Virus record (IMG/VR): IMGVR_UViG_3300043399_000596
Source: a virus
Lineage: Duplodnaviria > Heunggongvirae > Uroviricota > Caudoviricetes
Reading direction: 5' to 3' (one strand)
Length of the DNA: 64,000 nucleotides
Shown: one piece after another, positions 1 through 64,000 of the stretch
How the letters are laid out: the number at the start of each line of letters is the position of its first letter
How positions within the stretch are numbered: position 1 is the stretch's first letter
Translations under genes and position numbers: made by a program
The notes under the pieces: generated by a model
The model's database searches: none
The model's input: only the letters and a program-made list of their open reading frames with translations
What the model was told of the DNA's origin: nothing

Positions 1-5
1 TCAAT

Positions 6-206
6 TTGAATGAAAATGCTATCAGTATACTCAAGTGGGCAGAAAAGAAAATGCAGGAAGAAGCGGACCTAAATAGATTAGCTGAGTCTAGTCCTGCTAT
101 CAAAGACTTAGTTAACCAAATGAATAGTAGTATTGCATCATATAAGCATAAAATTGATATGGTTAAAACGCTAATTAGAGAAGAAGAAAAAGTTGGAACA
201 AGTTAA
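6..206 (+). CDS. hypothetical protein (may be 5'-truncated at window edge)
   Basis: ORF track; charged, coiled-coil-like sequence; no recognisable motif. Confidence 0.3.
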   Translation: MNENAISILKWAEKKMQEEADLNRLAESSPAIKDLVNQMNSSIASYKHKIDMVKTLIREEEKVGTS

Positions 207-1779
207 TCTATCTAAAGCACATGATCCTGAATGGGCACTGTTTTTACCGGCAGTGTCTAGTTTCTATATTGCTGGCCTGGGTAAACAACGATCAGGCGAA
301 CAATACTTTGATGCAAATCGCATACCTCAGAGTTTTAATGGTGATGTAGAAAAGTTAAATTTTCTAAACGAAAAGGAAGGTCTGTACACTTATAAATGGG
401 GTCTGTATTCTGCAGGACATGCTAACTTAGATGTAACTGTCACAGATCCTGCAGAAAGTATTATTCGTGATCGTGACCGTCAAAATACATTTTTGTTAGG
501 TGACTCTGGTGGATTTCAGATTCTCAAGTGTCAGTGGCCTGCTGATTGGAAGGATCCTAATTGTCCACGAGCCATGAAGAAACGTAAAGAAGTTTTGACA
601 TGGATGGATACTTACATGGATTATGGTATGTGTCTAGATATCCCTTCACAATCTCTAACTACATATCATATCAAAGATCCAAAGACTGGCAAATCTGCCC
701 ACGGTATTAGCACTATTGAAGAAGCTATTAGTGCTACGCATATTAATAATGAATATTTCATTAAACATCGAAATGGTAATTGCAAATTTTTGAATGTGTT
801 GCAAGGTAGAAATCATGACCAATCTGATAGTTGGTATGATGAAATGAAAAAATATTGCGATCCTAACATCTATCCTGAGACCCACTTTAACGGATGGGCA
901 TTCGGGGGTCAAAATAAAATTGACATGCATTTGATGTTGCGCCGTCTTGTTAATATCATACATGATGGATTGTTGCAACCCGGCAAGCATGATTTGATTC
1001 ACTGCTTGGGTGTAAGTATTTTGGAATATGCTGTTCTCTTTTCTGATATTCAACGTGCTATTCGTAAATATCATAATCCAAATCTAAGAATCACGTATGA
1101 CTGTGCTAGCCCATTCTTTAGTGCGGCTAAGGGATTGATCTATTTCAACAACAGTTTTGAACATAGAAAGAAATGGTCATACAGTATGGAAAAGACCGCT
1201 GAGAGTAAGAACTACGGAGTTAGCGCAAATGGTGCTCCGGGCGGTGATCAACGCAAATTTAGTGATGCATGTCTACAAGACGGTGTACACAAAATCTTTA
1301 CTGATAGTCCAGTTACTGATATGCTAAAAATGAAAGATGTATGTTACCGAGGTCAAGGATTTATTAACCAACAAGGTAAAGAGACAAAAACATCTTGGGA
1401 TACGTTGAGTTACACACTAGTTCAAAGCCATAATGTATATCAACACATTGTTGCAGTGCAGGAAGCGAATCGCAAATATGAACAAGGTGTGAGACCTAAA
1501 ATGGTTATGCACAAACTGGATGACTGTCATTTTGGTGATATTATCGATGAGATTTTTAGCCTAAATGATAGACAAAGAAGTCTAGATTTAATAGACTCAC
1601 ATAGTTCCTTGTGGATGCAAATGCAATCCGGAAGTCAAGGAATTAGTGGTAAGAAAACAATTAATGTTATGACTACCTGGGATAAACTTTTCGTTGAAAA
1701 AGACACTTATGAAGATTCTTCACCAGAAGAAGAACTGGAAGACAGTGACGATGCAATGAAAGACGTATTAGGAGAATGA
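193..1779 (+). CDS. dpdA: tRNA-guanine transglycosylase (TGT)-family protein, DpdA-like 7-deazaguanine DNA transglycosylase
   Basis: 528-aa ORF carrying the TGT catalytic loop 'LLGDSGGFQILK' (DSGGFQ Asp nucleophile motif); lies in a cluster with folE/queD/queE. Confidence 0.6.
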   Translation: MEQVNLSKAHDPEWALFLPAVSSFYIAGLGKQRSGEQYFDANRIPQSFNGDVEKLNFLNEKEGLYTYKWGLYSAGHANLDVTVTDPAESIIRDRDRQNTFLLGDSGGFQILKCQWPADWKDPNCPRAMKKRKEVLTWMDTYMDYGMCLDIPSQSLTTYHIKDPKTGKSAHGISTIEEAISATHINNEYFIKHRNGNCKFLNVLQGRNHDQSDSWYDEMKKYCDPNIYPETHFNGWAFGGQNKIDMHLMLRRLVNIIHDGLLQPGKHDLIHCLGVSILEYAVLFSDIQRAIRKYHNPNLRITYDCASPFFSAAKGLIYFNNSFEHRKKWSYSMEKTAESKNYGVSANGAPGGDQRKFSDACLQDGVHKIFTDSPVTDMLKMKDVCYRGQGFINQQGKETKTSWDTLSYTLVQSHNVYQHIVAVQEANRKYEQGVRPKMVMHKLDDCHFGDIIDEIFSLNDRQRSLDLIDSHSSLWMQMQSGSQGISGKKTINVMTTWDKLFVEKDTYEDSSPEEELEDSDDAMKDVLGE

Positions 1780-1780
1780 T

Positions 1781-1993
1781 ATGCCATATAAAAGTAGAAT
1801 CAAGACTTTGGAAGAATCTCATAGATTAGTAGATAATCAATTGTTCCAATTAGAGAAGTCAGGAGTAGGAGATTCTGATAAAATACAAAAACTACGAGAG
1901 ACAAAACAAAAGTATCTCAGTGAATTACAACAACTACGCCGCGCACAATGGGACTATGACCATGAGCGTGTAGACTTTGATGATGATCGCTAA
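1781..1993 (+). CDS. hypothetical small protein
   Basis: ORF track; ATGA-type coupling with neighbours; coiled-coil-like. Confidence 0.35.
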   Translation: MPYKSRIKTLEESHRLVDNQLFQLEKSGVGDSDKIQKLRETKQKYLSELQQLRRAQWDYDHERVDFDDDR

Positions 1994-2186
1994 TACTGCT
2001 GTAATGACTTTGGATCAAGAATCCAATATCACGTTGAATACTAATACTACTGAAATGCTACGGATTAGCAAAGATGGGTTTTATGTTCGCGGAGTTAGGG
2101 TAAATCAAGATGAAAAAGAAGCGGAAATAGTGTACAATACATTTCATCAGTGGTTAACATGGGCAACACTTAATAGGAATTACTAA
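1977..2186 (+). CDS. hypothetical small protein
   Basis: ORF track, co-directional tight packing. Confidence 0.3.
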   Translation: MMMIANTAVMTLDQESNITLNTNTTEMLRISKDGFYVRGVRVNQDEKEAEIVYNTFHQWLTWATLNRNY

Positions 2187-2638
2187 TGGAACAACGTGAA
2201 CAAGCACTTGCAGAACAACGTGCAAGAATCAAAGACAAAGCCAAACGAATGATTTGGGTAACCTTCAACAAAGAAGGTATCCATCGCTACCCAGCAGCAT
2301 CTACTGACCCGAAACTTGCAACGGGTGATGAGTATGATGTTAGCTTTTTGGGTATGCCACACAGACATATTTTCCACTTCACTGTGGGGATTCAAGTATT
2401 TCATAATGACCGTGATATTGAGTTCATCCAGTTCAAACGCTGGCTTGAGAACCTTTACAAAGAAGGTACTCTGGAACTTAATTTCAAGTCATGTGAAATG
2501 ATTAGTGATGATCTTTACGAACAAATCGCTAGTCGCTATACAGGGCGTGACGTTGAAATCAGTGTTTCCGAAGACAATGAGAACGGCGCCACAATCTGTT
2601 ATAATACAACTCAACCTTATCAACAACTCGCTATTTAA
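2186..2638 (+). CDS. hypothetical protein
   Basis: 150-aa ORF, start overlaps upstream stop; no motif recognised. Confidence 0.4.
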   Translation: MEQREQALAEQRARIKDKAKRMIWVTFNKEGIHRYPAASTDPKLATGDEYDVSFLGMPHRHIFHFTVGIQVFHNDRDIEFIQFKRWLENLYKEGTLELNFKSCEMISDDLYEQIASRYTGRDVEISVSEDNENGATICYNTTQPYQQLAI

Positions 2639-2652
2639 AGGAAATATTAAAA

Positions 2653-2865
2653 ATGGCAAAACCTAAACTTACTGGCACTTTTAGTACCGAACATCAAATC
2701 TTCACTGATTTGGAAAATTACAAAGAATTTTGTGTAGATTTCGGTTATAAGTGGGACGAATCAACTTTGTATGACATGCGAAGTTTCTCATATCGTCAAT
2801 TCCAGAAAAAGACTTCAGGTAAAGAAGCAAAAAACAATTGGGATGATTTAGTCAAGGAAGTATGA
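2653..2865 (+). CDS. hypothetical small protein
   Basis: ORF track; ATGA overlap with next gene. Confidence 0.35.
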   Translation: MAKPKLTGTFSTEHQIFTDLENYKEFCVDFGYKWDESTLYDMRSFSYRQFQKKTSGKEAKNNWDDLVKEV

Positions 2866-3629
2866 AAATAGTATTGGTCACTGGTGGATTCGATCCAATT
2901 CATAGCGGTCACATTGAATATTTTCGTGCTGCTAGAAATTTAGGTGATCAACTAATCGTCGGCTTAAATAGTGACGAATGGTTGGCTCGTAAGAAGGGCC
3001 AACCTTTTATGCCATTATCTGAGCGCAGAACGATAGTTGGTAATCTAAAAGACGTTACTGCAACAATGGTATATAATGATGATGACAACTCAAGCTGTAA
3101 TGCAATTGAAGAATTGCTAAATCATTGTGGACCAAATGATGAAGTAATCTTTGCTAATGGTGGTGATCGCACAAAGGAAAACATTCCTGAAATGCGTATA
3201 TCTGATCCTAGAGTTAAGTTTGTTTTCAGTGTCGGTGGTGACAATAAAATGAATTCTAGTAGTTGGATCTTGCGTGAATGGAAGAATCCAAAAACTGAAA
3301 GACAATGGGGTTACTATCGTGTATTGCATGATGTACCTGGATGCAAAGTAAAAGAACTTACAGTAGAGCCGGGTAAAAAACTGAGTATGCAAAAACACTT
3401 CAAACGAAATGAATACTGGTTAGTTAGTGAAGGTAAATGTGAAGTATTATCTATGATGAACAATGGATACAGACTTCCAACTAAGATGCTAGAACAACAT
3501 AATTCTTATAATATTTCAGCAGGTGATTGGCATCAGCTAAGTAATCCATATACAGAACCTTGTCGTATTGTAGAGATTCAATACGGTGAAGCATGTATTG
3601 AAGAAGATATTGAAAGAAAAGATGCGTAA
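2862..3629 (+). CDS. sugar-phosphate nucleotidyltransferase (cytidylyltransferase-like, RfaE-II/TagD type) fused to a C-terminal cupin domain
   Basis: N-terminus 'VLVTGGFDPIHSGHIEYFRAARNLGDQLIVGLNSD' is the HxGH nucleotidyltransferase signature; C-terminal 'G..S.Q.H..R.E.W.V..G' cupin-like beta-barrel pattern. Confidence 0.6.
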   Translation: MKIVLVTGGFDPIHSGHIEYFRAARNLGDQLIVGLNSDEWLARKKGQPFMPLSERRTIVGNLKDVTATMVYNDDDNSSCNAIEELLNHCGPNDEVIFANGGDRTKENIPEMRISDPRVKFVFSVGGDNKMNSSSWILREWKNPKTERQWGYYRVLHDVPGCKVKELTVEPGKKLSMQKHFKRNEYWLVSEGKCEVLSMMNNGYRLPTKMLEQHNSYNISAGDWHQLSNPYTEPCRIVEIQYGEACIEEDIERKDA

Positions 3630-4809
3630 ACTATATTACATGGGTCTTGAGCCCTATAAAGCACGTTACACACTGCAACTAACAGAGTGGAATGAACGTG
3701 TGTTTAAACGCCGCGGCATTGATTATGTAGTTGTGCCCGGAGATACACTTTCAACTGACCAACAAATCGTAACAGGTCAAGTGCTTGACGCACATGGTCG
3801 TAGTTACTTTGGTATGAGTCAGTTGATGAATCTTGTTAAATTGATGAAGGAAGGACAGGTAACCAGTGAAGATGTTATCTATTTTGAAGACATGTTCCAA
3901 CCGGGCTTTGAAAGTTTGCCTTATATTCTTAATCAAGTGCCTGAGTCACATCGTCCGAGAATTTATGTACGTTGTTTGGCACAATCAATTGATCCTGACG
4001 ATTTTGTTCACGTTTGGGGAATGTCACGTTGGATGGGGTCGTATGAACAGATGGTATGTGAAGCAGTACAGCAATCTAATGGCGGTATTCTCGCAACTAA
4101 CGAAGAAATGGTCATGCACATGAAGATTGCAGGTTGGGAAGCTCCGATCTACAATATCAGTGGTCTAGCATTTAGTAAAGATGAAGTACGTGAACGTGTA
4201 GGACAAATAATTCCGTTTGGTGAACGCAAGCATCGAGTTGTGTTCAGTGCTCGTTGGGATCAAGAAAAACAACCTGATTTCTATATGGATCTAATAGAAG
4301 AATTTTACAAACGTCATCCAAATCGTTATGTAGAATTTGCTATTTGCAGTGGTGCGAAATTGCGTAGTAACAACGATAGTTATATGCAACGTACTAGGAA
4401 AATGATTGATGAAGGTAAAATTAAACTATACGAGGATCTAGGAAAAAATGATTACTACAGTATCGTTAACGATAGCCGTGTAGTTTTTAATTGTGCATTG
4501 CAAGACTGGGTATCTAATACAGTATCAGAAGCTGACGCCCTGGGTTGCAACGTGCTATATCCTGCTTATCGTAGCTTTCCAGAATCTTTTGCTAATGATG
4601 CAGAAAGGTTGTATATCCCCTGGTCTATAAACGATGCAATCGATAAGTTAGAAAAACTACTTGAGAAACCACATCACAATATTGGGAAAATAAGTGACTG
4701 GACTAATTTGACAGTAGACAGGATCTGTGATATAATCGAGGGGCGAGGCGAGCAATATTTGCGTATGTCTACCGATTATCGCAAACACACTAGAGAAGCA
4801 AAATATTAA
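3586..4809 (+). CDS. putative GT-B glycosyltransferase (GT4-like), paralog of 10161..11495
   Basis: Shared block 'VVFSARWDQEKQPDFYMDLIEEF' vs 'VLFVGRWEEGKNPELFIDLIEQT' matches the GT4 'GRl..eKg...li.a' C-terminal motif. Confidence 0.4.
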   Translation: MKHVLKKILKEKMRKLYYMGLEPYKARYTLQLTEWNERVFKRRGIDYVVVPGDTLSTDQQIVTGQVLDAHGRSYFGMSQLMNLVKLMKEGQVTSEDVIYFEDMFQPGFESLPYILNQVPESHRPRIYVRCLAQSIDPDDFVHVWGMSRWMGSYEQMVCEAVQQSNGGILATNEEMVMHMKIAGWEAPIYNISGLAFSKDEVRERVGQIIPFGERKHRVVFSARWDQEKQPDFYMDLIEEFYKRHPNRYVEFAICSGAKLRSNNDSYMQRTRKMIDEGKIKLYEDLGKNDYYSIVNDSRVVFNCALQDWVSNTVSEADALGCNVLYPAYRSFPESFANDAERLYIPWSINDAIDKLEKLLEKPHHNIGKISDWTNLTVDRICDIIEGRGEQYLRMSTDYRKHTREAKY

Positions 4810-4819
4810 GGAGAAAACT

Positions 4820-5014
4820 ATGTCAGCACATGACGATATTAAAACACACTTGGCAGCATACGAAGCCGAAAATGAAAAGTTCAACAAAGGTAATGCAGCA
4901 GCAGGCACCCGTGCCCGTAAAGCACTAGCAGAGTTGGCAAAGGCTGTTAAAGCACGCCGTAATGAAATTACAGCAGAAAAAGCTGCAAGAGCAGAAGCAA
5001 AAGCAAAGGCCTAA
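4820..5014 (+). CDS. small Ala/Lys-rich basic (histone H1-like) protein
   Basis: 64 aa; 'ARKALAELAKAVKARR...AEKAARAEAKAKA'; strong SD 'aaggagaaaactATG'. Confidence 0.45.
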   Translation: MSAHDDIKTHLAAYEAENEKFNKGNAAAGTRARKALAELAKAVKARRNEITAEKAARAEAKAKA

Positions 5015-5016
5015 TC

Positions 5017-5289
5017 ATGGCAACTCGCAAAAAGAAAGAATCAGTGAAACTGACTATTCCTAATGCGATCGGTGCGGCAAAAATCGAAGTAGGTACACAC
5101 TTAACTGTTTATACCTACGATGATGGTCGCACCGAATTACTTTGGGACGATGAACAACTTCTTAAAGAGGTTCGTGAAGCGATTGCTAGTGTCGAAACAA
5201 ACAAAAAAACAGTAGCTAAAAAGGCTCCTGAAAAGAAAGTAGCTGCAAAAACACCAGCAGAAAAGACAACTAAAAAAGCAAAAGCATAA
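5017..5289 (+). CDS. small protein with Lys/Ala/Pro-rich basic C-terminal tail
   Basis: C-terminus 'KKTVAKKAPEKKVAAKTPAEKTTKKAKA' resembles H1/AlgP-type tails. Confidence 0.45.
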   Translation: MATRKKKESVKLTIPNAIGAAKIEVGTHLTVYTYDDGRTELLWDDEQLLKEVREAIASVETNKKTVAKKAPEKKVAAKTPAEKTTKKAKA

Positions 5290-5308
5290 ATAAGTATGTC
5301 ACACAACG

Positions 5309-6037
5309 GTGACAACAACTCAATTTTCATATCCGCGTAAGGAAGGATTCTATATGTCTTATAACAAAACAAAAACCGATCCCGAATTGGGTCAAAAAGT
5401 ACACGAACATCTAGTTAAGATGGGTGTTGAAACTCCGATCAAAGAACATAAAATGGTTCCAGATAGGAAAGCAAAGATTGAAGTAATTGAAAAACTCTTT
5501 GCTGATATCATGAAAACCCTTGATTTAGACTTGACTGATGATAGTCTAATTGAAACACCTAAGCGTGTTGCTAAGATGTATGTTAACGAAATTTTCTGGG
5601 GTTTAGATTATGAAGCATTCCCAAAATGCACGACTGTGGATAATAAGATGCAGTATAATGAAATGGTCGTGGAGCGTAACGTGTCCGTCCAAAGCAATTG
5701 CGAACATCATTTTGTCGTTATTGACGGTTTGGCAACTGTTGCTTATGTTCCTAAGCAAAGAGTACTCGGTCTGTCAAAGATCAACCGAATCGTGGAATAC
5801 TTCTCTAAGCGACCTCAAATACAAGAGCGACTTACTGAACAAATCTTCCACACGTTACAGTACATTCTAGACACCGAAGATGTAGCAGTTATGATTGACG
5901 CACAACACTATTGTGTGAAATCAAGGGGCGTGGAAGATACAGGTAGTTCTACTGTAACAGTTCGTTTGGGTGGCGGATTCAAAAACGATCCAGCAGCACG
6001 AAATGAATTCTTGTCTATCGCTAGGATGGGCAAATGA
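5309..6037 (+). CDS. folE: GTP cyclohydrolase I
   Basis: Conserved FolE core 'CEHHFVVIDGLATVAYVPKQRVLGLSKINRIVEYFSKRPQIQERLTEQI'. Confidence 0.85.
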   Translation: MTTTQFSYPRKEGFYMSYNKTKTDPELGQKVHEHLVKMGVETPIKEHKMVPDRKAKIEVIEKLFADIMKTLDLDLTDDSLIETPKRVAKMYVNEIFWGLDYEAFPKCTTVDNKMQYNEMVVERNVSVQSNCEHHFVVIDGLATVAYVPKQRVLGLSKINRIVEYFSKRPQIQERLTEQIFHTLQYILDTEDVAVMIDAQHYCVKSRGVEDTGSSTVTVRLGGGFKNDPAARNEFLSIARMGK

Positions 6038-6155
6038 CCTTATTTATTATTTTAATATCAGTAGCAATCGCTATATCAATTGTTCGTAGATTGCCCGGTG
6101 GTTGCACTGGTGATTGTAATCAAGGTCGTAGACCATGTAACTGCAATAAAAAATA

Positions 6156-6416
6156 ATGAATAGAAGTCCCTTCAGAACCAAAGAAGAAGCAATCGAATTC
6201 TTGCAACGAATCGGTATGAAGAAACGCAGGGTACTTGAAGGTGAAGAGCGTGACCAAATACTAACAGTATTAGCTTTAATAGGACCCACAGATGTTAGTA
6301 ATAATCAACGAACATTTACTGAAACATACCATCACGCAGGCAAAGAATATGAAGTAACATATGGGTTCAGCGATGTAGGTCCTACCCCGTATGTAGAGGA
6401 AATTACAGAGTTATGA
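6156..6416 (+). CDS. hypothetical small protein
   Basis: ORF track; ATGA overlap with next gene. Confidence 0.35.
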   Translation: MNRSPFRTKEEAIEFLQRIGMKKRRVLEGEERDQILTVLALIGPTDVSNNQRTFTETYHHAGKEYEVTYGFSDVGPTPYVEEITEL

Positions 6417-6886
6417 TTTTCAACCATGTTAAAAAACTTAAACAAGAAGGTAAAAGAATTGGTATCACGTTTAGCACATTTGATTTGCTACATGCGGGAC
6501 ACATTGCGATGCTTAGTGAAGCGAAAAACCACTGTGACTACCTCATATGCGGGCTACAAACAGACCCCACTATCGATAGGCCAGACACTAAAAACAAACC
6601 TATACAAAGTATTGTTGAACGTCAGATACAGTTGGCTGCTTGTAGATATGTTGATGAAGTTGTTGTTTACTCTACCGAACAAGACCTCGTGGACCTACTC
6701 CTTATACTGCCTGTGGATACAAGGATACTCGGTGTCGAGTATGCTGACAAAGAGTTCACTGGAAAAAATGAATGCACCCTTCGGGGGATAGAAATCGTGT
6801 ATAACGGCAGAGATCACTCCTTTAGTTCCAGTAGCCTCCGTAAACGTGTCTATGATAGTGAGTCCAACAAAAGGGGAAACCAATGA
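6413..6886 (+). CDS. cytidylyltransferase-family nucleotidyltransferase (TagD-like)
   Basis: 'IGITFSTFDLLHAGHIAMLSEAKNHCDYLICGLQTD' HxGH motif; 'RYVDEVVVY' matches glycerol-3-phosphate cytidylyltransferase. Confidence 0.55.
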   Translation: MIFNHVKKLKQEGKRIGITFSTFDLLHAGHIAMLSEAKNHCDYLICGLQTDPTIDRPDTKNKPIQSIVERQIQLAACRYVDEVVVYSTEQDLVDLLLILPVDTRILGVEYADKEFTGKNECTLRGIEIVYNGRDHSFSSSSLRKRVYDSESNKRGNQ

Positions 6887-7182
6887 ATGATTACAATCAT
6901 TTTGTCCAAAGATTCAGTGTCAAACATATTCAGGTAGTTCGTGACCGTAAGTTTGATACTATTAATTACAATTACAATCAACCTGCAAGTTATTACGCTG
7001 ACCGCGAAGAACTAATTGAAATAGAACTTACACGTAGTGGGTTTGAAAATTTGGTCAAGATAGATAGTGAATACACTAGATTATGGCAAGACCAAAGTGA
7101 TGAAAAATGGTTACACAAACAATATCCAGCGTTGAAAGATGCATATGATAAGTACCAAACATTATTGGCACTTTACAAATAA
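6883..7182 (+). CDS. hypothetical protein
   Basis: ORF track; ATGA overlap with upstream gene. Confidence 0.35.
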   Translation: MNDYNHFVQRFSVKHIQVVRDRKFDTINYNYNQPASYYADREELIEIELTRSGFENLVKIDSEYTRLWQDQSDEKWLHKQYPALKDAYDKYQTLLALYK

Positions 7183-7267
7183 AAATGGTAAATAAAGATA
7201 GCGGCCTCGGTCATCATCCCGCTTTACAAATTCTGCTGCCTATGTTAAACTAATATAGGAGAAAATT

Positions 7268-7756
7268 ATGACATATCGTGAAAAGAAATATCGCTCTACG
7301 AAAACTTATAGACAAATTGCGCCGTGCGCCTATCGTCAATGGCGTGCCGACTCGCATTGTAATCAGATCCATGGTTACGCATTCTCGTTCCATTTTGAAT
7401 TTGAGACAGATGATCTGGATGCTCGTAACTGGGCGTTTGACTATGGTGGACTCAGACCACTTAAAGATAAGCTCGAAGAATGGTTTGATCACACTTTATT
7501 GGTTGCTCAAGATGATCCTCATCGTGCAGAACTATTGCGTTTGGGTGAACTCGGTCTTGCTAAAATTACTGAGGTCGAAAAGACCGGATGTGAAGGACTT
7601 GCTGATTTTCTATACGAATATATCAATACGATATTCCTCCCCTCATGTGGAAAGACAGAGGCTGATAGACTTTGGTGCTGTAGAGTTGAAGTTCGTGAAA
7701 CTGACTCCAACATGGCAATGAGAGTTGGCCACAGAGAAGATAATGAATTCAATTGA
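7268..7756 (+). CDS. queD: 6-carboxy-5,6,7,8-tetrahydropterin synthase (QueD/PTPS family)
   Basis: 'CAYRQWRADSHCNQIHGYAFSFHFEFE' carries the CxxxHGH-type PTPS zinc motif; good SD 'taggagaaaattATG'. Confidence 0.7.
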   Translation: MTYREKKYRSTKTYRQIAPCAYRQWRADSHCNQIHGYAFSFHFEFETDDLDARNWAFDYGGLRPLKDKLEEWFDHTLLVAQDDPHRAELLRLGELGLAKITEVEKTGCEGLADFLYEYINTIFLPSCGKTEADRLWCCRVEVRETDSNMAMRVGHREDNEFN

Positions 7757-7927
7757 AAAAATTTGGGCTAGAGCCACCGGTCATCTAATGGGTAATACCG
7801 ACGATGACCGTCCGGATGTACCAATACTAACTTTGCGTGAAGCAAGAATCTCATTGTTCCTAAAAACTTTCTGGGTTGTTATACATGTGATAACATGCTT
7901 CTTTATTATTGCAAACACTATTAGGCA

Positions 7928-8215
7928 TTGGTAAATATGGATAGCCGAATTCAAGAAACGTTAGACATTTTACAAGAAGAATGTGCTGAGGTTATCGTTG
8001 AGGTTAGCAAGTGCCGAAGATTCGGGCTTGCTAGCAAACATTATAAAACCGGATTAGAACATTCTATAATGTTGGAAAATGAAATAGGTGATGTACTTGC
8101 TATGGTTGACATTCTACTAGAACAGGGTGTAATATCACAATCAAACTTAGACATTGCTAAGCAAAATAAAAAAGAAAAACTGAAGAAGTGGTCAAACATC
8201 TATGTCACAAATTAA
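7928..8215 (+). CDS. possible MazG-like all-alpha NTP pyrophosphohydrolase
   Basis: 'LQEECAEVIVEVSKCRRFG...ENEIGDVLAMVDILLEQ' resembles MazG EExxE/D helices; weak. Confidence 0.3.
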   Translation: MVNMDSRIQETLDILQEECAEVIVEVSKCRRFGLASKHYKTGLEHSIMLENEIGDVLAMVDILLEQGVISQSNLDIAKQNKKEKLKKWSNIYVTN

Positions 8216-9068
8216 AGTAGCAGAATTATTTTATAGTATCCAGGGTGAAGGTCGTTACATGGGCGTACCAAGCGTGTTCTTACGCACGTTTGGTTGCAAC
8301 TTTACATGCGGCGGTTTTGGAATGCCCGCGGGAACTATTAGTGAAGAAAGAAACAAGATTGACGCAGACAATATTAAAAATTATAAAGATTTGCCCCTCG
8401 TATCTACAGGATGCGATTCATATGCTAGTTGGGATGTTAGGTTTAAGCATCTTTCTCCTGTACTCAGTACTGATAGTCTTGCCGAAAGCATTACTGATAT
8501 TCTTCCTTTCAAAACTTGGCGTGAAGAACACTTGGTAATTACAGGCGGTGAACCATTACTGGGTTGGCAACGTGCTTATCCTGATTTGCTGAATCACGAA
8601 AAAATGCAGGATTTGAAAGAGTTGACGTTTGAAACAAACGGTACACAAGATTTGAGTAAAGAGTTCAGACACTATTTGTTGAACTGGACTTTGAATCCCC
8701 GCGGTACTCCTGGTGGTCGCCGAGGTCGTGATAGCTTGACATTCAGCGTAAGTCCTAAACTAAGTAACAGCGGTGAAAAATGGGAAGATGCAATTCGTCC
8801 TGATGTTATCATGCAGTATGAGGATGTTGGTTACACTTACTTAAAGTTCGTAGTAGCTATACATGATGATGTTGACGAAGCATTAGAAGCAACTAATGAG
8901 TATCGCAACGCAGGATTTAAAGGTCCTGTATATTTGATGCCAGTTGGTGGTGTAGAAAATGTCTATAGTCTTAATAATCGCAGAGTTGCAGATTTAGCAA
9001 TGAAGCATGGATTGCGTTATAGTGACAGACTTCAAGTTCCATTGTTTAAGAACGAGTGGGGTACATGA
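8202..9068 (+). CDS. queE: 7-carboxy-7-deazaguanine synthase (radical SAM)
   Basis: N-terminus 'FYSIQGEGRYMGVPSVFLRTFGCNFTCGGFG' is the QueE Cx14CxxC-type radical-SAM signature. Confidence 0.8.
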   Translation: MSQIKVAELFYSIQGEGRYMGVPSVFLRTFGCNFTCGGFGMPAGTISEERNKIDADNIKNYKDLPLVSTGCDSYASWDVRFKHLSPVLSTDSLAESITDILPFKTWREEHLVITGGEPLLGWQRAYPDLLNHEKMQDLKELTFETNGTQDLSKEFRHYLLNWTLNPRGTPGGRRGRDSLTFSVSPKLSNSGEKWEDAIRPDVIMQYEDVGYTYLKFVVAIHDDVDEALEATNEYRNAGFKGPVYLMPVGGVENVYSLNNRRVADLAMKHGLRYSDRLQVPLFKNEWGT

Positions 9069-9304
9069 TGCTTGATGGAGAAGTATCAGGAGCTCCGCGT
9101 GAAGAAGATTGGGGCTTAAACAAAGTACAAAACTGGAAGTACAAACTATGCTGGCGCCCTAATACTTGTTTTCTAACAGGAAAGCAACTATGGGGAAAGA
9201 AAGCCTATCACGGTGTTCGTATGATTACCGGTCCCGGAGATCCAGTATATGAAGATTACTGGATTGATAGAAACAAATTCATGTTATGGAAACTTACAAA
9301 ATGA
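9056..9304 (+). CDS. hypothetical small protein
   Basis: ORF track; overlaps queE stop. Confidence 0.3.
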   Translation: MGYMMLDGEVSGAPREEDWGLNKVQNWKYKLCWRPNTCFLTGKQLWGKKAYHGVRMITGPGDPVYEDYWIDRNKFMLWKLTK

Positions 9305-9528
9305 AACAAAAATTTAAAGAAATAGCACTAGAAGTGGGCGGTAGTCATTACCCAGATGTGGGTGGAGCATTACTAGAAAAATTCGGCGAAATGGTTGTAG
9401 AAGAATGTGTTAAAGTATTAGAGAACGGTGACTATAGAAAGGTTACCTATACTACTTTTGATGCTTGCTTTAATCCTAGAATTGTGCAAGAATGCATTAG
9501 ATTAATTAACGATACTTTTAAGGAGTAA
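9286..9528 (+). CDS. hypothetical small protein
   Basis: ORF track. Confidence 0.35.
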   Translation: METYKMKQKFKEIALEVGGSHYPDVGGALLEKFGEMVVEECVKVLENGDYRKVTYTTFDACFNPRIVQECIRLINDTFKE

Positions 9529-9531
9529 ATC

Positions 9532-10164
9532 ATGGCAGAGTGGAGTGTAAAACCATCATGGAAAAAATCTATCATTGAACGTAACTATCTTGTTAAAGAT
9601 GGTCAAACTTTTATGGTAGAAACGGGATGGCGTTGGGGTGAATTTTTAGTATATACTGACGATGACAATCCACCAAAAATCGAAGCAGGTGTGGATATCT
9701 ACAATTGTGACTACGAAACTGAGTTAATTGAAACAACCGATGGTTGTTGGGAAGAGTATGATTACGATGATGTAGATGACGAAACCCGCGAATGGTTAGA
9801 AGAATTTTTTGATGAAGGTAATAGTTGGCTTGACCTTGAAGAACATGGTTGGAGTCAAGATGAGTGTGAAATGATTATTGACTGTGACCTTGAAATTAGA
9901 AAATTAAACGAAGATGGCACATGTGGCGAACTTGTCGAAACAAATCAGGAAGAAGACGCAGATACTGAGCAAGCACTACCTAAAACAGGTGCTGTATGGC
10001 CCTTTACAAATGCTAGTAGTGAAGAAACTGAATTAGCAGAATTTACTTGCGAAGATTGTGGATATAGTACTGAGGATATCAACGACTTAGTAGACAATCC
10101 AAACGATGATGACAAGGGTGCATATGTTTGCCCTGAGTGCGGTGGTAGAGTCAACCTAGGATGA
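9532..10164 (+). CDS. highly acidic protein with C-terminal double-CxxC zinc ribbon
   Basis: Asp/Glu-rich ('YDYDDVDDETREWLEEFFDEG'); 'CEDCGYS...YVCPECGG' at C-terminus. Confidence 0.4.
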   Translation: MAEWSVKPSWKKSIIERNYLVKDGQTFMVETGWRWGEFLVYTDDDNPPKIEAGVDIYNCDYETELIETTDGCWEEYDYDDVDDETREWLEEFFDEGNSWLDLEEHGWSQDECEMIIDCDLEIRKLNEDGTCGELVETNQEEDADTEQALPKTGAVWPFTNASSEETELAEFTCEDCGYSTEDINDLVDNPNDDDKGAYVCPECGGRVNLG

Positions 10165-11495
10165 GAACATACGATAAGCGTATTGGTTTTTTAGTGAGTT
10201 ATCAAACATTGATACCTCACGGTGGTATTGGGCAATTCGCAAAAAGTTTTTGTGAGTTGATGGACGAACATAATATCAAAGTAGATATTATCACGGATAA
10301 AGAACCTAAGGATAATGATTTTGTAAAATCTCTAAAAGCTAATATTATTTCTCCGGTAAACTCATTGTCCTACACGGATCACAGCAACATCTTTATGTAT
10401 GGTGATACATTTTGTTATGAGCGCATGGCTAACTTCCGCAATGCGATTGTTAATGCGTTAGAACATAATTTGTATGATGCACTTATCTGTAACACATACG
10501 AAACGGTTCAAGTAGCAAGCACAATGGGTCTAGAAGATGTGATTCAAGTTATTGCGTATACTCATTTAGAAAGTCAAATTTTTAAAGACACAAAGAATCC
10601 TTTCTTACACAATACTAACGAATTGATGCGACACCAGCTAAGCATTCCTAATATTGATGTAGGTACACAAAGCAAATTCAACCAACTTAACTTAGATGAA
10701 TCTGCATTTCATCTTCCTATACCCATTACTGAACGTTCATTATTGGAAGAATATCACGGTGAGCGTGAGGGTGTATTATTTGTAGGACGATGGGAAGAAG
10801 GTAAAAATCCTGAGTTGTTTATTGATTTGATTGAACAAACTGGATTGCCTGCTAAAGTAATGACAAGCCCAAACGGTGTTAAAAAGTTTGAAGAACGCTT
10901 AAAAAAGATTGGTGCAACATATGATGTTCGTGCTAGTATTGTTGGACAAGAGAAAGTCGATTTCATTAAGAGTTCACGAATTGCTTTTAACCCAAGTGTT
11001 GTCGAGAGTTACGGGATGGCATTCTATGAACAACATATTCAACTACCGACATTAGTTTTAACAGAACAACGTTGGACTAAAAACTTTAATGACGATTTCT
11101 TTTATAGTTGCACAAAGAAGGACATGGCTAAACGTGCTAAAGATTTATATGACAGTTTTGAAAACGCAAGCACCTGGTATTTACTGGGTTCATTAGCCCA
11201 TGCTAGACAACAAGAATCAACAGTATTTCATAAATGGAATGAATGTTTCAATACGTTTAAGCCAAAAGAATCTAATAATAACACCGCAAAGATTTGCAGT
11301 GAGACCACAGTAAAATTAGAAGATTATGTTAAAGATTTGGATCGTAAGATTATTTGTATAGACGATATACGAAGCGTGTTAACGAACAAACATAAATTCA
11401 GAGTTATATATACTGATACCGATACTTATTTGACTAAAGACCCTTCATTTGAACCAACTGAAGAAAAATCAAATTCATTATTTGAGGGACTATGA
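10161..11495 (+). CDS. putative GT-B glycosyltransferase (GT4-like)
   Basis: 'GVLFVGRWEEGKNPELFIDLIEQ...SRIAFNPSVVESYGMAFYE' fits the GT4 C-terminal domain; paralog of 3586..4809. Confidence 0.45.
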   Translation: MRTYDKRIGFLVSYQTLIPHGGIGQFAKSFCELMDEHNIKVDIITDKEPKDNDFVKSLKANIISPVNSLSYTDHSNIFMYGDTFCYERMANFRNAIVNALEHNLYDALICNTYETVQVASTMGLEDVIQVIAYTHLESQIFKDTKNPFLHNTNELMRHQLSIPNIDVGTQSKFNQLNLDESAFHLPIPITERSLLEEYHGEREGVLFVGRWEEGKNPELFIDLIEQTGLPAKVMTSPNGVKKFEERLKKIGATYDVRASIVGQEKVDFIKSSRIAFNPSVVESYGMAFYEQHIQLPTLVLTEQRWTKNFNDDFFYSCTKKDMAKRAKDLYDSFENASTWYLLGSLAHARQQESTVFHKWNECFNTFKPKESNNNTAKICSETTVKLEDYVKDLDRKIICIDDIRSVLTNKHKFRVIYTDTDTYLTKDPSFEPTEEKSNSLFEGL

Positions 11496-12352
11496 CACAC
11501 AAAGTTTTAATTACAGGAAATTCTGGATATATAGGATCTTATCTTTCACAACTATTAATGAAAGATGACGAATTTCATGTAACAGGTTTAGATAAAGTAA
11601 AGCCACAAGTTCCCGTGCATACTCAGTACATTATGGATATCACGCAACCTTTTGTGATTCAACCTGAGTTTGATACAGTAATTCATTTAGCTGCCTTAGT
11701 AAATGTAGGTGAAAGTGAAAAAGTTCCCGTTGACTATTACACTACAAACTTGATTGGTACAATGAACGTACTAAATTTTATCGATGCAAAGAACTTTGTA
11801 TTTGCTAGTACTGGTGCTGCTGAAGGATGTAGTTCTGCATACGGTGTCAGCAAAAGAGCCGCAGAAGATGTTGTTTGGGAATTATGTAAGAAGCGCGGCA
11901 TTGACTATACAACATTTAGGTTCTATAACGTAGTAGGATTTGAAGGAATATTCCCTACTAACCCAGATGGACTTATGTTCAATCTCATGAAAGCCATGAA
12001 GACTGGCTCATTCACTATCTTTGGGAAAGACTACGAACAATCTTGGGATGGTACATGTGTGCGTGATTACGTGCATGTTAATGAAATTTGCGAAGCACTA
12101 AAATTAGCAATCAAAAATCCTAGTAACAAGATTGAATGTTTGGGTCACGGAGTAGGTCACACTGTCAGAGAAATGGTTAATATTTTCCAAGAAGTAAATA
12201 ACTGTGACTTTGATGTTAACTATGGACCTAGAAGAAAAGGTGACCTGCCATGTAGTGTTTTGGAAGAAGTGAGTCCATACATGATACAAAAGTATTCGAT
12301 TCAGGACCTAATGCGTGTTGACATTAAACAAAGACAAAAGTATACTGCATAG
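11492..12352 (+). CDS. NAD-dependent sugar epimerase/dehydratase (extended SDR)
   Basis: 'VLITGNSGYIGSYL' Rossmann GxxGxxG plus 'YGVSKRAAE' YxxxK catalytic motif. Confidence 0.7.
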   Translation: MTHKVLITGNSGYIGSYLSQLLMKDDEFHVTGLDKVKPQVPVHTQYIMDITQPFVIQPEFDTVIHLAALVNVGESEKVPVDYYTTNLIGTMNVLNFIDAKNFVFASTGAAEGCSSAYGVSKRAAEDVVWELCKKRGIDYTTFRFYNVVGFEGIFPTNPDGLMFNLMKAMKTGSFTIFGKDYEQSWDGTCVRDYVHVNEICEALKLAIKNPSNKIECLGHGVGHTVREMVNIFQEVNNCDFDVNYGPRRKGDLPCSVLEEVSPYMIQKYSIQDLMRVDIKQRQKYTA

Positions 12353-12353
12353 T

Positions 12354-13373
12354 ATGAATACACCTATTAAACGCATTGGTTTTGCCTGCAAGTGGGCAGA
12401 GATTAACAAAAAAGGCGAGATCGCCAGTACTGAAGGTTTGAATACTGGCGGTACTACTATGGCATGGGCAAAGCGCAACAGTCGTGCTACTGTCGAACAA
12501 AAAATCATTGATGTTGCTAAGACCAACATTATGAATACACATGCACTGATTAAGAAGGTAGCTACACTACCTGAACCACTGCGTATGTTACGCATCACTA
12601 GTGACATGCTTAGTTTCTATACACACGAAGACTGGCAAGGATTCTGGCAATCTACAAATACGCAAGACCAACTTGCACGTTGGTTCGCACCACTGGGCGA
12701 GACTGCACGTGCCAATAATGTTCGTGTTTCTTTTCATCCCGATCAGTTTGTAGTTCTTGCTAGTGAAAACGAAAATATTGTAAATAAGAGTATCGAGGAG
12801 TTTGAGTATCACACTGATATGGCTCGCTGGATGGGTTATGGCAAGACATTTCAGGATATGAAAATTAATGTTCATATCAGTGGTCGACAAGGTCCTGCAG
12901 GCATTCGCAAAGCGTATCAACGACTAACTCCTGAAGCACGTAACTGTATTACTATTGAGAACGAAGAAAATGCCTGGGGACTTGATGATTGCCTTACTCT
13001 ATCTGATTTGCTTCCAATTGTGTTGGACATTCATCATCATTGGGTGCGAGAAGGAGAATACTTGGAGGCATCCTCAGAGCGTGTTCAGCGGGTTATTGAT
13101 TCTTGGCGCGGCGTTCGCCCTACTCTACATTATTCTGTTTCACGTGAAGATATCCTTGTTGGTCATTGCACTAATACTCTTCCATGCCGCGAGAGCCTAA
13201 TCGCCGGTGGTACTAATAAACAAAAACTCCGCGCACATAGCGACTATTATTGGAATAATGCAGTAAATAATTGGGCAATGACATTTCATGATAAATTCGA
13301 TATGATGTGCGAAAGCAAGGCTAAGAATCTTGCAAGCCATAAACTATACGAGCAATACTATGGGAATATTTGA
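12354..13373 (+). CDS. uvsE: UV DNA damage endonuclease (UvdE/UvsE family)
   Basis: Aligns with Bacillus UvsE: 'IKRIGFACKW', 'VRVSFHPDQFVVLAS', 'INVHISGRQG', 'HSDYYWNNAV'; start moved to ATG right after the epimerase stop. Confidence 0.8.
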   Translation: MNTPIKRIGFACKWAEINKKGEIASTEGLNTGGTTMAWAKRNSRATVEQKIIDVAKTNIMNTHALIKKVATLPEPLRMLRITSDMLSFYTHEDWQGFWQSTNTQDQLARWFAPLGETARANNVRVSFHPDQFVVLASENENIVNKSIEEFEYHTDMARWMGYGKTFQDMKINVHISGRQGPAGIRKAYQRLTPEARNCITIENEENAWGLDDCLTLSDLLPIVLDIHHHWVREGEYLEASSERVQRVIDSWRGVRPTLHYSVSREDILVGHCTNTLPCRESLIAGGTNKQKLRAHSDYYWNNAVNNWAMTFHDKFDMMCESKAKNLASHKLYEQYYGNI

Positions 13374-13809
13374 TAAACTATTCGGTGGAAAACAAGATAC
13401 TGTTAAACCAGTAGAAGCACCTAAGCAAAAAGAAGAAACTGTTAAACCTAAAAAACCACGCAAGCCGCGAAAACCTAAACAAGAAAAAATTCTTTCAGAA
13501 AAAGAAAAAGCAACACAAGCTGGTGAACCATATGTTAATATTTTGCGTATGGAAGTAGACCCCAACGACATAAATGCCGGGGCATTCGAACTGGACTGGA
13601 ATGACAAGTTCGTTGTTAACTTGATTAAATCGGGTTACAAGTTTAACGAAAAAGATACCGACCAAGAAATTGTAGACCGTTGGTTTCAGAATATTTGCAG
13701 AAACGTTGCCCTCGAAATGTATGAACAAGTAGAGGCAGACCCCACAAACCGTGATATGCGTACGATTAAGACTAAAGACATTGGAAACAATCGAACAGAG
13801 GTAAGTTAA
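13360..13809 (+). CDS. hypothetical protein with basic 'KPKKPRKPRKPKQEK' segment
   Basis: ORF track; internal Met start chosen. Confidence 0.35.
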   Translation: MGIFDKLFGGKQDTVKPVEAPKQKEETVKPKKPRKPRKPKQEKILSEKEKATQAGEPYVNILRMEVDPNDINAGAFELDWNDKFVVNLIKSGYKFNEKDTDQEIVDRWFQNICRNVALEMYEQVEADPTNRDMRTIKTKDIGNNRTEVS

Positions 13810-14322
13810 ATGGAATTGGTATCTGAATTACTCGATAGCCCAGCCAAAACAAAATTTAATCCGAAATTCTTGCATGAGTTGGTTGATTATCTTTATGAAG
13901 ATGAATCACAAGAGGTAAGAAACTTTGCATTAAAACAAATGTTGAAGGATGACCAACTTAAAGGTAGATTTTGGGAACAGGTGTTGGCTAAAGGAATGCT
14001 GCATACTGTAATCCTAGAAAGAAATGCACATTATAGAGACTACGCAGATAACAGTGATGCAAAATTTGCTATGGTTTGTAGGTATGCAGACGGAAGAATG
14101 CAAGCTACTATTTCAGGTATAGAAAAGAAAATAGGCGATCTACGAATCTGTATGGGTATGCCCGGAGCAAACCTACATCGCATATATTTTATGCGTATAC
14201 CTTATAGTTATTATTCTAAACGTAGTAAGCATCCTCTTAAGATTACATTTCAAAACTTTGTACCTGTAGGTGACATATGGGATAGATTCCAGTGCTCTTT
14301 TCAGGAAGTTATCGCACCCTAA
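13810..14322 (+). CDS. hypothetical protein
   Basis: 170-aa ORF immediately following the upstream stop. Confidence 0.4.
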   Translation: MELVSELLDSPAKTKFNPKFLHELVDYLYEDESQEVRNFALKQMLKDDQLKGRFWEQVLAKGMLHTVILERNAHYRDYADNSDAKFAMVCRYADGRMQATISGIEKKIGDLRICMGMPGANLHRIYFMRIPYSYYSKRSKHPLKITFQNFVPVGDIWDRFQCSFQEVIAP

Positions 14323-14343
14323 AAAGAGTACTTTAGTGTACGG

Positions 14344-14381
14344 TTGACAAATATTAAAAACGGGTTTACAATACAAGTATT
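14344..14381 (+). promoter_or_regulatory. sigma70-type promoter of the reiterated family (TTGACA-17-TACAAT, then CAATACAAGTATTG near-palindrome)
   Basis: 'TTGACAaatattaaaaacgggttTACAATacaagtattg', 26 nt upstream of the 14408 ATG. Confidence 0.6.
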
Positions 14382-14407
14382 GTTAAACAACCTGATAAAG
14401 TATTCAC

Positions 14408-15676
14408 ATGTCTACTGTAAAACTGGCAAAATCAATGAAACTTGCAAAAGAACCGTCAAAATCAACACGTACTACTTTCCCATTCACTTATAAAAAGCCT
14501 GCGGCTGTTAAGATGCTGCGAAAGATTGTACACCGGTTGAAGCGTAAAAAAGGCCAGTATACTGAAATTAGTGTTCAGGATCGCCTTACTGAATTGTTCG
14601 ATCCAGTTAACGTAAAGTGGCATAAACATTTGGCTCTCTTGCAAAAGAAGGGCTTAAAATTTAAGCGCGGTATGCGAATCAAATTCGCAATGGTTAAACT
14701 CAAGGATATTTTTATTGATGACGATATCCAACGTGATATGGATCCTGACCATATAGTAAAGATTGCTAACATCGAAAACTTCCGTGTCCCGTTCATGTCC
14801 GCAATTCAAGGAACCAAAGAAGTTGGCAAATGGCGCTTTCACTCAACTAATGCACAACACACTGTTGTACTTGAAGCTGCCTATGCATTCCATGGACTTT
14901 GGGAAGATTACACCGGTGATTGGAAAGATTTAGAAGTTCCCTTCTTGTACATTGAAACTGATGATCGTTCAATGGCTCGTCAAGCATTCCGTGTTCTTAA
15001 TGGAAAATTCTCTAAACCAATCGGTCCATACGATCACCACAAGATTGAAGTTCTGTCTTACCGTGTTGACGGTAATATGGAAACAGAGAATAAGCAATCT
15101 GCTACTCTGCAACAAATTTGTGAAGATAATGGTTTCGAACCTATTTCTGAGGACGATGACGATAATGCGGGTCATCCAAAATCTATCACTCACATCAGTG
15201 CAATGCGTAAGTATAAAGAAAAACCACAGCACTGGGAGTTTATTTTGAAAACTCATGCTAAGTATTGGCCTAACATCAAACTTCACGGTATGGAGATTGA
15301 CTTGTATGGTTTTATGTATGACTATTTCAAAGTCAAAATGAAAGTAGATGTTTACTCTAAAAAGTTTCAGTCTGAATTTTTGGATTCGTTTCACGCAATC
15401 ATCCAAACTCTGTTCAGCACACCTGAAAATCTAAGTAGTGAAAGTGCTAACACTTTCAAACGCTGGTATGCCAAGACTTGGGATGTGTCCGTTGACGAGG
15501 CTGAAAAGAAAGTTGAAGCGCAAGCGTCCTTTGTGTTATTGATGAAAATGTACCGTCAACTCGGCGGCTCCCAACAGTTGCCTGATATTGTTGATCTGTA
15601 TGATAACAGTAAAGCAGGTGACTTGACCAAATACTTGTCAGCACCTGTTAAGAAAGCCATGAAAGTAAACCCATGA
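14408..15676 (+). CDS. ParB/Srx-like N-terminal domain protein (possible DGQHR/DndB-like DNA-modification accessory)
   Basis: 'IDDDIQRDMDPDHIVKIANI...FHSTNAQHTVVLEAAYAF' resembles the ParB-N fold. Confidence 0.4.
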   Translation: MSTVKLAKSMKLAKEPSKSTRTTFPFTYKKPAAVKMLRKIVHRLKRKKGQYTEISVQDRLTELFDPVNVKWHKHLALLQKKGLKFKRGMRIKFAMVKLKDIFIDDDIQRDMDPDHIVKIANIENFRVPFMSAIQGTKEVGKWRFHSTNAQHTVVLEAAYAFHGLWEDYTGDWKDLEVPFLYIETDDRSMARQAFRVLNGKFSKPIGPYDHHKIEVLSYRVDGNMETENKQSATLQQICEDNGFEPISEDDDDNAGHPKSITHISAMRKYKEKPQHWEFILKTHAKYWPNIKLHGMEIDLYGFMYDYFKVKMKVDVYSKKFQSEFLDSFHAIIQTLFSTPENLSSESANTFKRWYAKTWDVSVDEAEKKVEAQASFVLLMKMYRQLGGSQQLPDIVDLYDNSKAGDLTKYLSAPVKKAMKVNP

Positions 15677-16149
15677 CCGGGTGCTTCTTCTATGTGATTG
15701 AGACAGCTCATTACATTAAGTACAGTGATGAGTTCGTACAACTTTTGGGGTATGGGATAACTATCAATCCCAAAAAAAGATCAAAGCAATACAGTGACCA
15801 TTCTGGGACCGAACAAGAATTTTCTAATTTATACTTCGGCACGACAACACAAATTAAGGCACTAGAATCAATCATCAAACAGCGGGTCGCAAGTAACACA
15901 CATAAAATTTACGGGGAACCTGTTGAATGGATCAGTCCAAAAGCTAAAATGACTCAATCTCAAATGATTAAGTTGATAAATGACACCATTAGGCAAGAAG
16001 GGTTTAAAGTATATCCAATTAAGGACGATTATCTTCCATTTAGTAATTTGGATCACCATCGTAAGATTACAGTCAAAGAGTTGATTTCTAATCCAGAAAT
16101 GTATTTGGATATCAAAAGTGTTGACAAAAAACGCAAAATAGTCGTATAA
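15673..16149 (+). CDS. hypothetical protein (possible degenerate GIY-YIG-like N-terminus)
   Basis: ORF track; 'FFYVIETAHYIKYSDEFVQLLGYGIT'. Confidence 0.35.
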   Translation: MTGCFFYVIETAHYIKYSDEFVQLLGYGITINPKKRSKQYSDHSGTEQEFSNLYFGTTTQIKALESIIKQRVASNTHKIYGEPVEWISPKAKMTQSQMIKLINDTIRQEGFKVYPIKDDYLPFSNLDHHRKITVKELISNPEMYLDIKSVDKKRKIVV

Positions 16150-16183
16150 TTTACGTATATTATTCAACTACATACTATCCCCG

Positions 16184-17185
16184 ATGAATTACGCACTCAT
16201 AGACACTGCAAACACTTTCTTCCGCGCCCGTCATATTGCTAGTCGCAATACTGACACTTGGGCTAAGATAGGTATGGCACTACACCTGACACTTGCGTCA
16301 GTGAATCAAGTAGTTCGTAATCATAAAATTGACCACGTTGTCTTTTGTCTGGAAGGCAGAAGCTGGCGTAAGGATGTTTACGAGCCTTACAAAAAGAATC
16401 GTGTGGTTGATGCAATGTCAGTCACCGAAGCAGAAAAAGAAGAAAACGAAATGTTCTGGCAGACATACGATGCCTTCACAACCTATCTCAAAGAAAAGAC
16501 AAACGTAAGTGTCCTTAGGCATGAAAATGCTGAGGCAGACGACCTAATTGCTCGATTCATTCATCTTCATCCAAATGACACGCATTACATTATTAGCACT
16601 GATTCCGATTATGTTCAGCTTATTGCTCCAAACGTGCTCCAATACAATGGTGTCACGAATGAACTCATTACACTCAACGGGTATTTCAAGGACAGCGGCA
16701 AGCCTGTGCTAGACAAGGAAAAGAAACCTAAGCTACTTGAAGGTAGTCCCGAATATCTGTTGTTCAAGAAAATTGTTCGAGGTGATGCAGGTGACAATGT
16801 GTTCACTGCATACCCTGGTGTACGTGAGAAAGGTTCTAAGAACAAAGTCGGTATCATGGAAGCATTTGAAGACCGTGATAAGCAAGGCTTTAATTGGAAC
16901 ACTTTCATGTTGCAACGTTGGGTGGATCATAATGGCATCGAACATCGGGTGCGTGATTGTTATGAACGTAACAAAATGCTAATTGACCTCACCGCCCAAC
17001 CCGATGATATTAAACAAAAGGTTGATCAGCGTATTCGTGAATCTGTTAGAGTAAAAACTACTCCTCAGGTTGGTGTTCACTTTATGAAATTCTGTGGTAA
17101 GTATGAACTTGAAAAAATTTCTCAAAATGCTGAGTCTTATGCTAAGTGGCTTAATTCTCCGTACGAAGGTAAGGTACATGAGTAA
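16184..17185 (+). CDS. 5'-3' exonuclease / flap endonuclease (T4 RNase H / T5 D15 family)
   Basis: 'YALIDTANTFFRARH', 'NAEADDLIARF', 'IISTDSDYVQL' match PIN-like FEN motifs. Confidence 0.75.
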   Translation: MNYALIDTANTFFRARHIASRNTDTWAKIGMALHLTLASVNQVVRNHKIDHVVFCLEGRSWRKDVYEPYKKNRVVDAMSVTEAEKEENEMFWQTYDAFTTYLKEKTNVSVLRHENAEADDLIARFIHLHPNDTHYIISTDSDYVQLIAPNVLQYNGVTNELITLNGYFKDSGKPVLDKEKKPKLLEGSPEYLLFKKIVRGDAGDNVFTAYPGVREKGSKNKVGIMEAFEDRDKQGFNWNTFMLQRWVDHNGIEHRVRDCYERNKMLIDLTAQPDDIKQKVDQRIRESVRVKTTPQVGVHFMKFCGKYELEKISQNAESYAKWLNSPYEGKVHE

Positions 17186-17414
17186 AGTCTTGGAAAAGCA
17201 ATTATATGCGGCTGTGTTAGCTGTGCTGAATGACAGAGATTCATATTACCAATCTAGCGTGGGCAAAAAAGGTGAGTACAATCATTTCAATGACGGAGGT
17301 AAAGAAGCTATTATGGAGTTTATTGAAACGTTTGCCCCATTGATGCTTAGACAGCAAGAAATTGAATTGGATGCACGAGCAAAACGTATTGTATTGGATG
17401 AGCTAAAGAAATGA
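17178..17414 (+). CDS. hypothetical small protein
   Basis: In-frame Met at the upstream stop ('ggtacATGagtaa'); the longer track ORF overlaps the FEN gene. Confidence 0.4.
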   Translation: MSKVLEKQLYAAVLAVLNDRDSYYQSSVGKKGEYNHFNDGGKEAIMEFIETFAPLMLRQQEIELDARAKRIVLDELKK

Positions 17415-17638
17415 ATATTACTACGTCTAAGGTTACTTTCAAGCGCCTTGAGCCAGGCGACAAAAAATTTACTATGACAGACGGAGTAAAAATAGCGCAC
17501 AGGGCAGCTATTGAATTTGGTAATGATTGTCCTGCATCTATAATTTTTGAAATATCTAATGCTATATCAAGAGGTTGGATTACGCCCGTGGCATATATTC
17601 GTGAAGAAGAATATGTTTGGGAAACATTGAAGGATTGA
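17411..17638 (+). CDS. hypothetical small protein
   Basis: ORF track; ATGA overlap. Confidence 0.4.
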   Translation: MNITTSKVTFKRLEPGDKKFTMTDGVKIAHRAAIEFGNDCPASIIFEISNAISRGWITPVAYIREEEYVWETLKD

Positions 17639-17901
17639 TTATGGAACCACGTGATTATGAAAATATTAAATTTATTTTGTCAAAAACTCCATCAGAATTG
17701 TTTGACTGGTGGGAATCACTAGATGATGAAGACAGAATGTACGCAGTTGAAATTGTAAAAATGTATAATAGAGAATTGCTTAATGACTTGTCTAATGTTG
17801 CCAAAGTATTAGATGAAGAATTTCCAGTTCAAGATTTTGAACAAGATATTGACACCACAGAAGCAAAAGAGTATCTTAAAAAATTTCAATTAATCAAATG
17901 A
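17617..17901 (+). CDS. hypothetical acidic small protein
   Basis: ORF track. Confidence 0.4.
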   Translation: MGNIEGLIMEPRDYENIKFILSKTPSELFDWWESLDDEDRMYAVEIVKMYNRELLNDLSNVAKVLDEEFPVQDFEQDIDTTEAKEYLKKFQLIK

Positions 17902-18368
17902 AAAAGATTTTTTACGAAAAGATTGGCCGTAGGTATGTACCAGTAAGTGAGTATGACAGTGACTTACTGGACGCCTTGCCTAAGGGTACTCATATCATTA
18001 TGAGTTATCCCGGTGGTAAGTCTACTCGATATAACATTGACCCGAACTATGCTGCCATGATTGCTGCCGGTCGAGTTGCAGAAGATGCTATCAGTAAACG
18101 CATTATGGATATCAGTGCTATGCGTCCTCGTAGTGATAGAAAACTTACACCCGAACAACACAAAGCATGGCAACACCTTTCCGACGTAATGGGCGATGAA
18201 CGATATGCATTAGAATATTGCAGTTATCGTGAAGCCGCAGAAGAAGGCATTAAAGCCATGATGGAAGAGGCAAACAAGCTGTTGGCTAACCCAGCAGTTA
18301 AAAATGCATATGAACATTTTATGCTTGTATGCGAGTTAACAAAGGAGAACCATGAACTTAAAAGCTAA
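17898..18368 (+). CDS. hypothetical protein
   Basis: ORF track; ATGA overlap. Confidence 0.4.
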   Translation: MKKIFYEKIGRRYVPVSEYDSDLLDALPKGTHIIMSYPGGKSTRYNIDPNYAAMIAAGRVAEDAISKRIMDISAMRPRSDRKLTPEQHKAWQHLSDVMGDERYALEYCSYREAAEEGIKAMMEEANKLLANPAVKNAYEHFMLVCELTKENHELKS

Positions 18369-18810
18369 ACCTATAATTAAAAATCAATATTGGGTAGTCA
18401 CTGACGGTGAGAGAAAAGTAGGTAACGTTATCGCTGAAGGTACTGAATTTGCAGTTAAATTAGATAACAAGATTCAGTTATACGATTCTACAAAAGAAAT
18501 CGAAAAACATACCCAAATTGAATTCTTAAAAACAATTAAACCCGCAAAAGTAGAGAAACCGGTGTTTGCGGTTTTTCCGACGCCTGCAGGTAAAATCTAC
18601 AATAGTTTTTATGACGTAAAGCGTAAATTACATATCTTTACAAAGACTCCTAAAAGCAAATGCTATTATGCCGCAGGGTGGTTCGCACTAAAGCAATGTG
18701 AAGAATTTGAGACTATTTTTTGCCCAAAGTACATATTTGTACAGCGTTACGACTATCTTGGTCCTTTTATGACGGAAGAAGAGGCTAAAAGTAGCATAAA
18801 TATAAAATGA
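18352..18810 (+). CDS. hypothetical protein
   Basis: ORF track. Confidence 0.4.
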   Translation: MNLKAKPIIKNQYWVVTDGERKVGNVIAEGTEFAVKLDNKIQLYDSTKEIEKHTQIEFLKTIKPAKVEKPVFAVFPTPAGKIYNSFYDVKRKLHIFTKTPKSKCYYAAGWFALKQCEEFETIFCPKYIFVQRYDYLGPFMTEEEAKSSINIK

Positions 18811-18992
18811 GTAGTATTAAAAAATTTATTGATAAAATTGCCATGGCTGAAGCTAGGCAAGTTAGGGACGTATTAATCCCGATCAATGACGCCAAAGAAC
18901 TACGTGATGAAATCATGAAGTTGTTACTAGATAAAGTTGAAAATAACAAAAATGAAGTGATTGATGTTGTAGTGAAGGGCGGAAAATGGTGA
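18807..18992 (+). CDS. hypothetical small protein
   Basis: ORF track; ATGA overlap. Confidence 0.35.
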   Translation: MSSIKKFIDKIAMAEARQVRDVLIPINDAKELRDEIMKLLLDKVENNKNEVIDVVVKGGKW

Positions 18993-18996
18993 GTAC

Positions 18997-19290
18997 ATGA
19001 GCAGAACACAACCCAAAGTTTTACTAGAAATAGTAGACAAGTCAACATATAAATGCGACCAGATTGTCGAAGCGGCAGGTATCTGGGCGGTGTTTTATGA
19101 CGGGCAACCTATTAACCTAAAGAGTCAGCATTACTTGGATAGCGAAGCTGTACCCAAATATAAAAAGACTAGTTTTAGCAATCCCGGACATGCTAGAAAT
19201 TTGTGCCGTAAATTAAACAAGCAATTTAAAACTGATAAGTTTAGTGTTGTGTTTATGAATAACGGCACCAAAGTCTATCCGGATGACTAA
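18997..19290 (+). CDS. hypothetical protein
   Basis: ORF track. Confidence 0.4.
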   Translation: MSRTQPKVLLEIVDKSTYKCDQIVEAAGIWAVFYDGQPINLKSQHYLDSEAVPKYKKTSFSNPGHARNLCRKLNKQFKTDKFSVVFMNNGTKVYPDD

Positions 19291-19672
19291 GCTAACTTAC
19301 AAAGAGCAAATAACCCAAACTGTATTAGACCAGCTTGAAGATAGTTATTGGACCTTTGACAACGCAATGAAAAAATGGTGGCAAAACCCGAGGCGGGACG
19401 TTGGTCTTCGCCTCAAACCTATGGGTGATCACGAATTCAGAAATGCAGGTATAGAATATTCAGACCACGAGATAAAGAAAATAGGTAAAAATTTTTACGG
19501 ATTTGTAATAGATTTAAGCAAAAAAATTAAATGCCCCTATTATATTGATGTAAGTAAGAGTGAGACAGGAAATATCCCCTACATTAGACTCTACGATAGC
19601 AGGATAGCAATGATGCTAACTCTATACGGGGATTTAGAATCATATTTAGAATCAATAAAGGTAAAGAAATGA
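19283..19672 (+). CDS. hypothetical protein
   Basis: ORF track. Confidence 0.4.
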   Translation: MTKLTYKEQITQTVLDQLEDSYWTFDNAMKKWWQNPRRDVGLRLKPMGDHEFRNAGIEYSDHEIKKIGKNFYGFVIDLSKKIKCPYYIDVSKSETGNIPYIRLYDSRIAMMLTLYGDLESYLESIKVKK

Positions 19673-19839
19673 CAGAAAAGAAAAGCCCTAATCCATTTAT
19701 TAATATGGCACGTGAAGCTAAAGAACGTAATCTAAAAGTTGCTCCTGAAAAGGCTGCACAAGTTCAAAAAGCAAAAGCACCCAAACCCACCAAAGGATTT
19801 GGATCATCTGTAATGAGAAAAACTGGTCGTGGGGGCTAA
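19669..19839 (+). CDS. small basic protein (56 aa, below ORF-track cutoff)
   Basis: ATGA-coupled to upstream gene; 'MTEKKSPNPFINMAREAKERNLKVAPEKAAQVQKAKAPKPTKGFGSSVMRKTGRGG'. Confidence 0.35.
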   Translation: MTEKKSPNPFINMAREAKERNLKVAPEKAAQVQKAKAPKPTKGFGSSVMRKTGRGG

Positions 19840-19858
19840 ATACTTAAAGGAGAACATT

Positions 19859-20029
19859 ATGAAATTTTTAATCACAACTTTATTATCTATGGGGTTGCTT
19901 GCACCTGCATTTGCTACAGAACCTGCAGAAAAGCCAAAAACAGAAATGAAATTGGCTAAAAAGAAAGCTGATAAGGACAAAGAAGCCAAAGAAAAGAAGG
20001 ATAAAAAGTCTGAAGAAGCTAAGAAATAA
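19859..20029 (+). CDS. secreted Lys-rich small protein
   Basis: SD 'aaggagaacattATG'; signal peptide 'MKFLITTLLSMGLLAPAFA' then a KEKKDKK-rich tail. Confidence 0.45.
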   Translation: MKFLITTLLSMGLLAPAFATEPAEKPKTEMKLAKKKADKDKEAKEKKDKKSEEAKK

Positions 20030-20124
20030 TATATTTTACGCTATCATATTAGTGTAAATACTAATATGCAGTTAGAGTTCTGCCTATAAAAACTCAATTA
20101 AACACACTTACACAGGAGAAAATT

Positions 20125-20403
20125 ATGTTTAATCAATTCGCATTCCAAGCCGTCGACGGCATTCAATCTGCTAAAAAGCAATTCGTAAACACTTTCGTTC
20201 AACACGACGGATTCCAAAAAGTTCTAAATGGTTTTGTTGATGCTCAAACTGAGTATACAAAAGCTGCCATCACAGCTGGTTCTGACGCAATGACAAAGAC
20301 CAGTGAGATTCTTATGGATCGTACACCGTATGTCAAATTCGTTGACAAAGTTTCTGAGTATTTCCCCACAGCCGCTTGCGCTAAGAGCAAGAAAGTCAAA
20401 TAA
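20125..20403 (+). CDS. hypothetical protein
   Basis: SD 'acaggagaaaattATG'. Confidence 0.4.
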   Translation: MFNQFAFQAVDGIQSAKKQFVNTFVQHDGFQKVLNGFVDAQTEYTKAAITAGSDAMTKTSEILMDRTPYVKFVDKVSEYFPTAACAKSKKVK

Positions 20404-20405
20404 TC

Positions 20406-20594
20406 ATGTTAGGCGTCATCTTAGCATTTGTTGTTTTAGCCGTTGTGGGCGCTGTTGCACCTGCAATAGCTAAAGGTGATAACTATGGTTCTCGCCTAGA
20501 AAACTACATCGTCAATAATCATCCTAAAGATGCCGCTGACGTTGAACGTTTAACTAGAGAGTACCAGGAAAGAGAACAAAGGACTTTTCTATGA
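20406..20594 (+). CDS. small membrane protein
   Basis: N-terminal TM helix 'MLGVILAFVVLAVVGAVAPAIA'. Confidence 0.35.
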   Translation: MLGVILAFVVLAVVGAVAPAIAKGDNYGSRLENYIVNNHPKDAADVERLTREYQEREQRTFL

Positions 20595-20679
20595 AAATGT
20601 TAAAGAAAATTTTGATTTCTATTTTAGAGGCTATACAAGAAGCTAAAGCCTATAAAGCTAAGAAATACAAAAACATATT

Positions 20680-21267
20680 ATGACCGTATATATCCAACAC
20701 ACGACCATATACAAAATTCCTGAATACAGTAGGCATTTAAAGAATCTCACCGAAGAAGATAGATATTCACGCTTCGGTTATAGAATCAGTGACTACAATA
20801 TCGACCAGTTAATTTTGAATATGTGTTACAACCACAAAGACCATGAGTTATGGTATGCAAAGGTTGATGACAAGCGTGTTGGATGGGGTCATATGGCTAA
20901 GAACGATGATGGTTCTTGGGAACTTGCTGTTAGTGTTGATCACGAATATCAACGACAAGGCATAGGAGATCAATTAATTTCTGAAATGTTGACATGGGCT
21001 AAGTTCCATCACATTCCAGAAGTCTATATGCACTGTATTGAAGATAACAAAGTGATTCAGCACTTGGCAGTCAAGCATGAGTTAAAAACAAAATCTAGAG
21101 GTGATGGTGAACGTACTGCTGCACTATCTGTACCTGAGGCTACTGTTTTTGAAGCTAATGCTCAGCTATGGAAAGAACATAATGAAATCATGGTTGAGTT
21201 TGCAAAGTTGCGTAAGCGTTACAAAGAATTGTGGTCGAACGCAATTATGCCAAAACCCTTGCTATAA
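20680..21267 (+). CDS. GNAT-family N-acetyltransferase
   Basis: 'WELAVSVDHEYQRQGIGDQLISEMLTWA' is the GNAT motif A (Q/RxxGxG). Confidence 0.55.
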   Translation: MTVYIQHTTIYKIPEYSRHLKNLTEEDRYSRFGYRISDYNIDQLILNMCYNHKDHELWYAKVDDKRVGWGHMAKNDDGSWELAVSVDHEYQRQGIGDQLISEMLTWAKFHHIPEVYMHCIEDNKVIQHLAVKHELKTKSRGDGERTAALSVPEATVFEANAQLWKEHNEIMVEFAKLRKRYKELWSNAIMPKPLL

Positions 21268-21286
21268 CAAAATAGGTTTGTTATAG

Positions 21287-21592
21287 TTGCACACTAACAC
21301 ACAAAAGGAGACAACAATGTCTGAATTCAACACACCAAAACTACCCGAAGTTAAATTTAATAAAAATGGTTACGAGATTCGCACTGAAATCTTGGCAATG
21401 GCAAAAGACCTCGTGGGTCAAGATTTTCACGTTAAGTTCCAAGGTTGGGAAATGACCGCAGAACGTGACGAAAAAACTGGACAGATTGTTAACAAAGTTA
21501 ACATGCCGGAGTTTCCAGGACTTGATAAAATCCTAGAAACTGCTGAAAAGATGTATGCTTTTGTAAATCAAGCTACACAAATTAAGAAGTAA
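21287..21592 (+). CDS. hypothetical protein
   Basis: SD 'aaaaggagacaacaATG'. Confidence 0.4.
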   Translation: MHTNTQKETTMSEFNTPKLPEVKFNKNGYEIRTEILAMAKDLVGQDFHVKFQGWEMTAERDEKTGQIVNKVNMPEFPGLDKILETAEKMYAFVNQATQIKK

Positions 21593-22349
21593 TCATAGTG
21601 GGGGTTGCTATATCAAAGATCCATTGCTCAAAGCATTGTGTCTGGATATAATCAAATGGTATATGACAATATCCATTTAACCCCCATTCTGTACCGAAGC
21701 TGTTCTTTGCAATGACATGCTTCATATCTAAATCATATCCCACAATAGCCATCGCATGACTGCCGATGGTTTTTTCATTATATGATGGATTTTTAACAAT
21801 ATAATCATCCTTGTCAAGGTACAAGAAACTCTCATAAAGATACATACCTGCGACAACTGGATAATTAGCATTGACAGCATCTAGCATATCTGATAGTGTA
21901 TATAGTCTCTCATACTTAGGGACGACTCTATAACTAGCATCACGATAGCATTCAGGTGTTGGCTTCACGTTGAACATGCCAATACTGTATGGCCATAATT
22001 CTTCTGTACAAATACCGAAATGTGCAACACCTTTGATTGCGCTGCGAATTTCAACTCCTTCGTCATATTCTGTTGTCCCCTCCAACAGTCTGCCGTTATA
22101 ATAAACAAACAGTCTGCTAAGTTGTTTAAAGGTGTCTGGGTATAGGCGGTTAGTTTCTAGTTCATAACAATTTGTAATTGCATTACCTACACAACTTCCC
22201 AAGTCAAGTTGATTTTCAACCACACTATCCCATTCACGCAAATCGACACTGTTTCTTAACTCAGTATTTTTAGGAGAATATTTGTAATCACGTTTGTCAG
22301 GTGAACTGGGTTTTAACGTGAAAAAACCTAATTTTATATTAATCGCCAT
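21582..22349 (-). CDS. papain-like (C1 family) cysteine peptidase
   Basis: Catalytic Cys 'QLDLGSCVGNAI', His 'GSHAMAIVGYD', Asn/Trp 'KNSFGTEWGLNGY'. Confidence 0.65.
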   Translation of the reverse strand: MAINIKLGFFTLKPSSPDKRDYKYSPKNTELRNSVDLREWDSVVENQLDLGSCVGNAITNCYELETNRLYPDTFKQLSRLFVYYNGRLLEGTTEYDEGVEIRSAIKGVAHFGICTEELWPYSIGMFNVKPTPECYRDASYRVVPKYERLYTLSDMLDAVNANYPVVAGMYLYESFLYLDKDDYIVKNPSYNEKTIGSHAMAIVGYDLDMKHVIAKNSFGTEWGLNGYCHIPFDYIQTQCFEQWIFDIATPTMITS

Positions 22350-22960
22350 GAGCCTGCCCTAAAAACCATACTAGCGCACTGATTAGGAACGCTTATAACA
22401 TAACTAGGTTTACCGTCAATTAATTCATTAGTATAAGGGTGAATTGTAATTTTACCAGAACCCTGTCCATATTCATCTTTGATGTAGTACACACGACCAT
22501 CTACACCTTGAGGTAGTGTAATAGTAACTGCGCTTGCACTATATACACCAATGTATTCATCCTCAAGTGTTGCTGTGTAGCTAGTTGTAGTGCCATATAC
22601 TTGAATCAAGTCCGCGCCTGTGGCACTAATTACAATGTCACCGGTACTTGAACTAATTAAAATGCCCGGGCCTGCAGTTAGGCTTAGAACACCTGTATTA
22701 GTTACAGTAAAACTAGCGTAATAACCACTAGACTGAAGATTGCTAATTTGAATGCCGTTTCCTGAAGTGGGCGTGACTTCAGTGACCACAAGATTTCCAT
22801 TAGCATATAAATCGTCAAAGCTCCCACTATTAAATGTAACATTAGCATTTGGTGATAGATCCTGTTCTAAAGAGATGACTCCATCAAGTACGTTGATGAA
22901 GTCACCTACCGTTACAACACCGTATTCTGTTTTACTTGTTGGATTAGATAGGTAACTCAT
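22334..22960 (-). CDS. fibre/structural protein sharing a C-terminal domain with 23828..24490
   Basis: Thr/Ser/Gly-rich; C-terminus 'YIGVYSASAVTITLPQGVDGRVYYIKDEYGQGSGKITIHP...IDG..SYVISVP' parallels the collagen-like protein's C-terminus. Confidence 0.5.
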   Translation of the reverse strand: MSYLSNPTSKTEYGVVTVGDFINVLDGVISLEQDLSPNANVTFNSGSFDDLYANGNLVVTEVTPTSGNGIQISNLQSSGYYASFTVTNTGVLSLTAGPGILISSSTGDIVISATGADLIQVYGTTTSYTATLEDEYIGVYSASAVTITLPQGVDGRVYYIKDEYGQGSGKITIHPYTNELIDGKPSYVISVPNQCASMVFRAGSWRLI

Positions 22961-22964
22961 TTAA

Positions 22965-23351
22965 TTACTCCGTTATCGGTGGCGTCGGAGCTGGTCCAGG
23001 TGGCATTGGCTCAGGTGTTGGCTCGGGTTTTGGCCAGTTCTTTTCTTTAACTGATCTAACTCCGTCAGCGAATCCTTTCTTATACGCCTGCTTCATCATT
23101 TGCTTTGTTGAATCCGGAGATTGAGAAGTTTGGGGCATTTGTGGTTTTGCCATGTAATCCCAATCCCAATCATAATAATAATCATCGTAGTACCAGTCAT
23201 CGTAATCCCAGTACCAATCATGGTAATACCAATCATCATAGTACCAATCATCATAGTACCAATAATGATGATATGGATAGTAATGTCCTGGTTTGTTAGG
23301 TTTGTTTTGCGGGCCTTGTGGTCTTCTAGGCATTCTTGGTTTGCGTGTCAT
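22965..23351 (-). CDS. Tyr/Trp/Asp repeat protein with basic N-terminus and Pro-rich C-terminus
   Basis: 'HYYPYHHYWYYDDWYYDDWYYHDWYWDYDDWYYDDYYYDWDWDY' encoded by a DNA-level tandem repeat; SD 'aaaggagaataaaATG'. Confidence 0.5.
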   Translation of the reverse strand: MTRKPRMPRRPQGPQNKPNKPGHYYPYHHYWYYDDWYYDDWYYHDWYWDYDDWYYDDYYYDWDWDYMAKPQMPQTSQSPDSTKQMMKQAYKKGFADGVRSVKEKNWPKPEPTPEPMPPGPAPTPPITE

Positions 23352-23369
23352 TTTATTCTCCTTTATAAA

Positions 23370-23840
23370 TTAACGCCATACATTTTTTATTTTCTCAATC
23401 ACCGATGTTTTTTCAGTAGTTTCAGTAGTGAGTTCAGGGGACGGATTTAGTTCATCCTGATTAACTGGTTCACTTATAGTTGTTTGTGTAGGGGTGGGCT
23501 GTTCTTCTACAACAATTACTTTGCCGATTTCTTGACTTACATCCTGAATGAGTTCTTTCACTTCTTCGTGAAGTTTCTGTTTTTCTAAATCAGGTCTAGG
23601 TTGGTTTAGAAAATCGATAAGCCTTTTGGCTCGTTGTATGATTTCTTCTTCATCTGGATACGGTGGTATTGCCGGGTAAGGAACACTTACTCTGCGAGTT
23701 CTTAGCATAGTTTCGTTATCTGCTAACCATTGATTATGAATATTAGCTCTGCGATTATTATAATCAGAGTAAGCTAACTCTTTTGCTAATTGCAATAATT
23801 CAAGATTAGTTGGATTTCGTGCTATGCTCATATTATCCAC
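23370..23840 (-). CDS. hypothetical protein
   Basis: ORF track, co-oriented in the minus-strand block. Confidence 0.4.
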
Positions 23841-24490
23841 CAGTTGTCCCCGTTACAAATAAGATTCACTGATTGATATGGTACCTCAATTACGTATTCG
23901 CTAGCACCATCAATTGTTTGCCAGTCTTCGGCCGGCACAATTGTGATTTTGCGAGTGCCCAATGGTGGACCCATCTCTGCCTTCACAACAATTTCGCAAC
24001 TAGAGTCGCAATCTGAGGGAAGTGTGATAGTAACCGGTCCAGTACTATTAACACCAATATAATAATCATCCACCGTAGCAGTGTAGTCTTGTGATACCAG
24101 AATTCTTTGGCATTCACAAGTACACTCTCCAGGCGGACCAGGAGGTCCTGCAGGGCCTGGTTCTCCTTGAGGGCCCGGTTCTCCAGACGGTCCAGGCGGT
24201 CCTTGAGGGCCTGGAGGTCCTGGTGGACCTGGTGGACAGTCACATGGCTCATTATTAACTCCTTGATTTATAATAACAGTATCATTGCCGGGCCCCGTGT
24301 TAATAGGAGATCCGCCAGCTAATACTTGTCTTGCTTGCTCAAATATTTTAGGATCTATTGGTTCACCTGAGTTTAATTTAAGCAATGCTTGATTAAGTTC
24401 TACTAATCTACGCTCTAAGCTATTCATAATATAATCCTTATTGAAAAATAGGCGAACCTTTGTGGGTCCGCCTATTACACTACTAAACAA
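23828..24490 (-). CDS. collagen-like triple-helix repeat fibre protein
   Basis: '[36 protein letters not shown]' G-X-Y repeats; globular C-terminus shared with 22334..22960. Confidence 0.6.
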
Positions 24491-24500
24491 TAAGATTAGA

Positions 24501-25256
24501 TTATCTTACGTTGTTGCTTGTAGAGGATTGACCAACGCCAGCCATTGTGCCGAAGTTAACCATTCCTTGACGAGTTTCTTGTAGTTGACTCTGGAAAGCC
24601 TGAATCTGAGATTGTAGTTGTGCCCACTGACCTTGGAAGCCTGCTTGAATCTGGTTGAAACGAGCATCGTCCCAACGATCACGATAGTGACGGCGATCTT
24701 GTTCACTATTGACCAACTCTGTATTACGCTCAACTAAGCCACGGTTTAGATCGTGATACTTGAGATCATTGATTAGGTCACGAGTCTTTTCGTTCTCGTG
24801 ACTAATCTTGTCAGACAAGTATGTTGTCTGCTTGGCTAGTTCTGCTTGATTCTTGAGAGCTTGAATTTCTGTATCCTTAGTTACACCTAAGAATCCAGTA
24901 ACCATTGCCTGTTGTGCTGAAATGATTTGAGCACGGATGTCCTGTGTATCACGACCAATGTCGAAGAAACGAGCAGCAACTTTTGCGTCATGCTCAACCA
25001 GTCTGTCTGTTACACGATCGCCTTGATTGCCAACACGCTCACCGATATCGTATCGAGCGTCTTTGACATCACCACGAATGTTGAAAGATTCTTTTAAACC
25101 TTCCTTAACGATTTCGTTAGTTCCTCTTAGAACATCTGCATTAACACGGTCAAAACCTTTCATGTTTTCCAACTGAATTGTTGCGCGGTGCTCTGCTGCC
25201 TCACGGCGAATATCTGCATGTTGACCTGCTAAGTAATTTGTATCTACGTCTGCCAT
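24501..25256 (-). CDS. hypothetical protein (Q-rich C-terminus, coiled-coil-like)
   Basis: ORF track. Confidence 0.45.
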
Positions 25257-25389
25257 TTTATTTTTCCTTGTAATAGAGAACTGTTACAATAGTGAACCAC
25301 TCACTGAGTAAGATTCTCTAATATTACTTAAATGACTTTACGTAACACTTTTATGTACTCTATGATAGCCTATACTTCATAACACAATC

Positions 25390-25415
25390 AAAAAAATAGC
25401 ACACCGAAGTGTGCT
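25390..25415 (-). terminator. rho-independent terminator (minus strand) downstream of the LuxR-type gene
   Basis: Hairpin 'agcacac-cgaa-gtgtgct' followed on the minus strand by a T7 run. Confidence 0.5.
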
Positions 25416-25436
25416 AATGAGATAGGCAGGAGACTT

Positions 25437-26312
25437 TTATTTTTTACTAAACAGTGCCAATTGTGTTCTGTTCTTTACATTAAATTTTTTAAGTACGATT
25501 CCAACGTGAAGTTTAACTGTACTTTCGCTAATATTCAATGTCTTGGCGATGACTTTGTTACTAGCTCCTCTTTCTCTTATCAGGTCTAGAATTTGTTGTT
25601 GTCTTTGAGTTAACTTAATTTGTCCAGGCTTAGCAATATCAGTGGTTCTTTTTGAACCAGATAACTTATCAAGAATCTGTTTAGGCCAATATGGTATATT
25701 TGCCCATTGTGCTGCACAGCCTTTTGTAGCCTCGTCTAAACCAAAATCAGTATGAACTGGTATGATACCGAAAATATTACTTTTTTGTAGCAACTTTATG
25801 GTTTCATATCGAGTATCTTTAGTAATAGCCATTGTCACAGTGACTGTGTGCATGAGATTGACTAATTTAGACATAGTGTTAACCATGTTAACGATTTCTA
25901 CAGCCGAACTATATTTCAATTCAGATTCGGCGAAACATATAGAATAAACACTATTGTCTAGTAGTGAGGGTAAGTCACTCCATTTTTTACAAATAACAAT
26001 TTTTCTAGGTTGTGCATCTAAATGTTTTTGAATTTCTGGAGTAATTTTCAATTTACACGGATCTCTATCGAAATACAAGTGAGTTGGTCTATCATCTATA
26101 GTCATTTGAACATCCTTCTTAATGTTTATAGACTTACTTACTGTGTTACCCCTTTTTAGATTGCCTTCGATAGTATAGGATGTACTTCCGTCATTTGTTG
26201 TAAAGGCTGTACTAGTACTACCTGTACTGTTGTACAGATGATACCAAACTAAACTTCCAGCATCACGTATAGGATACTGATCTTCGTTGAAATTTTCAGT
26301 GTGTGTGTTCAT
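25437..26312 (-). CDS. LuxR/FixJ-family HTH transcriptional regulator with unrecognised N-terminal domain
   Basis: C-terminus 'LTQRQQQILDLIRERGASNKVIAKTLNISESTVKLHVGIVLKKFNVKNRTQLA' is a GerE/LuxR HTH. Confidence 0.6.
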   Translation of the reverse strand: MNTHTENFNEDQYPIRDAGSLVWYHLYNSTGSTSTAFTTNDGSTSYTIEGNLKRGNTVSKSINIKKDVQMTIDDRPTHLYFDRDPCKLKITPEIQKHLDAQPRKIVICKKWSDLPSLLDNSVYSICFAESELKYSSAVEIVNMVNTMSKLVNLMHTVTVTMAITKDTRYETIKLLQKSNIFGIIPVHTDFGLDEATKGCAAQWANIPYWPKQILDKLSGSKRTTDIAKPGQIKLTQRQQQILDLIRERGASNKVIAKTLNISESTVKLHVGIVLKKFNVKNRTQLALFSKK

Positions 26313-26457
26313 AAATTTTTATAGATGGTTCATGTGTACTACTCTTTTTACTGCAAACAGAGATTGTATGCTCATTATTATAAAATTCATATAGATGCGG
26401 GTTTGTAAGTTTCATAAAGGTAATACTCTTGTTTGTTAAAAAGTTCACTTTTCTAGG

Positions 26458-26495
26458 TTGACAATAAATTAGTTTGGGCATACAATACATGTATC
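26458..26495 (+). promoter_or_regulatory. reiterated early-type promoter (TTGACA-17-TACAAT, then CAATACATGTATCG)
   Basis: 'TTGACAataaattagtttgggcaTACAATacatgtatcgattgattaaaggat' followed by the ATG at 26517. Confidence 0.65.
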
Positions 26496-26516
26496 GATTG
26501 ATTAAAGGATCATGTA

Positions 26517-26714
26517 ATGATTGACGAAGCAAAAGTTCTGGAAGTTGTTAAGTCTGTCACTAACACCGACGCATACTTTTTCAATGGTACATTGTTTCTC
26601 AACACCGGCGACAGCAAAACCGCAGTTGAAGTTTTTAGTGCAATCTACAATGGTGTTACTCCTGCAATCACCTTCTGTAAGTCCGGTAATGAAACTGTCT
26701 ACGATTTTATCTGA
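26517..26714 (+). CDS. hypothetical small protein
   Basis: Directly downstream of the conserved promoter and leader. Confidence 0.4.
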   Translation: MIDEAKVLEVVKSVTNTDAYFFNGTLFLNTGDSKTAVEVFSAIYNGVTPAITFCKSGNETVYDFI

Positions 26715-26722
26715 GGTCAATT

Positions 26723-27403
26723 ATGTCTAATTTTGTCAGTTTACAAGTTAAACATAATAAGCCGATTAAGAGGATACCTGCAGTCCCGATAAATTACAAT
26801 GCGGATGATATTTGGGCCGCGGCTGTCCAAGCACAATCTATCAATGGTGCTTACATTAAAGCCCTTGAGCCTGGTGTAATTGGCTCCGAAACTAACAAGC
26901 AAATCGTTATGCGTTTGCTTGTTGACCCTACACAAATCACACAGGAAAGCCGTGACAAGGCAGTTCTGGTTCGTCAGTACTTTAAGGGTCTTACATTCAA
27001 AGTTCTACAAGGCAAGCAGTTAAATGAATTCAATAACACGGCAATGCTGATTGCCGAGCGTGATATTATAACCACCAATTATGATATTGCTGTGATTATC
27101 AGTCTACCTGCTACCTACGAAAAGGCTATAAAGCGTGACGATGTGGATCGCCGCATAAATTTTGCAACCGGTGGCTATTTGGGCACGGTAGGTGACAAAG
27201 TAGTAATTGAATTTGAAGTGGTTAAGCAACTTTGGTCACAGAAATGGAATACCTGGTACATAACTGGGATAACTGACGCTGACCAAGTGTTGTTTTTCGC
27301 ATACAAAAAGCAAATGAATATTGGAGATCGTGTTACAATACAAGGAACTGTCAAGGGTACCCGTGACAAATCAACTCAACTCAACCGTGTAAAGGTAATT
27401 TAA
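26723..27403 (+). CDS. hypothetical protein
   Basis: 226-aa ORF. Confidence 0.45.
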   Translation: MSNFVSLQVKHNKPIKRIPAVPINYNADDIWAAAVQAQSINGAYIKALEPGVIGSETNKQIVMRLLVDPTQITQESRDKAVLVRQYFKGLTFKVLQGKQLNEFNNTAMLIAERDIITTNYDIAVIISLPATYEKAIKRDDVDRRINFATGGYLGTVGDKVVIEFEVVKQLWSQKWNTWYITGITDADQVLFFAYKKQMNIGDRVTIQGTVKGTRDKSTQLNRVKVI

Positions 27404-27531
27404 TGAGAAACTTTATTCTTGGAACTATTTTTGGAATTGTCGTGTCTACTGTAGGCTTTACAGGCATCGCACGTATGCTTGACAAAGGCATTGAAAAGAC
27501 TAAAGATATTGCAACAGAAACCATCAAGTGA
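27403..27531 (+). CDS. small single-TM membrane protein (42 aa, below track cutoff)
   Basis: TAATG overlap with upstream gene; 'MRNFILGTIFGIVVSTVGFTGIARMLDKG...'. Confidence 0.3.
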   Translation: MRNFILGTIFGIVVSTVGFTGIARMLDKGIEKTKDIATETIK

Positions 27532-27538
27532 GTTAATT

Positions 27539-28000
27539 ATGGGATTGGATCAATACGCATACATTGCAAATAAGCAAGGGCATCGCGCCGAATGGTATGA
27601 CGGTGCTGAATTTAATAAAGAAACTAATGAGTTTGAAAATCCCAACATTACCAAGCCGCAAGAAATTGCTTATTGGCGCAAGCATCCTAATCTGCAGGGT
27701 TGGATGGAGAAACTTTGGTTGCGTAAGAATGGTTATCCCACCGACAATCGAGACCAATTTATTCAGAATAAACAACCACTGGATGATTTCAATGGTGTTG
27801 AACTTGAATTGACTTGGGACGATGTTGATAAACTTGAGAAAGATATCAAAGCTGGTAGTGTCGCTAAACTAGGTACTAAGGGATTCTTTTTCGGTGATCC
27901 TAGCGATGATTATTACAGAAAACAAGACCTCCAATTCTGTATTGATGCTAAGGCAGAACTGTTCCTTGGTCGTAAAGTATTCTATAACTCAAGTTGGTAA
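27539..28000 (+). CDS. hypothetical protein
   Basis: Internal Met chosen just after the small TM ORF stop. Confidence 0.4.
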   Translation: MGLDQYAYIANKQGHRAEWYDGAEFNKETNEFENPNITKPQEIAYWRKHPNLQGWMEKLWLRKNGYPTDNRDQFIQNKQPLDDFNGVELELTWDDVDKLEKDIKAGSVAKLGTKGFFFGDPSDDYYRKQDLQFCIDAKAELFLGRKVFYNSSW

Positions 28001-28188
28001 TGAAAGTTTTTCAACAAAGGGGTTACCCCAACAATTATTACTTTGTTAAGACTTGGGAAGAGTTTACAGAAGTAATGAATTGGATGAATAAAAATGATGT
28101 AAAATTTTTACATGAATCTAGTACCCCAATGGCTATAGGTTTTAGTATCAGAAAAAATTTCGAATGGTTTAGTTTGAGGTGGTTATGA
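27994..28188 (+). CDS. hypothetical small protein
   Basis: ORF track. Confidence 0.3.
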   Translation: MVMKVFQQRGYPNNYYFVKTWEEFTEVMNWMNKNDVKFLHESSTPMAIGFSIRKNFEWFSLRWL

Positions 28189-28532
28189 GCGGGTATCACA
28201 TGATTTTGAAGTGCGAACGCATTAGAGAACGAGCAGACAAACTCGGCTTTATGCTTTGCTACCCCAAGTTCGGCAATCGTGATGTTGACATGGTTGGGAT
28301 CAAGCCTAAGGATAAAGATGCATTTCCCATCTATGCCCGTGATGCTGAATTCTTTTATGGTACGATTGATGAACTAGAATCATTTCTAGCAGGCATTGAG
28401 TGGGCACGAAACTATGATGAATATCTCAAAGTGTCCGATAATAAAAAGCGTGAGCGTAAAGAGCAAGATGAACGCAACCGTCAACTTGTTAGAATGTTAA
28501 AGGGCGCAAAAGTACCGGAGGTTCAAACATGA
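28179..28532 (+). CDS. hypothetical protein
   Basis: ORF track. Confidence 0.4.
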   Translation: MVMSGYHMILKCERIRERADKLGFMLCYPKFGNRDVDMVGIKPKDKDAFPIYARDAEFFYGTIDELESFLAGIEWARNYDEYLKVSDNKKRERKEQDERNRQLVRMLKGAKVPEVQT

Positions 28533-28849
28533 AAATTATCGCTAAAGTAGATAGTAGCCGCGTATTGTGCGAAGTTACAATGGAAGAACTTGCTTTCCTA
28601 AACGGGTATCGTAGTTCATATGAATCAGGTTTCAACAAAGAACAAATGTCTACAGTGGGCACAGAATGTAACCTCAAAAAGATGGTTGCTACCAGCCAAT
28701 TCGTTCGTAGTATTCGTAAGGATACACTACAGAAAACTAAAGACAATCTAGAAGAAATTATTTCAAAACTTGACGAGACTATGGAGACAGTTGCAGGTCT
28801 TGAACTATTCAATATCCTAAATGAGGAGAAGCAAATTGGCGACAACTGA
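28529..28849 (+). CDS. hypothetical protein
   Basis: ORF track; ATGA overlap. Confidence 0.4.
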   Translation: MKIIAKVDSSRVLCEVTMEELAFLNGYRSSYESGFNKEQMSTVGTECNLKKMVATSQFVRSIRKDTLQKTKDNLEEIISKLDETMETVAGLELFNILNEEKQIGDN

Positions 28850-29345
28850 AATTTTATATCGCATCAAGCCAGTAGATAAAAAATCTATTGAGGTATTTTA
28901 TGATGTTTACAAAGAAAAAGAAGACGGGTCTACTGTTGGTTGGCAAGTCACTGAACTTTATCGCTGGGGTCAAGGATTTGTTGAAGGCGAAGATGATATT
29001 CCGTACCTAGAAGATAAAACCGTTAGTGTAGATCCTAACATTGGTTTAGGATGTGAACTTGACGATGGTATCAGCATTGACTTTGATTATGATGACGACC
29101 TTACTGAATCAGAAAGGGAAGAAATCGAACGATGCTATTGTGAAGGTGACCAGGATGGTATGAGTAATGCTGCCTGGCTTTATGACGGAGACCATGACTG
29201 GCAAGTTGACTACGAAAGTATTACAATTTACGGTCCCTTTGTGGTTGACAAATTAACCATTGTAGATTATAATATTGTTTCAGAAGAACGAGTTGAACTG
29301 AAACCCCGGCCACCTATTGACAAGAATAGTGCATGGCCCTTCTAA
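28821..29345 (+). CDS. acidic protein
   Basis: Asp/Glu-rich ('DFDYDDDLTESEREEIERCYCEGDQDG'). Confidence 0.4.
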   Translation: MRRSKLATTEILYRIKPVDKKSIEVFYDVYKEKEDGSTVGWQVTELYRWGQGFVEGEDDIPYLEDKTVSVDPNIGLGCELDDGISIDFDYDDDLTESEREEIERCYCEGDQDGMSNAAWLYDGDHDWQVDYESITIYGPFVVDKLTIVDYNIVSEERVELKPRPPIDKNSAWPF

Positions 29346-29354
29346 GGAATATAC

Positions 29355-30692
29355 ATGTCCGCAAGCTGGATTAATAAACTTAACGAGTCCGATAGCCGTC
29401 TTCATAAAGAGGACGTACTCAAACAAGCACTTGAGGCATGTGTGCTTGGTTCAACCAATGCTCAAATCTTTCTGGGTTTAGTCAAAGCCTGTTATAATCC
29501 CTTTATTACATTCGGTGTACGAAAAGTACCAGACACAATTGGTATCACCGGTGCAGAAAATCCTTGGCATGAATATAATGACTTGTTGATTAAACTCAGT
29601 AAGCGAGAACTTACTGGTAATGCCGCATTGACTGCCATTGATAATATTTCCGAGCGTTTTGACAGCGAAGAATGGAATAAATTCTGTGCTCCTGTCATTC
29701 GCCGAGACCTTCGTGCGGGCATTTCTGACAAAACTATCAACAAAATCTGTAAGAAAACTGAATACGAGATTCCAATCTTTGGTTGTCAACTTGCGACTAA
29801 TAGCGAAGGTCGTCCCGAAATGAAGGGCATTAAACGACTTGAACCCAAGTTGGATGGTGTACGTGTATTGTTGATGGTTATTCACAGTGATGACGGTGAG
29901 GTCATTACTACATGCTACAGCCGTAATGGTAAAGTATTTGAGAACTTTACCCACATTGAAAAACAAATCCAAGACAACTTTGTTAAGTTGGTTCGCAAAG
30001 CCGCAACCAGTAATCTTAGTATGGGGTTTGTCCTCGACGGAGAAGTGATCGGTAATACTTTCCAAGAACTTATGCGACAAGCACGCCGCAAAGAAAACGT
30101 ACAAGCTGAGGATAGTGTGTTCAATATCTTTGACATTATCCCACTAGCTGACTTCCGTCGAGGATACTGGAATGCACAACTTGATAAACGTATCAAAATC
30201 CTAGAAGATATGCGTAGTGTAATTGACACTATGCCCAACGTTGAACTGTTGCCCCACATCATGGTTGACCTCGACACTGCCGCAGGCCGTGACCAACTAA
30301 ATCGATATGCCAAAGATCAAGTGAACGCAGGGTTCGAGGGCATTATGATTAAGGATACTGGCGCTCCTTATGAGTGCAAGCGTAATACGTTTTGGATGAA
30401 ATGGAAGCCTACTATTACTGTTGACTTGACTGTTGTAGGTCTTGAAGAAGGTACTGGTCGCAATCAAGGTCGTCTTGGTGCTCTTGTGTGTGAAGGTACC
30501 GATGACGGTAAATTCATTCAAGTAAATGTTGGTAGTGGTTATAGTGACGAGGATCGTGACAGTTACTGGGCTAACAGCAACCTGATTGTTGGTCGCACTG
30601 CTGAGGTGTTGTGTGATGTGATTACACAGAACCAAGATGGTAGTTACAGCCTCAGATTCCCTCGCTTTGTTCGATTCCGTGATGACAAATAA
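29355..30692 (+). CDS. ATP-dependent DNA ligase
   Basis: Motif I 'KLDGVRVLL' (adenylation Lys), motif IV 'EGIMIKD', motif V 'WMKWKP'. Confidence 0.8.
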   Translation: MSASWINKLNESDSRLHKEDVLKQALEACVLGSTNAQIFLGLVKACYNPFITFGVRKVPDTIGITGAENPWHEYNDLLIKLSKRELTGNAALTAIDNISERFDSEEWNKFCAPVIRRDLRAGISDKTINKICKKTEYEIPIFGCQLATNSEGRPEMKGIKRLEPKLDGVRVLLMVIHSDDGEVITTCYSRNGKVFENFTHIEKQIQDNFVKLVRKAATSNLSMGFVLDGEVIGNTFQELMRQARRKENVQAEDSVFNIFDIIPLADFRRGYWNAQLDKRIKILEDMRSVIDTMPNVELLPHIMVDLDTAAGRDQLNRYAKDQVNAGFEGIMIKDTGAPYECKRNTFWMKWKPTITVDLTVVGLEEGTGRNQGRLGALVCEGTDDGKFIQVNVGSGYSDEDRDSYWANSNLIVGRTAEVLCDVITQNQDGSYSLRFPRFVRFRDDK

Positions 30693-30888
30693 ATGTAACC
30701 ATCAACGAAGTGTCAGTATCTGGCATGATGAATTTGAGAATGACTGGGGTTATACTGAACCGGGTCACTGGGAGTATACCACAGTACAAACGACTGAGGA
30801 CATTGATATTGGAAGATATCGTTGTACTCAATGCGGAGAAGTAATGTACTATACTGGAACTTGGCGTAAACATTGGGAGGGCACATGA
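30637..30888 (+). CDS. small protein with CxxC zinc ribbon
   Basis: 'RCTQCGEVMYY'. Confidence 0.35.
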   Translation: MVVTASDSLALFDSVMTNKCNHQRSVSIWHDEFENDWGYTEPGHWEYTTVQTTEDIDIGRYRCTQCGEVMYYTGTWRKHWEGT

Positions 30889-31052
30889 TTCCATATACTG
30901 ATACTGAAAAACTACTCCTTCTAAAAGAAATTGAAGAAGGTGAAAAGGTGGTCATTCCTATTAGTTTGGAACATGCTGAATTCATGTTGAAAGTCGCACA
31001 GAATTACATTGATAATCACAAACAACAAATGATGGAGATTCTGAAAAAATGA
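30885..31052 (+). CDS. small protein (55 aa, below track cutoff)
   Basis: ATGA-coupled at both ends; 'MIPYTDTEKLLLLKEIEEGEKVVIPISLEHAEFMLKVAQNYIDNHKQQMMEILKK'. Confidence 0.3.
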   Translation: MIPYTDTEKLLLLKEIEEGEKVVIPISLEHAEFMLKVAQNYIDNHKQQMMEILKK

Positions 31053-31237
31053 AAGAACGAATCAAAGAACTTATGAATCAAGCTGGTACAGATACCAGTG
31101 GCAAATGGATGAATATTGACAACGCTGAAAAATTCGCCGAGTTGATTGTTCAGGAATGTCGTGATATGTTTGTAGTTGGTAGCGTCAGTTGGAATCTCTT
31201 AAATGAGAAACTAGAACATTTCGGAGTTGAAGAATGA
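31049..31237 (+). CDS. hypothetical small protein
   Basis: ORF track. Confidence 0.35.
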   Translation: MKERIKELMNQAGTDTSGKWMNIDNAEKFAELIVQECRDMFVVGSVSWNLLNEKLEHFGVEE

Positions 31238-31437
31238 ACAAGTTTGAAGAATGGTTTATGAATCGAATCATCCAGCGTGAGGTTCGTCAGAGTTCTGCAC
31301 ATCGTCAGAACATCATTGATCTTTACAAGATGATTAGGATAGCATGTGAACGGGAATTCTATGAGGACAATACGGTCACGATGAATTCTAACTTGACTGA
31401 ATGGTTTGAAAAGAGTTTAAGGAATCCAACCAAATGA
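31234..31437 (+). CDS. hypothetical small protein
   Basis: ORF track; ATGA overlap. Confidence 0.35.
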   Translation: MNKFEEWFMNRIIQREVRQSSAHRQNIIDLYKMIRIACEREFYEDNTVTMNSNLTEWFEKSLRNPTK

Positions 31438-31580
31438 ACTACACTATTTCCTGGCGGCAGTCATACACAAATTGGGTAAGTCCTCTAGACAAAACTATTG
31501 AGGACATGCTACAATATAGCGACTTCAAGGAAGCACTTGAGGTCATTTCTAAAATCAAATCAACCCTTTAAGGATAAGTT

Positions 31581-32426
31581 ATGTTTATGTTAATCGTTGC
31601 CGCTCTGCTTGCTATCGTCATTGCAGTGGGCGTTTATGTTCTCTTTGAGAAAAGTAAATTGGGTATTCTCGGTGGCGCACTGTTGTTTATTGTTGTGCTA
31701 TTGTTCGAATCCTTCACTGTTGTGCCAGGTGGTCATGTAGGCGTGCAAGTTACGCTAGGTAAAATTAATCCTGAGGCACTACAAGAAGGTGCTCAACTTG
31801 TGAACCCTATCTCAAGTGTCCGTAACGTTGATGTTCGACTACAACGTGCTGAATTGAAAAACGCAAGTGCAGGTACCAAAGACTTGCAACAAGTTCACAC
31901 TGATATTGTAGTTAACTTCCGTCTTAGTGGTAACAAGGTCCCTCACATCTACAAAGAATTCGGCTTGAATGTGGATGACAAGGTTCTTGGCCCTGCACTG
32001 AATGAATCATTCAAGGCAGTGACTGCAAAGTATACCAGCGAAGAATTGATTACTAAACGTGACGAGGTTCGACAAGCAATTACTACACAAATTGCTAACA
32101 AAGTCGCACCCTTCGACATTGATATCAGTAACGTCAGTTTGGTAAACTTTGGTTTCAGTGTTGAATATCAGAAGGCTATTGAAGCGAAAGTTACTGCTAC
32201 TCAGGCTAAGCTGAAGGCTGAGCAAGACTTAGAACGTATTAAAGTTGAGGCCGCAAGTCGTATTGCACAAGCTGAAGGTGAAGCTAAAGCTATTGCGATT
32301 CAAGCGCAGGCTATTCAAAGTAATGGGGGTCAAGCGTATGTTCAACTGCAAGCAATTGAAAAGTGGGACGGTAAACTTCCAAACACTATGCTTGGTAACT
32401 CTACTCCGTTTGTAAACATTAAGTAA
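31581..32426 (+). CDS. SPFH/Band-7 (prohibitin/HflC-like) membrane protein
   Basis: N-terminal TM, then 'VVPGGHVGVQVTLGKINPEALQEGAQLVNPISSVRNVDVRLQRAE' PHB domain and a coiled-coil C-terminus. Confidence 0.75.
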   Translation: MFMLIVAALLAIVIAVGVYVLFEKSKLGILGGALLFIVVLLFESFTVVPGGHVGVQVTLGKINPEALQEGAQLVNPISSVRNVDVRLQRAELKNASAGTKDLQQVHTDIVVNFRLSGNKVPHIYKEFGLNVDDKVLGPALNESFKAVTAKYTSEELITKRDEVRQAITTQIANKVAPFDIDISNVSLVNFGFSVEYQKAIEAKVTATQAKLKAEQDLERIKVEAASRIAQAEGEAKAIAIQAQAIQSNGGQAYVQLQAIEKWDGKLPNTMLGNSTPFVNIK

Positions 32427-32435
32427 GGAACTATT

Positions 32436-32963
32436 ATGGTAACGATTGTAAAACATGAATGGCATTCACATGATAGACAATATGCTATCGAAATGGATTT
32501 AGATTTGTTGGGTGAAATTTATCCCGACATGAAGAAAAAAGAACTAAAAACTCTTTTGAAACAAATCGAAGAAGGCGAAGTTGATGTAAATGATGTTATC
32601 AATGATGCTTGGGACAACGATGTAGAAATCGAATGGGGTTTCCAATACGATGATTGCTGGACTGACCGAAAAGGCGGATACGATATCACTTATGAGTTAG
32701 GCGATGAATCTAGTTGGCACAGTGAGCCTCCTCCACCAGAGCCTACACATAAGTGTACCAAATGTAGGTGGAAGGGTCAGAGTTACGATGCAGAGTGGGT
32801 CTGGGAAGACAGTAATGGCAATAGCCTCGATGAAGCTAAGAAAATTTGCCCTATGTGCGATAGTGACGTTGAACTAACGCCCGAGGGCCTTGCCAAAGAA
32901 GAAGAAAGTAAAAAGCGCATAGAAGAAATTAATGCGATGTTTGATGATGTGGATGAAGAATAA
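32436..32963 (+). CDS. highly acidic protein with two CxxC zinc-ribbon motifs
   Basis: 'CTKCRWKG...CPMCDS'; Asp/Glu/Trp-rich like 9532..10164. Confidence 0.4.
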   Translation: MVTIVKHEWHSHDRQYAIEMDLDLLGEIYPDMKKKELKTLLKQIEEGEVDVNDVINDAWDNDVEIEWGFQYDDCWTDRKGGYDITYELGDESSWHSEPPPPEPTHKCTKCRWKGQSYDAEWVWEDSNGNSLDEAKKICPMCDSDVELTPEGLAKEEESKKRIEEINAMFDDVDEE

Positions 32964-33178
32964 TGCAAAATTTAGTTGGCAAGTCATACCATTTTGAAGA
33001 CGGTAACGCTATTAAAATCATACAAATAAGAGATAAAGAAGTTGACGGTGAGGTACAACCCTTTATCACTTATGAAATTTTTCAAGGTAACAGTCTTCCT
33101 AGACGTTTGGTTATGACACTTACGCAATTTACGGATAGTTTTGGGCATTTGTTTGGACTAAACAATGAACATACTTAA
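32963..33178 (+). CDS. hypothetical small protein
   Basis: ORF track; stop/start coupling. Confidence 0.35.
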   Translation: MQNLVGKSYHFEDGNAIKIIQIRDKEVDGEVQPFITYEIFQGNSLPRRLVMTLTQFTDSFGHLFGLNNEHT

Positions 33179-33204
33179 CAGAGTTATATCTGATAAATAT
33201 TAGG

Positions 33205-34713
33205 ATGTTTAAAAAATATATCAGTTTCTCTAACGTAACACTGTTAGTAGCACTATCATTAAGTACAGTAGCAGCCTATTACAGTATTATAGGTTTAACC
33301 GCAATCTTTGCAGGTGCGGTTATTCCTATTATTGTTATGGGTTCTATACTAGAAATAGGTAAAATTACCACTACAGTTTGGTTGAGAAAGTACTGGCATC
33401 GTGCAAGTATTACTCTGAAACTATATCTGGTGCCCGCAGTGGTACTTCTTGCCTTCTTGACCAGCATGGGTATCTTTGGTTTCTTATCCAAGGCTCATAG
33501 TGACCAAAGTTTAGTCAGCGGAGATGTTCTATCAAAGTTGGAAATATACGAACAAAAGATTAGTACTGCAAAAGAAAATATTCAAAGCCTTAGAAACGAA
33601 CTCAAACAAATGGATGCCGCCGTGGATCAAGTCATGGCACGTAGTACCACAGAACAAGGCGCCGACAAATCAAACACGATTCGTAAAAGCCAGCAACGTG
33701 ATAGAAATAGAATTAACAAAGAGATTGAAGCCAATCAAAAACTAATTGCTTCGTTGAATGACCAAGCTGCACCTATTCGTGCAGAAGTCAGAAAAGTTGA
33801 AGCCGAAGTGGGTCCAATCAAATACATTGCGGCATTTATATACGGTGACAATCCTGACACCAATTTACTAGAGGCTGCAGTTAGATGGGTTATTATTCTT
33901 ATTGTTATAGTGTTCGACCCGTTGGCTATTGCACTAGTTTTGGCTGCTAACGCTAGCAAAGAATGGGACAAAGAAGAATCTGACAGTGATAAGCCCGATC
34001 CCTGGATAGCTGACGTAGGTGAAAAACCAACAGCCGAAGAAATAAAAAGCTATGAACAAGATGACGGTCCATTAACAACTGAACAGTTAACTCAACTTAA
34101 GGATTCAGTAATTGAACCGGATAACTCATCTCCATCTAAGGATCCTGCACCCATAGGATGGATGTTTGGTTCCTTAATACCAACAAAGAAAAAGAATAAG
34201 AAAACCAAAAAATCAAAACCCACAAAGCAACCAGTACAAGAACAAGTTGAAGAAATCAAGTCAGATCCAGAGCCAATCCTAGCAGAATCTTCTAGTCCAG
34301 AAAGACCCGGAGATTATATTGAAACTAATATTGAAACTAAAGTGCCTGTTATCATTAACACAGGTGATGGCTATGTGACATACAACGGTAAGCAAATGAA
34401 AGAAAGTGTTGCCCGTTCAATTGACCCAAAATTATTTCAAAACTACGATAAACAAATAGGCGACGGATTCGGTACGACTTTTCCTTTAATAGCAGAATCT
34501 GGTAACATTTTTGTAAAAACAGACTCGATACCCAATAAAGTATTCAAATTCAACGGAAGAAAATGGATTGAAATCCAAAAAGATACTACTTCTTCTTACT
34601 TAACCGAAAAATACGTAGAATTTTTAATTAATAAGATTTCTTCGGGTGAATATGATATTGAATTGTTAACAGATGTTGAACAAGATACTATCCAAAATTA
34701 CATGAAAAAATAA
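33205..34713 (+). CDS. multi-TM membrane protein with coiled-coil and Lys-rich linker
   Basis: Three N-terminal hydrophobic helices, coiled coil, a fourth TM, 'KKKNKKTKKSKPTKQP'. Confidence 0.4.
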   Translation: MFKKYISFSNVTLLVALSLSTVAAYYSIIGLTAIFAGAVIPIIVMGSILEIGKITTTVWLRKYWHRASITLKLYLVPAVVLLAFLTSMGIFGFLSKAHSDQSLVSGDVLSKLEIYEQKISTAKENIQSLRNELKQMDAAVDQVMARSTTEQGADKSNTIRKSQQRDRNRINKEIEANQKLIASLNDQAAPIRAEVRKVEAEVGPIKYIAAFIYGDNPDTNLLEAAVRWVIILIVIVFDPLAIALVLAANASKEWDKEESDSDKPDPWIADVGEKPTAEEIKSYEQDDGPLTTEQLTQLKDSVIEPDNSSPSKDPAPIGWMFGSLIPTKKKNKKTKKSKPTKQPVQEQVEEIKSDPEPILAESSSPERPGDYIETNIETKVPVIINTGDGYVTYNGKQMKESVARSIDPKLFQNYDKQIGDGFGTTFPLIAESGNIFVKTDSIPNKVFKFNGRKWIEIQKDTTSSYLTEKYVEFLINKISSGEYDIELLTDVEQDTIQNYMKK

Positions 34714-34791
34714 CGCTGCCCAAAACTATTGTCTAAAAATAGACCTTATCATACAATCATTACATCAACAACTCTACCTATTAAGGTTTTT

Positions 34792-35415
34792 ATGAAAACT
34801 GCTCTTTCAATTGTTTTTTGTTCAATTGTATTAACTGCATGCGGGTCCGCACCAGTTGCTAATATTGATGAACCGATCCGAAATCAAAAATTGTCTACTA
34901 ATTTTACGGAAGACGGAGTTAAGATCGAGACCGACTGTGCTTGGTATAAGTTTTGGAAATCTAAGTGTGAGATTGTAGCTATCGAATCAGTTGGCACGAC
35001 ATGGACTAACGGTGCATCGATTGTTCAAGTCAATGAAGCACGTAAGGTAGCTAGAATGGAAGCAGGTGCAAACGTAGCACACTTTCTAAATGAAAAAATT
35101 ACTAGTACACGTGTCACTAATGTTGTCGCAAAGCACATTGAAAAGGCCAGAGACTCTTATGAAACTTCTGGTCAAGGCGAAAGCTACATGACTGACAAAG
35201 AAGCAACACAAACCAATAAAGGTTTGCGTGAAAATTCTAACGATACTGCTAGAACTATCACCCGTACCATCAAAGCGGAAGCCGAAACTATTCTGCGAGG
35301 CTTTAGAACAGTTAGTGAACAACGTACAGGTAATCAAGAAATTTCTGTAACTATTCGTTGGGAACGTAACAGCGATACTTCTATTCGTCAACTTTACAAA
35401 ACGCTGAACCGATGA
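34792..35415 (+). CDS. lipoprotein
   Basis: Internal start 'MKTALSIVFCSIVLTACGS' with LTAC lipobox. Confidence 0.45.
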   Translation: MKTALSIVFCSIVLTACGSAPVANIDEPIRNQKLSTNFTEDGVKIETDCAWYKFWKSKCEIVAIESVGTTWTNGASIVQVNEARKVARMEAGANVAHFLNEKITSTRVTNVVAKHIEKARDSYETSGQGESYMTDKEATQTNKGLRENSNDTARTITRTIKAEAETILRGFRTVSEQRTGNQEISVTIRWERNSDTSIRQLYKTLNR

Positions 35416-36392
35416 AGTGGGTTGCCGTACTCATCGCTATAGTTGCAACATCTTTTTCTACACCCAGTTACTCAACAACTTCAAATGAATATGTTCGGGT
35501 AACTGGTAAAGGTGTTACTAGCAGACAAGCCAAAGAAGAAGGCTTCCAAACAGCAATCGAACTTGCTGTAGGTACATTGATTGTCTCTGACAAAAAAGTT
35601 GTAAATAATAAGCTAATTCGCCAAGATATCGGGGCTCATAGTGCTGGCTATATTTTAGACTTCGTTATTATAACTGAATCGCAGACTCATACCGGTGAGT
35701 TTATCATAGTGATGGACGTCAAAGTTCATACCAGTAAAATACACCAGCGGTTGCTAAGTACTGGTAATAATAGTAGTTCAGTAAACGGAGACAAGTTATT
35801 TGAACAATACAGAACCTACAACGAAAGTAAAGATAGCGCACATAAGATTTTCGACCAAATAATGATGGAATACCCTAGCAAAGCCTTTGTTGTTACGAAT
35901 CCGAAAATTAATTGCGGTGATCCAACCCGAGGAAGTTTTTGCTTTAAGCTAACTAATACCGGTAACGCAGTTTTGCAAATTCCCTACACTGTTCGATGGA
36001 ACTACAATTTCCTACTTGCACTACATGAAGTATTACAACATGTAAGTGACCAAGGTAATCAGGGCGAGAAGTTTACTATCATTAGTAAAGCTCCTGGAAG
36101 TATATTCGGTAGTACTGTACATTATAATTTCAATGATACCCAAAGACTACGACAGATTAAGTCTAAGTTTTTAGGTGATGTGTATGTACACGCAAAGGTA
36201 CTAGACCATCAAGGAACAACTTTATATAATACATGTGCTGTTGCATATTCAGTGCCGCATATAGATTATCGTGGGTTTATTATACAAGGTAACGCCCAAG
36301 ATTCAGAATCTATGTTCATAGAAATAGACAGAAGTGATAAAATTTCTAGGGCGCATCAAATTGATTTGTCGGTAAGCCGCACTAGATGCTAA
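35412..36392 (+). CDS. secreted protein
   Basis: Signal peptide 'MKWVAVLIAIVATSFSTPSYS'. Confidence 0.4.
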   Translation: MKWVAVLIAIVATSFSTPSYSTTSNEYVRVTGKGVTSRQAKEEGFQTAIELAVGTLIVSDKKVVNNKLIRQDIGAHSAGYILDFVIITESQTHTGEFIIVMDVKVHTSKIHQRLLSTGNNSSSVNGDKLFEQYRTYNESKDSAHKIFDQIMMEYPSKAFVVTNPKINCGDPTRGSFCFKLTNTGNAVLQIPYTVRWNYNFLLALHEVLQHVSDQGNQGEKFTIISKAPGSIFGSTVHYNFNDTQRLRQIKSKFLGDVYVHAKVLDHQGTTLYNTCAVAYSVPHIDYRGFIIQGNAQDSESMFIEIDRSDKISRAHQIDLSVSRTRC

Positions 36393-36443
36393 TTTAATAG
36401 CATATGTATTTTGTGATAAGTAACATAATAAAAATATAAAACA

Positions 36444-37640
36444 ATGTCCGAAGAACTAAAACCAATCAATCATTGCAGTTTTTGCGGTAACAGCAAAGAT
36501 GTAGTTAAAAAATTAATTGTGGGTGATAACGTTGCCATTTGTAGCGACTGTGTTTCATTGTGTGAGGATCTTATACAAGATGATCAATCCATAAAAGAAG
36601 ATACATTGCCAGAGTATTACCCAGACAAAATTAAAAGTTATTTAGATACTCACATCATAGGGCAAGATGATGCCAAAATGGTGCTAAGTGTTGCTATAGC
36701 TAACCACTATAAGAGAATTACTAACCCACCCAAAAATCTTGAAATGCAAAAGGGCAATGTATTAATATTAGGGCCAACTGGTTCCGGTAAAACGTTGTTG
36801 GCGAAAACTGCGGCAAAATATCTACAAGTACCATTTGTAATTGCTGATGCTACTAGTTTAACCGAAGCAGGATATGTAGGTGATGATGTAGAATCCATGA
36901 TTAATATGCTACTAAATGCTGCAGGTGGTGATAAGGCCCTTGCAGAACGCGGTATTGTTTTCATCGATGAGATTGACAAAATTGCCCGCAAAGGAGAATC
37001 GACTAGTATTACCCGTGATGTATCAGGTGAGGGAGTACAACAAGCATTACTTAAACTTGTTGAGGGAACTATTTGTAGAGTTTCTGGTCAAGGTGGGAGA
37101 AAACACCCAGGAGCAGATATGTTAGAAATTGATACTAAAAACATTCTGTTTATTGCCGGTGGTGCTTTTGTAGGATTGAAAGAACTGGTGCAAAAACGTA
37201 AAGACGGTGGAAGTATCGGTTTCAGTGCTACTGTTAAAGACGTTAAACTAGAAGGTTCGTTGAAGGAAGTTACTCCCGATGATCTTACTAAATTTGGCAT
37301 GATTCCAGAATTCATCGGTAGATTTACTACAACAGTGAGTATTGATGAATTGTCGAAGGAACAATTAGTCAAAATTCTCACTGACGTTAAAAACAATTAT
37401 ATCAGTCAATATTCGTACTTGTTTGAACTAGACGGAATTGAGTTGACATTCACCCCTGATGCTTTAGAACAAATTGCAGAAAATACGCTAAGTTTAAAAA
37501 CAGGTGCACGTGGATTACATACAGAAATCGAACGAGTATTAATGTGTCATATGTATAATACTAGAATATATAAAGAAAATAACATAAAAACACTAAATAT
37601 TACAAAGGAGCAGGTTATTAACCCTACAATATTAATATGA
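36444..37640 (+). CDS. clpX: ATP-dependent Clp protease ATP-binding subunit ClpX
   Basis: N-terminal C4 zinc finger 'CSFCGNS...CSDCVSLC', Walker A '[13 protein letters not shown]', '[10 protein letters not shown]' Walker B. Confidence 0.9.
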
Positions 37641-37855
37641 CAAAAGGAAGACGAGTACAAGTGCATGACGGAAACTGGGAAAAGGCACTAAGAAAATTAA
37701 AAAAGAAAATCACTGACACGGGTTTACTACAGGAACTAAAAGATAGACAAGAATTTGTTAAACCCGCAGTAAAAAGAAAAATTGCAAAAAACCAAGCAGT
37801 CCGTCGTTGGAAAAAACACTTGCGTGACCAGCAGCTTCCTCCCAAACTATTCTAA
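37637..37855 (+). CDS. rpsU: 30S ribosomal protein S21
   Basis: 72 aa basic; '[20 protein letters not shown]...[26 protein letters not shown]' matches S21. Confidence 0.7.
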
Positions 37856-37963
37856 CCTAAATAGTTGTATATTTTACACAATCAAATAAAATAGATATAA
37901 TTATATAGATGCTAAACAGGTCTATATCTTTATAAAATTCTTGCTTAATTAAAGGAGAACACA

Positions 37964-39850
37964 ATGAGCAAAGTCATCGGTATCGATTTGGGTACCACAA
38001 ATTCATGCGTAGCCGTTATTGAAAACGGCGTTTCAAAAATCATCGAAAACAGCGAAGGTGCACGTACTACCCCTAGTATCGTTGCATATACTAGTGACGA
38101 AGTTTTAGTCGGTGCTAGTGCTAAACGTCAAGCTGTGACAAATCCTAAAAATACAATCTATGCGGCTAAGCGTTTGATAGGTCGTAAGTTTAAAGAAGAA
38201 GCAGTTCAAAAAGATATTGACTTAATGCCATACACTATTGTTGAAAATAGCAACGGTGATGCATGGATCAAGGCACAAGACAAAAAACTTGCACCTCCTC
38301 AAGTATCTGCTGAGGTTCTTCGCAAGATGAAAAAGACTGCGGAAGATTATTTGGGGCATGAAGTAACTCAAGCAGTTATTACAGTTCCCGCATACTTTAA
38401 CGACAGTCAACGTCAAGCTACTAAAGATGCAGGTCGTATAGCAGGTCTAGAGGTTCTACGTATTATTAATGAACCAACTGCGGCTGCTCTAGCATACGGT
38501 GTAGACAAACAAGATACAAAAGACCGAAAAATTGCAGTGTATGATTTAGGTGGCGGTACTTTTGACGTTTCCATTATCGAGATTGCAAACGTTGATGGCG
38601 ATAAACAAATTGAAGTTCTTTCAACAAACGGTGACACATTCCTTGGCGGTGAAGACTTTGACCAACGCATTATGGACTTCTTGGTTGATACCTTTAAACA
38701 AGAACAAGGTATTGACTTGACTAAAGATGTATTGGCACTACAGCGTTTAAAAGAGGCTGCAGAAAAGGCAAAGATTGAATTGTCTAGTTCTGCACAGACA
38801 GACGTTAACTTGCCCTACATTACTGCTGATGCAACAGGACCTAAACATTTAAACATTAAAATCACTCGTGCTAAGTTGGAAAGTTTAGTTGACGAGTTGA
38901 TTCAACGTAGTATTAAACCTTGTAAACAAGCACTTCAGGATGCTGGTGTTACTGTCAGTGAAATCGATGAAGTTATTCTCGTCGGTGGTATGACACGTAT
39001 GCCTAAGGTACAAGAAGTTGTAGAACAGTTGTTTGGTAAAGCACCTCGTAAGGATGTTAACCCAGACGAAGCTGTAGCCGCAGGCGCCGCTATTCAAGGT
39101 AGTGTTTTATCCGGAGACAGAAAAGACGTTCTATTACTTGATGTTACACCACTAAGTTTGGGTATCGAAACAATGGGCGGTGTGTTTACTAAGTTAATTC
39201 AAAAGAACACAACTATTCCAACTAAAGCTAGTCAGACATTCTCTACTGCTGACGACAATCAACCTGCAGTAGATATTAAAGTCGGTCAAGGTGAGCGTGA
39301 ATTGTTTAAGTACAACAAACTATTAGGTGAGTTTAAACTTGACGGTATTGCGCCCGCGCCACGCGGAATGCCCCAGATTGAAGTTACCTTTGATATTGAT
39401 GCTAACGGTATCATGCATATTTCTGCAAGAGACAAAGGTACAGGTAAAGAAAACAAAATCACTATTAAGAGTGACAGCGGACTTCATGAAGCAGAAATTC
39501 AACGAATGGTCCGTGAAGCGGAAGAAAATGCAGAAGCTGATAAAAAGATGGTTGAACTCATTCAAGCACGTAATCATGCAGAATCAGTGTTGAATAATTA
39601 CAGCAATGATTATAAGAAGTTCAAGGATCAAATCACATCTGAAGAAAGTGAAAAGATTCAAACTGCAATCGATGCATGTGAAGTTGCTATTGCGGGAGAC
39701 AATACTGAAGCTATTCAGCAATCAGTAAACGATCTACATCAGGCAATCGGACCTGTGCTTGTTAAGAAGCAAGAGTCTGAGGGTTCTGGAAAGAATACAC
39801 AGTCAGTAGATGAGACTGTAGTAGATGCAGAAGTAAAAGAATCTGCGTAA
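37964..39850 (+). CDS. dnaK: molecular chaperone DnaK (Hsp70)
   Basis: '[16 protein letters not shown]', '[12 protein letters not shown]', '[14 protein letters not shown]'; 628 aa full length; SD 'aaaggagaacacaATG'. Confidence 0.95.
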
Positions 39851-39912
39851 TTTGTATCGGGTGCTGCATGGGGCAGGCCCGATATTCATTCTTGCTTTTT
39901 AAGGAGAAAACA

Positions 39913-40359
39913 ATGACAAGAGAATTATCACTACGTTCTACAGATATTCCAAATATCCACAAATTCGGTATAGGATTTGATTCAATGTTCGATGAACTGC
40001 TACGTGCAGCATCAGCACAAACACAGGGAAACTATCCACCCTATAATGTAATCAAAACAGGGGAAGAAACTGTATTGATTGAGGTTGCTGTGGCAGGCTT
40101 CAATGAAGGGGAAATAAGTATCACTGTGGAAAATAGTGTACTGAATATTTCAGGAGAACATGTACACACTGAAGGTGCAAATTGGGAGTATTTTCATCGA
40201 GGATTGAGCCGAAGAAACTTTAAGCAAAAATTTACTCTTGCGGAGCACGTAGAAGTAATCAATGCAGAAATTCTTAACGGCATTTTGAACATTTCGCTGG
40301 AAAGAAAGATTCCGGAAGAAAAGAAACCGAAAAACATTGCAATTAAGTACAATAAATAA
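39913..40359 (+). CDS. Hsp20/alpha-crystallin small heat-shock protein (IbpA-like)
   Basis: SD 'aaggagaaaacaATG'; 'GNYPPYNVIKTGEETVLIEVAVAGFNEGEISITVENSVLNISGEH' alpha-crystallin domain. Confidence 0.8.
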   Translation: MTRELSLRSTDIPNIHKFGIGFDSMFDELLRAASAQTQGNYPPYNVIKTGEETVLIEVAVAGFNEGEISITVENSVLNISGEHVHTEGANWEYFHRGLSRRNFKQKFTLAEHVEVINAEILNGILNISLERKIPEEKKPKNIAIKYNK

Positions 40360-40424
40360 TATAATCAATCTATATTAAATACGTGTGCAAGTGACCCTTG
40401 CACACATTCTTGAGATTAAATATC

Positions 40425-40730
40425 ATGCCACAAACTGATTCTAAAGTAACAATTAAACCAAACTTAAAAGTCAACGAACCGCCTATGTTTAAAGTAATCT
40501 ATATGAATGATGACTTTACCACTATGGAGTTTGTTGTCTCTAGTCTTATCGATCACTTCAATTATACCATAGATACCGCATCGCATATCACTAGCGGTAT
40601 TCACGAATCAGGAAGTGCAGTAGTTGCTGTATTACCCTTTGAAATCGCAGAACAAAAAGGCATGGAAGTAACATTAGAGGCGAGAGATCAAGGATTCCCA
40701 CTTCAAGTTAAAATTGAAGCAGAATCTTAA
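40425..40730 (+). CDS. clpS: ATP-dependent Clp protease adaptor ClpS
   Basis: 'PPMFKVIYMNDDFTTMEFVVSSL' aligns with E. coli ClpS '[23 protein letters not shown]'. Confidence 0.75.
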   Translation: MPQTDSKVTIKPNLKVNEPPMFKVIYMNDDFTTMEFVVSSLIDHFNYTIDTASHITSGIHESGSAVVAVLPFEIAEQKGMEVTLEARDQGFPLQVKIEAES

Positions 40731-41422
40731 ATCTTTATCTCTATACGCTTGGGATAATAGGGATCTCTGTCAAATTTAGAATTATTTACATACTTGACAC
40801 CGTTAATCACGGTGTCAACCATTTTATTATCAGAACCGTATACCCATATTGTAACTTTTTTCTCAGTGTCTTTATCTAAAACACTACCTGCATAGAAATC
40901 GTCAGTATTTGGTTCTTTCTCCTTAAAGAACAGTTCTTTAAGAGGAATACAATTGCTTATTAAGACAATCTTTCTCACATCATTGTGTAATTGAAGTTTT
41001 TCCAGAGTCTTTTCTAGATAGTTTATATCTTCATACTTGAACAGTTTCTGTTGGAAATCAATCATTTCACTAAAGTCAAAATATTTTTCTTGCCAACCGT
41101 TTATACCTACTATAGCAATACCATCAATAACTACCACGTTGTTATGTAAATAAATTACGTTTCTATAGTTTGAACAAATACTCTGTATTTCTTTTATCTT
41201 GGTATCCCTAGATATAGAATATTCATTCTCTAATGTACCATCAATAAAAAACACCCCATGGTATAAACCGCTGAGGTGTCTTAAAGTCCTGTGTAAAACA
41301 CCTATATCATTAGATATATTACCGGATAACACACAAAACAAACTTGTGGGTTTACCAGTCCAATTGAACTCGGATTCGGACGTTAACTGTAGGTCGCTAA
41401 GTAAATCAAACCCGAAGATCAT
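40727..41422 (-). CDS. hypothetical protein (possible calcineurin-like metallophosphoesterase)
   Basis: Weak resemblance only ('VLSGNISND', 'FIDGTLENEYS'). Confidence 0.3.
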   Translation of the reverse strand: MIFGFDLLSDLQLTSESEFNWTGKPTSLFCVLSGNISNDIGVLHRTLRHLSGLYHGVFFIDGTLENEYSISRDTKIKEIQSICSNYRNVIYLHNNVVVIDGIAIVGINGWQEKYFDFSEMIDFQQKLFKYEDINYLEKTLEKLQLHNDVRKIVLISNCIPLKELFFKEKEPNTDDFYAGSVLDKDTEKKVTIWVYGSDNKMVDTVINGVKYVNNSKFDRDPYYPKRIEIKI

Positions 41423-41437
41423 TGGTTAATTGAAAAA

Positions 41438-41770
41438 TTACTCTTTAGGTTTGCTAGCTTTTGGCTTTGCCGTTCTTGCTGCAGGCTTTTTAGCTCCACC
41501 GGTGGCTTTTGGCTTAGCTGCCTTTTTAGCAGGTTTTTTAGCTTTTTCTGCTACTTCTGCTACAGGTGCTGCTGCAACCTTATTTGGATTGTCAGCATGT
41601 GTCGCCCACTCAGTTTCAGATAACTTATGCAACCCAACACAGTATCCTGTAGGACTACGGCCGCAGCCACATTTCACAGGTTCAGGCTGCTTTGGTGTTT
41701 CCACCTTATATGGTGCCTGCGGGGCAGCAGTATCTGCAATTCCGAATAGTTTCTTTAAAAAATTAAACAT
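41438..41770 (-). CDS. histone H1-like basic protein with N-terminal Cys/His knuckle
   Basis: Strong SD on the minus strand ('aaggagaacattATG'); 'CGCGRSPTGYCVGLH'; C-terminus 'AEKAKKPAKKAAKPKATGGAKKPAARTAKPKASKPKE'. Confidence 0.55.
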   Translation of the reverse strand: MFNFLKKLFGIADTAAPQAPYKVETPKQPEPVKCGCGRSPTGYCVGLHKLSETEWATHADNPNKVAAAPVAEVAEKAKKPAKKAAKPKATGGAKKPAARTAKPKASKPKE

Positions 41771-41842
41771 AATGTTCTCCTTATCATACTATTTAGATAT
41801 TTTATACAGAATGGTATTTTTTATATTGTACTAAATAATAGT

Positions 41843-42334
41843 ATGGCATACACCGATCTAACTTTGCGAGAGTTAATGGAGTTACCGTTACCCTCTTATA
41901 CTGAGCAAAAAAGATTGTATTTTAGGCCATCACCTCGACAAATTCATCATGTTTATGAGTTAATTAACTATCACGTTTTTAACAATAAACTCAGAAAACC
42001 AAGACTAATAATTGCCCCTAGAAGACAAAAATATTGGGGGATGTGCATCGGCAATATAGAGATGCAAAAAACAGGAAGTTACTGTGATATAGAGTTAATG
42101 GATAAGTGGATAAGTGTTCAATGGATGGTAGCCACACTAGCGCACGAAATGGTTCATCAATATCAATGGGATATTCTAGGCCCGCAACGATATGATGAAG
42201 GTAAACCATTTTTAATGAGTCATGGGCCTTCATTCTTCAGTTTTAAAGACAAATTAGAAGATCATTTTATACCATTAAAGACTGCACACAGTCAGCGTAA
42301 ATGGTACAAACATCAAGATTTATTTAAAACCTAA
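41843..42334 (+). CDS. SprT/Wss1-like zinc metalloprotease
   Basis: HExxH in 'MVATLAHEMVHQYQWD'. Confidence 0.5.
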   Translation: MAYTDLTLRELMELPLPSYTEQKRLYFRPSPRQIHHVYELINYHVFNNKLRKPRLIIAPRRQKYWGMCIGNIEMQKTGSYCDIELMDKWISVQWMVATLAHEMVHQYQWDILGPQRYDEGKPFLMSHGPSFFSFKDKLEDHFIPLKTAHSQRKWYKHQDLFKT

Positions 42335-42353
42335 TATGTCATAAATACATATT

Positions 42354-43910
42354 ATGCGTGATATTTTAGATAAACTTACCCTATTAATTGAAGCTACTGG
42401 GCTAGCAGGAAGAAAACCCGGAGACCCCTTTCAAAACGATGCTGGGGAAACCATTACATTTAACAATATTCAATTCTTTCCTGAAGGTGGCGGGAGATAT
42501 GAACCCGAAGAACTCGACCAAGCAATCGCACAAGTATCTAAACAGATACCCAACATTCAATGGCAAAACGCAAAAACTACTAGGGCAGGTGGTTTTGCTC
42601 TAATCACATTTGATACTAAAAGTGGTCCTACAACAATAGGTCGTTATCTAAACGATGTAAAAGCTGATCCTGTACAGAATACAATTGATAACAAATTTGT
42701 AATGAACGGTCAGAATTGGAAGTTTGCTAGTAAATCAGCTAAGAAAGAACAATCAGGATTATCACCGTTAGACTTATTGACTGACAGAGATTTGCAAACC
42801 ATACCCGGCATCATGAATCAACTTGCCAAAAGTTTAGGAACAAGTCATCCATTGTACGCAGTCGCACACAAAGTTGCTATAGGTGAGCCGTTACCTATGT
42901 CATTCAAAGCACCTAAAGACATACCATTTGCTGCTTTCCGTGATTATTTCTGTGAGATATTACAGCCCATTGCATTGCAAAAAGGACAATTCAATGGTAA
43001 TGCTATGGATGCGGCCGAAAGATTTTTAGATGGATCCTTTGAAGATACGTTGATTACATTCGGTGCAACAAAAACAGGTGGTTTGACTGACAGTGTTATA
43101 AGCACTAAAGACGGAAAAACTTTGCTTATTAGTAGCAAAGGTGGTAAAGGTGCAGAAGCAAGTGCTAAAAACTTGTATGATGAGGTTCAGAAATTAAAAA
43201 CTAATCCTACTGGACAAAAGTTTTTAAAGAAGTATGCTAAAGAAGTTCAACTATTAGATGACATGATTGGTGCTGGTATGCACGGAGCTCCATTGAAACT
43301 AGCAGTAGATGAGGGTCTGATTGATGCAGAAGAAGCTGAACAAGTTAAAGCATTGCGAAACTTACCTAAAATAGATTTAGAGAATGTAGGTGGACTAAAA
43401 TTGTCTGCTAAATTAAAGAACCTAGCAAAATCTAGAAAGACAAAAAATCCCACTTCAGTTAACATCTACATGCACTTAATCGCTGCGATTGCACATAAAG
43501 TAGCTGAACACGTAAATGCAACAACTAATTTCCCTAAAGCTGCTGCTGACATTTTAAACAACGGAGCACTAGTTCAGGTCTACACAAAAGCGAATGAGGG
43601 AAAAGATCAATGGACTTTAAACGAATTCAAAACAGTTTATCCAAGTGATGCAATTAAAGGTGTGTTTTTGAGTGCTGGTAAAAATTACTCCAGTACTGAA
43701 ATCAAGGGTAACTTCACTTTCTTAATTGACCAAGGACAAGGTAAACCCAAAGCTAGTTCGGGTGATGATGCTCCAGAATCTACAGTAGAACCAAGCAAGA
43801 CACAGGATACTGATGATTTGGCAAAAGCTGCATCTGATATTACGGAACCTAGATCCAAACGAAAGCCACAAGCAACTTCTGGAATAGGTAGAGAAAAACG
43901 AGCCAAATAA
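42354..43910 (+). CDS. hypothetical protein (518 aa)
   Basis: ORF track; no motif recognised. Confidence 0.45.
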   Translation: MRDILDKLTLLIEATGLAGRKPGDPFQNDAGETITFNNIQFFPEGGGRYEPEELDQAIAQVSKQIPNIQWQNAKTTRAGGFALITFDTKSGPTTIGRYLNDVKADPVQNTIDNKFVMNGQNWKFASKSAKKEQSGLSPLDLLTDRDLQTIPGIMNQLAKSLGTSHPLYAVAHKVAIGEPLPMSFKAPKDIPFAAFRDYFCEILQPIALQKGQFNGNAMDAAERFLDGSFEDTLITFGATKTGGLTDSVISTKDGKTLLISSKGGKGAEASAKNLYDEVQKLKTNPTGQKFLKKYAKEVQLLDDMIGAGMHGAPLKLAVDEGLIDAEEAEQVKALRNLPKIDLENVGGLKLSAKLKNLAKSRKTKNPTSVNIYMHLIAAIAHKVAEHVNATTNFPKAAADILNNGALVQVYTKANEGKDQWTLNEFKTVYPSDAIKGVFLSAGKNYSSTEIKGNFTFLIDQGQGKPKASSGDDAPESTVEPSKTQDTDDLAKAASDITEPRSKRKPQATSGIGREKRAK

Positions 43911-43964
43911 GTTGACTTCCTACATAAAAACTGTATAATAGTTTTTATTTTACAAAGGAAGTTT

Positions 43965-44585
43965 ATGAGTCTAGTTCCAATCGTTGTCGAACAAACTGCA
44001 AAGGGTGAGCGTAGTTATGACATTTACAGCCGCCTATTGCGTGACCGTGTTGTCATGCTTGAAGGTGAAGTTCATGACCAAATGGCAAATTTGATTGTTG
44101 CCCAATTGCTTTTCCTAGAATCAGAAAACCCCGACAAAGATATTAGCATGTATATCAACAGCCCAGGTGGTCAAGTAACTGCTGGTCTAGCAATCTATGA
44201 TACGATGCAATTTATTAAGTGTGATGTTCAAACTATCGTATTGGGTCAGGCTTGTAGCATGGGTTCGTTCCTAGCACAAGCAGGTGCTAAGGGCAAACGA
44301 TTTGTTCTCCCAGAAGCACGTACTATGATTCACCGTGTTAGTTCTGGTACTCCTAGTACACGAGGTAGTGTTCATGTACAAGAACTTCAATTTGAAGATG
44401 CCAAGCGCACATTTGAAGAAAGTCAACGTATTAACAAACGTTTGACCGAACTCTATGTGAAGCACAACTCCGCAGGTAAGTCTTACGAAGAATTGTTTGA
44501 AACCATGAAGTTTGATACATTCTTGTCAGCACAGGAAGCGGTTGATTGGGGTCTCGCAGACAAAGTGGTCGAGAAGCGAGAGTAA
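43965..44585 (+). CDS. clpP: ATP-dependent Clp protease proteolytic subunit ClpP
   Basis: '[21 protein letters not shown]', active-site Ser in '[10 protein letters not shown]', His in '[10 protein letters not shown]'. Confidence 0.9.
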
Positions 44586-44603
44586 CACTCTAGTATTCAA
44601 AAT

Positions 44604-44628
44604 GCTCCGCGAGTCGGGGCTTTTTTTT
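44604..44628 (+). terminator. rho-independent terminator after clpP
   Basis: 'gctccgcgagtcggggc' hairpin followed by T8. Confidence 0.6.
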
Positions 44629-44630
44629 GG

Positions 44631-44659
44631 TTGACAAAAAATGAATTTGGGCGCATAAT
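44631..44659 (+). promoter_or_regulatory. sigma70-type promoter (TTGACA-17-CATAAT)
   Basis: 'TTGACAaaaaatgaatttgggcgCATAAT'. Confidence 0.6.
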
Positions 44660-44689
44660 TAGTAGTATCAAAAATGATAAATACTTATT

Positions 44690-44872
44690 ATGCGACTCAA
44701 TGAAATCAACCAACCTAGCAAAAAAGCAATTTTTGAAAGTCTCAAGTCTGATAAAGACCACACTTTCAACGATGACACCTTGCAGGAGATCACGGAATCC
44801 GTGAGCAACTTTAACCACAATCAGGAAAGCATGACCGTGGAAGAAGCACTTGAGTGGCTCGATAAGGTTTAA
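44690..44872 (+). CDS. hypothetical small acidic protein
   Basis: ORF track; downstream of the promoter. Confidence 0.4.
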   Translation: MRLNEINQPSKKAIFESLKSDKDHTFNDDTLQEITESVSNFNHNQESMTVEEALEWLDKV

Positions 44873-44877
44873 GGTTA

Positions 44878-45615
44878 ATGCTCAGGGTTTTAGGTACACA
44901 AACAGGCGGAGAATTAGAACGAACACTAAACAAATTTAGTGACCAAAAAGAGCGCCTAAAAAAAGAATTATCCTCTTTTATTAAATGGAAAAATAATATT
45001 CCATTTAATGGTTCTGCACCCGGATTTCAAGGTTTCGGTGATAGTGATAAGAGATTTAATACTAGAGGTAATTTAACAAAGGGCGGTAGTAATCTAAGTC
45101 ATGCACATTTAACACATAATCTAAGTATAGTATACAGCGTTAATCAAGCTGATAATACATTAACATTATACGGTATATATAGTCACGATGATTTAGGTAC
45201 TGGTAATCCACCTAATATGCAAAGGCAACAGCAAATGGCTACACGCTGGGCCAATATGAAATTTGCAGGTGATAGTGATTCTTCATTATTGAATGTAACT
45301 AAAAAAGATATTGTTCAAAAATCACCAACTAATAAACCTGATTATACACCTAAAGAAAAACCTTCCCAAGTAGCTCCACAAAAATCCGTAGAGAATCCTT
45401 TAATTAAATTAGCTAAAACTACTGATAATCAATGGCCACAAAGAAATTTATATAATCAATTAATTAATGCTAAAACAAAACAAGAACAATTAATGTTAAT
45501 TAATAAAGAAGCGCAATATCTCAACTTAATAAGACAGCGAAATAAATTATATCCAAATCAAATGGAATATATGCGTGGTTTACAATCAATTTTTAATCAG
45601 TTAACACAAAAGTAA
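44878..45615 (+). CDS. hypothetical protein (possible RelE/YafQ-like N-terminal fold, Q/N-rich C-terminus)
   Basis: 'HLTHNLSIVYSVNQADNTLTLYGIYSHDDLG' weakly resembles the RelE/YafQ core beta-strands. Confidence 0.4.
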   Translation: MLRVLGTQTGGELERTLNKFSDQKERLKKELSSFIKWKNNIPFNGSAPGFQGFGDSDKRFNTRGNLTKGGSNLSHAHLTHNLSIVYSVNQADNTLTLYGIYSHDDLGTGNPPNMQRQQQMATRWANMKFAGDSDSSLLNVTKKDIVQKSPTNKPDYTPKEKPSQVAPQKSVENPLIKLAKTTDNQWPQRNLYNQLINAKTKQEQLMLINKEAQYLNLIRQRNKLYPNQMEYMRGLQSIFNQLTQK

Positions 45616-45623
45616 ACAAAAAA

Positions 45624-45646
45624 CAGCCCCCGAGGCTGTTTTTTTT
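45624..45646 (+). terminator. rho-independent terminator
   Basis: 'cagcccccgaggctg' hairpin followed by T8. Confidence 0.65.
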
Positions 45647-45648
45647 GG

Positions 45649-45690
45649 TTGACAATAAATCAGTTTGGGCATACAATACATGTATTGATT
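45649..45690 (+). promoter_or_regulatory. reiterated early promoter: TTGACA-17-TACAAT plus 14-bp palindrome CAATACATGTATTG
   Basis: 'TTGACAataaatcagtttgggcaTACAATacatgtattgattgattaaaggag'. Confidence 0.7.
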
Positions 45691-45707
45691 GATTAAAGGA
45701 GTCTGAC

Positions 45708-45947
45708 ATGACTATCAAGCGTTTCAAACAAACCCAACGTTTTCGTATTTGTATCGGTGCTGTGTCGTTTTACGCAACCGCTAAACAGATTCGTAATGGT
45801 GTCGGTGACTTTGGTGTTTGCAATGCCGCAACACAAAAGGCTCTGGAATCTTTGGAATACACCCGCTCTTGCGGTGGTGTTCTGTCCAACACTGTTGGAC
45901 AATCTGGCACTTGGGAAGGTATGCAAGTTCAACTGAATATGGCTTGA
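45708..45947 (+). CDS. hypothetical small protein
   Basis: SD 'aaaggag'; the stop TGA lies inside the next promoter's -35 hexamer. Confidence 0.45.
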   Translation: MTIKRFKQTQRFRICIGAVSFYATAKQIRNGVGDFGVCNAATQKALESLEYTRSCGGVLSNTVGQSGTWEGMQVQLNMA

Positions 45948-45985
45948 CAATAAATCATTTCGGGCATATAATACATGTATTGATT
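45944..45985 (+). promoter_or_regulatory. reiterated early promoter copy (TTGACA-17-TATAAT, ATACATGTAT palindrome)
   Basis: 'TTGACAataaatcatttcgggcaTATAATacatgtattgattg'. Confidence 0.65.
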
Positions 45986-45998
45986 GAAAAAGACCGAA

Positions 45999-46163
45999 AT
46001 GAATACTGTTTTGTACTACTTAAATCTTGCATTTATGCCCCTGTTGTTCTTGGTCATTCTGGTCAAAAATGTATACATTCTGACTATTCAAGCATATCAC
46101 TGGACTGTCAGTGAAACAAAAAGTGCTTATCGTTCTAACCGTCGTGCGTTCAAAATGGACTGA
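45999..46163 (+). CDS. small hydrophobic membrane protein (54 aa, below track cutoff)
   Basis: 'MNTVLYYLNLAFMPLLFLVILVKNVYILTIQAYHW...' immediately downstream of the promoter copy. Confidence 0.35.
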   Translation: MNTVLYYLNLAFMPLLFLVILVKNVYILTIQAYHWTVSETKSAYRSNRRAFKMD

Positions 46164-46174
46164 AAGGTAATACT

Positions 46175-46384
46175 ATGGGTTACAAAATTCTGCGTGAGCG
46201 TGATGCTAAGTATCAACCCCGTGACGGTCTGGAAGGTCCTTTCTTCTACCCGAACGGTCAGGTTCTGTACTACGATCCGAAAGAAGGAAAGTACTACGAT
46301 CCTACTACCGACTTCTATGTCGAATATGAGGACGTGCAGGAACTGCAAAATCAAATCTTGAGCCTGCTTGTGGGTAAAAACTAA
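46175..46384 (+). CDS. hypothetical small protein
   Basis: SD 'aaaggtaatactATG'. Confidence 0.45.
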   Translation: MGYKILRERDAKYQPRDGLEGPFFYPNGQVLYYDPKEGKYYDPTTDFYVEYEDVQELQNQILSLLVGKN

Positions 46385-46402
46385 TACGAAAGCTAACAAA
46401 AA

Positions 46403-46606
46403 ATGTATACTTTAGTATTCATTTTATCTACCCCGGTCTTCTTAGGGGAATATTATAACCTAGCCTCGTGTCAGAATGCGATCCGTGAAATTTACGCATT
46501 TCAAATCAACCCTGCTGGACAGCGCCTGCCTGAGTTAAACGAAAGTATTAATATTCGGGCCAATACACAAAAGTCTTACCTCTGTATACCGAAGAAAAAG
46601 GATTGA
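46403..46606 (+). CDS. hypothetical small protein
   Basis: ORF track; stop TGA inside the next -35. Confidence 0.4.
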   Translation: MYTLVFILSTPVFLGEYYNLASCQNAIREIYAFQINPAGQRLPELNESINIRANTQKSYLCIPKKKD

Positions 46607-46644
46607 CAATAAATCGTTTTGGGCATACAATACATGTATTGATT
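46603..46644 (+). promoter_or_regulatory. reiterated early promoter copy
   Basis: 'TTGACAataaatcgttttgggcaTACAATacatgtattgattgattaacggag'. Confidence 0.7.
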
Positions 46645-46662
46645 GATTAACGGAGCACTGAA

Positions 46663-46992
46663 ATGTTTGAAAAAGAAACCGAACACAAAAACGCAGGTCA
46701 ATGGGCTTGGTTTGCTGAGCGTGATGCCCGTATGCGTAGTGCAGTCAATAGTACTACTTTTTCTGATACTCAAAAACTGAAAGCCGAGCGTGTCAAATTG
46801 GCTCTGGAAATGGTTTACAGTGCTGAAAAAGTATTCATTGAATACCGCAAAAAATTCATTAGTGTAAAAGTACACAAAGCACAGGTAAAGGATAACAAAG
46901 GTCTGATCCTTCTGGACATGTGCTACAAAAACGAAGGTCTTGAGAAGGTCAAGACTGCACAAGGTGTAACATATCGTATTCTGAAAGTCTAA
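46663..46992 (+). CDS. hypothetical protein
   Basis: ORF track. Confidence 0.45.
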   Translation: MFEKETEHKNAGQWAWFAERDARMRSAVNSTTFSDTQKLKAERVKLALEMVYSAEKVFIEYRKKFISVKVHKAQVKDNKGLILLDMCYKNEGLEKVKTAQGVTYRILKV

Positions 46993-46994
46993 TC

Positions 46995-47183
46995 ATGCGT
47001 AACAAAAAAGTACTCAAATTGGAACAAGCTATCAATACTCTGGAATATGCAAAATTCCAGATCAAAGAGGCTCTGGGTGACACTGACTCCTACCAAATGT
47101 CTGCCAATCAAATTGATGCTCTGATTGAGGATATCAATGTTGACCTTGAATACCTTGCTCAATCTCGCTACCAGCGCGGTTGA
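46995..47183 (+). CDS. hypothetical small protein
   Basis: ORF track; stop inside the next -35. Confidence 0.4.
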   Translation: MRNKKVLKLEQAINTLEYAKFQIKEALGDTDSYQMSANQIDALIEDINVDLEYLAQSRYQRG

Positions 47184-47220
47184 CAATAAATGGTTTTGGG
47201 CATATAATACTTGTATTGAG
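47180..47220 (+). promoter_or_regulatory. reiterated early promoter copy (TTGACA-17-TATAAT, degenerate palindrome)
   Basis: 'TTGACAataaatggttttgggcaTATAATacttgtattgag'. Confidence 0.6.
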
Positions 47221-47234
47221 TTTGAAAGCAACAC

Positions 47235-47378
47235 ATGTCCGTCTATATTGTCATTCGCAACGATAAAATTGATTCGGTGTTTCTAACACAAGAAAAGGCT
47301 CAGGAACACATTGACAGCATCAAAGGTTGGAATCTTTGGAAAATAGTTGAAAAAGAAATTGAAGGAACATTAGTATGA
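47235..47378 (+). CDS. small protein (47 aa, below track cutoff)
   Basis: '[47 protein letters not shown]'; ATGA-coupled to the next gene. Confidence 0.35.
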   Translation: MSVYIVIRNDKIDSVFLTQEKAQEHIDSIKGWNLWKIVEKEIEGTLV

Positions 47379-47638
47379 ACCAACGAATTTATGAACTTCG
47401 GTGCAAGGCTCAAGAGGCCGCGGCTGAGGCTTTTCCTGGCGATGTGCCATTTGACCCAAATCCCGATCCAATACTGTGGGACAGGATTCATTCAAGTTAT
47501 GAATTGTTCGCCCAGTTGATTGTCCAACGGACATTGGATATCATTGAAGCACACACTGAAATTTTTCAAAGTGCCGAAGCAAAAGCCATGGTTGAACATA
47601 TTAAACAATCTGTAAAAACTGATTTTGGGATTGATTAA
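47375..47638 (+). CDS. hypothetical small protein
   Basis: ORF track. Confidence 0.4.
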
Positions 47639-48144
47639 AGATAGGACCAACCATCTTTATTGACAGAGCACCTGTATCGGATGCCTTCACTGGTTATATG
47701 ATACGCATTTGCGGCATCTATTAACTTATTGAATATCGTACCGTCAGGTGCTACACATCCTTTAACTCTCCAAGTTTGAGTACGACCTAGCATTTTGTCT
47801 CTGATTTTCTTTTTATGATCCTCAGACCTTTTTGCTCCAGTGGCACCATCCCCTCCATCAGATTTATTGCGTAATATACCGGTATTAATATCTTTTCTTC
47901 CATACCATTTAATTAATCTACGCTCAATTGCTAATGCACCAATATCAGTTAAATTGGACTCTATTATTATAATTTTATTAATATTAACCGGCGGATAAAC
48001 CTCACCTTTTCCTTTAATCCAGGCTCTTTTACCTAAACCTTTTCCGATATAATATGGGGTATTATCTTGTCTCAGATATGCGTAAACATAGAATCCGTTG
48101 GGCGGATTTGATTTTGAATAAATATTCATGCTGATGCTCCTCAA
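47635..48144 (-). mobile_element. GIY-YIG homing endonuclease gene (free-standing HEG), antisense to the surrounding early genes
   Basis: '[26 protein letters not shown]' GIY-YIG core plus a basic C-terminal DNA-binding region; the only minus-strand gene in a plus-strand array. Confidence 0.75.
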
Positions 48145-48227
48145 TAGCGTTAGAGTAGTTGGGGTTTCCGACGCCCGCGAACTACACTTTTATTTATCAT
48201 TGTTGCGCCAAAACAACACCCAAAAAT

Positions 48228-48268
48228 TTGACAAATATTCCCAAATCTGCTACAATACTTGTATTGAA
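48228..48268 (+). promoter_or_regulatory. reiterated early promoter copy
   Basis: 'TTGACAaatattcccaaatctgcTACAATacttgtattgaaac'. Confidence 0.6.
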
Positions 48269-48290
48269 ACTGATAAACAGGAGTTAACAA

Positions 48291-48716
48291 ATGGCGTATG
48301 TTAGTCAAGACCTGAAAAAGCAACTGGTCCCTGCTATCAAAGCAGTGCTGAAAAAGTACGGTGTCAAGGGTACTATCGCTGTTCGCAATCATTCTACCCT
48401 GGTTGTCAACATCAAGTCGGGTCCTATTGACTTTATTGAAAATTTCATCCAAACCGATGCCGACAGCAATATCGGTCGCAAAATGGATCAATCTCAAATT
48501 GACTACATTCGGAAGAACCAATCTCTGGATGTGAATCCTTACTGGTACAAGGAACACTTCTCTGGTAAGGCTAAGGCTTTCTTGTCTGAACTTTTGCCCG
48601 TAATGAACAATGGCAACCACGATAATTCCGATATCCAAACTGACTACTTTGACGTAGGTTGGTACGTGGATGTGAACATTGGTAAGTGGAACAAACCCTA
48701 CATTTTCTCTAATTAA
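48291..48716 (+). CDS. hypothetical protein
   Basis: SD 'caggagttaacaaATG'; preferred over the antisense ORF 48150..48638. Confidence 0.5.
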   Translation: MAYVSQDLKKQLVPAIKAVLKKYGVKGTIAVRNHSTLVVNIKSGPIDFIENFIQTDADSNIGRKMDQSQIDYIRKNQSLDVNPYWYKEHFSGKAKAFLSELLPVMNNGNHDNSDIQTDYFDVGWYVDVNIGKWNKPYIFSN

Positions 48717-48725
48717 GGACTAATC

Positions 48726-48863
48726 ATGCAACAATTCCGTATTCGAATCTTCCTGACTGAATCTCAATTTACCGATACTGTGATTATGGCTGAAAACTGG
48801 TTTACTGCCCAGGCGATTGGTCAAGGTCAAAGCCCGGTCGGTAAGGCATTGCTTCTTAACTGA
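48726..48863 (+). CDS. small protein (45 aa, below track cutoff)
   Basis: SD 'taaggactaatcATG'. Confidence 0.3.
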   Translation: MQQFRIRIFLTESQFTDTVIMAENWFTAQAIGQGQSPVGKALLLN

Positions 48864-48882
48864 ATTTTGGTAACATCTATGG

Positions 48883-48918
48883 TTGACAAAAATAACTGTA
48901 GGTGTTATCATTATAACT
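48883..48918 (+). promoter_or_regulatory. sigma70-type promoter (TTGACA-17-TATCAT)
   Basis: 'TTGACAaaaataactgtaggtgtTATCAT'. Confidence 0.5.
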
Positions 48919-48966
48919 ATGTCGTAAGACATATTTTTCATCAACCTAGCTATTAAAGGAAACATC

Positions 48967-49362
48967 ATGGCTAATCAAACTTTCAAAGTTGCAGGTATTA
49001 CTACTCATAACGGTAATTCTAAAGTTCGTTTCACTGACGACCTCATCCGTCGGGTGAAGCAATTCACAAAAGGTGGTGCGACACGCATCGACCTTATGGA
49101 ACTTCCCAGTGAGATGACAAAGGTAGAGGCATTGCAATATATGCAATCTCATGCTGATTTTTCTAGCGCAGAAGATCAGGCACTTATTGCTGACGCACTG
49201 GAAGATCGTCAGAAAACCGCAAATAAGGGCGTAGTTAAAGTCAAGGCTACCAAAACAGCTAAGCCCAGCATTGAAGCTATCAAGGCTCGTGGTAAAAAGA
49301 AAGAAGTCACCGCAGAAGAAATCGTTGCGGCAGCTGATCTCCATAATGTAGATCCTGCATGA
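48967..49362 (+). CDS. hypothetical protein with Lys-rich C-terminus
   Basis: SD 'aaaggaaacatcATG'. Confidence 0.45.
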   Translation: MANQTFKVAGITTHNGNSKVRFTDDLIRRVKQFTKGGATRIDLMELPSEMTKVEALQYMQSHADFSSAEDQALIADALEDRQKTANKGVVKVKATKTAKPSIEAIKARGKKKEVTAEEIVAAADLHNVDPA

Positions 49363-49556
49363 TGAAAGTGTCCGACAAACTCTCTAAAGTCAGCGACAGC
49401 CTGACTGTCAACATGTACGACAACGGTTACATGGTTGAGGTGTCAGGCCGCAATGACGACGGTGATTGGGCTACTGCAAAAGTACTTTGTTCTACTTTAG
49501 ATGAAGTCAATGCAGTTATCAAAGAGGTCGCAACTGAAATTACTCGGGATAGTTGA
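49359..49556 (+). CDS. hypothetical small protein
   Basis: ATGA overlap. Confidence 0.4.
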   Translation: MMKVSDKLSKVSDSLTVNMYDNGYMVEVSGRNDDGDWATAKVLCSTLDEVNAVIKEVATEITRDS

Positions 49557-49557
49557 T

Positions 49558-49776
49558 ATGCTACTTACTACTTTTCGTCGGAAATTAGTTCAGCGCAGAG
49601 ACTTTGATCCTTCTAACCCCGAAGATTTGAAAGAACTTAAGTATTTCAAAGATAACGGTAAATGGAGAGCGTCATGCCCTTTTTATCTAGAGGATCCGTA
49701 TGTTGAAGTGCCCGCGATGTGCGAGGGTAAGTTTACAACTTACATGCTTGACAAGTTAGTGAAAAGTAAGAAATAA
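49558..49776 (+). CDS. hypothetical small protein
   Basis: Internal Met right after the upstream stop. Confidence 0.4.
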   Translation: MLLTTFRRKLVQRRDFDPSNPEDLKELKYFKDNGKWRASCPFYLEDPYVEVPAMCEGKFTTYMLDKLVKSKK

Positions 49777-49801
49777 AAAAGCCCCTTAAGGGGCTTTTTT
49801 T
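49775..49801. terminator. bidirectional rho-independent terminator between the convergent early (+) and late (-) blocks
   Basis: 'aaaaaagccccttaaggggcttttttt': perfect GC hairpin flanked by A-run and T-run. Confidence 0.75.
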
Positions 49802-50636
49802 ACCACGTTGAAAGTGCCGCTCGTTTCCATGTATTGGTTGCAATACATATATAAACATAGGTACTGTCATATGCAATTTGTCCAGCAGTTCCGGTGTCTG
49901 ATGCTGTTGTAGGTACTGTGCTACTAATAGTCACATTCCCCCAATTCATTATACCATTACCGTCTTGTGTTAAGAATTGACCTACTGAACCTGCAGTATT
50001 GGGTAATTGCCAAAGTATGTAGGACGACCCGATGCTATTGGGACCCTGAAATGCAACAAATTTAGAGTTATCTGTTACTGTGTTTAATTTCAAGTAACCA
50101 GTATTTGCAATTACAGCAGAATTTGAGAAAGTGCCGTCTTTCATTGCTGTCGTACCCAGAGTTGCCGAAATGTTACCGGCAGTAAGGTTACCTACACTTG
50201 TGATTGTTCCAGTGGAATAAACGTTTCCTACGTTAGCTGTTCCAGTAACATTTGCGTTACCGGTAGCACTAATGCTGCCAGTAACAATAATATTACCTGT
50301 TAAAGTAAGATTAGAAGTTGTTTTATTGAATGTTAGGTTAGAGTTTCCAGCAAGACTTCCACCATCGTTAAATTGAACTTGTGTGTTTGCCCCGCCCGCA
50401 CTTGCTGAGTCAGCTCCCCAACTTAGCACACCTGAACCGTTTGTTTTTAACACTTGACCAGCACTTCCTCCGGTAATTGTAATATTACCTACGGCACCTA
50501 AATTTGCGCTAACGGTTACGTTTATGTTACCGACATTACTTATGTCTGAACCACCTAATTCTAAACTATCAGCAGACGGAAGTTCCTTAATCACGGATGA
50601 ACTTGAATCTACTACTAATGGGTATCTATTTGCCAT
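49800..50636 (-). CDS. tail fibre-like repeat protein
   Basis: Gly/Asn/Thr/Ser-rich quasi-repeats 'GNANVTGTANVGNVYSTGTITSVGNLTAGNISATLG'. Confidence 0.55.
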   Translation of the reverse strand: MANRYPLVVDSSSSVIKELPSADSLELGGSDISNVGNINVTVSANLGAVGNITITGGSAGQVLKTNGSGVLSWGADSASAGGANTQVQFNDGGSLAGNSNLTFNKTTSNLTLTGNIIVTGSISATGNANVTGTANVGNVYSTGTITSVGNLTAGNISATLGTTAMKDGTFSNSAVIANTGYLKLNTVTDNSKFVAFQGPNSIGSSYILWQLPNTAGSVGQFLTQDGNGIMNWGNVTISSTVPTTASDTGTAGQIAYDSTYVYICIATNTWKRAALSTW

Positions 50637-50659
50637 TTTTTTATCCTTTTATATATTTA

Positions 50660-52000
50660 TCAACTCAATGAAATCTGAACAAGGGCACCGGTACGAGTTT
50701 CCAAAGTATACTTTCTTAGGACTACATCAGGTGGTGCAGAGACTGTACTTACTCCATCACGCAATGTGATAGTAAGATATTGGACTGGGATAGTTTTCCA
50801 TCCTAATGTCTGGGTACTAGCGTCCGCCGTAACTCCCAAAACTTGATAAATTGTTCCTGGTGAATCGGGAACATAAAAACTACTATCTTCTATCACTGAA
50901 GGTGTTACAAATGAGACAGAATTACCAGAAGAATTTAAAAATCTTACAGCACTGTCATCACCTACAATATTCAAAGTGTCCGATACATTTACGTTTGATG
51001 TAATATTCGCATTTCCCGAGATTTCAATATCAGTAAATGATGCGGCGTTGGGTGTATTATCACCTATGATACCGTCAAAATAACCACCTATATTTGCATT
51101 TAGTGTAGTAATATTGGCAGCATTAATTGTTGCTGTTCCGGTGACTTCAAAATCTACAGTCTCAATATATGAATTTGCAGTAAACGTATTGGCTACAATA
51201 TTACCTGCAACTTCAACATCATCGGGGATATCAATCGTAATATCACCTTCAGTTGTAACTGGTGATCCAGTAATAGTCAACGTGTTACTAGTTACATCAA
51301 TTCTAGTAACAGTGCCCAAATCACCGAAATTAGCATCGATGGTTACATTTCCAGTACTATTACTGATAGAGATATTGTTTCCTGCAGTAATAGCAGTAAC
51401 ACCAGTATTTTCAATCTCTATTGTACCACTACTTGTTATGGGACTATTTGTGATTTGTAAACCGTCACCTGTTGCTGTGATCGCCACACTAGTAACTGTG
51501 CCTATGCTCACGGTGTTTGCTATTTCAGTGATTCTACCGTAATTATCAACGGTTAGTGTTGGTGCAACATATTCCCCAGCAGCAAAAGCCGGGCCTGTTG
51601 GTATATACGGTAATTCTACATTAATCGTACCACTACTTACAATAGGAGAATCAGAAATTGTCAAAGTTTCGGAAGATAAAGCTACACTGGTTACAGTGCC
51701 GCCGGCGTTGCTTCCTCCACTAGAAGAAATTACTACATTACCATTAGAACTAGAAAGCGATATCCCAGTACCAGCAATAATGCTTACCACTCCAGTGTTT
51801 TCTATTTCTACGTTTCCAGTAGATGGATTTGTTGATATACCTATACCGGGGCTGCCGATAAAAGTGTCGTATGAACTAGCCCCATCAAATAATGTAGTGA
51901 AATTTTGTTGTATTTTAGTGAATGCTTCATAGAGAGTATCACTACCCGCAGCTTGATTTTCACCACCTATGTCGATGTTATTTTGTCCTGAAATAGCCAT
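50660..52000 (-). CDS. tail fibre protein
   Basis: 'IENTGVxxIxAGxxISxS' repeats; C-terminus 'TSDTGTAGQIAYDSTYVYICIATNTWKRAAL'. Confidence 0.6.
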   Translation of the reverse strand: MAISGQNNIDIGGENQAAGSDTLYEAFTKIQQNFTTLFDGASSYDTFIGSPGIGISTNPSTGNVEIENTGVVSIIAGTGISLSSSNGNVVISSSGGSNAGGTVTSVALSSETLTISDSPIVSSGTINVELPYIPTGPAFAAGEYVAPTLTVDNYGRITEIANTVSIGTVTSVAITATGDGLQITNSPITSSGTIEIENTGVTAITAGNNISISNSTGNVTIDANFGDLGTVTRIDVTSNTLTITGSPVTTEGDITIDIPDDVEVAGNIVANTFTANSYIETVDFEVTGTATINAANITTLNANIGGYFDGIIGDNTPNAASFTDIEISGNANITSNVNVSDTLNIVGDDSAVRFLNSSGNSVSFVTPSVIEDSSFYVPDSPGTIYQVLGVTADASTQTLGWKTIPVQYLTITLRDGVSTVSAPPDVVLRKYTLETRTGALVQISLS

Positions 52001-52026
52001 ATTCTAGTACCTTAATATAGTATTTA

Positions 52027-52578
52027 TCACAAATGTCTACCCCAACGGGTGTTGATGTGAGACCAATTCATTATCTTCCAGGTATTTTCTAGATATTCTT
52101 TTTTATCAGCTAGGTAATCAAGTGTCCAGGCATGTTCCCACCAGTCAACTAAAATTAATATGTCGTCACGAACTTCATGGTTTACGATTGTCTTTATTTC
52201 ACCGGTAAACGACATATATATCCAAGCAGAACCCTGAAGTTTCAATGCTTCTTCTTTGAATACTTCTTTGAAGTCACGCCACCATCCGTACTTTCTTTTT
52301 ATAAGATTCAGTACGGGTCCGTTAGGGGTATTATTTTCTTGTGGCTTACGAAACTGTGAAAAGTAGATATTATGTAGGAAAGCGCCAGCGTAATTAAAAT
52401 CGCTGTCGCCTTCTTTGTTCTTGTAACGTTTAACATACCCCTTTGCTAGGGTATCGTAATGTAATTCTAAAGTGGCTTTAGAAAGTACCGGACTTAGATC
52501 GGTGTAGGAATATTGGAGTGGTTCTAACTCTATCTGTTTCCTTCGGGATTCTTCTAATTTCTCTACAACGTCATACAT
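52027..52578 (-). CDS. Fe/Mn superoxide dismutase
   Basis: 'LEPLQYSYTDLSPVLSKATLELHYDTLAKGYV' and 'DWWEHAWTLDY' Fe/Mn-SOD signatures. Confidence 0.8.
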   Translation of the reverse strand: MYDVVEKLEESRRKQIELEPLQYSYTDLSPVLSKATLELHYDTLAKGYVKRYKNKEGDSDFNYAGAFLHNIYFSQFRKPQENNTPNGPVLNLIKRKYGWWRDFKEVFKEEALKLQGSAWIYMSFTGEIKTIVNHEVRDDILILVDWWEHAWTLDYLADKKEYLENTWKIMNWSHINTRWGRHL

Positions 52579-52592
52579 CGTAGAGTATTTAG

Positions 52593-52808
52593 TCAGCGAC
52601 GGCGCGTGATACGACCTTTTGTCAAGTCATATGGACTAAATTCAATTTCTACCGTGTCTCCTAGTAGAATCTTAATATCATGTTGCCGCATTTTGCCAGA
52701 GATATACCCCATAATAACGTTATCTCCGGGCATCTTGACCCTGAACATTGCATTGGGTAAAACTTCAGTTACTACCCCGTCCATTTTAAAACCTTCTTCT
52801 TTTGCCAT
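52593..52808 (-). CDS. infA: translation initiation factor IF-1
   Basis: 'DGVVTEVLPNAMFRVKMPGDNVIMGYISGKMRQHDIKILLGDTVEIEFSPYDLTKGRI' nearly collinear with E. coli InfA. Confidence 0.8.
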   Translation of the reverse strand: MAKEEGFKMDGVVTEVLPNAMFRVKMPGDNVIMGYISGKMRQHDIKILLGDTVEIEFSPYDLTKGRITRRR

Positions 52809-52826
52809 TTTAAGTTTGCTTTCTCC

Positions 52827-53126
52827 TTAAGTATAATTTGCTAATGGTTGGGCCTGAAGTTTGACCCACATAAACTGTTTCATTGCTTCTTCATTTTTGG
52901 TTACATAACCGTATAAGTTTTTTGCATCCATTCTATTTTTGACTATCCTGACGCCACCACGTGAACCTTGTGCCCATACTCTCTGACTGTATGACATACA
53001 GCGTCGGATCTTAGTGAAATATTCTACACGATAGGGAATAGAGATTACACCCTTAGGGAATTCAGGAGTGTAGTCACCTTCTATCTCACAATAATAAACA
53101 GTGTTACCCATGAACTGTCTCCGCAC
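52827..53126 (-). CDS. hypothetical protein, tandem paralog of 53104..53355
   Basis: Shared C-terminus 'MKQFMWVKLQAQ' / 'MKEFMWVKLSAE'. Confidence 0.4.
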   Translation of the reverse strand: MRRQFMGNTVYYCEIEGDYTPEFPKGVISIPYRVEYFTKIRRCMSYSQRVWAQGSRGGVRIVKNRMDAKNLYGYVTKNEEAMKQFMWVKLQAQPLANYT

Positions 53127-53355
53127 TGAGTTTGACCCACATGAATTCTTTCATGTCAACTGTTGCATTGGTTATATAGCGATGTTTGATAAACCAAACT
53201 GTACCTTCGTGTTCCATCCATGCTCGGTCACTGTGTTGTAGGTATAAAATTCGGTGTCTCGGAATAGGGGAGTTATCTACCCCATGCGAAACAAAATACT
53301 TTCTCCCGAATTTCGGGATAGCACAACCAGCGATTTCAAAGTATACATCAGCCAC
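53104..53355 (-). CDS. hypothetical protein, tandem paralog
   Basis: See 52827..53126. Confidence 0.4.
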   Translation of the reverse strand: MADVYFEIAGCAIPKFGRKYFVSHGVDNSPIPRHRILYLQHSDRAWMEHEGTVWFIKHRYITNATVDMKEFMWVKLSAETVHG

Positions 53356-53749
53356 GGCGCATCCTAGAGATATCTACAGCTTGCTCGGGGGAGAATACGG
53401 GTACAGCATTACCTTTGTGCATAGTAGCAATGCCTAGAACTTTGTCGCCGGTGTAGACTTTATGAACGGCAGCAGTAGAACCGCCCTCAGTTACACGGCT
53501 AGGAATGTGATTGGTTGTAGAACGACCTGCAGGCGCAGATAGTTTGTAGGTCAGTGGCTCAGCAGCCATAGCACGTTTGCGTTTCTTTTCGTCAGCTTCA
53601 ACGCCCCACTTTTTCTGTAGTTCGGCCCATGATGCATCAAGTTCACGTGCCTTACGTGCCTCGTCAGCATTGCGAAACTTTTGTTTACCTTTACGCTTGC
53701 CGCCCAGAGTTAGGGCAGGGTGTGCGAGGTGCATGGTCATAGATAGCAA
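53348..53749 (-). CDS. hypothetical basic protein
   Basis: ORF track; candidate TTGACA-17-TATACT promoter just upstream on the minus strand (~53770-53801). Confidence 0.4.
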   Translation of the reverse strand: MLSMTMHLAHPALTLGGKRKGKQKFRNADEARKARELDASWAELQKKWGVEADEKKRKRAMAAEPLTYKLSAPAGRSTTNHIPSRVTEGGSTAAVHKVYTGDKVLGIATMHKGNAVPVFSPEQAVDISRMRRG

Positions 53750-53815
53750 TCCATAGTTAGAAACATATTGATAGTATATACGCCATTACTTTATTTGTCA
53801 AGTACTACTCAAGTA

Positions 53816-54178
53816 TTACTTTTTGAGTATGCCCCAAACCTTCTCTTTTTCAATTAATTCAGCTTCAAGCTCCATGTAGGCTTTGCGTAGACCACGCAAG
53901 TTCTCCCACTTTTCTTCTAGCTCCTCGTTGGGTCTGAGAATTGCCAGTCGTTCTTCGATTCGTTCTAGTGATTCTGCTATGTCTTTGCCGCCGACTTTGA
54001 GATTGCCGGAAATGTCGGCATTTCCATTAACTTGCAATGTGTTACTTATTTGAGTTAGTGAGGTTGCAGTATTCATTACCCCAATATCATACGCATATGA
54101 AGATCCAGTAGCACCTGCGGAAATAGTATATGTATCAAAACCGTTAGCAGTATTTGTATAATCTATGTAGCTACTCAC
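53816..54178 (-). CDS. hypothetical protein (fibre-like N-terminus, coiled-coil C-terminus)
   Basis: ORF track. Confidence 0.4.
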   Translation of the reverse strand: MSSYIDYTNTANGFDTYTISAGATGSSYAYDIGVMNTATSLTQISNTLQVNGNADISGNLKVGGKDIAESLERIEERLAILRPNEELEEKWENLRGLRKAYMELEAELIEKEKVWGILKK

Positions 54179-54360
54179 TTGTTAGCCTTTCTAATGACAT
54201 AATTACCCTTATCATCTAAGTCAAATTCTACTTCATCACCCTCTTTCCAATCTAGTGCAGCAAGTAGTGCAGGTGGTATTGGTAACAATAAATCACCAGA
54301 ATCCTCGTCTTCTTGTACGGTAACTTCGTAGCTGATGTATTCGGTATTGTGCTTAGTCAT
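54175..54360 (-). CDS. AbrB/MazE/SpoVT-family swapped-hairpin domain protein
   Basis: 'LLLPIPPALLAALDWKEGDEVEFDLDDKGNYVIRK'. Confidence 0.5.
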   Translation of the reverse strand: MTKHNTEYISYEVTVQEDEDSGDLLLPIPPALLAALDWKEGDEVEFDLDDKGNYVIRKANK

Positions 54361-54364
54361 AATT

Positions 54365-54919
54365 TTAAATATTTATGTACGGACTATATATTCGTTCTAA
54401 TTCTTTTATAGTCAATTCTGCGGAATTAGGCACTTCAGATTCATCTTCATGTTTAACAGGAATACCGCCGGCGTCTGTCCATTTCTGAATATAAGGCCCG
54501 AAATCATCTACTAAAACGTTAGGTTTATCGTCAGTGATTGCGTACTGAAATTTTTTGCTAGTAAAAATGGCTTTATTGCTTGTTCCGGGAACATGAATGT
54601 CTAACCAATCTTTCTTGGCTTTCTTACTGTATTCAGCGTAAGGTCCGCGCAGAGGTGCAGATAAAATTGTGAAGGGGATATGATGTTGGTTCAACCACTC
54701 AACTATTTTTTTACCACCGGGTAAAGGCTTCAAGTTTAGGAAGAATTTGTATACTTCATCGGGGCTGCTGTGAGCTAATTCTTCGATTTCTTTTTCCTTA
54801 TCAGCGATTGCTCTCCAATGCGTGACGTTATGTTTTTCTGCCCAAGCTCCGAAGAAATCTGCTTGGACCCCATCCATATCTAGATATAAATGCGGAATTT
54901 TGTCGTGTGCGTTTTTCAT
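54365..54919 (-). CDS. HAD-superfamily 5'(3')-deoxyribonucleotidase
   Basis: 'LYLDMDGVQADF' DxDGV nucleophile motif of the NT5C family. Confidence 0.6.
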   Translation of the reverse strand: MKNAHDKIPHLYLDMDGVQADFFGAWAEKHNVTHWRAIADKEKEIEELAHSSPDEVYKFFLNLKPLPGGKKIVEWLNQHHIPFTILSAPLRGPYAEYSKKAKKDWLDIHVPGTSNKAIFTSKKFQYAITDDKPNVLVDDFGPYIQKWTDAGGIPVKHEDESEVPNSAELTIKELERIYSPYINI

Positions 54920-55279
54920 TTATCCTTCACCAGCTGCTGCTGTTTTTTCATCATCAGGGTCAACTTTTTTGTGAGTCATTGCTTTTTCGAATTTGTCTTT
55001 GGCTTCTGTCTCAACTTTTACTTGTTCCATAACTCGGTCAGATTCAATAATCTTACCACGTAAATGCAAGACTGTGTTGACTTTTTGGTTTAGTCTAATC
55101 AAGTCATTATCTAGCATTCGTATACGGTCTATAAGGGCAATAAGCACAGTGTTTGCTTCACTAATAACAGGCTTGACTTCTTTCGTACTCCACTCCCATA
55201 CATACTTGATAATATAGCCCATGCCCACTGACATAACTATAGGGAAACCATATTTGTTAATTAGTTCTACTACATCCAT
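54920..55279 (-). CDS. small membrane protein (holin-like), paralog of 55460..55786
   Basis: 'GFPIVMSVGMGYII...LDNDLIRL' vs 'GFPIAVALAGGYFV...MNHDVIRI'. Confidence 0.4.
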   Translation of the reverse strand: MDVVELINKYGFPIVMSVGMGYIIKYVWEWSTKEVKPVISEANTVLIALIDRIRMLDNDLIRLNQKVNTVLHLRGKIIESDRVMEQVKVETEAKDKFEKAMTHKKVDPDDEKTAAAGEG

Positions 55280-55463
55280 CTTCTACTCCCTTTAATATAA
55301 ATTCTTCTAGTTTGTCTACTTTTTTAAGATACCGCTTACCATCAATTATTACAAATTTAAAATAATCTCCGTCTTCCCAACCGAATTTTGCAAGATTCAA
55401 TTCGTCATCAAATGTGATACCCCAATCTTCTATATCCCAATCAAAATCTAAATGTTTCATCAA
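55257..55463 (-). CDS. hypothetical small acidic protein
   Basis: ORF track. Confidence 0.35.
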   Translation of the reverse strand: MMKHLDFDWDIEDWGITFDDELNLAKFGWEDGDYFKFVIIDGKRYLKKVDKLEEFILKGVEDGCSRTN

Positions 55464-55786
55464 TCACGCCTTGCATCGTTCTTACCATCTGAGCGGGCAA
55501 TACGATCTACGTCGGGCTTCAAACCTAAAGCGTTACTTACGATTGTGTCGATTCGGATAACATCGTGGTTCATTGTTTTTACTCGGTTATCTAAAGCAAC
55601 AATAATGCCCTTCATTCCATTGATACTACCCAAAACTCCTTGTAGAAGTAACTTTATAGTTAAGTATACAAAATAACCACCCGCCAATGCAACTGCTATG
55701 GGGAAACCCAAATCACCTATTAGTTTAAAAACATCACTCATAATACACCTCGTATGTAGACTGCTATATACTTTGATATAGGTCAA
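55460..55786 (-). CDS. small membrane protein (holin-like)
   Basis: TM segment 'LIGDLGFPIAVALAGGYFVYLTIKLLL'. Confidence 0.4.
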   Translation of the reverse strand: MTYIKVYSSLHTRCIMSDVFKLIGDLGFPIAVALAGGYFVYLTIKLLLQGVLGSINGMKGIIVALDNRVKTMNHDVIRIDTIVSNALGLKPDVDRIARSDGKNDARRD

Positions 55787-55823
55787 TTAAATATATATTG
55801 ATATATTTATCAGAGGCGCCTCA

Positions 55824-56369
55824 ATGAAACCAAGAATTATAATAGGCTTTCTTATGATGATGATTACGGCAGCTATTGCTGCACCATTGGGTGATTATCA
55901 GTTCAAAAGCCCATCATTTAACGGACAGGGATACAGTTCCCACACCCTAACGATTTATAACCTAGAACAACAAGCCGAAAAAGCTCGTGCTGACGCCGTA
56001 CAGGCTGCAATAGATAAAGCAGCATCAGCGCAAAATAGCACCAATTTACTGAAGTTCATAAACAACTTAGAAAGTCGTATATACGCACAAATTTCCCAAA
56101 ACGTAGCGACTGCTATGTTTGCTAACAATCAATGCAATACGTCAGATGCTACTACTAATTGTTCCGGGCAGATAAATTTCCAAGGAAATTATATTGGTTG
56201 GAGCAGAGTCAGTGACGCTAGTAACTGTGTAGGATCTCCAAATGGAACTTGCATTTTAATGAAAATCGGTGATAATACCGCTACTAACCCAGCAAGTGCA
56301 TTATGCACAGATATAGGAATGAGTTGTATATACATTCCTTTGTCTAGTTTTCAAATACCGGGGAACTAA
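55824..56369 (+). CDS. csgF: CsgF-like curli assembly protein (secreted)
   Basis: Signal peptide then 'DYQFKSPSFNGQG', matching the CsgF N-terminal 'TFQFRNPNFGGNP' CsgG-plugging motif; 'LLKFINNLESRIYAQISQ' ~ 'LDNFTQAIQSQILGG'. Confidence 0.5.
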   Translation: MKPRIIIGFLMMMITAAIAAPLGDYQFKSPSFNGQGYSSHTLTIYNLEQQAEKARADAVQAAIDKAASAQNSTNLLKFINNLESRIYAQISQNVATAMFANNQCNTSDATTNCSGQINFQGNYIGWSRVSDASNCVGSPNGTCILMKIGDNTATNPASALCTDIGMSCIYIPLSSFQIPGN

Positions 56370-56372
56370 TGT

Positions 56373-57170
56373 ATGAAGAACATGATATTAGTCCTAGTGG
56401 CAATTACTCTAAGTGGGTGTGCAATTACTCAGTTTAATCCTTTGACTCCGGAGATAAAACCTGAAGTATCTAAAGTAATGATGCAGAAGGAATTCGACAC
56501 TATTCCGGGCCCAAGTAATGGGAAGAAAATTAGTGTGGCTGTTTATAACTTTAGAGATTTAACTGGGCAGCGTAGACCTACTGCCAACATCGCTAGTTTA
56601 TCAACTGCGGTAACACAAGGTGCCGAAACATTTTTGATTAAAGCATTACAAGATGTTGGTCAAGGAAAATGGTTTGATGTTGTAGAACGTGTTGGCTTAG
56701 ATAACATAACAAAAGAACGTTTAATTATTCGCCAAATGCGTGAATCATACGAAGGTAAAGATGCCAAACCTTTGATGCCTATGCAATTTGCTGGTATCAT
56801 AGTAGAAGGCGGTATTGTAGGATATGACAGCAGCACGAAGTCAGGTGGAGTCGCAATGCGTTGGTTAGGCATTGGACCGCAAAGTCAATACTCTGAGGAT
56901 ATAGTAACTGTAAGTGTTCGTGCAATTTCAGTAAACACTGGAAAAGTGTTAACTTCAGTGACAGTACAAAAAACAATACTCAGTTCAGCAGATAGTGTTT
57001 CAGCATTAAGATTTTTTGATGCAGGTACAAGATCGTTTGAAGCAGAAATGGGTATGACAATAAACGAACCAGGGACCTACGCTGTTAAATCAGCTATTGA
57101 AGCAGCCGTTGTTGAGTTAATCAAAGACGGCGAAAGAAAAGGTTTATGGGGGTACATAAAAGAAGAATAA
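56373..57170 (+). CDS. csgG: curli production assembly/transport lipoprotein CsgG
   Basis: Lipobox 'LSGC'; 'ISVAVYNFRDLTGQRRP', 'FAGIIVEGGIVGYDSSTKSGGVAMRWLGIGPQSQYSEDIVTVSVRAISVNTGKVL' collinear with E. coli CsgG. Confidence 0.8.
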   Translation: MKNMILVLVAITLSGCAITQFNPLTPEIKPEVSKVMMQKEFDTIPGPSNGKKISVAVYNFRDLTGQRRPTANIASLSTAVTQGAETFLIKALQDVGQGKWFDVVERVGLDNITKERLIIRQMRESYEGKDAKPLMPMQFAGIIVEGGIVGYDSSTKSGGVAMRWLGIGPQSQYSEDIVTVSVRAISVNTGKVLTSVTVQKTILSSADSVSALRFFDAGTRSFEAEMGMTINEPGTYAVKSAIEAAVVELIKDGERKGLWGYIKEE

Positions 57171-57206
57171 TAACAAAAAGATGCATAAGCATCCGGGAGA
57201 ACTAAA

Positions 57207-58157
57207 ATGGTTAAACCATATAAAAATATAATAGCATTACTAATAAGTGCAATGGTTTCTTTCAACGGCATTGCCGCTGACAACAGTGTGTATATAGACC
57301 AAGCAGGGGATAATAGTACAATAACTATTACTCAAGATGGTTCTAGTAATAAAGTAAAGGGAATTCTGATCAACGGAACGCCCGGAGGCACTACAGATTC
57401 TGCTAAGTTAGCAGGTGATGCCCAAACAGTTAACATTCAACAAACGGGTACTAATAACGTATTGTCTTTGGGGATTACTTCTACGCAAGGTGGCACAGTA
57501 CCAAATTATACTAACATCGGTGCTAATTTGAATTATGAAGTAACTGGTAGCAACAACACAGGTTACATTAACGTTAACAACAACGGGTTAGGTACTTCAG
57601 CAGGCAACGTGATTGGAATTACGCAAGACGGTGGGGGTAATGTTGATTTACGTATGACAGGTACAAGCAATCAACTATCATACACTTCAGCAGGCGGAAG
57701 TGGTAACAAGCTAACAGCAAATATCAATGCAAGCGAAACAGTAACAACTATTAATCAGACTGGTGGTGGCGGAAATGAAACTACAGTAAGTATGACAGGT
57801 AACAAAGGTCAAGTATTAATTGCTAGTATCGGTGCTGCTAACTTGATTGACATTAATCAGAGCGGTGGTGGAGTTAATGGTGCTACAGTGAATATAAATC
57901 TTACTGGTAGTGGTAACGACACTACAGTTACTCAAAGTGGTTTATACGATAACATATTTAACTATACCGGCACTGGCAGCAACAACGTAATTGTTTTGGC
58001 TCAGAGCGGTGGCGCTAGTGCAGGACAAAATACTCAACTACTAATTAACGGATCAAGCAATAATTTGTCAATTACCCAACAGGGATCAGTTGATAATTTG
58101 TCAAATGTTAAAATAACAGGAAATAATAATAGCTATACCATACTACAGAAAAACTAA
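57207..58157 (+). CDS. curlin-repeat (CsgA/CsgB-like) secreted protein
   Basis: Signal peptide; repeated 'x-I-x-Q-x-G-x-x-N' units ('VYIDQAGDNS', 'VNIQQTGTNN', 'TINQTGGGGN', 'IDINQSGGGVN', 'LSITQQGSVDN'). Confidence 0.55.
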   Translation: MVKPYKNIIALLISAMVSFNGIAADNSVYIDQAGDNSTITITQDGSSNKVKGILINGTPGGTTDSAKLAGDAQTVNIQQTGTNNVLSLGITSTQGGTVPNYTNIGANLNYEVTGSNNTGYINVNNNGLGTSAGNVIGITQDGGGNVDLRMTGTSNQLSYTSAGGSGNKLTANINASETVTTINQTGGGGNETTVSMTGNKGQVLIASIGAANLIDINQSGGGVNGATVNINLTGSGNDTTVTQSGLYDNIFNYTGTGSNNVIVLAQSGGASAGQNTQLLINGSSNNLSITQQGSVDNLSNVKITGNNNSYTILQKN

Positions 58158-58158
58158 C

Positions 58159-59268
58159 ATGAAATTATGTAACGTATTAATTTTTCTTTGTTTCTCAGCA
58201 GCGGCATCAATTTGTAATGCCGCTATTGGCACAGTAACAGAACAAGTTAATGCAGTGGCTACTATTCAAAGAGACAAAGCATCATTACAGGGGACAAAAG
58301 GGTTTAGTGTTGAAATGAATGATGCCATAAAAACCCAACAAGGTAAAGTAGGTATCACATTTGAAGATAGTACACGTGTTCAAGTTAATGAAAATTCTAA
58401 ACTAGTAATTGATGATTTTGTTTATGATCCAAAAAATAAAGCAGGTAAACTTGGTGCTAAAGTCGCTCTTGGCACAGTTAGGTACGCTAGTGGAGCCATT
58501 GCTCACAACAACCCTAGATCCGTTTCACTTAATACTCCTAGTGCTACTATTGCTGTCCGCGGTACAGATTTTACTGCCACTGTAGAAGAACTTGGTGAAT
58601 CAACTATAATTTTATTACCTAGTTGTCCAAATGATCGTCCTACTAGAACAGTAAAAGATATTGAGGCTGCTTGTAAGACAGGAGAAATTGAAGTTATAAC
58701 TGATGTTGGATCTGTTATATTAAACCAACCATTTCAAGTGACTAAAGTAAATAGCAGGAGCGATCAACCCACCAAGCCTGTTATATTAAATTTGTCTGAG
58801 ATGGCAATTAGTAATTTATTGATATTGAGTCCCCCGAAAGAGATCAAAAATTCACAAGCAGCAGAGACAAAAATTTGGAATCCGCTAGACTTTAATGCAC
58901 TAGACAAAGATGAATTAAAGAATGCACTAGACGAACAAAACAAACAATTCTTCTACGCTCAATTAGAAAGAAACTTTTTATCCAATAGCTTTTTAGCAAG
59001 CCTATTTGACATTATAGGTAATGCGTTGAATGAAAATTTGTTAGCACAGATTGATTCCGTAATACCGGATTACAGAAAAAGTAGTGGAATCGTAGTAGTA
59101 AAAGAAGATCCAACTATACAATTATGTAGAGACAGTGGCGCTGATATACAGTGCATAACTACACCATTAACTCAAAACTCAACATTGTACCAAACACAAG
59201 GTACGTTAGAGTTTAAGAACCGCATCAATAATGGTGGCAATACAATTATTACAGTGGTACAAAGATGA
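58159..59268 (+). CDS. FecR-domain secreted protein
   Basis: Signal peptide; 'GTVRYASGAIAH...SATIAVRGTDFTATV' FecR-type beta-sandwich motif. Confidence 0.45.
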   Translation: MKLCNVLIFLCFSAAASICNAAIGTVTEQVNAVATIQRDKASLQGTKGFSVEMNDAIKTQQGKVGITFEDSTRVQVNENSKLVIDDFVYDPKNKAGKLGAKVALGTVRYASGAIAHNNPRSVSLNTPSATIAVRGTDFTATVEELGESTIILLPSCPNDRPTRTVKDIEAACKTGEIEVITDVGSVILNQPFQVTKVNSRSDQPTKPVILNLSEMAISNLLILSPPKEIKNSQAAETKIWNPLDFNALDKDELKNALDEQNKQFFYAQLERNFLSNSFLASLFDIIGNALNENLLAQIDSVIPDYRKSSGIVVVKEDPTIQLCRDSGADIQCITTPLTQNSTLYQTQGTLEFKNRINNGGNTIITVVQR

Positions 59269-60527
59269 AGAAATTTCTTCTTGGATTAGTGTTATCTTTG
59301 TGCAGTATCGCATCTTGGGCTGTAAGTTTCACGGATTTAAAATTTGGTCAGTATCAAATTGCAGATTCTCAATGGGATGTTGGTGCTTGCTTATATACTT
59401 CCACTTGTAACATATATTACACTCAGCCCGGAACAATGTATACTATTCCTTGGTATAACGGGCAATGGAGCTGGCAAGCCGGGCAATACGTTAAATTTTC
59501 CCTAAGCGGCAATTCTTCTTATCCTTACACAGCTAATGTTTATAACAGCAACGGAACGTTAGCAGGAACAGTGGGGACTGGTAAAATTATAAACATGGGT
59601 GTTGACTCAAATGGATACGCTCTATTCTTCTTTGTCGGTAATGATGATAATACAGGACAATTGTTTAGTGCTAACTACGGTATGACAGGAAATAGCGGAT
59701 ATTCTTGGACTGGTACTTTAAACCCTACATTATCACAAGTTGATTCGTTTGCTAACAGTTATGGTAGTACATCTCCACTTGCATCCGGACAAACATACAC
59801 GGCTACTCCAACACCATCAGGACCCACTATCACCGGTGGAACAATCACACAAACGAACAGTCCTGGTACAGAAGTCATAACAAGCGGTAGTTCTAGTACA
59901 GCAGGTCCATCCAATGCACAGACTACATCTCAAACAAATTGGAGTACTAATGCTAATCCAAGCAATGTGAATAATTATCTTTACATAGACCAAGTTAGCG
60001 GGAACTATAATTCTGTTACGATTACTCAGTCTGGATCAAAAAACACAATGTATTTAGGACTCAACGGTAGTAGCAATACAGTGTCCGCAGACCAAACAGG
60101 GACTAATTATTTGAATGGTCTAGTGCAAGGAACGCAAAATCAATTAACATCTTCGCAATCCAACACCGCAGGATCGAATTACCAAGAAACTAAAATAATG
60201 AGCAATACTTATACGGGTAATACTATCAATGCCACACAGATAGGAAATGGTAATAACTTAATGTTTAACACTATTAACGGTAGTAACAATACTATTACTG
60301 CTAGTCAATCAGGTTCCGGCAATCATTATTTAGAAAACAAGTTAACAGGCAACGGAAATACAGTTCTATCTTCTCAAACAGGTTCTACAGGGAACAATGC
60401 TAACGTTGATTTAACTAATGCGGGTGGTCCTGCAAGTCTGGACCTTCAACAATCAGGTGGGAAGAACTTTACTATTATACAAAGTTGCACTAATCCCGCA
60501 GGATGCACTACTGTGATAAGACAATAA
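59265..60527 (+). CDS. second curlin-repeat secreted protein with non-repeat N-terminal domain
   Basis: Signal peptide; C-terminal half has 'YIDQVSGNYN', 'VTITQSGSKN', 'VSADQTGTNY', 'INATQIGNGNN', 'ITASQSGSGNH', 'LDLQQSGGKN'. Confidence 0.5.
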   Translation: MKKFLLGLVLSLCSIASWAVSFTDLKFGQYQIADSQWDVGACLYTSTCNIYYTQPGTMYTIPWYNGQWSWQAGQYVKFSLSGNSSYPYTANVYNSNGTLAGTVGTGKIINMGVDSNGYALFFFVGNDDNTGQLFSANYGMTGNSGYSWTGTLNPTLSQVDSFANSYGSTSPLASGQTYTATPTPSGPTITGGTITQTNSPGTEVITSGSSSTAGPSNAQTTSQTNWSTNANPSNVNNYLYIDQVSGNYNSVTITQSGSKNTMYLGLNGSSNTVSADQTGTNYLNGLVQGTQNQLTSSQSNTAGSNYQETKIMSNTYTGNTINATQIGNGNNLMFNTINGSNNTITASQSGSGNHYLENKLTGNGNTVLSSQTGSTGNNANVDLTNAGGPASLDLQQSGGKNFTIIQSCTNPAGCTTVIRQ

Positions 60528-60570
60528 AACTAGATTTATATATTACACTAAATATAGTAAAGGAGAAATT

Positions 60571-61104
60571 ATGTCAGAGAAAAAACCATTATCTAGAAGC
60601 GAGAGAGAAGCAAAAATAAAAGATAAAGCAGGGTGGGTAATCACCGTAATTGCTGCACTACTTGCGGTAAATACTTATATTTCTAACGGTAACTCTAGTA
60701 AAGTATTAAACAACACAATTAAAGCCAATGATACTTGGAGTTTCTACCAAGCTAAATCAATCAAACAAACACTAGCTGAGCAAAGTTTAGATGATGCGAT
60801 AGCCCGCGGTGATAAAGAAAAAGCTGAAAAACTAAAAGCCAAGATTGCACGTTATGAATCTGAACCTGAAACTGGTGAAGGAAAGAAAGAACTAATGGCA
60901 AAAGCACGTGCTTTAGAAGCTGAGAGAGATCATATCCGTAAGTCAGGTCCATGGATGACGTTTAGCGGTATGTCATATCAATTGGGTATTGTTTTATTGT
61001 CAGCTAGTATTCTAGCTGTTAGTATGCCACTATTCTGGGGGAGTATTGCTGTTAGTGGAATAGGTGCGATTTTAATGAGCCAAGGTATTTGGCTTTGGAT
61101 GTAA
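60571..61104 (+). CDS. membrane protein (N-terminal TM, charged coiled-coil core, two C-terminal TM)
   Basis: 'GWVITVIAALLAV...' and 'LGIVLLSASILAVSMPLFWGSIAVSGIGAILM'. Confidence 0.4.
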   Translation: MSEKKPLSRSEREAKIKDKAGWVITVIAALLAVNTYISNGNSSKVLNNTIKANDTWSFYQAKSIKQTLAEQSLDDAIARGDKEKAEKLKAKIARYESEPETGEGKKELMAKARALEAERDHIRKSGPWMTFSGMSYQLGIVLLSASILAVSMPLFWGSIAVSGIGAILMSQGIWLWM

Positions 61105-61108
61105 AATT

Positions 61109-61315
61109 ATGAGTACGTATAATCAACAAGCAATTATAGACAAATTTAACAGAATGCGTGAATTTACTATTGAAGTTGAGGTACCCGAAGGTAAGCAACT
61201 CAGCGGTGTAATACCTTATGAGCCACTTGTCTCACAAAACAAGGGTAGATTCAAAATATACGCAACAAGTTACGATGAGGCACACGAAATAGTTTCTAAA
61301 TATCTTAATGCATAA
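61109..61315 (+). CDS. hypothetical small protein
   Basis: ORF track. Confidence 0.4.
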   Translation: MSTYNQQAIIDKFNRMREFTIEVEVPEGKQLSGVIPYEPLVSQNKGRFKIYATSYDEAHEIVSKYLNA

Positions 61316-61318
61316 TAT

Positions 61319-61340
61319 GGCCCCGAAAGGGGCCTTTTTT
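61319..61340 (+). terminator. rho-independent terminator
   Basis: 'ggccccgaaaggggcc' hairpin followed by T6. Confidence 0.7.
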
Positions 61341-61353
61341 ATAGGAGAAAGTT

Positions 61354-61500
61354 ATGAGCTGGTATAGAAAAAGTCCAAGAGTCAAAGAACCACCTAAGCA
61401 TTTACCCCATCATAGGACAAGTCCTGCTACTGAAAAAATGCTAGAAGCAGCTAAGAAAACAGTTAAAGAAACAGGTAAGGTTCCAAAAAATCATAAATAA
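61354..61500 (+). CDS. small basic protein (48 aa, below track cutoff)
   Basis: SD 'ataggagaaagttATG'; 'MSWYRKSPRVKEPPKHLPHHRTSPATEKMLEAAKKTVKETGKVPKNHK'. Confidence 0.35.
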   Translation: MSWYRKSPRVKEPPKHLPHHRTSPATEKMLEAAKKTVKETGKVPKNHK

Positions 61501-61553
61501 TAGATTATAGTGAAATTACCTTATATGGTGGTGGCACTACAAGAGAACACCAC

Positions 61554-63617
61554 ATGAAAAAAATAATTAAAAAACTTCTACTAAGTCCGTGGACTGCTTT
61601 AGCAACATTGGCCTTAATTATCGGAGTAAGAGCAACAGATCCTACATTTGTTGAAAGTGTACGATTAAGATATTTTGATACTCTTATTGTTAGTAAAGAA
61701 ATTACCCAAAATAATATTATCACTGTTAACATTGACGAAGATAGTTTATCAAAATACGGTCAATGGCCATTACCCAGAGGTGAATATGGAAAAATCATCG
61801 AAGAATTATATAAAAAGAACGCCGGTCTTGTTGTGTTTAATGTGCTTATGCCTAATCCTGATAGAAGTGGCCAAGACGATAGGTTTGCACAGTATCTAAA
61901 CAAATATCCTGTTATACTACCTAGTAGTCCTGCCGAACAAACAAAAAACAAACCAAGAAATCCTGGAAGTGCAGTAGTTGGTAGCCAACACACTGACATG
62001 ATTGTTCAGTATCCGGGGCTAATTGCAAATACTCCCATAGTAGAAAATGCGGCAGCTGGTATAGGCATCACAAATACGTTACCTGAAATAGACGGTGTTA
62101 ATCGCAGAATTCCATTAGTGATAACAGTAGACGGAAAAATCTATCCTAGCTTGAGTATAGAGACATTACGAGTAGCTGCTGGTGATAGTACTGTTCAAGT
62201 TAAACTTAATGAACTTGGCGTAGAAAAGATGCGTATACCAAAATTTGGTCCTATTGCAACAGATAGTTTAGGTCGTATTTGGATTGATTACAGCCAGAAA
62301 AGTCAAAGCTACAGTTTGACAAACTTACCAAAAGATTTGAATGGCGCAATAGTAATTGTCGGTACCACTGCTGCTGGATTAAGTAATCCTGTACCAACGA
62401 GCATTGGTGCAGTATTCCCACATGAATTACAAGCAAGTGTCATAGGCACTATGATGAATGGTGTTGTAATTCAAAGACCTGATTACGCTGACGGTTTAGA
62501 AATAATCGCAATAGCAGTAATGGGTATAATTTTATTATTCTTAACGAGGTATATATATGTCGGGTTGGCGTCGGTTATTATTATATGTGTTGGCGTGGTT
62601 GTTGGTAGCCAGTATATGTTCAGCAACTATCTATTTTTATTTGATGCAACTGCCGTTCTTAGTGGCACAGTCTTGGTCTCTTTGCATGCCTATGGTGTCA
62701 AGTTTATAAGCGAATTTTTACAGAAACAACAAATAAAGAAACAATTTGGAACATATTTGAGTCCTGCACTTGTAGAGAAGTTACAGAAGAATCCTGAACT
62801 ACTGACATTGGGCGGCGAGTCACGTGAACTTTCAATTATGTTTACAGACGTTAGAGGCTTCACCGGTATTAGTGAGCATTACGGTAAAGATGTACAAGGC
62901 TTAACATCAATAATGAACAGATACATGACCGCAATGACTGCTAAGATATTGGAGAACGAAGGTACACTAGATAAGTATATAGGGGATGCACAAATGGCTT
63001 TCTGGAACGCGCCATTGGATGATCCAAGACACGCACACAATGCGGTGAGGACTGCAATCTCTATGTTAGGGAGTTTAGATGCGTTCAATATGGAAATTGC
63101 TAAAGAAGGTGTACCGGCATTTGGTATGGGTTTGGGAATTAACACCGATACTGTTGTTGTTGGAAATATGGGGTCTAGTCAGAGGTTTGACTATACTTGT
63201 CTCGGTGACGGCGTTAATCTTGCTAGCCGTTTGGAGGGACAGTCTAAGCCCTATGGTGTCAGAATTGTTATCGGTGCTCTAACCGCTGAAAAAATTAAAG
63301 ATGAATATTTTGTATTAGAACTAGATTGCATCGCAGTTAAAGGTAAAACACAAGGGGTCAATATATTCACAGTCCTAGAAACAGATAGTAACTCTATGGT
63401 CGAATATCTACAGACACGAGAATTGCATGACTTGATGTTAGCCCATTATCGTGAACAAAAATGGAGTAGTGCGTTAAATCTTCTAGAAAAACTCAAAGGT
63501 GAGTTTGATAGTAATATGGACCACTACTATGATATGATGATTGAAAGAATAGGAGAACTTCGTGAAGCTAATTTACCTAATGATTGGGATGGTGTCTATC
63601 GCGCCACTAGTAAGTAA
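61554..63617 (+). CDS. CHASE2 sensor domain-containing class III adenylate/guanylate cyclase
   Basis: N-terminal TM plus periplasmic CHASE2-like region, 3-4 TM helices, then the cyclase core 'SIMFTDVRGFTGISE', 'KYIGDAQMAFWNAP', 'GVNLASRLEG'. Confidence 0.75.
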   Translation: MKKIIKKLLLSPWTALATLALIIGVRATDPTFVESVRLRYFDTLIVSKEITQNNIITVNIDEDSLSKYGQWPLPRGEYGKIIEELYKKNAGLVVFNVLMPNPDRSGQDDRFAQYLNKYPVILPSSPAEQTKNKPRNPGSAVVGSQHTDMIVQYPGLIANTPIVENAAAGIGITNTLPEIDGVNRRIPLVITVDGKIYPSLSIETLRVAAGDSTVQVKLNELGVEKMRIPKFGPIATDSLGRIWIDYSQKSQSYSLTNLPKDLNGAIVIVGTTAAGLSNPVPTSIGAVFPHELQASVIGTMMNGVVIQRPDYADGLEIIAIAVMGIILLFLTRYIYVGLASVIIICVGVVVGSQYMFSNYLFLFDATAVLSGTVLVSLHAYGVKFISEFLQKQQIKKQFGTYLSPALVEKLQKNPELLTLGGESRELSIMFTDVRGFTGISEHYGKDVQGLTSIMNRYMTAMTAKILENEGTLDKYIGDAQMAFWNAPLDDPRHAHNAVRTAISMLGSLDAFNMEIAKEGVPAFGMGLGINTDTVVVGNMGSSQRFDYTCLGDGVNLASRLEGQSKPYGVRIVIGALTAEKIKDEYFVLELDCIAVKGKTQGVNIFTVLETDSNSMVEYLQTRELHDLMLAHYREQKWSSALNLLEKLKGEFDSNMDHYYDMMIERIGELREANLPNDWDGVYRATSK

Positions 63618-63876
63618 CGCAGAGATAATAGAACACAATATCAAAATATCCTGTGATGATACTTCTATTATCTTCAATACCTTGAAGAAAGATTACAAAG
63701 AAATACCATTTGTGTTGGGGAAAACAAGTGACATTGCAAATACAGTAATGTCACTATGGGTTAATCCCGCTTCAAAAACTTGGACTATACTGTCTACAAA
63801 AAATGATATAACTTGCGTTATTGGTGTGGGTGATAAGTTAGAATTGATAGTACCAAAGGCTGGTTCAACTCATTAA
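63562..63876 (+). CDS. secreted small protein
   Basis: Signal peptide 'MIGMVSIAPLVSNA'; the true start is probably an internal Met. Confidence 0.4.
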   Translation: MKLIYLMIGMVSIAPLVSNAEIIEHNIKISCDDTSIIFNTLKKDYKEIPFVLGKTSDIANTVMSLWVNPASKTWTILSTKNDITCVIGVGDKLELIVPKAGSTH

Positions 63877-64000
63877 AAATGCTAGCAGCAAATAGACTAA
63901 TTGGTGCGCCATTTGGTCTAGTCCTAAATGGTTCCAAAATTGGGGTGTGCTGATATCACGATTACCATAGTTCATTTTAGTCCAATCGATATGATAATGT

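Follow-up and report, generated by a model that had tools for sequence, protein, structure and literature searches.

In the DNA of a large aquatic phage, an intact gene for a membrane-bound enzyme, predicted to make cAMP, lies near genes for curli-fibre secretion. The gene sits in a 64,000-nucleotide stretch of viral DNA (IMG/VR record IMGVR_UViG_3300043399_000596, hereafter the window). We interpret its product, with a probability of roughly 0.6, as a working adenylate cyclase of the receptor type, which would be placed by the phage in the host inner membrane, where a cue mediated by a FecR-domain protein would be converted into cAMP. Wittmers et al. (mSystems 2022, PMC9599517) described FecR and an “adenylate cyclase” in the T8SS (curli) module of pelagiphages, so the core finding was already known; the pairing of cyclase and curli genes, published for marine phages in that year, is real and not new in kind. 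An earlier sequence-only reading of this DNA was unaware that the association was in print (PMC9599517). New here is that the sensor is CHASE2, and the present analysis adds that the module also occurs on phage contigs of 236-375 kb.

A CHASE2 receptor with a complete cyclase core

The cyclase gene and its parts are as follows.

61554..63617, plus strand: predicted CHASE2-sensor class IIIb adenylate cyclase, whole gene; ATG start, 687 aa; phrog_35576, E 1.7e-242
61587..62486, plus strand: TM1 (residues 12-28) and periplasmic CHASE2 alpha/beta domain (29-311); Pfam, AF2
62487..62807, plus strand: three TM helices (312-332, 334-359, 365-about 385) leading into a cytoplasmic linker helix; hydropathy, AF2
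62808..63377, plus strand: cyclase catalytic domain, residues 419-608; alignments to 3R5G and 1WC0, Foldseek
63378..63617, plus strand: C-terminal three-helix bundle (612-671) and conserved tail ...DWDGVYRATSK; AF2

An N-terminal TM helix, a CHASE2 domain and a multi-TM segment had been read from the 687-aa sequence, and Pfam, hydropathy and AF2 bear this out. CHASE2 (PF05226) is matched at residues 18-325 over profile positions 2-256 of 257 (Pfam, E 1.1e-41; score 143.6 bits, cutoff 26.3), and Guanylate_cyc (PF00211) at residues 424-600 (Pfam, E 7.7e-17; score 61.9 bits, cutoff 21.9); an NCBIfam search returned no model matching the cyclase. Hydropathy places a single TM helix at the N-terminus (about 12-28) and three more at about 312-385, as does the AF2 model. 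The modelled helices span 12-28, 312-332, 334-359 and 365-398, with a mean pLDDT of 90.2 for the whole protein and 91-97 throughout the CHASE2 block. This order of TM helix, extracytoplasmic CHASE2, three TM helices and output domain is the usual architecture of CHASE2 transmembrane receptors. The N-terminus, MKKIIKK, is positive-inside, and the protein is oriented N-in, with a periplasmic CHASE2 domain and with catalytic domain and C-terminal bundle on the cytoplasmic side. The bundle has no Pfam match, relaxed thresholds yielding sub-threshold noise only. It is also kept in bacterial CHASE2-cyclases, with R665 invariant and G680 conserved at 90% or more, and in alignment the cyclase of Pelagibacter phage HTVC008M is without bundle and tail.

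Pfam and residue alignments uphold the description of the protein as a class III cyclase whose sensor is CHASE2 and whose catalytic core is complete, and its motifs lie at the sites first given (FTDVRGFT at 430-437, YIGDAQMAFWNAP at 475-487 and GVNLASRLEG at 553-562). All seven catalytic residues are present: D432, K474, D478, R544, T548, N555 and R559. The metal-binding D432 and D478 match those of CyaC and CyaB (alignment to 1WC0 and 3R5G). Loss of this Asp pair or of the transition-state Asn/Arg had been named as the mark of a pseudo-cyclase; both pairs are intact, and across 53 viral and bacterial homologues D432, D478, N555 and R559 are invariant, with K474 and R544 at least 90% conserved. 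The alignment proposed earlier for judging the substrate gives Lys474 and Thr548, the ATP-type pair of CyaB (3R5G) and CyaC (1WC0). The resulting signature, DKDRTNR, occurs in 195 of 204 viral family members, and its DKDR(T/S)NR form is shared by the closest bacterial homologues. Matches to PDB sequences reach E 3.5e-29 (phmmer), and Foldseek superposes the model on CyaB 3R5G with a target-normalised TM-score of 0.90 and an rmsd of 1.5-1.8 Å. Since Lys/Thr denotes the ATP-specific class IIIb type, the gene product is predicted from its residues to be such an adenylate cyclase, and not a guanylate cyclase or a pseudo-enzyme. The guanylate-cyclase reading was rejected on the residue alignment (Lys/Thr, not Glu/Cys), as was the pseudo-cyclase reading, the catalytic residues being complete. 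Bicarbonate responsiveness is a known trait of class IIIb enzymes.

The curli module and its linkage to the cyclase

Upstream of the cyclase and on the same strand lies a curli cluster that Pfam confirms as real.

54920..55279, minus strand: small membrane/coiled-coil protein, 119 aa, phrog_18771 paralogue A; PHROG E 3e-28
55460..55786, minus strand: small membrane/coiled-coil protein, phrog_18771 paralogue B; PHROG E 4e-29
55824..56369, plus strand: CsgF-like protein with signal peptide; Pfam CsgF E 3e-07, 31.1 bits against 25.8; phrog_35372
56373..57170, plus strand: CsgG outer-membrane curli channel lipoprotein (LSGC lipobox); Pfam CsgG E 7e-50
57207..58157, plus strand: curlin-repeat protein 1 (CsgA/B-like) with signal peptide; Pfam Curlin_rpt 26.4 bits against 20.7
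58159..59268, plus strand: secreted FecR-domain protein, 369 aa, with signal peptide; Pfam FecR at 56-148, E 5e-10; phrog_37870
59265..60527, plus strand: curlin-repeat protein 2 with signal peptide; Pfam Curlin_rpt 28.6 bits against 20.7
60571..61104, plus strand: inserted DUF4337 membrane protein; Pfam DUF4337 E 1.4e-28
61109..61315, plus strand: 68-codon ORF of the inserted segment, no family match (Pfam, PHROG)
61319..61343, plus strand: intrinsic terminator GGCCCC-GAAA-GGGGCC + TTTTTT; sequence reading and scanner, 6/6 GC pairs
61355..61501, plus strand: 48-codon ORF with a GGAG-type ribosome-binding site in the interval between terminator and cyclase; sequence reading

CsgG also matches the NCBIfam CsgG model (E 1e-51), under the equivalog cutoff. 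The two phrog_18771 proteins are 28% identical and have a GFPI motif in common; paralogue A is modelled as one long helix (2-102, AF2, pLDDT 74), and paralogue B likely starts at the Met that gives 93 aa (55460-55741). For these small proteins Pfam at relaxed thresholds yielded sub-threshold noise only, such as YvrJ at E 0.004. They are probably the ‘HK, sometimes two’ of PMC9599517.

The cyclase had been placed directly downstream of the curli cluster. Downstream it is, but not directly, as it starts 1,026 bp past the last curlin gene. In Methylophilales phage Melnitz and in HTVC008M the second curlin-repeat gene immediately precedes the cyclase, and in the IMG/VR relatives the distance between cyclase and FecR gene is variable. 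The inserted DUF4337 gene is not constant in the module, as just 6 of 83 cyclase loci have it close to the cyclase; the 68-codon ORF has no homologue among these loci. The stem of the terminator (61319-61334) is perfect and begins 3 nt past the stop codon of that ORF. Because this terminator precedes it, the window cyclase is probably transcribed as a separate unit or relies on read-through.

The module order, namely the two phrog_18771 proteins, CsgF, CsgG, a curlin-repeat protein, the FecR-domain protein, a second curlin-repeat protein and the cyclase, is common to HTVC008M and Melnitz. The cyclase is encoded on hundreds of IMG/VR contigs. Among the 83 loci, FecR is present in 70, CsgG in 68 and CsgF in 67, the remainder being mostly cut contigs, and phrog_18771 homologues are similarly frequent (paralogue A in 71/83, paralogue B in 70/83, the pair in 68); a profile search places the pair directly upstream of csgF in Melnitz and HTVC008M. 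Conversely, the cyclase occurs in 41 of 42 FecR-anchored loci with full flanks. The linkage is kept through convergent and divergent rearrangements and inversions. The cyclase belongs to a conserved phage cassette with the phrog_18771 pair, CsgF, CsgG, one or more curlin-repeat proteins and FecR.

Within the protein, the linker (residues 381-423) is the most conserved segment (88%), followed by the catalytic domain (83%). CHASE2 has a mean identity of 67% across 203 viral homologues, with many invariant periplasmic residues. The window cyclase is 38-40% identical to the HTVC008M and Melnitz proteins. Its lineage groups with 236-375 kb contigs bearing chaperone and protease genes, and the MAG-binned copies closest to it are labelled Bacteroidetes/Chitinophagaceae and Luteolibacter. 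A nucleotide search with positions 55000-64000 against 50,697 phage records gave no match.

A FecR-domain protein as the probable partner of the sensor

The sequence-only reading overlooked the FecR-domain gene within its ‘curli cluster’, which is the likelier functional partner of CHASE2. A scan of a genome collection for cellular relatives by peptide patterns yielded 17 loci. L099 is the only clearly chromosomal homologue from that scan, and most of the 17 are probably mis-binned phage contigs. In five of five bacterial loci (L099, L181, L182, L183 and L184) a FecR-domain gene adjoins the CHASE2-cyclase; three of these also have type I or two-partner secretion genes, and L181 further holds a cNMP-binding gene and a metallo-beta-lactamase-fold gene. 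The window FecR protein aligns with the bacterial FecR protein encoded directly upstream of the L184 cyclase (29% over 186 aa, E 2e-15). FecR genes are also found beside CHASE2 sensors in Campylobacterota (PMC9239204), Burkholderia and Pseudomonas (PMC5192318) and S. meliloti (PMC5498481).

The window protein has a FecR domain only (56-148, Pfam), with no anti-sigma domain, and its N-terminus reads as a cleavable signal peptide; for its C-terminal half, Pfam at relaxed thresholds gave sub-threshold noise only. Neither an ECF sigma factor nor a TonB receptor is encoded in the module, among the Pfam matches listed. A FecI/FecR ferric-citrate anti-sigma system was considered and rejected on these three absences. 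Because FecR genes neighbour CHASE2-cyclases in all five bacterial loci, often by surface-protein secretion systems, the FecR-domain protein is probably a partner of the CHASE2 sensor, not an iron regulator. Some podophage modules have FecR but no cyclase (Wittmers et al., PMC9599517), so that FecR follows csg no less closely than it follows the cyclase.

Alternative readings

Could the window be mis-called bacterial DNA, and the cyclase an ordinary cellular gene? Cell-like genes abound in it (DnaK, at 65% to bacterial DnaK, ClpP, ClpX, ClpS, SOD and sugar-nucleotide enzymes), and bacterial MAGs contain several homologous contigs. We give this almost no credence: the MAG contigs with the cyclase, all of them short, are scattered over phyla unrelated to one another and have the cassette in its phage form, whereas the clearly chromosomal L099 (33% identity) has a different gene context. 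That the cyclase is virus-encoded, as first proposed, is upheld by tail-fibre, tail-collar, virion-structural and Que-pathway PHROG matches, by many PHROG-only families in the window, and by relatives on 236-375 kb IMG/VR contigs and in two cultured phage isolates. A degenerate pseudo-cyclase or scaffold, retained for its membrane and CHASE2 part, is hardly credible. A minority subtype (8/204, with Melnitz, L048, L074 and others) does have Ser in place of the transition-state Asn, but the window protein and 195/204 relatives retain the seven catalytic residues, and conservation along the protein peaks in its catalytic domain and linker. It is also very improbable that a different nucleotide (cGMP, or the cCMP/cUMP of Pycsar) is made in place of cAMP for anti-defence or communication. 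PADLOC PycC models match the catalytic domain (best E 1.3e-22), and Cya2 (2W01), a solved guanylate cyclase, is among its structural neighbours; however, the PycC matches reflect the superfamily only, true adenylate cyclases matching at least as well (E 1e-25 to 1e-29), and the nearest bacterial homologues share DKDR(T/S)NR. Lys474/Thr548 is a purine/ATP-type pair, shared with CyaB and CyaC, instead of Glu/Cys or Glu/Gly, and no cNMP-binding effector adjoins the gene. On these grounds a Pycsar (PycC) assignment was rejected, and the Lys/Thr pair and the lack of a Pycsar-type effector likewise disfavour the earlier suggestion of a non-canonical cNMP for anti-defence. We know of no Pycsar architecture with CHASE2.

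An unlikely, though weightier, alternative is a stand-alone auxiliary cyclase that floods the cell with cAMP and reprogrammes host carbon and energy metabolism via CRP-like regulators, its link to curli and FecR being physical only. This is essentially the main idea of the sequence-only reading. A terminator and inserted genes part the cyclase from the curli genes, and two loci with full flanks (L062 and L082) have the cyclase and small proteins with no csg or FecR within 10 kb. Class III cyclase domains also occur in unrelated PHROG families (phrog_29613, 34154 and 25255), which means that phages gain cyclases in further settings as well. Against such a cyclase stand the co-localisation in 41/42 and about 70/83 loci, through inversions, and the adjacency of FecR and CHASE2 in 5/5 bacterial loci, while the conservation of CHASE2 argues for regulated, not constitutive, output. 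CRP boxes are not enriched in the window: a scan found 2 against 3.46 expected, none of them near the module. The more specific proposal that the phage rewires host cAMP/CRP control of csg was speculation from E. coli and finds no footing here, with CRP boxes below chance and a module without csgD.

A reader of cAMP was sought on the phage side. Among the Pfam matches listed for 106 window ORFs, cNMP_binding, CRP and phosphodiesterase families are absent. Probes for a cAMP receptor or phosphodiesterase were single sequences: with phmmer, neither E. coli CRP nor the Afipia cNMP-binding and MBL-fold proteins had a match in the window or about 160 viral loci, and with tblastn the Afipia protein matched only Salmonella contaminant records among all phage records, including Melnitz and HTVC008M.

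Proposed function

How would a membrane-bound receptor cyclase serve a phage? FecR-type domains pass outer-membrane events onward, and in the reading that we favour the secreted FecR-domain protein would be the likeliest mediator of the cue. It could couple CHASE2 to the state of the CsgG/CsgF/curlin apparatus in the outer membrane, or to some other envelope signal. By analogy with S. meliloti CyaD1, in which removal of CHASE2 leads to constitutive cAMP (PMC5498481), the domain would silence the cyclase unless a cue came from the periplasm or envelope. Cytoplasmic cAMP might then be read by a host cNMP-binding protein or some phage factor, and its reading would alter host physiology or the timing of infection. 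More tentatively, and well short of the confidence placed in the receptor itself, FecR and the CHASE2 cyclase may together act as a trans-envelope sensor carried by the phage, which would report through cytoplasmic cAMP on the phage-built CsgG/CsgF/curlin apparatus, envelope contact or superinfection.

If so, a virus would supply a whole receptor-to-second-messenger pathway to hosts without curli. FecR with CHASE2 beside fibre or adhesin secretion (T8SS in phages, T1SS and two-partner systems in alphaproteobacteria) would then be an unrecognised, widespread theme, and would provide the first physiological input for CHASE2. The phage cyclase offers a tractable system for learning what CHASE2 domains sense. 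It is the sole component of the module with a clear enzymatic, testable output, and therefore a practical entry to the function of the whole. With a CHASE2 sensor and FecR as its habitual bacterial partner, a testable signalling model takes the place of the ‘iron regulator’. Phage curli systems are abundant in the oceans, at about 0.1% of assembled viral proteins (PMC9599517).

Comparison with known systems

The solved enzymes closest in fold are P. aeruginosa CyaB (3R5G) and Spirulina CyaC (1WC0), which share the Lys/Thr pair, the Asp pair and the Asn/Arg pair with the window cyclase at target-normalised TM-scores of 0.87-0.90, but are only about 31-34% identical to it and have other sensor modules. 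CyaB has MASE2, and CyaC has other N-terminal domains.

Closer in design are the bacterial CHASE2 adenylate cyclases (S. meliloti CyaD1/CyaD2/CyaK, PMC5498481; Campylobacterota, PMC9239204; and the alphaproteobacterial L099 and L181-L184), which resemble the window protein in architecture, length (about 700-750 aa), DKDR(T/S)NR signature, C-terminal bundle and adjoining FecR-domain gene, at 27-39% identity. Their clusters feature type I or two-partner secretion, giant adhesins, TPR proteins and a phosphodiesterase-like or cNMP-binding gene, and no curli; unlike them, the phage cassette shows no receptor or phosphodiesterase. The ‘BiofilmReg’ operon of Burkholderia and Pseudomonas, a FecR(+LysM)/CHASE2-histidine-kinase operon tied to a biofilm phenotype (PMC5192318), likewise has a secreted FecR-domain protein directly 5' of a CHASE2 sensor. 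Its output differs, being a histidine kinase and response regulator with no cyclase, and it has no curli genes.

The nearest counterpart is the module of Wittmers et al. (HTVC008M, KC465899; Melnitz, MZ577097), with which the window shares gene set, gene order, cyclase architecture and PHROG 35576: CsgF, CsgG, curlin-repeat proteins, a FecR-domain protein and the cyclase are co-located on a viral genome in both. That account (PMC9599517) does not name CHASE2 and reads FecR as an iron regulator. The window differs in that DUF4337, two small ORFs and a terminator precede the cyclase and in that the small-protein pair is on the opposite strand; Melnitz has a tmRNA upstream, whereas Rfam and tRNA scans of the window gave no matches. 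The jumbo-phage papers covered by the analysis mention neither curli nor a cyclase. The relatives of the window are contigs of 236-375 kb, compared with ~140 kb for the T4-like pelagimyophages of the Wittmers module, and the module is thus not confined to the T4-like pelagimyophages and podophages so far described.

A conserved cassette of curli, FecR-domain and cyclase genes

The CHASE2-sensor class III cyclase belongs to a cassette with curli genes (type VIII secretion, T8SS), a FecR-domain gene and two small phrog_18771 genes.

Features of the module and of the inserted segment (Pfam and PHROG assignments; the CsgF-like, CsgG, curlin-repeat and FecR-domain proteins have N-terminal signal sequences)
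54920-55279, -, phrog_18771 small protein
55460-55786, -, phrog_18771 small protein, paralogue
55824-56369, +, CsgF-like protein
56373-57170, +, CsgG, with a lipobox
57207-58157, +, curlin-repeat protein 1
58159-59268, +, FecR-domain protein
59265-60527, +, curlin-repeat protein 2
60571-61104, DUF4337 gene (membrane protein), inserted after the last curlin gene and ahead of the cyclase
61319-61343, terminator: all-GC perfect hairpin with a T-run, between 68-codon and 48-codon ORFs
61554-63617, +, CHASE2-class III cyclase, ATG start, 687 aa

The cyclase ORF lies exactly where the sequence-only reading had placed it. That reading put it directly downstream of the curli cluster; it is downstream and on the same strand, but not directly, since a segment at 60571-61501 intervenes, comprising the DUF4337 gene, the 68-codon ORF, the terminator and the 48-codon ORF, in that order. 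DUF4337 occurs near the cyclase in just 6 of 83 related loci, so the segment is a local insertion in this window.

Within 10 kb of the cyclase in these 83 cyclase-anchored loci are FecR (70), CsgG (68) and CsgF (67). Nearly all loci without them are truncated contigs, and the only clear exceptions are L062 and L082. Conversely, of the 42 FecR-anchored loci whose flanks reach 8 kb or more on both sides, 41 contain the cyclase. The cyclase and csg/FecR units may lie on the same strand, converge (e.g. L003, L005, L018 and L043) or diverge (L032), and their staying together across these orientations and rearrangements indicates that selection maintains the linkage.

The phrog_18771 paralogues, small membrane/coiled-coil proteins, are as constant as csg and FecR, occurring in 71 and 70 of the 83 loci and together in 68. 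Neither their strand nor the end of the module at which they sit is fixed, and they adjoin the cyclase even in L082, which has no csg. The predicted structure is one long helix, with an N-terminal hydrophobic GFPI segment; residues 8-90 are almost invariant among close relatives. At least 8,000 database homologues exist, none annotated.

Domain structure and catalytic residues of the cyclase

Pfam assigns residues 18-325 to CHASE2 (E 1.1e-41) and 424-600 to a class III cyclase domain (E 7.7e-17), both far over the curated cutoffs. Hydropathy reveals a Lys-rich N-terminus and a single TM segment, followed by a three-TM cluster at ~312-380. The AlphaFold2 model, for which 53 viral and bacterial sequences were aligned, is confident, with a mean pLDDT of 90.2. 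It resolves TM1 (12-28), a folded periplasmic alpha/beta domain (29-311), three helices (312-332, 334-359 and 365-398, of which the third extends into the cytoplasm), the cyclase fold (419-608) and a three-helix bundle (612-671). The cytoplasmic position of the catalytic domain follows from the positive-inside N-terminus together with the four TM helices. Mean identity is 67% in the CHASE2 sensor, 88% in the linker and 83% in the catalytic part.

The C-terminal bundle is kept in other viral and in bacterial CHASE2-cyclase homologues; the cyclase of Pelagibacter phage HTVC008M (L002, 8992-10827) stops just past the catalytic domain and is without it. The last 56 nt of the window cyclase gene are shared with a 104-aa ORF (63562-63876, +; phrog_25396, function unknown), whose homologues adjoin the cyclase in 8 related loci.

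Residues were mapped with HMMER alignments to the solved adenylate cyclases CyaB of P. aeruginosa (3R5G) and CyaC of Spirulina (1WC0/1WC1). D432 and D478 align with the metal-binding aspartates, K474 and T548 with the adenine-specifying Lys/Thr pair, R544 with the phosphate-binding Arg, and N555 and R559 with the transition-state Asn/Arg, roles established for class III cyclases. The three motifs quoted in the sequence-only reading fall at residues 430-437, 475-487 and 553-562, and its description of a complete catalytic core holds: the Asp and Asn/Arg pairs, whose loss it had named as the mark of a pseudo-cyclase, are present and invariant across the 53 viral and bacterial CHASE2-cyclases (K474 and R544 are conserved in 90% or more), 195 of 204 viral family members have the seven-residue signature DKDRTNR, and the modelled catalytic domain superimposes on CyaB with a target-normalised TM-score of 0.90 (rmsd 1.5-1.8 Å).

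The substrate residues, which the same reading had left to alignment, are the adenine-specifying pair, and this marks a predicted class IIIb, ATP-specific enzyme. A non-canonical cNMP for anti-defence or communication is thus unlikely. PADLOC models of the Pycsar cyclase PycC do match the domain (best E 1.3e-22), a similarity at superfamily level only, and no effector gene lies nearby.

A minority cyclase subtype has Asp for Thr at 548 and Ser for the transition-state Asn555 (motifs IKYIGDASMHIHNAP and SYDVLGDSVSTAARIES). Its members are the enzyme of Methylophilales phage Melnitz (L001, 8977-11028) and those of L048, L074, L012, L016, L028, L054 and L058.

A large-genome phage lineage

The window has no nucleotide match to catalogued phages. 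By cyclase protein, its closest isolated relatives are Melnitz (40% identity, 98% coverage) and HTVC008M (37.6%), both with the same gene order, CsgF-CsgG-curlin-FecR-curlin-cyclase, and with the phrog_18771 pair directly upstream of csgF. Many far closer relatives (69-86% identity) occur in a large protein database, several on 330-375 kb contigs and one labelled as an uncultured Caudovirales phage (CAB4138201.1). Cyclase relatives are also encoded on at least 523 IMG/VR contigs, some of 236-344 kb that have further flanking genes in common with the window. The window has PHROG matches to tail-fibre, tail-collar and virion-structural proteins and genes for DnaK, ClpP, ClpX, ClpS, HSP20, an SPFH protein, Fe/Mn-SOD and DNA ligase, as well as for Que-pathway and sugar-nucleotide enzymes. 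It represents a large-genome phage lineage, probably jumbo, distinct from the ~140 kb pelagimyophages.

The nearest MAG-binned cyclase copies, some from lake datasets, carry the labels Bacteroidetes/Chitinophagaceae and Luteolibacter. These origins hint weakly at habitat and host, and the lean of the closest copies towards Bacteroidetes/Chitinophagaceae hints weakly at the host. Short contigs with the phage-type csgFG-FecR-cyclase cassette (L084-L098) lie inside MAGs of unrelated phyla (Bacteroidetes, Verrucomicrobia, Rhodobacteraceae, Pirellulales, Flavobacteriaceae and Pelagibacter), and most likely represent phage DNA that was placed in cellular bins.

The DnaK (37964-39850, +) is full length and ~65% identical to bacterial DnaK. 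Other ORFs at ~28.8-55 kb encode ClpP, ClpX, ClpS, HSP20, an SPFH/Band-7 protein, Fe/Mn superoxide dismutase and a 5'-deoxyribonucleotidase; for a virus, this proteostasis complement is large, and the related locus L003 carries GroEL/GroES too. Positions 1-28800 encode Que-pathway proteins (GTP cyclohydrolase I, QueD-like PTPS, QueE-like radical SAM), sugar-nucleotide enzymes (epimerase, GDP-mannose dehydratase, mannose-6-P isomerase, cytidylyltransferases), UvdE endonuclease, an Hc1 histone-like protein, a collagen-repeat protein and a papain-family protease. A 291-aa protein (25437-26312, -; homologue in L037), encoded away from the curli genes, has a LuxR/GerE-type HTH that scores as sigma-70 region 4 too, and shares its broad class of regulator with CsgD.

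FecR-domain proteins as proposed partners of CHASE2 sensors

The phage FecR-domain protein carries a signal peptide and, as its sole domain, FecR (residues 56-148), with no anti-sigma N-domain, and the module contains no ECF sigma factor or TonB-dependent receptor. In cells, FecR-domain genes habitually lie next to CHASE2 sensors. In Campylobacterota, a phosphodiesterase, a FecR-domain protein and a TPR protein cluster with CHASE2-cyclases (PMC9239204), and in a biofilm-regulating operon of Burkholderia and Pseudomonas, a LysM-FecR gene is directly upstream of a CHASE2 histidine kinase gene (PMC5192318). In each of the five alphaproteobacterial loci examined, the CHASE2-cyclase cluster includes a FecR-domain gene.

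CHASE2-cyclase clusters of alphaproteobacterial loci
L099, 3513-15204, 2,107-aa FecR-Ig/cadherin adhesin overlapping the cyclase start, then ABC and HlyD type I secretion genes
L181 (Afipia), 1-10081, giant FecR protein, ABC, membrane-fusion protein, cyclase, MBL-fold protein, cNMP-binding protein
L182 (Pelagibius), FecR-VWA protein, then cyclase
L183, 1-9052, FecR, TpsB and TpsA, divergent from cyclase and TPR protein
L184, 215-aa FecR protein, then cyclase

The FecR partner in these bacteria is often a giant Ig/cadherin/VWA adhesin-like protein, clustered with type I or two-partner secretion genes. In Afipia, the MBL-fold and cNMP-binding genes right after the cyclase would complete a cAMP circuit.

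The phage and L184 FecR proteins align over 186 residues (29% identity, E 2e-15). With this homology and the presence of FecR in all five loci, the FecR/CHASE2-cyclase pair seems to be a signalling unit that recurs alongside surface-fibre or adhesin secretion systems, the T8SS in phages. CHASE2 may gate the cyclase on a periplasmic cue, which the secreted FecR-domain protein would deliver or modulate, possibly reporting on the CsgG/CsgF/curlin apparatus, and the resulting cAMP could act on a host receptor or some phage receptor. In S. meliloti, the CHASE2 cyclases CyaD1, CyaD2 and CyaK work via Clr, with targets that include a FecR-domain protein, and CyaD1 without CHASE2 synthesizes cAMP constitutively (PMC5498481).

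Against such a mechanism stand the terminator ahead of the cyclase in the window, the rare cyclase-only loci, the Asp548/Ser555 subtype, and reported podophage modules with FecR but without the cyclase. Probes of limited sensitivity detected no cAMP receptor or phosphodiesterase in the window or ~160 viral neighbourhoods. The sequence-only reading had suggested that the cyclase could rewire host cAMP/CRP control, CRP being a known regulator of native csg operons. This idea of CRP acting on csg finds no support here, because CRP-box matches in the window are not enriched.

Comparison with known phage curli modules

Phage curli genes were discussed by Zaragoza-Solas et al. 2020 (PMC7029224) and Buchholz et al. 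2022 (PMC9004378), neither of which mentions the cyclase, CHASE2 or FecR. Wittmers et al. 2022 (PMC9599517) described FecR, adenylate cyclase and histidine kinase as non-canonical components of the pelagiphage T8SS module in podo- and myoviruses, a module distributed and expressed ocean-wide. They found the phage cyclase closest to alphaproteobacterial cyclases and read FecR as an iron-dependent regulator; CHASE2 is unmentioned. Their "histidine kinase, sometimes two" is probably the phrog_18771 pair, in which we found no kinase signature. As the HTVC008M and Melnitz genes are also already annotated in GenBank as adenylate/guanylate cyclases, the core finding was known. The additions here are the CHASE2 identification, the argument for a FecR-CHASE2 partnership, the phrog_18771 companions and a wider phage range. 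The window's cyclase module is a further case of the module described in marine pelagiphages, found here in another, larger phage lineage.
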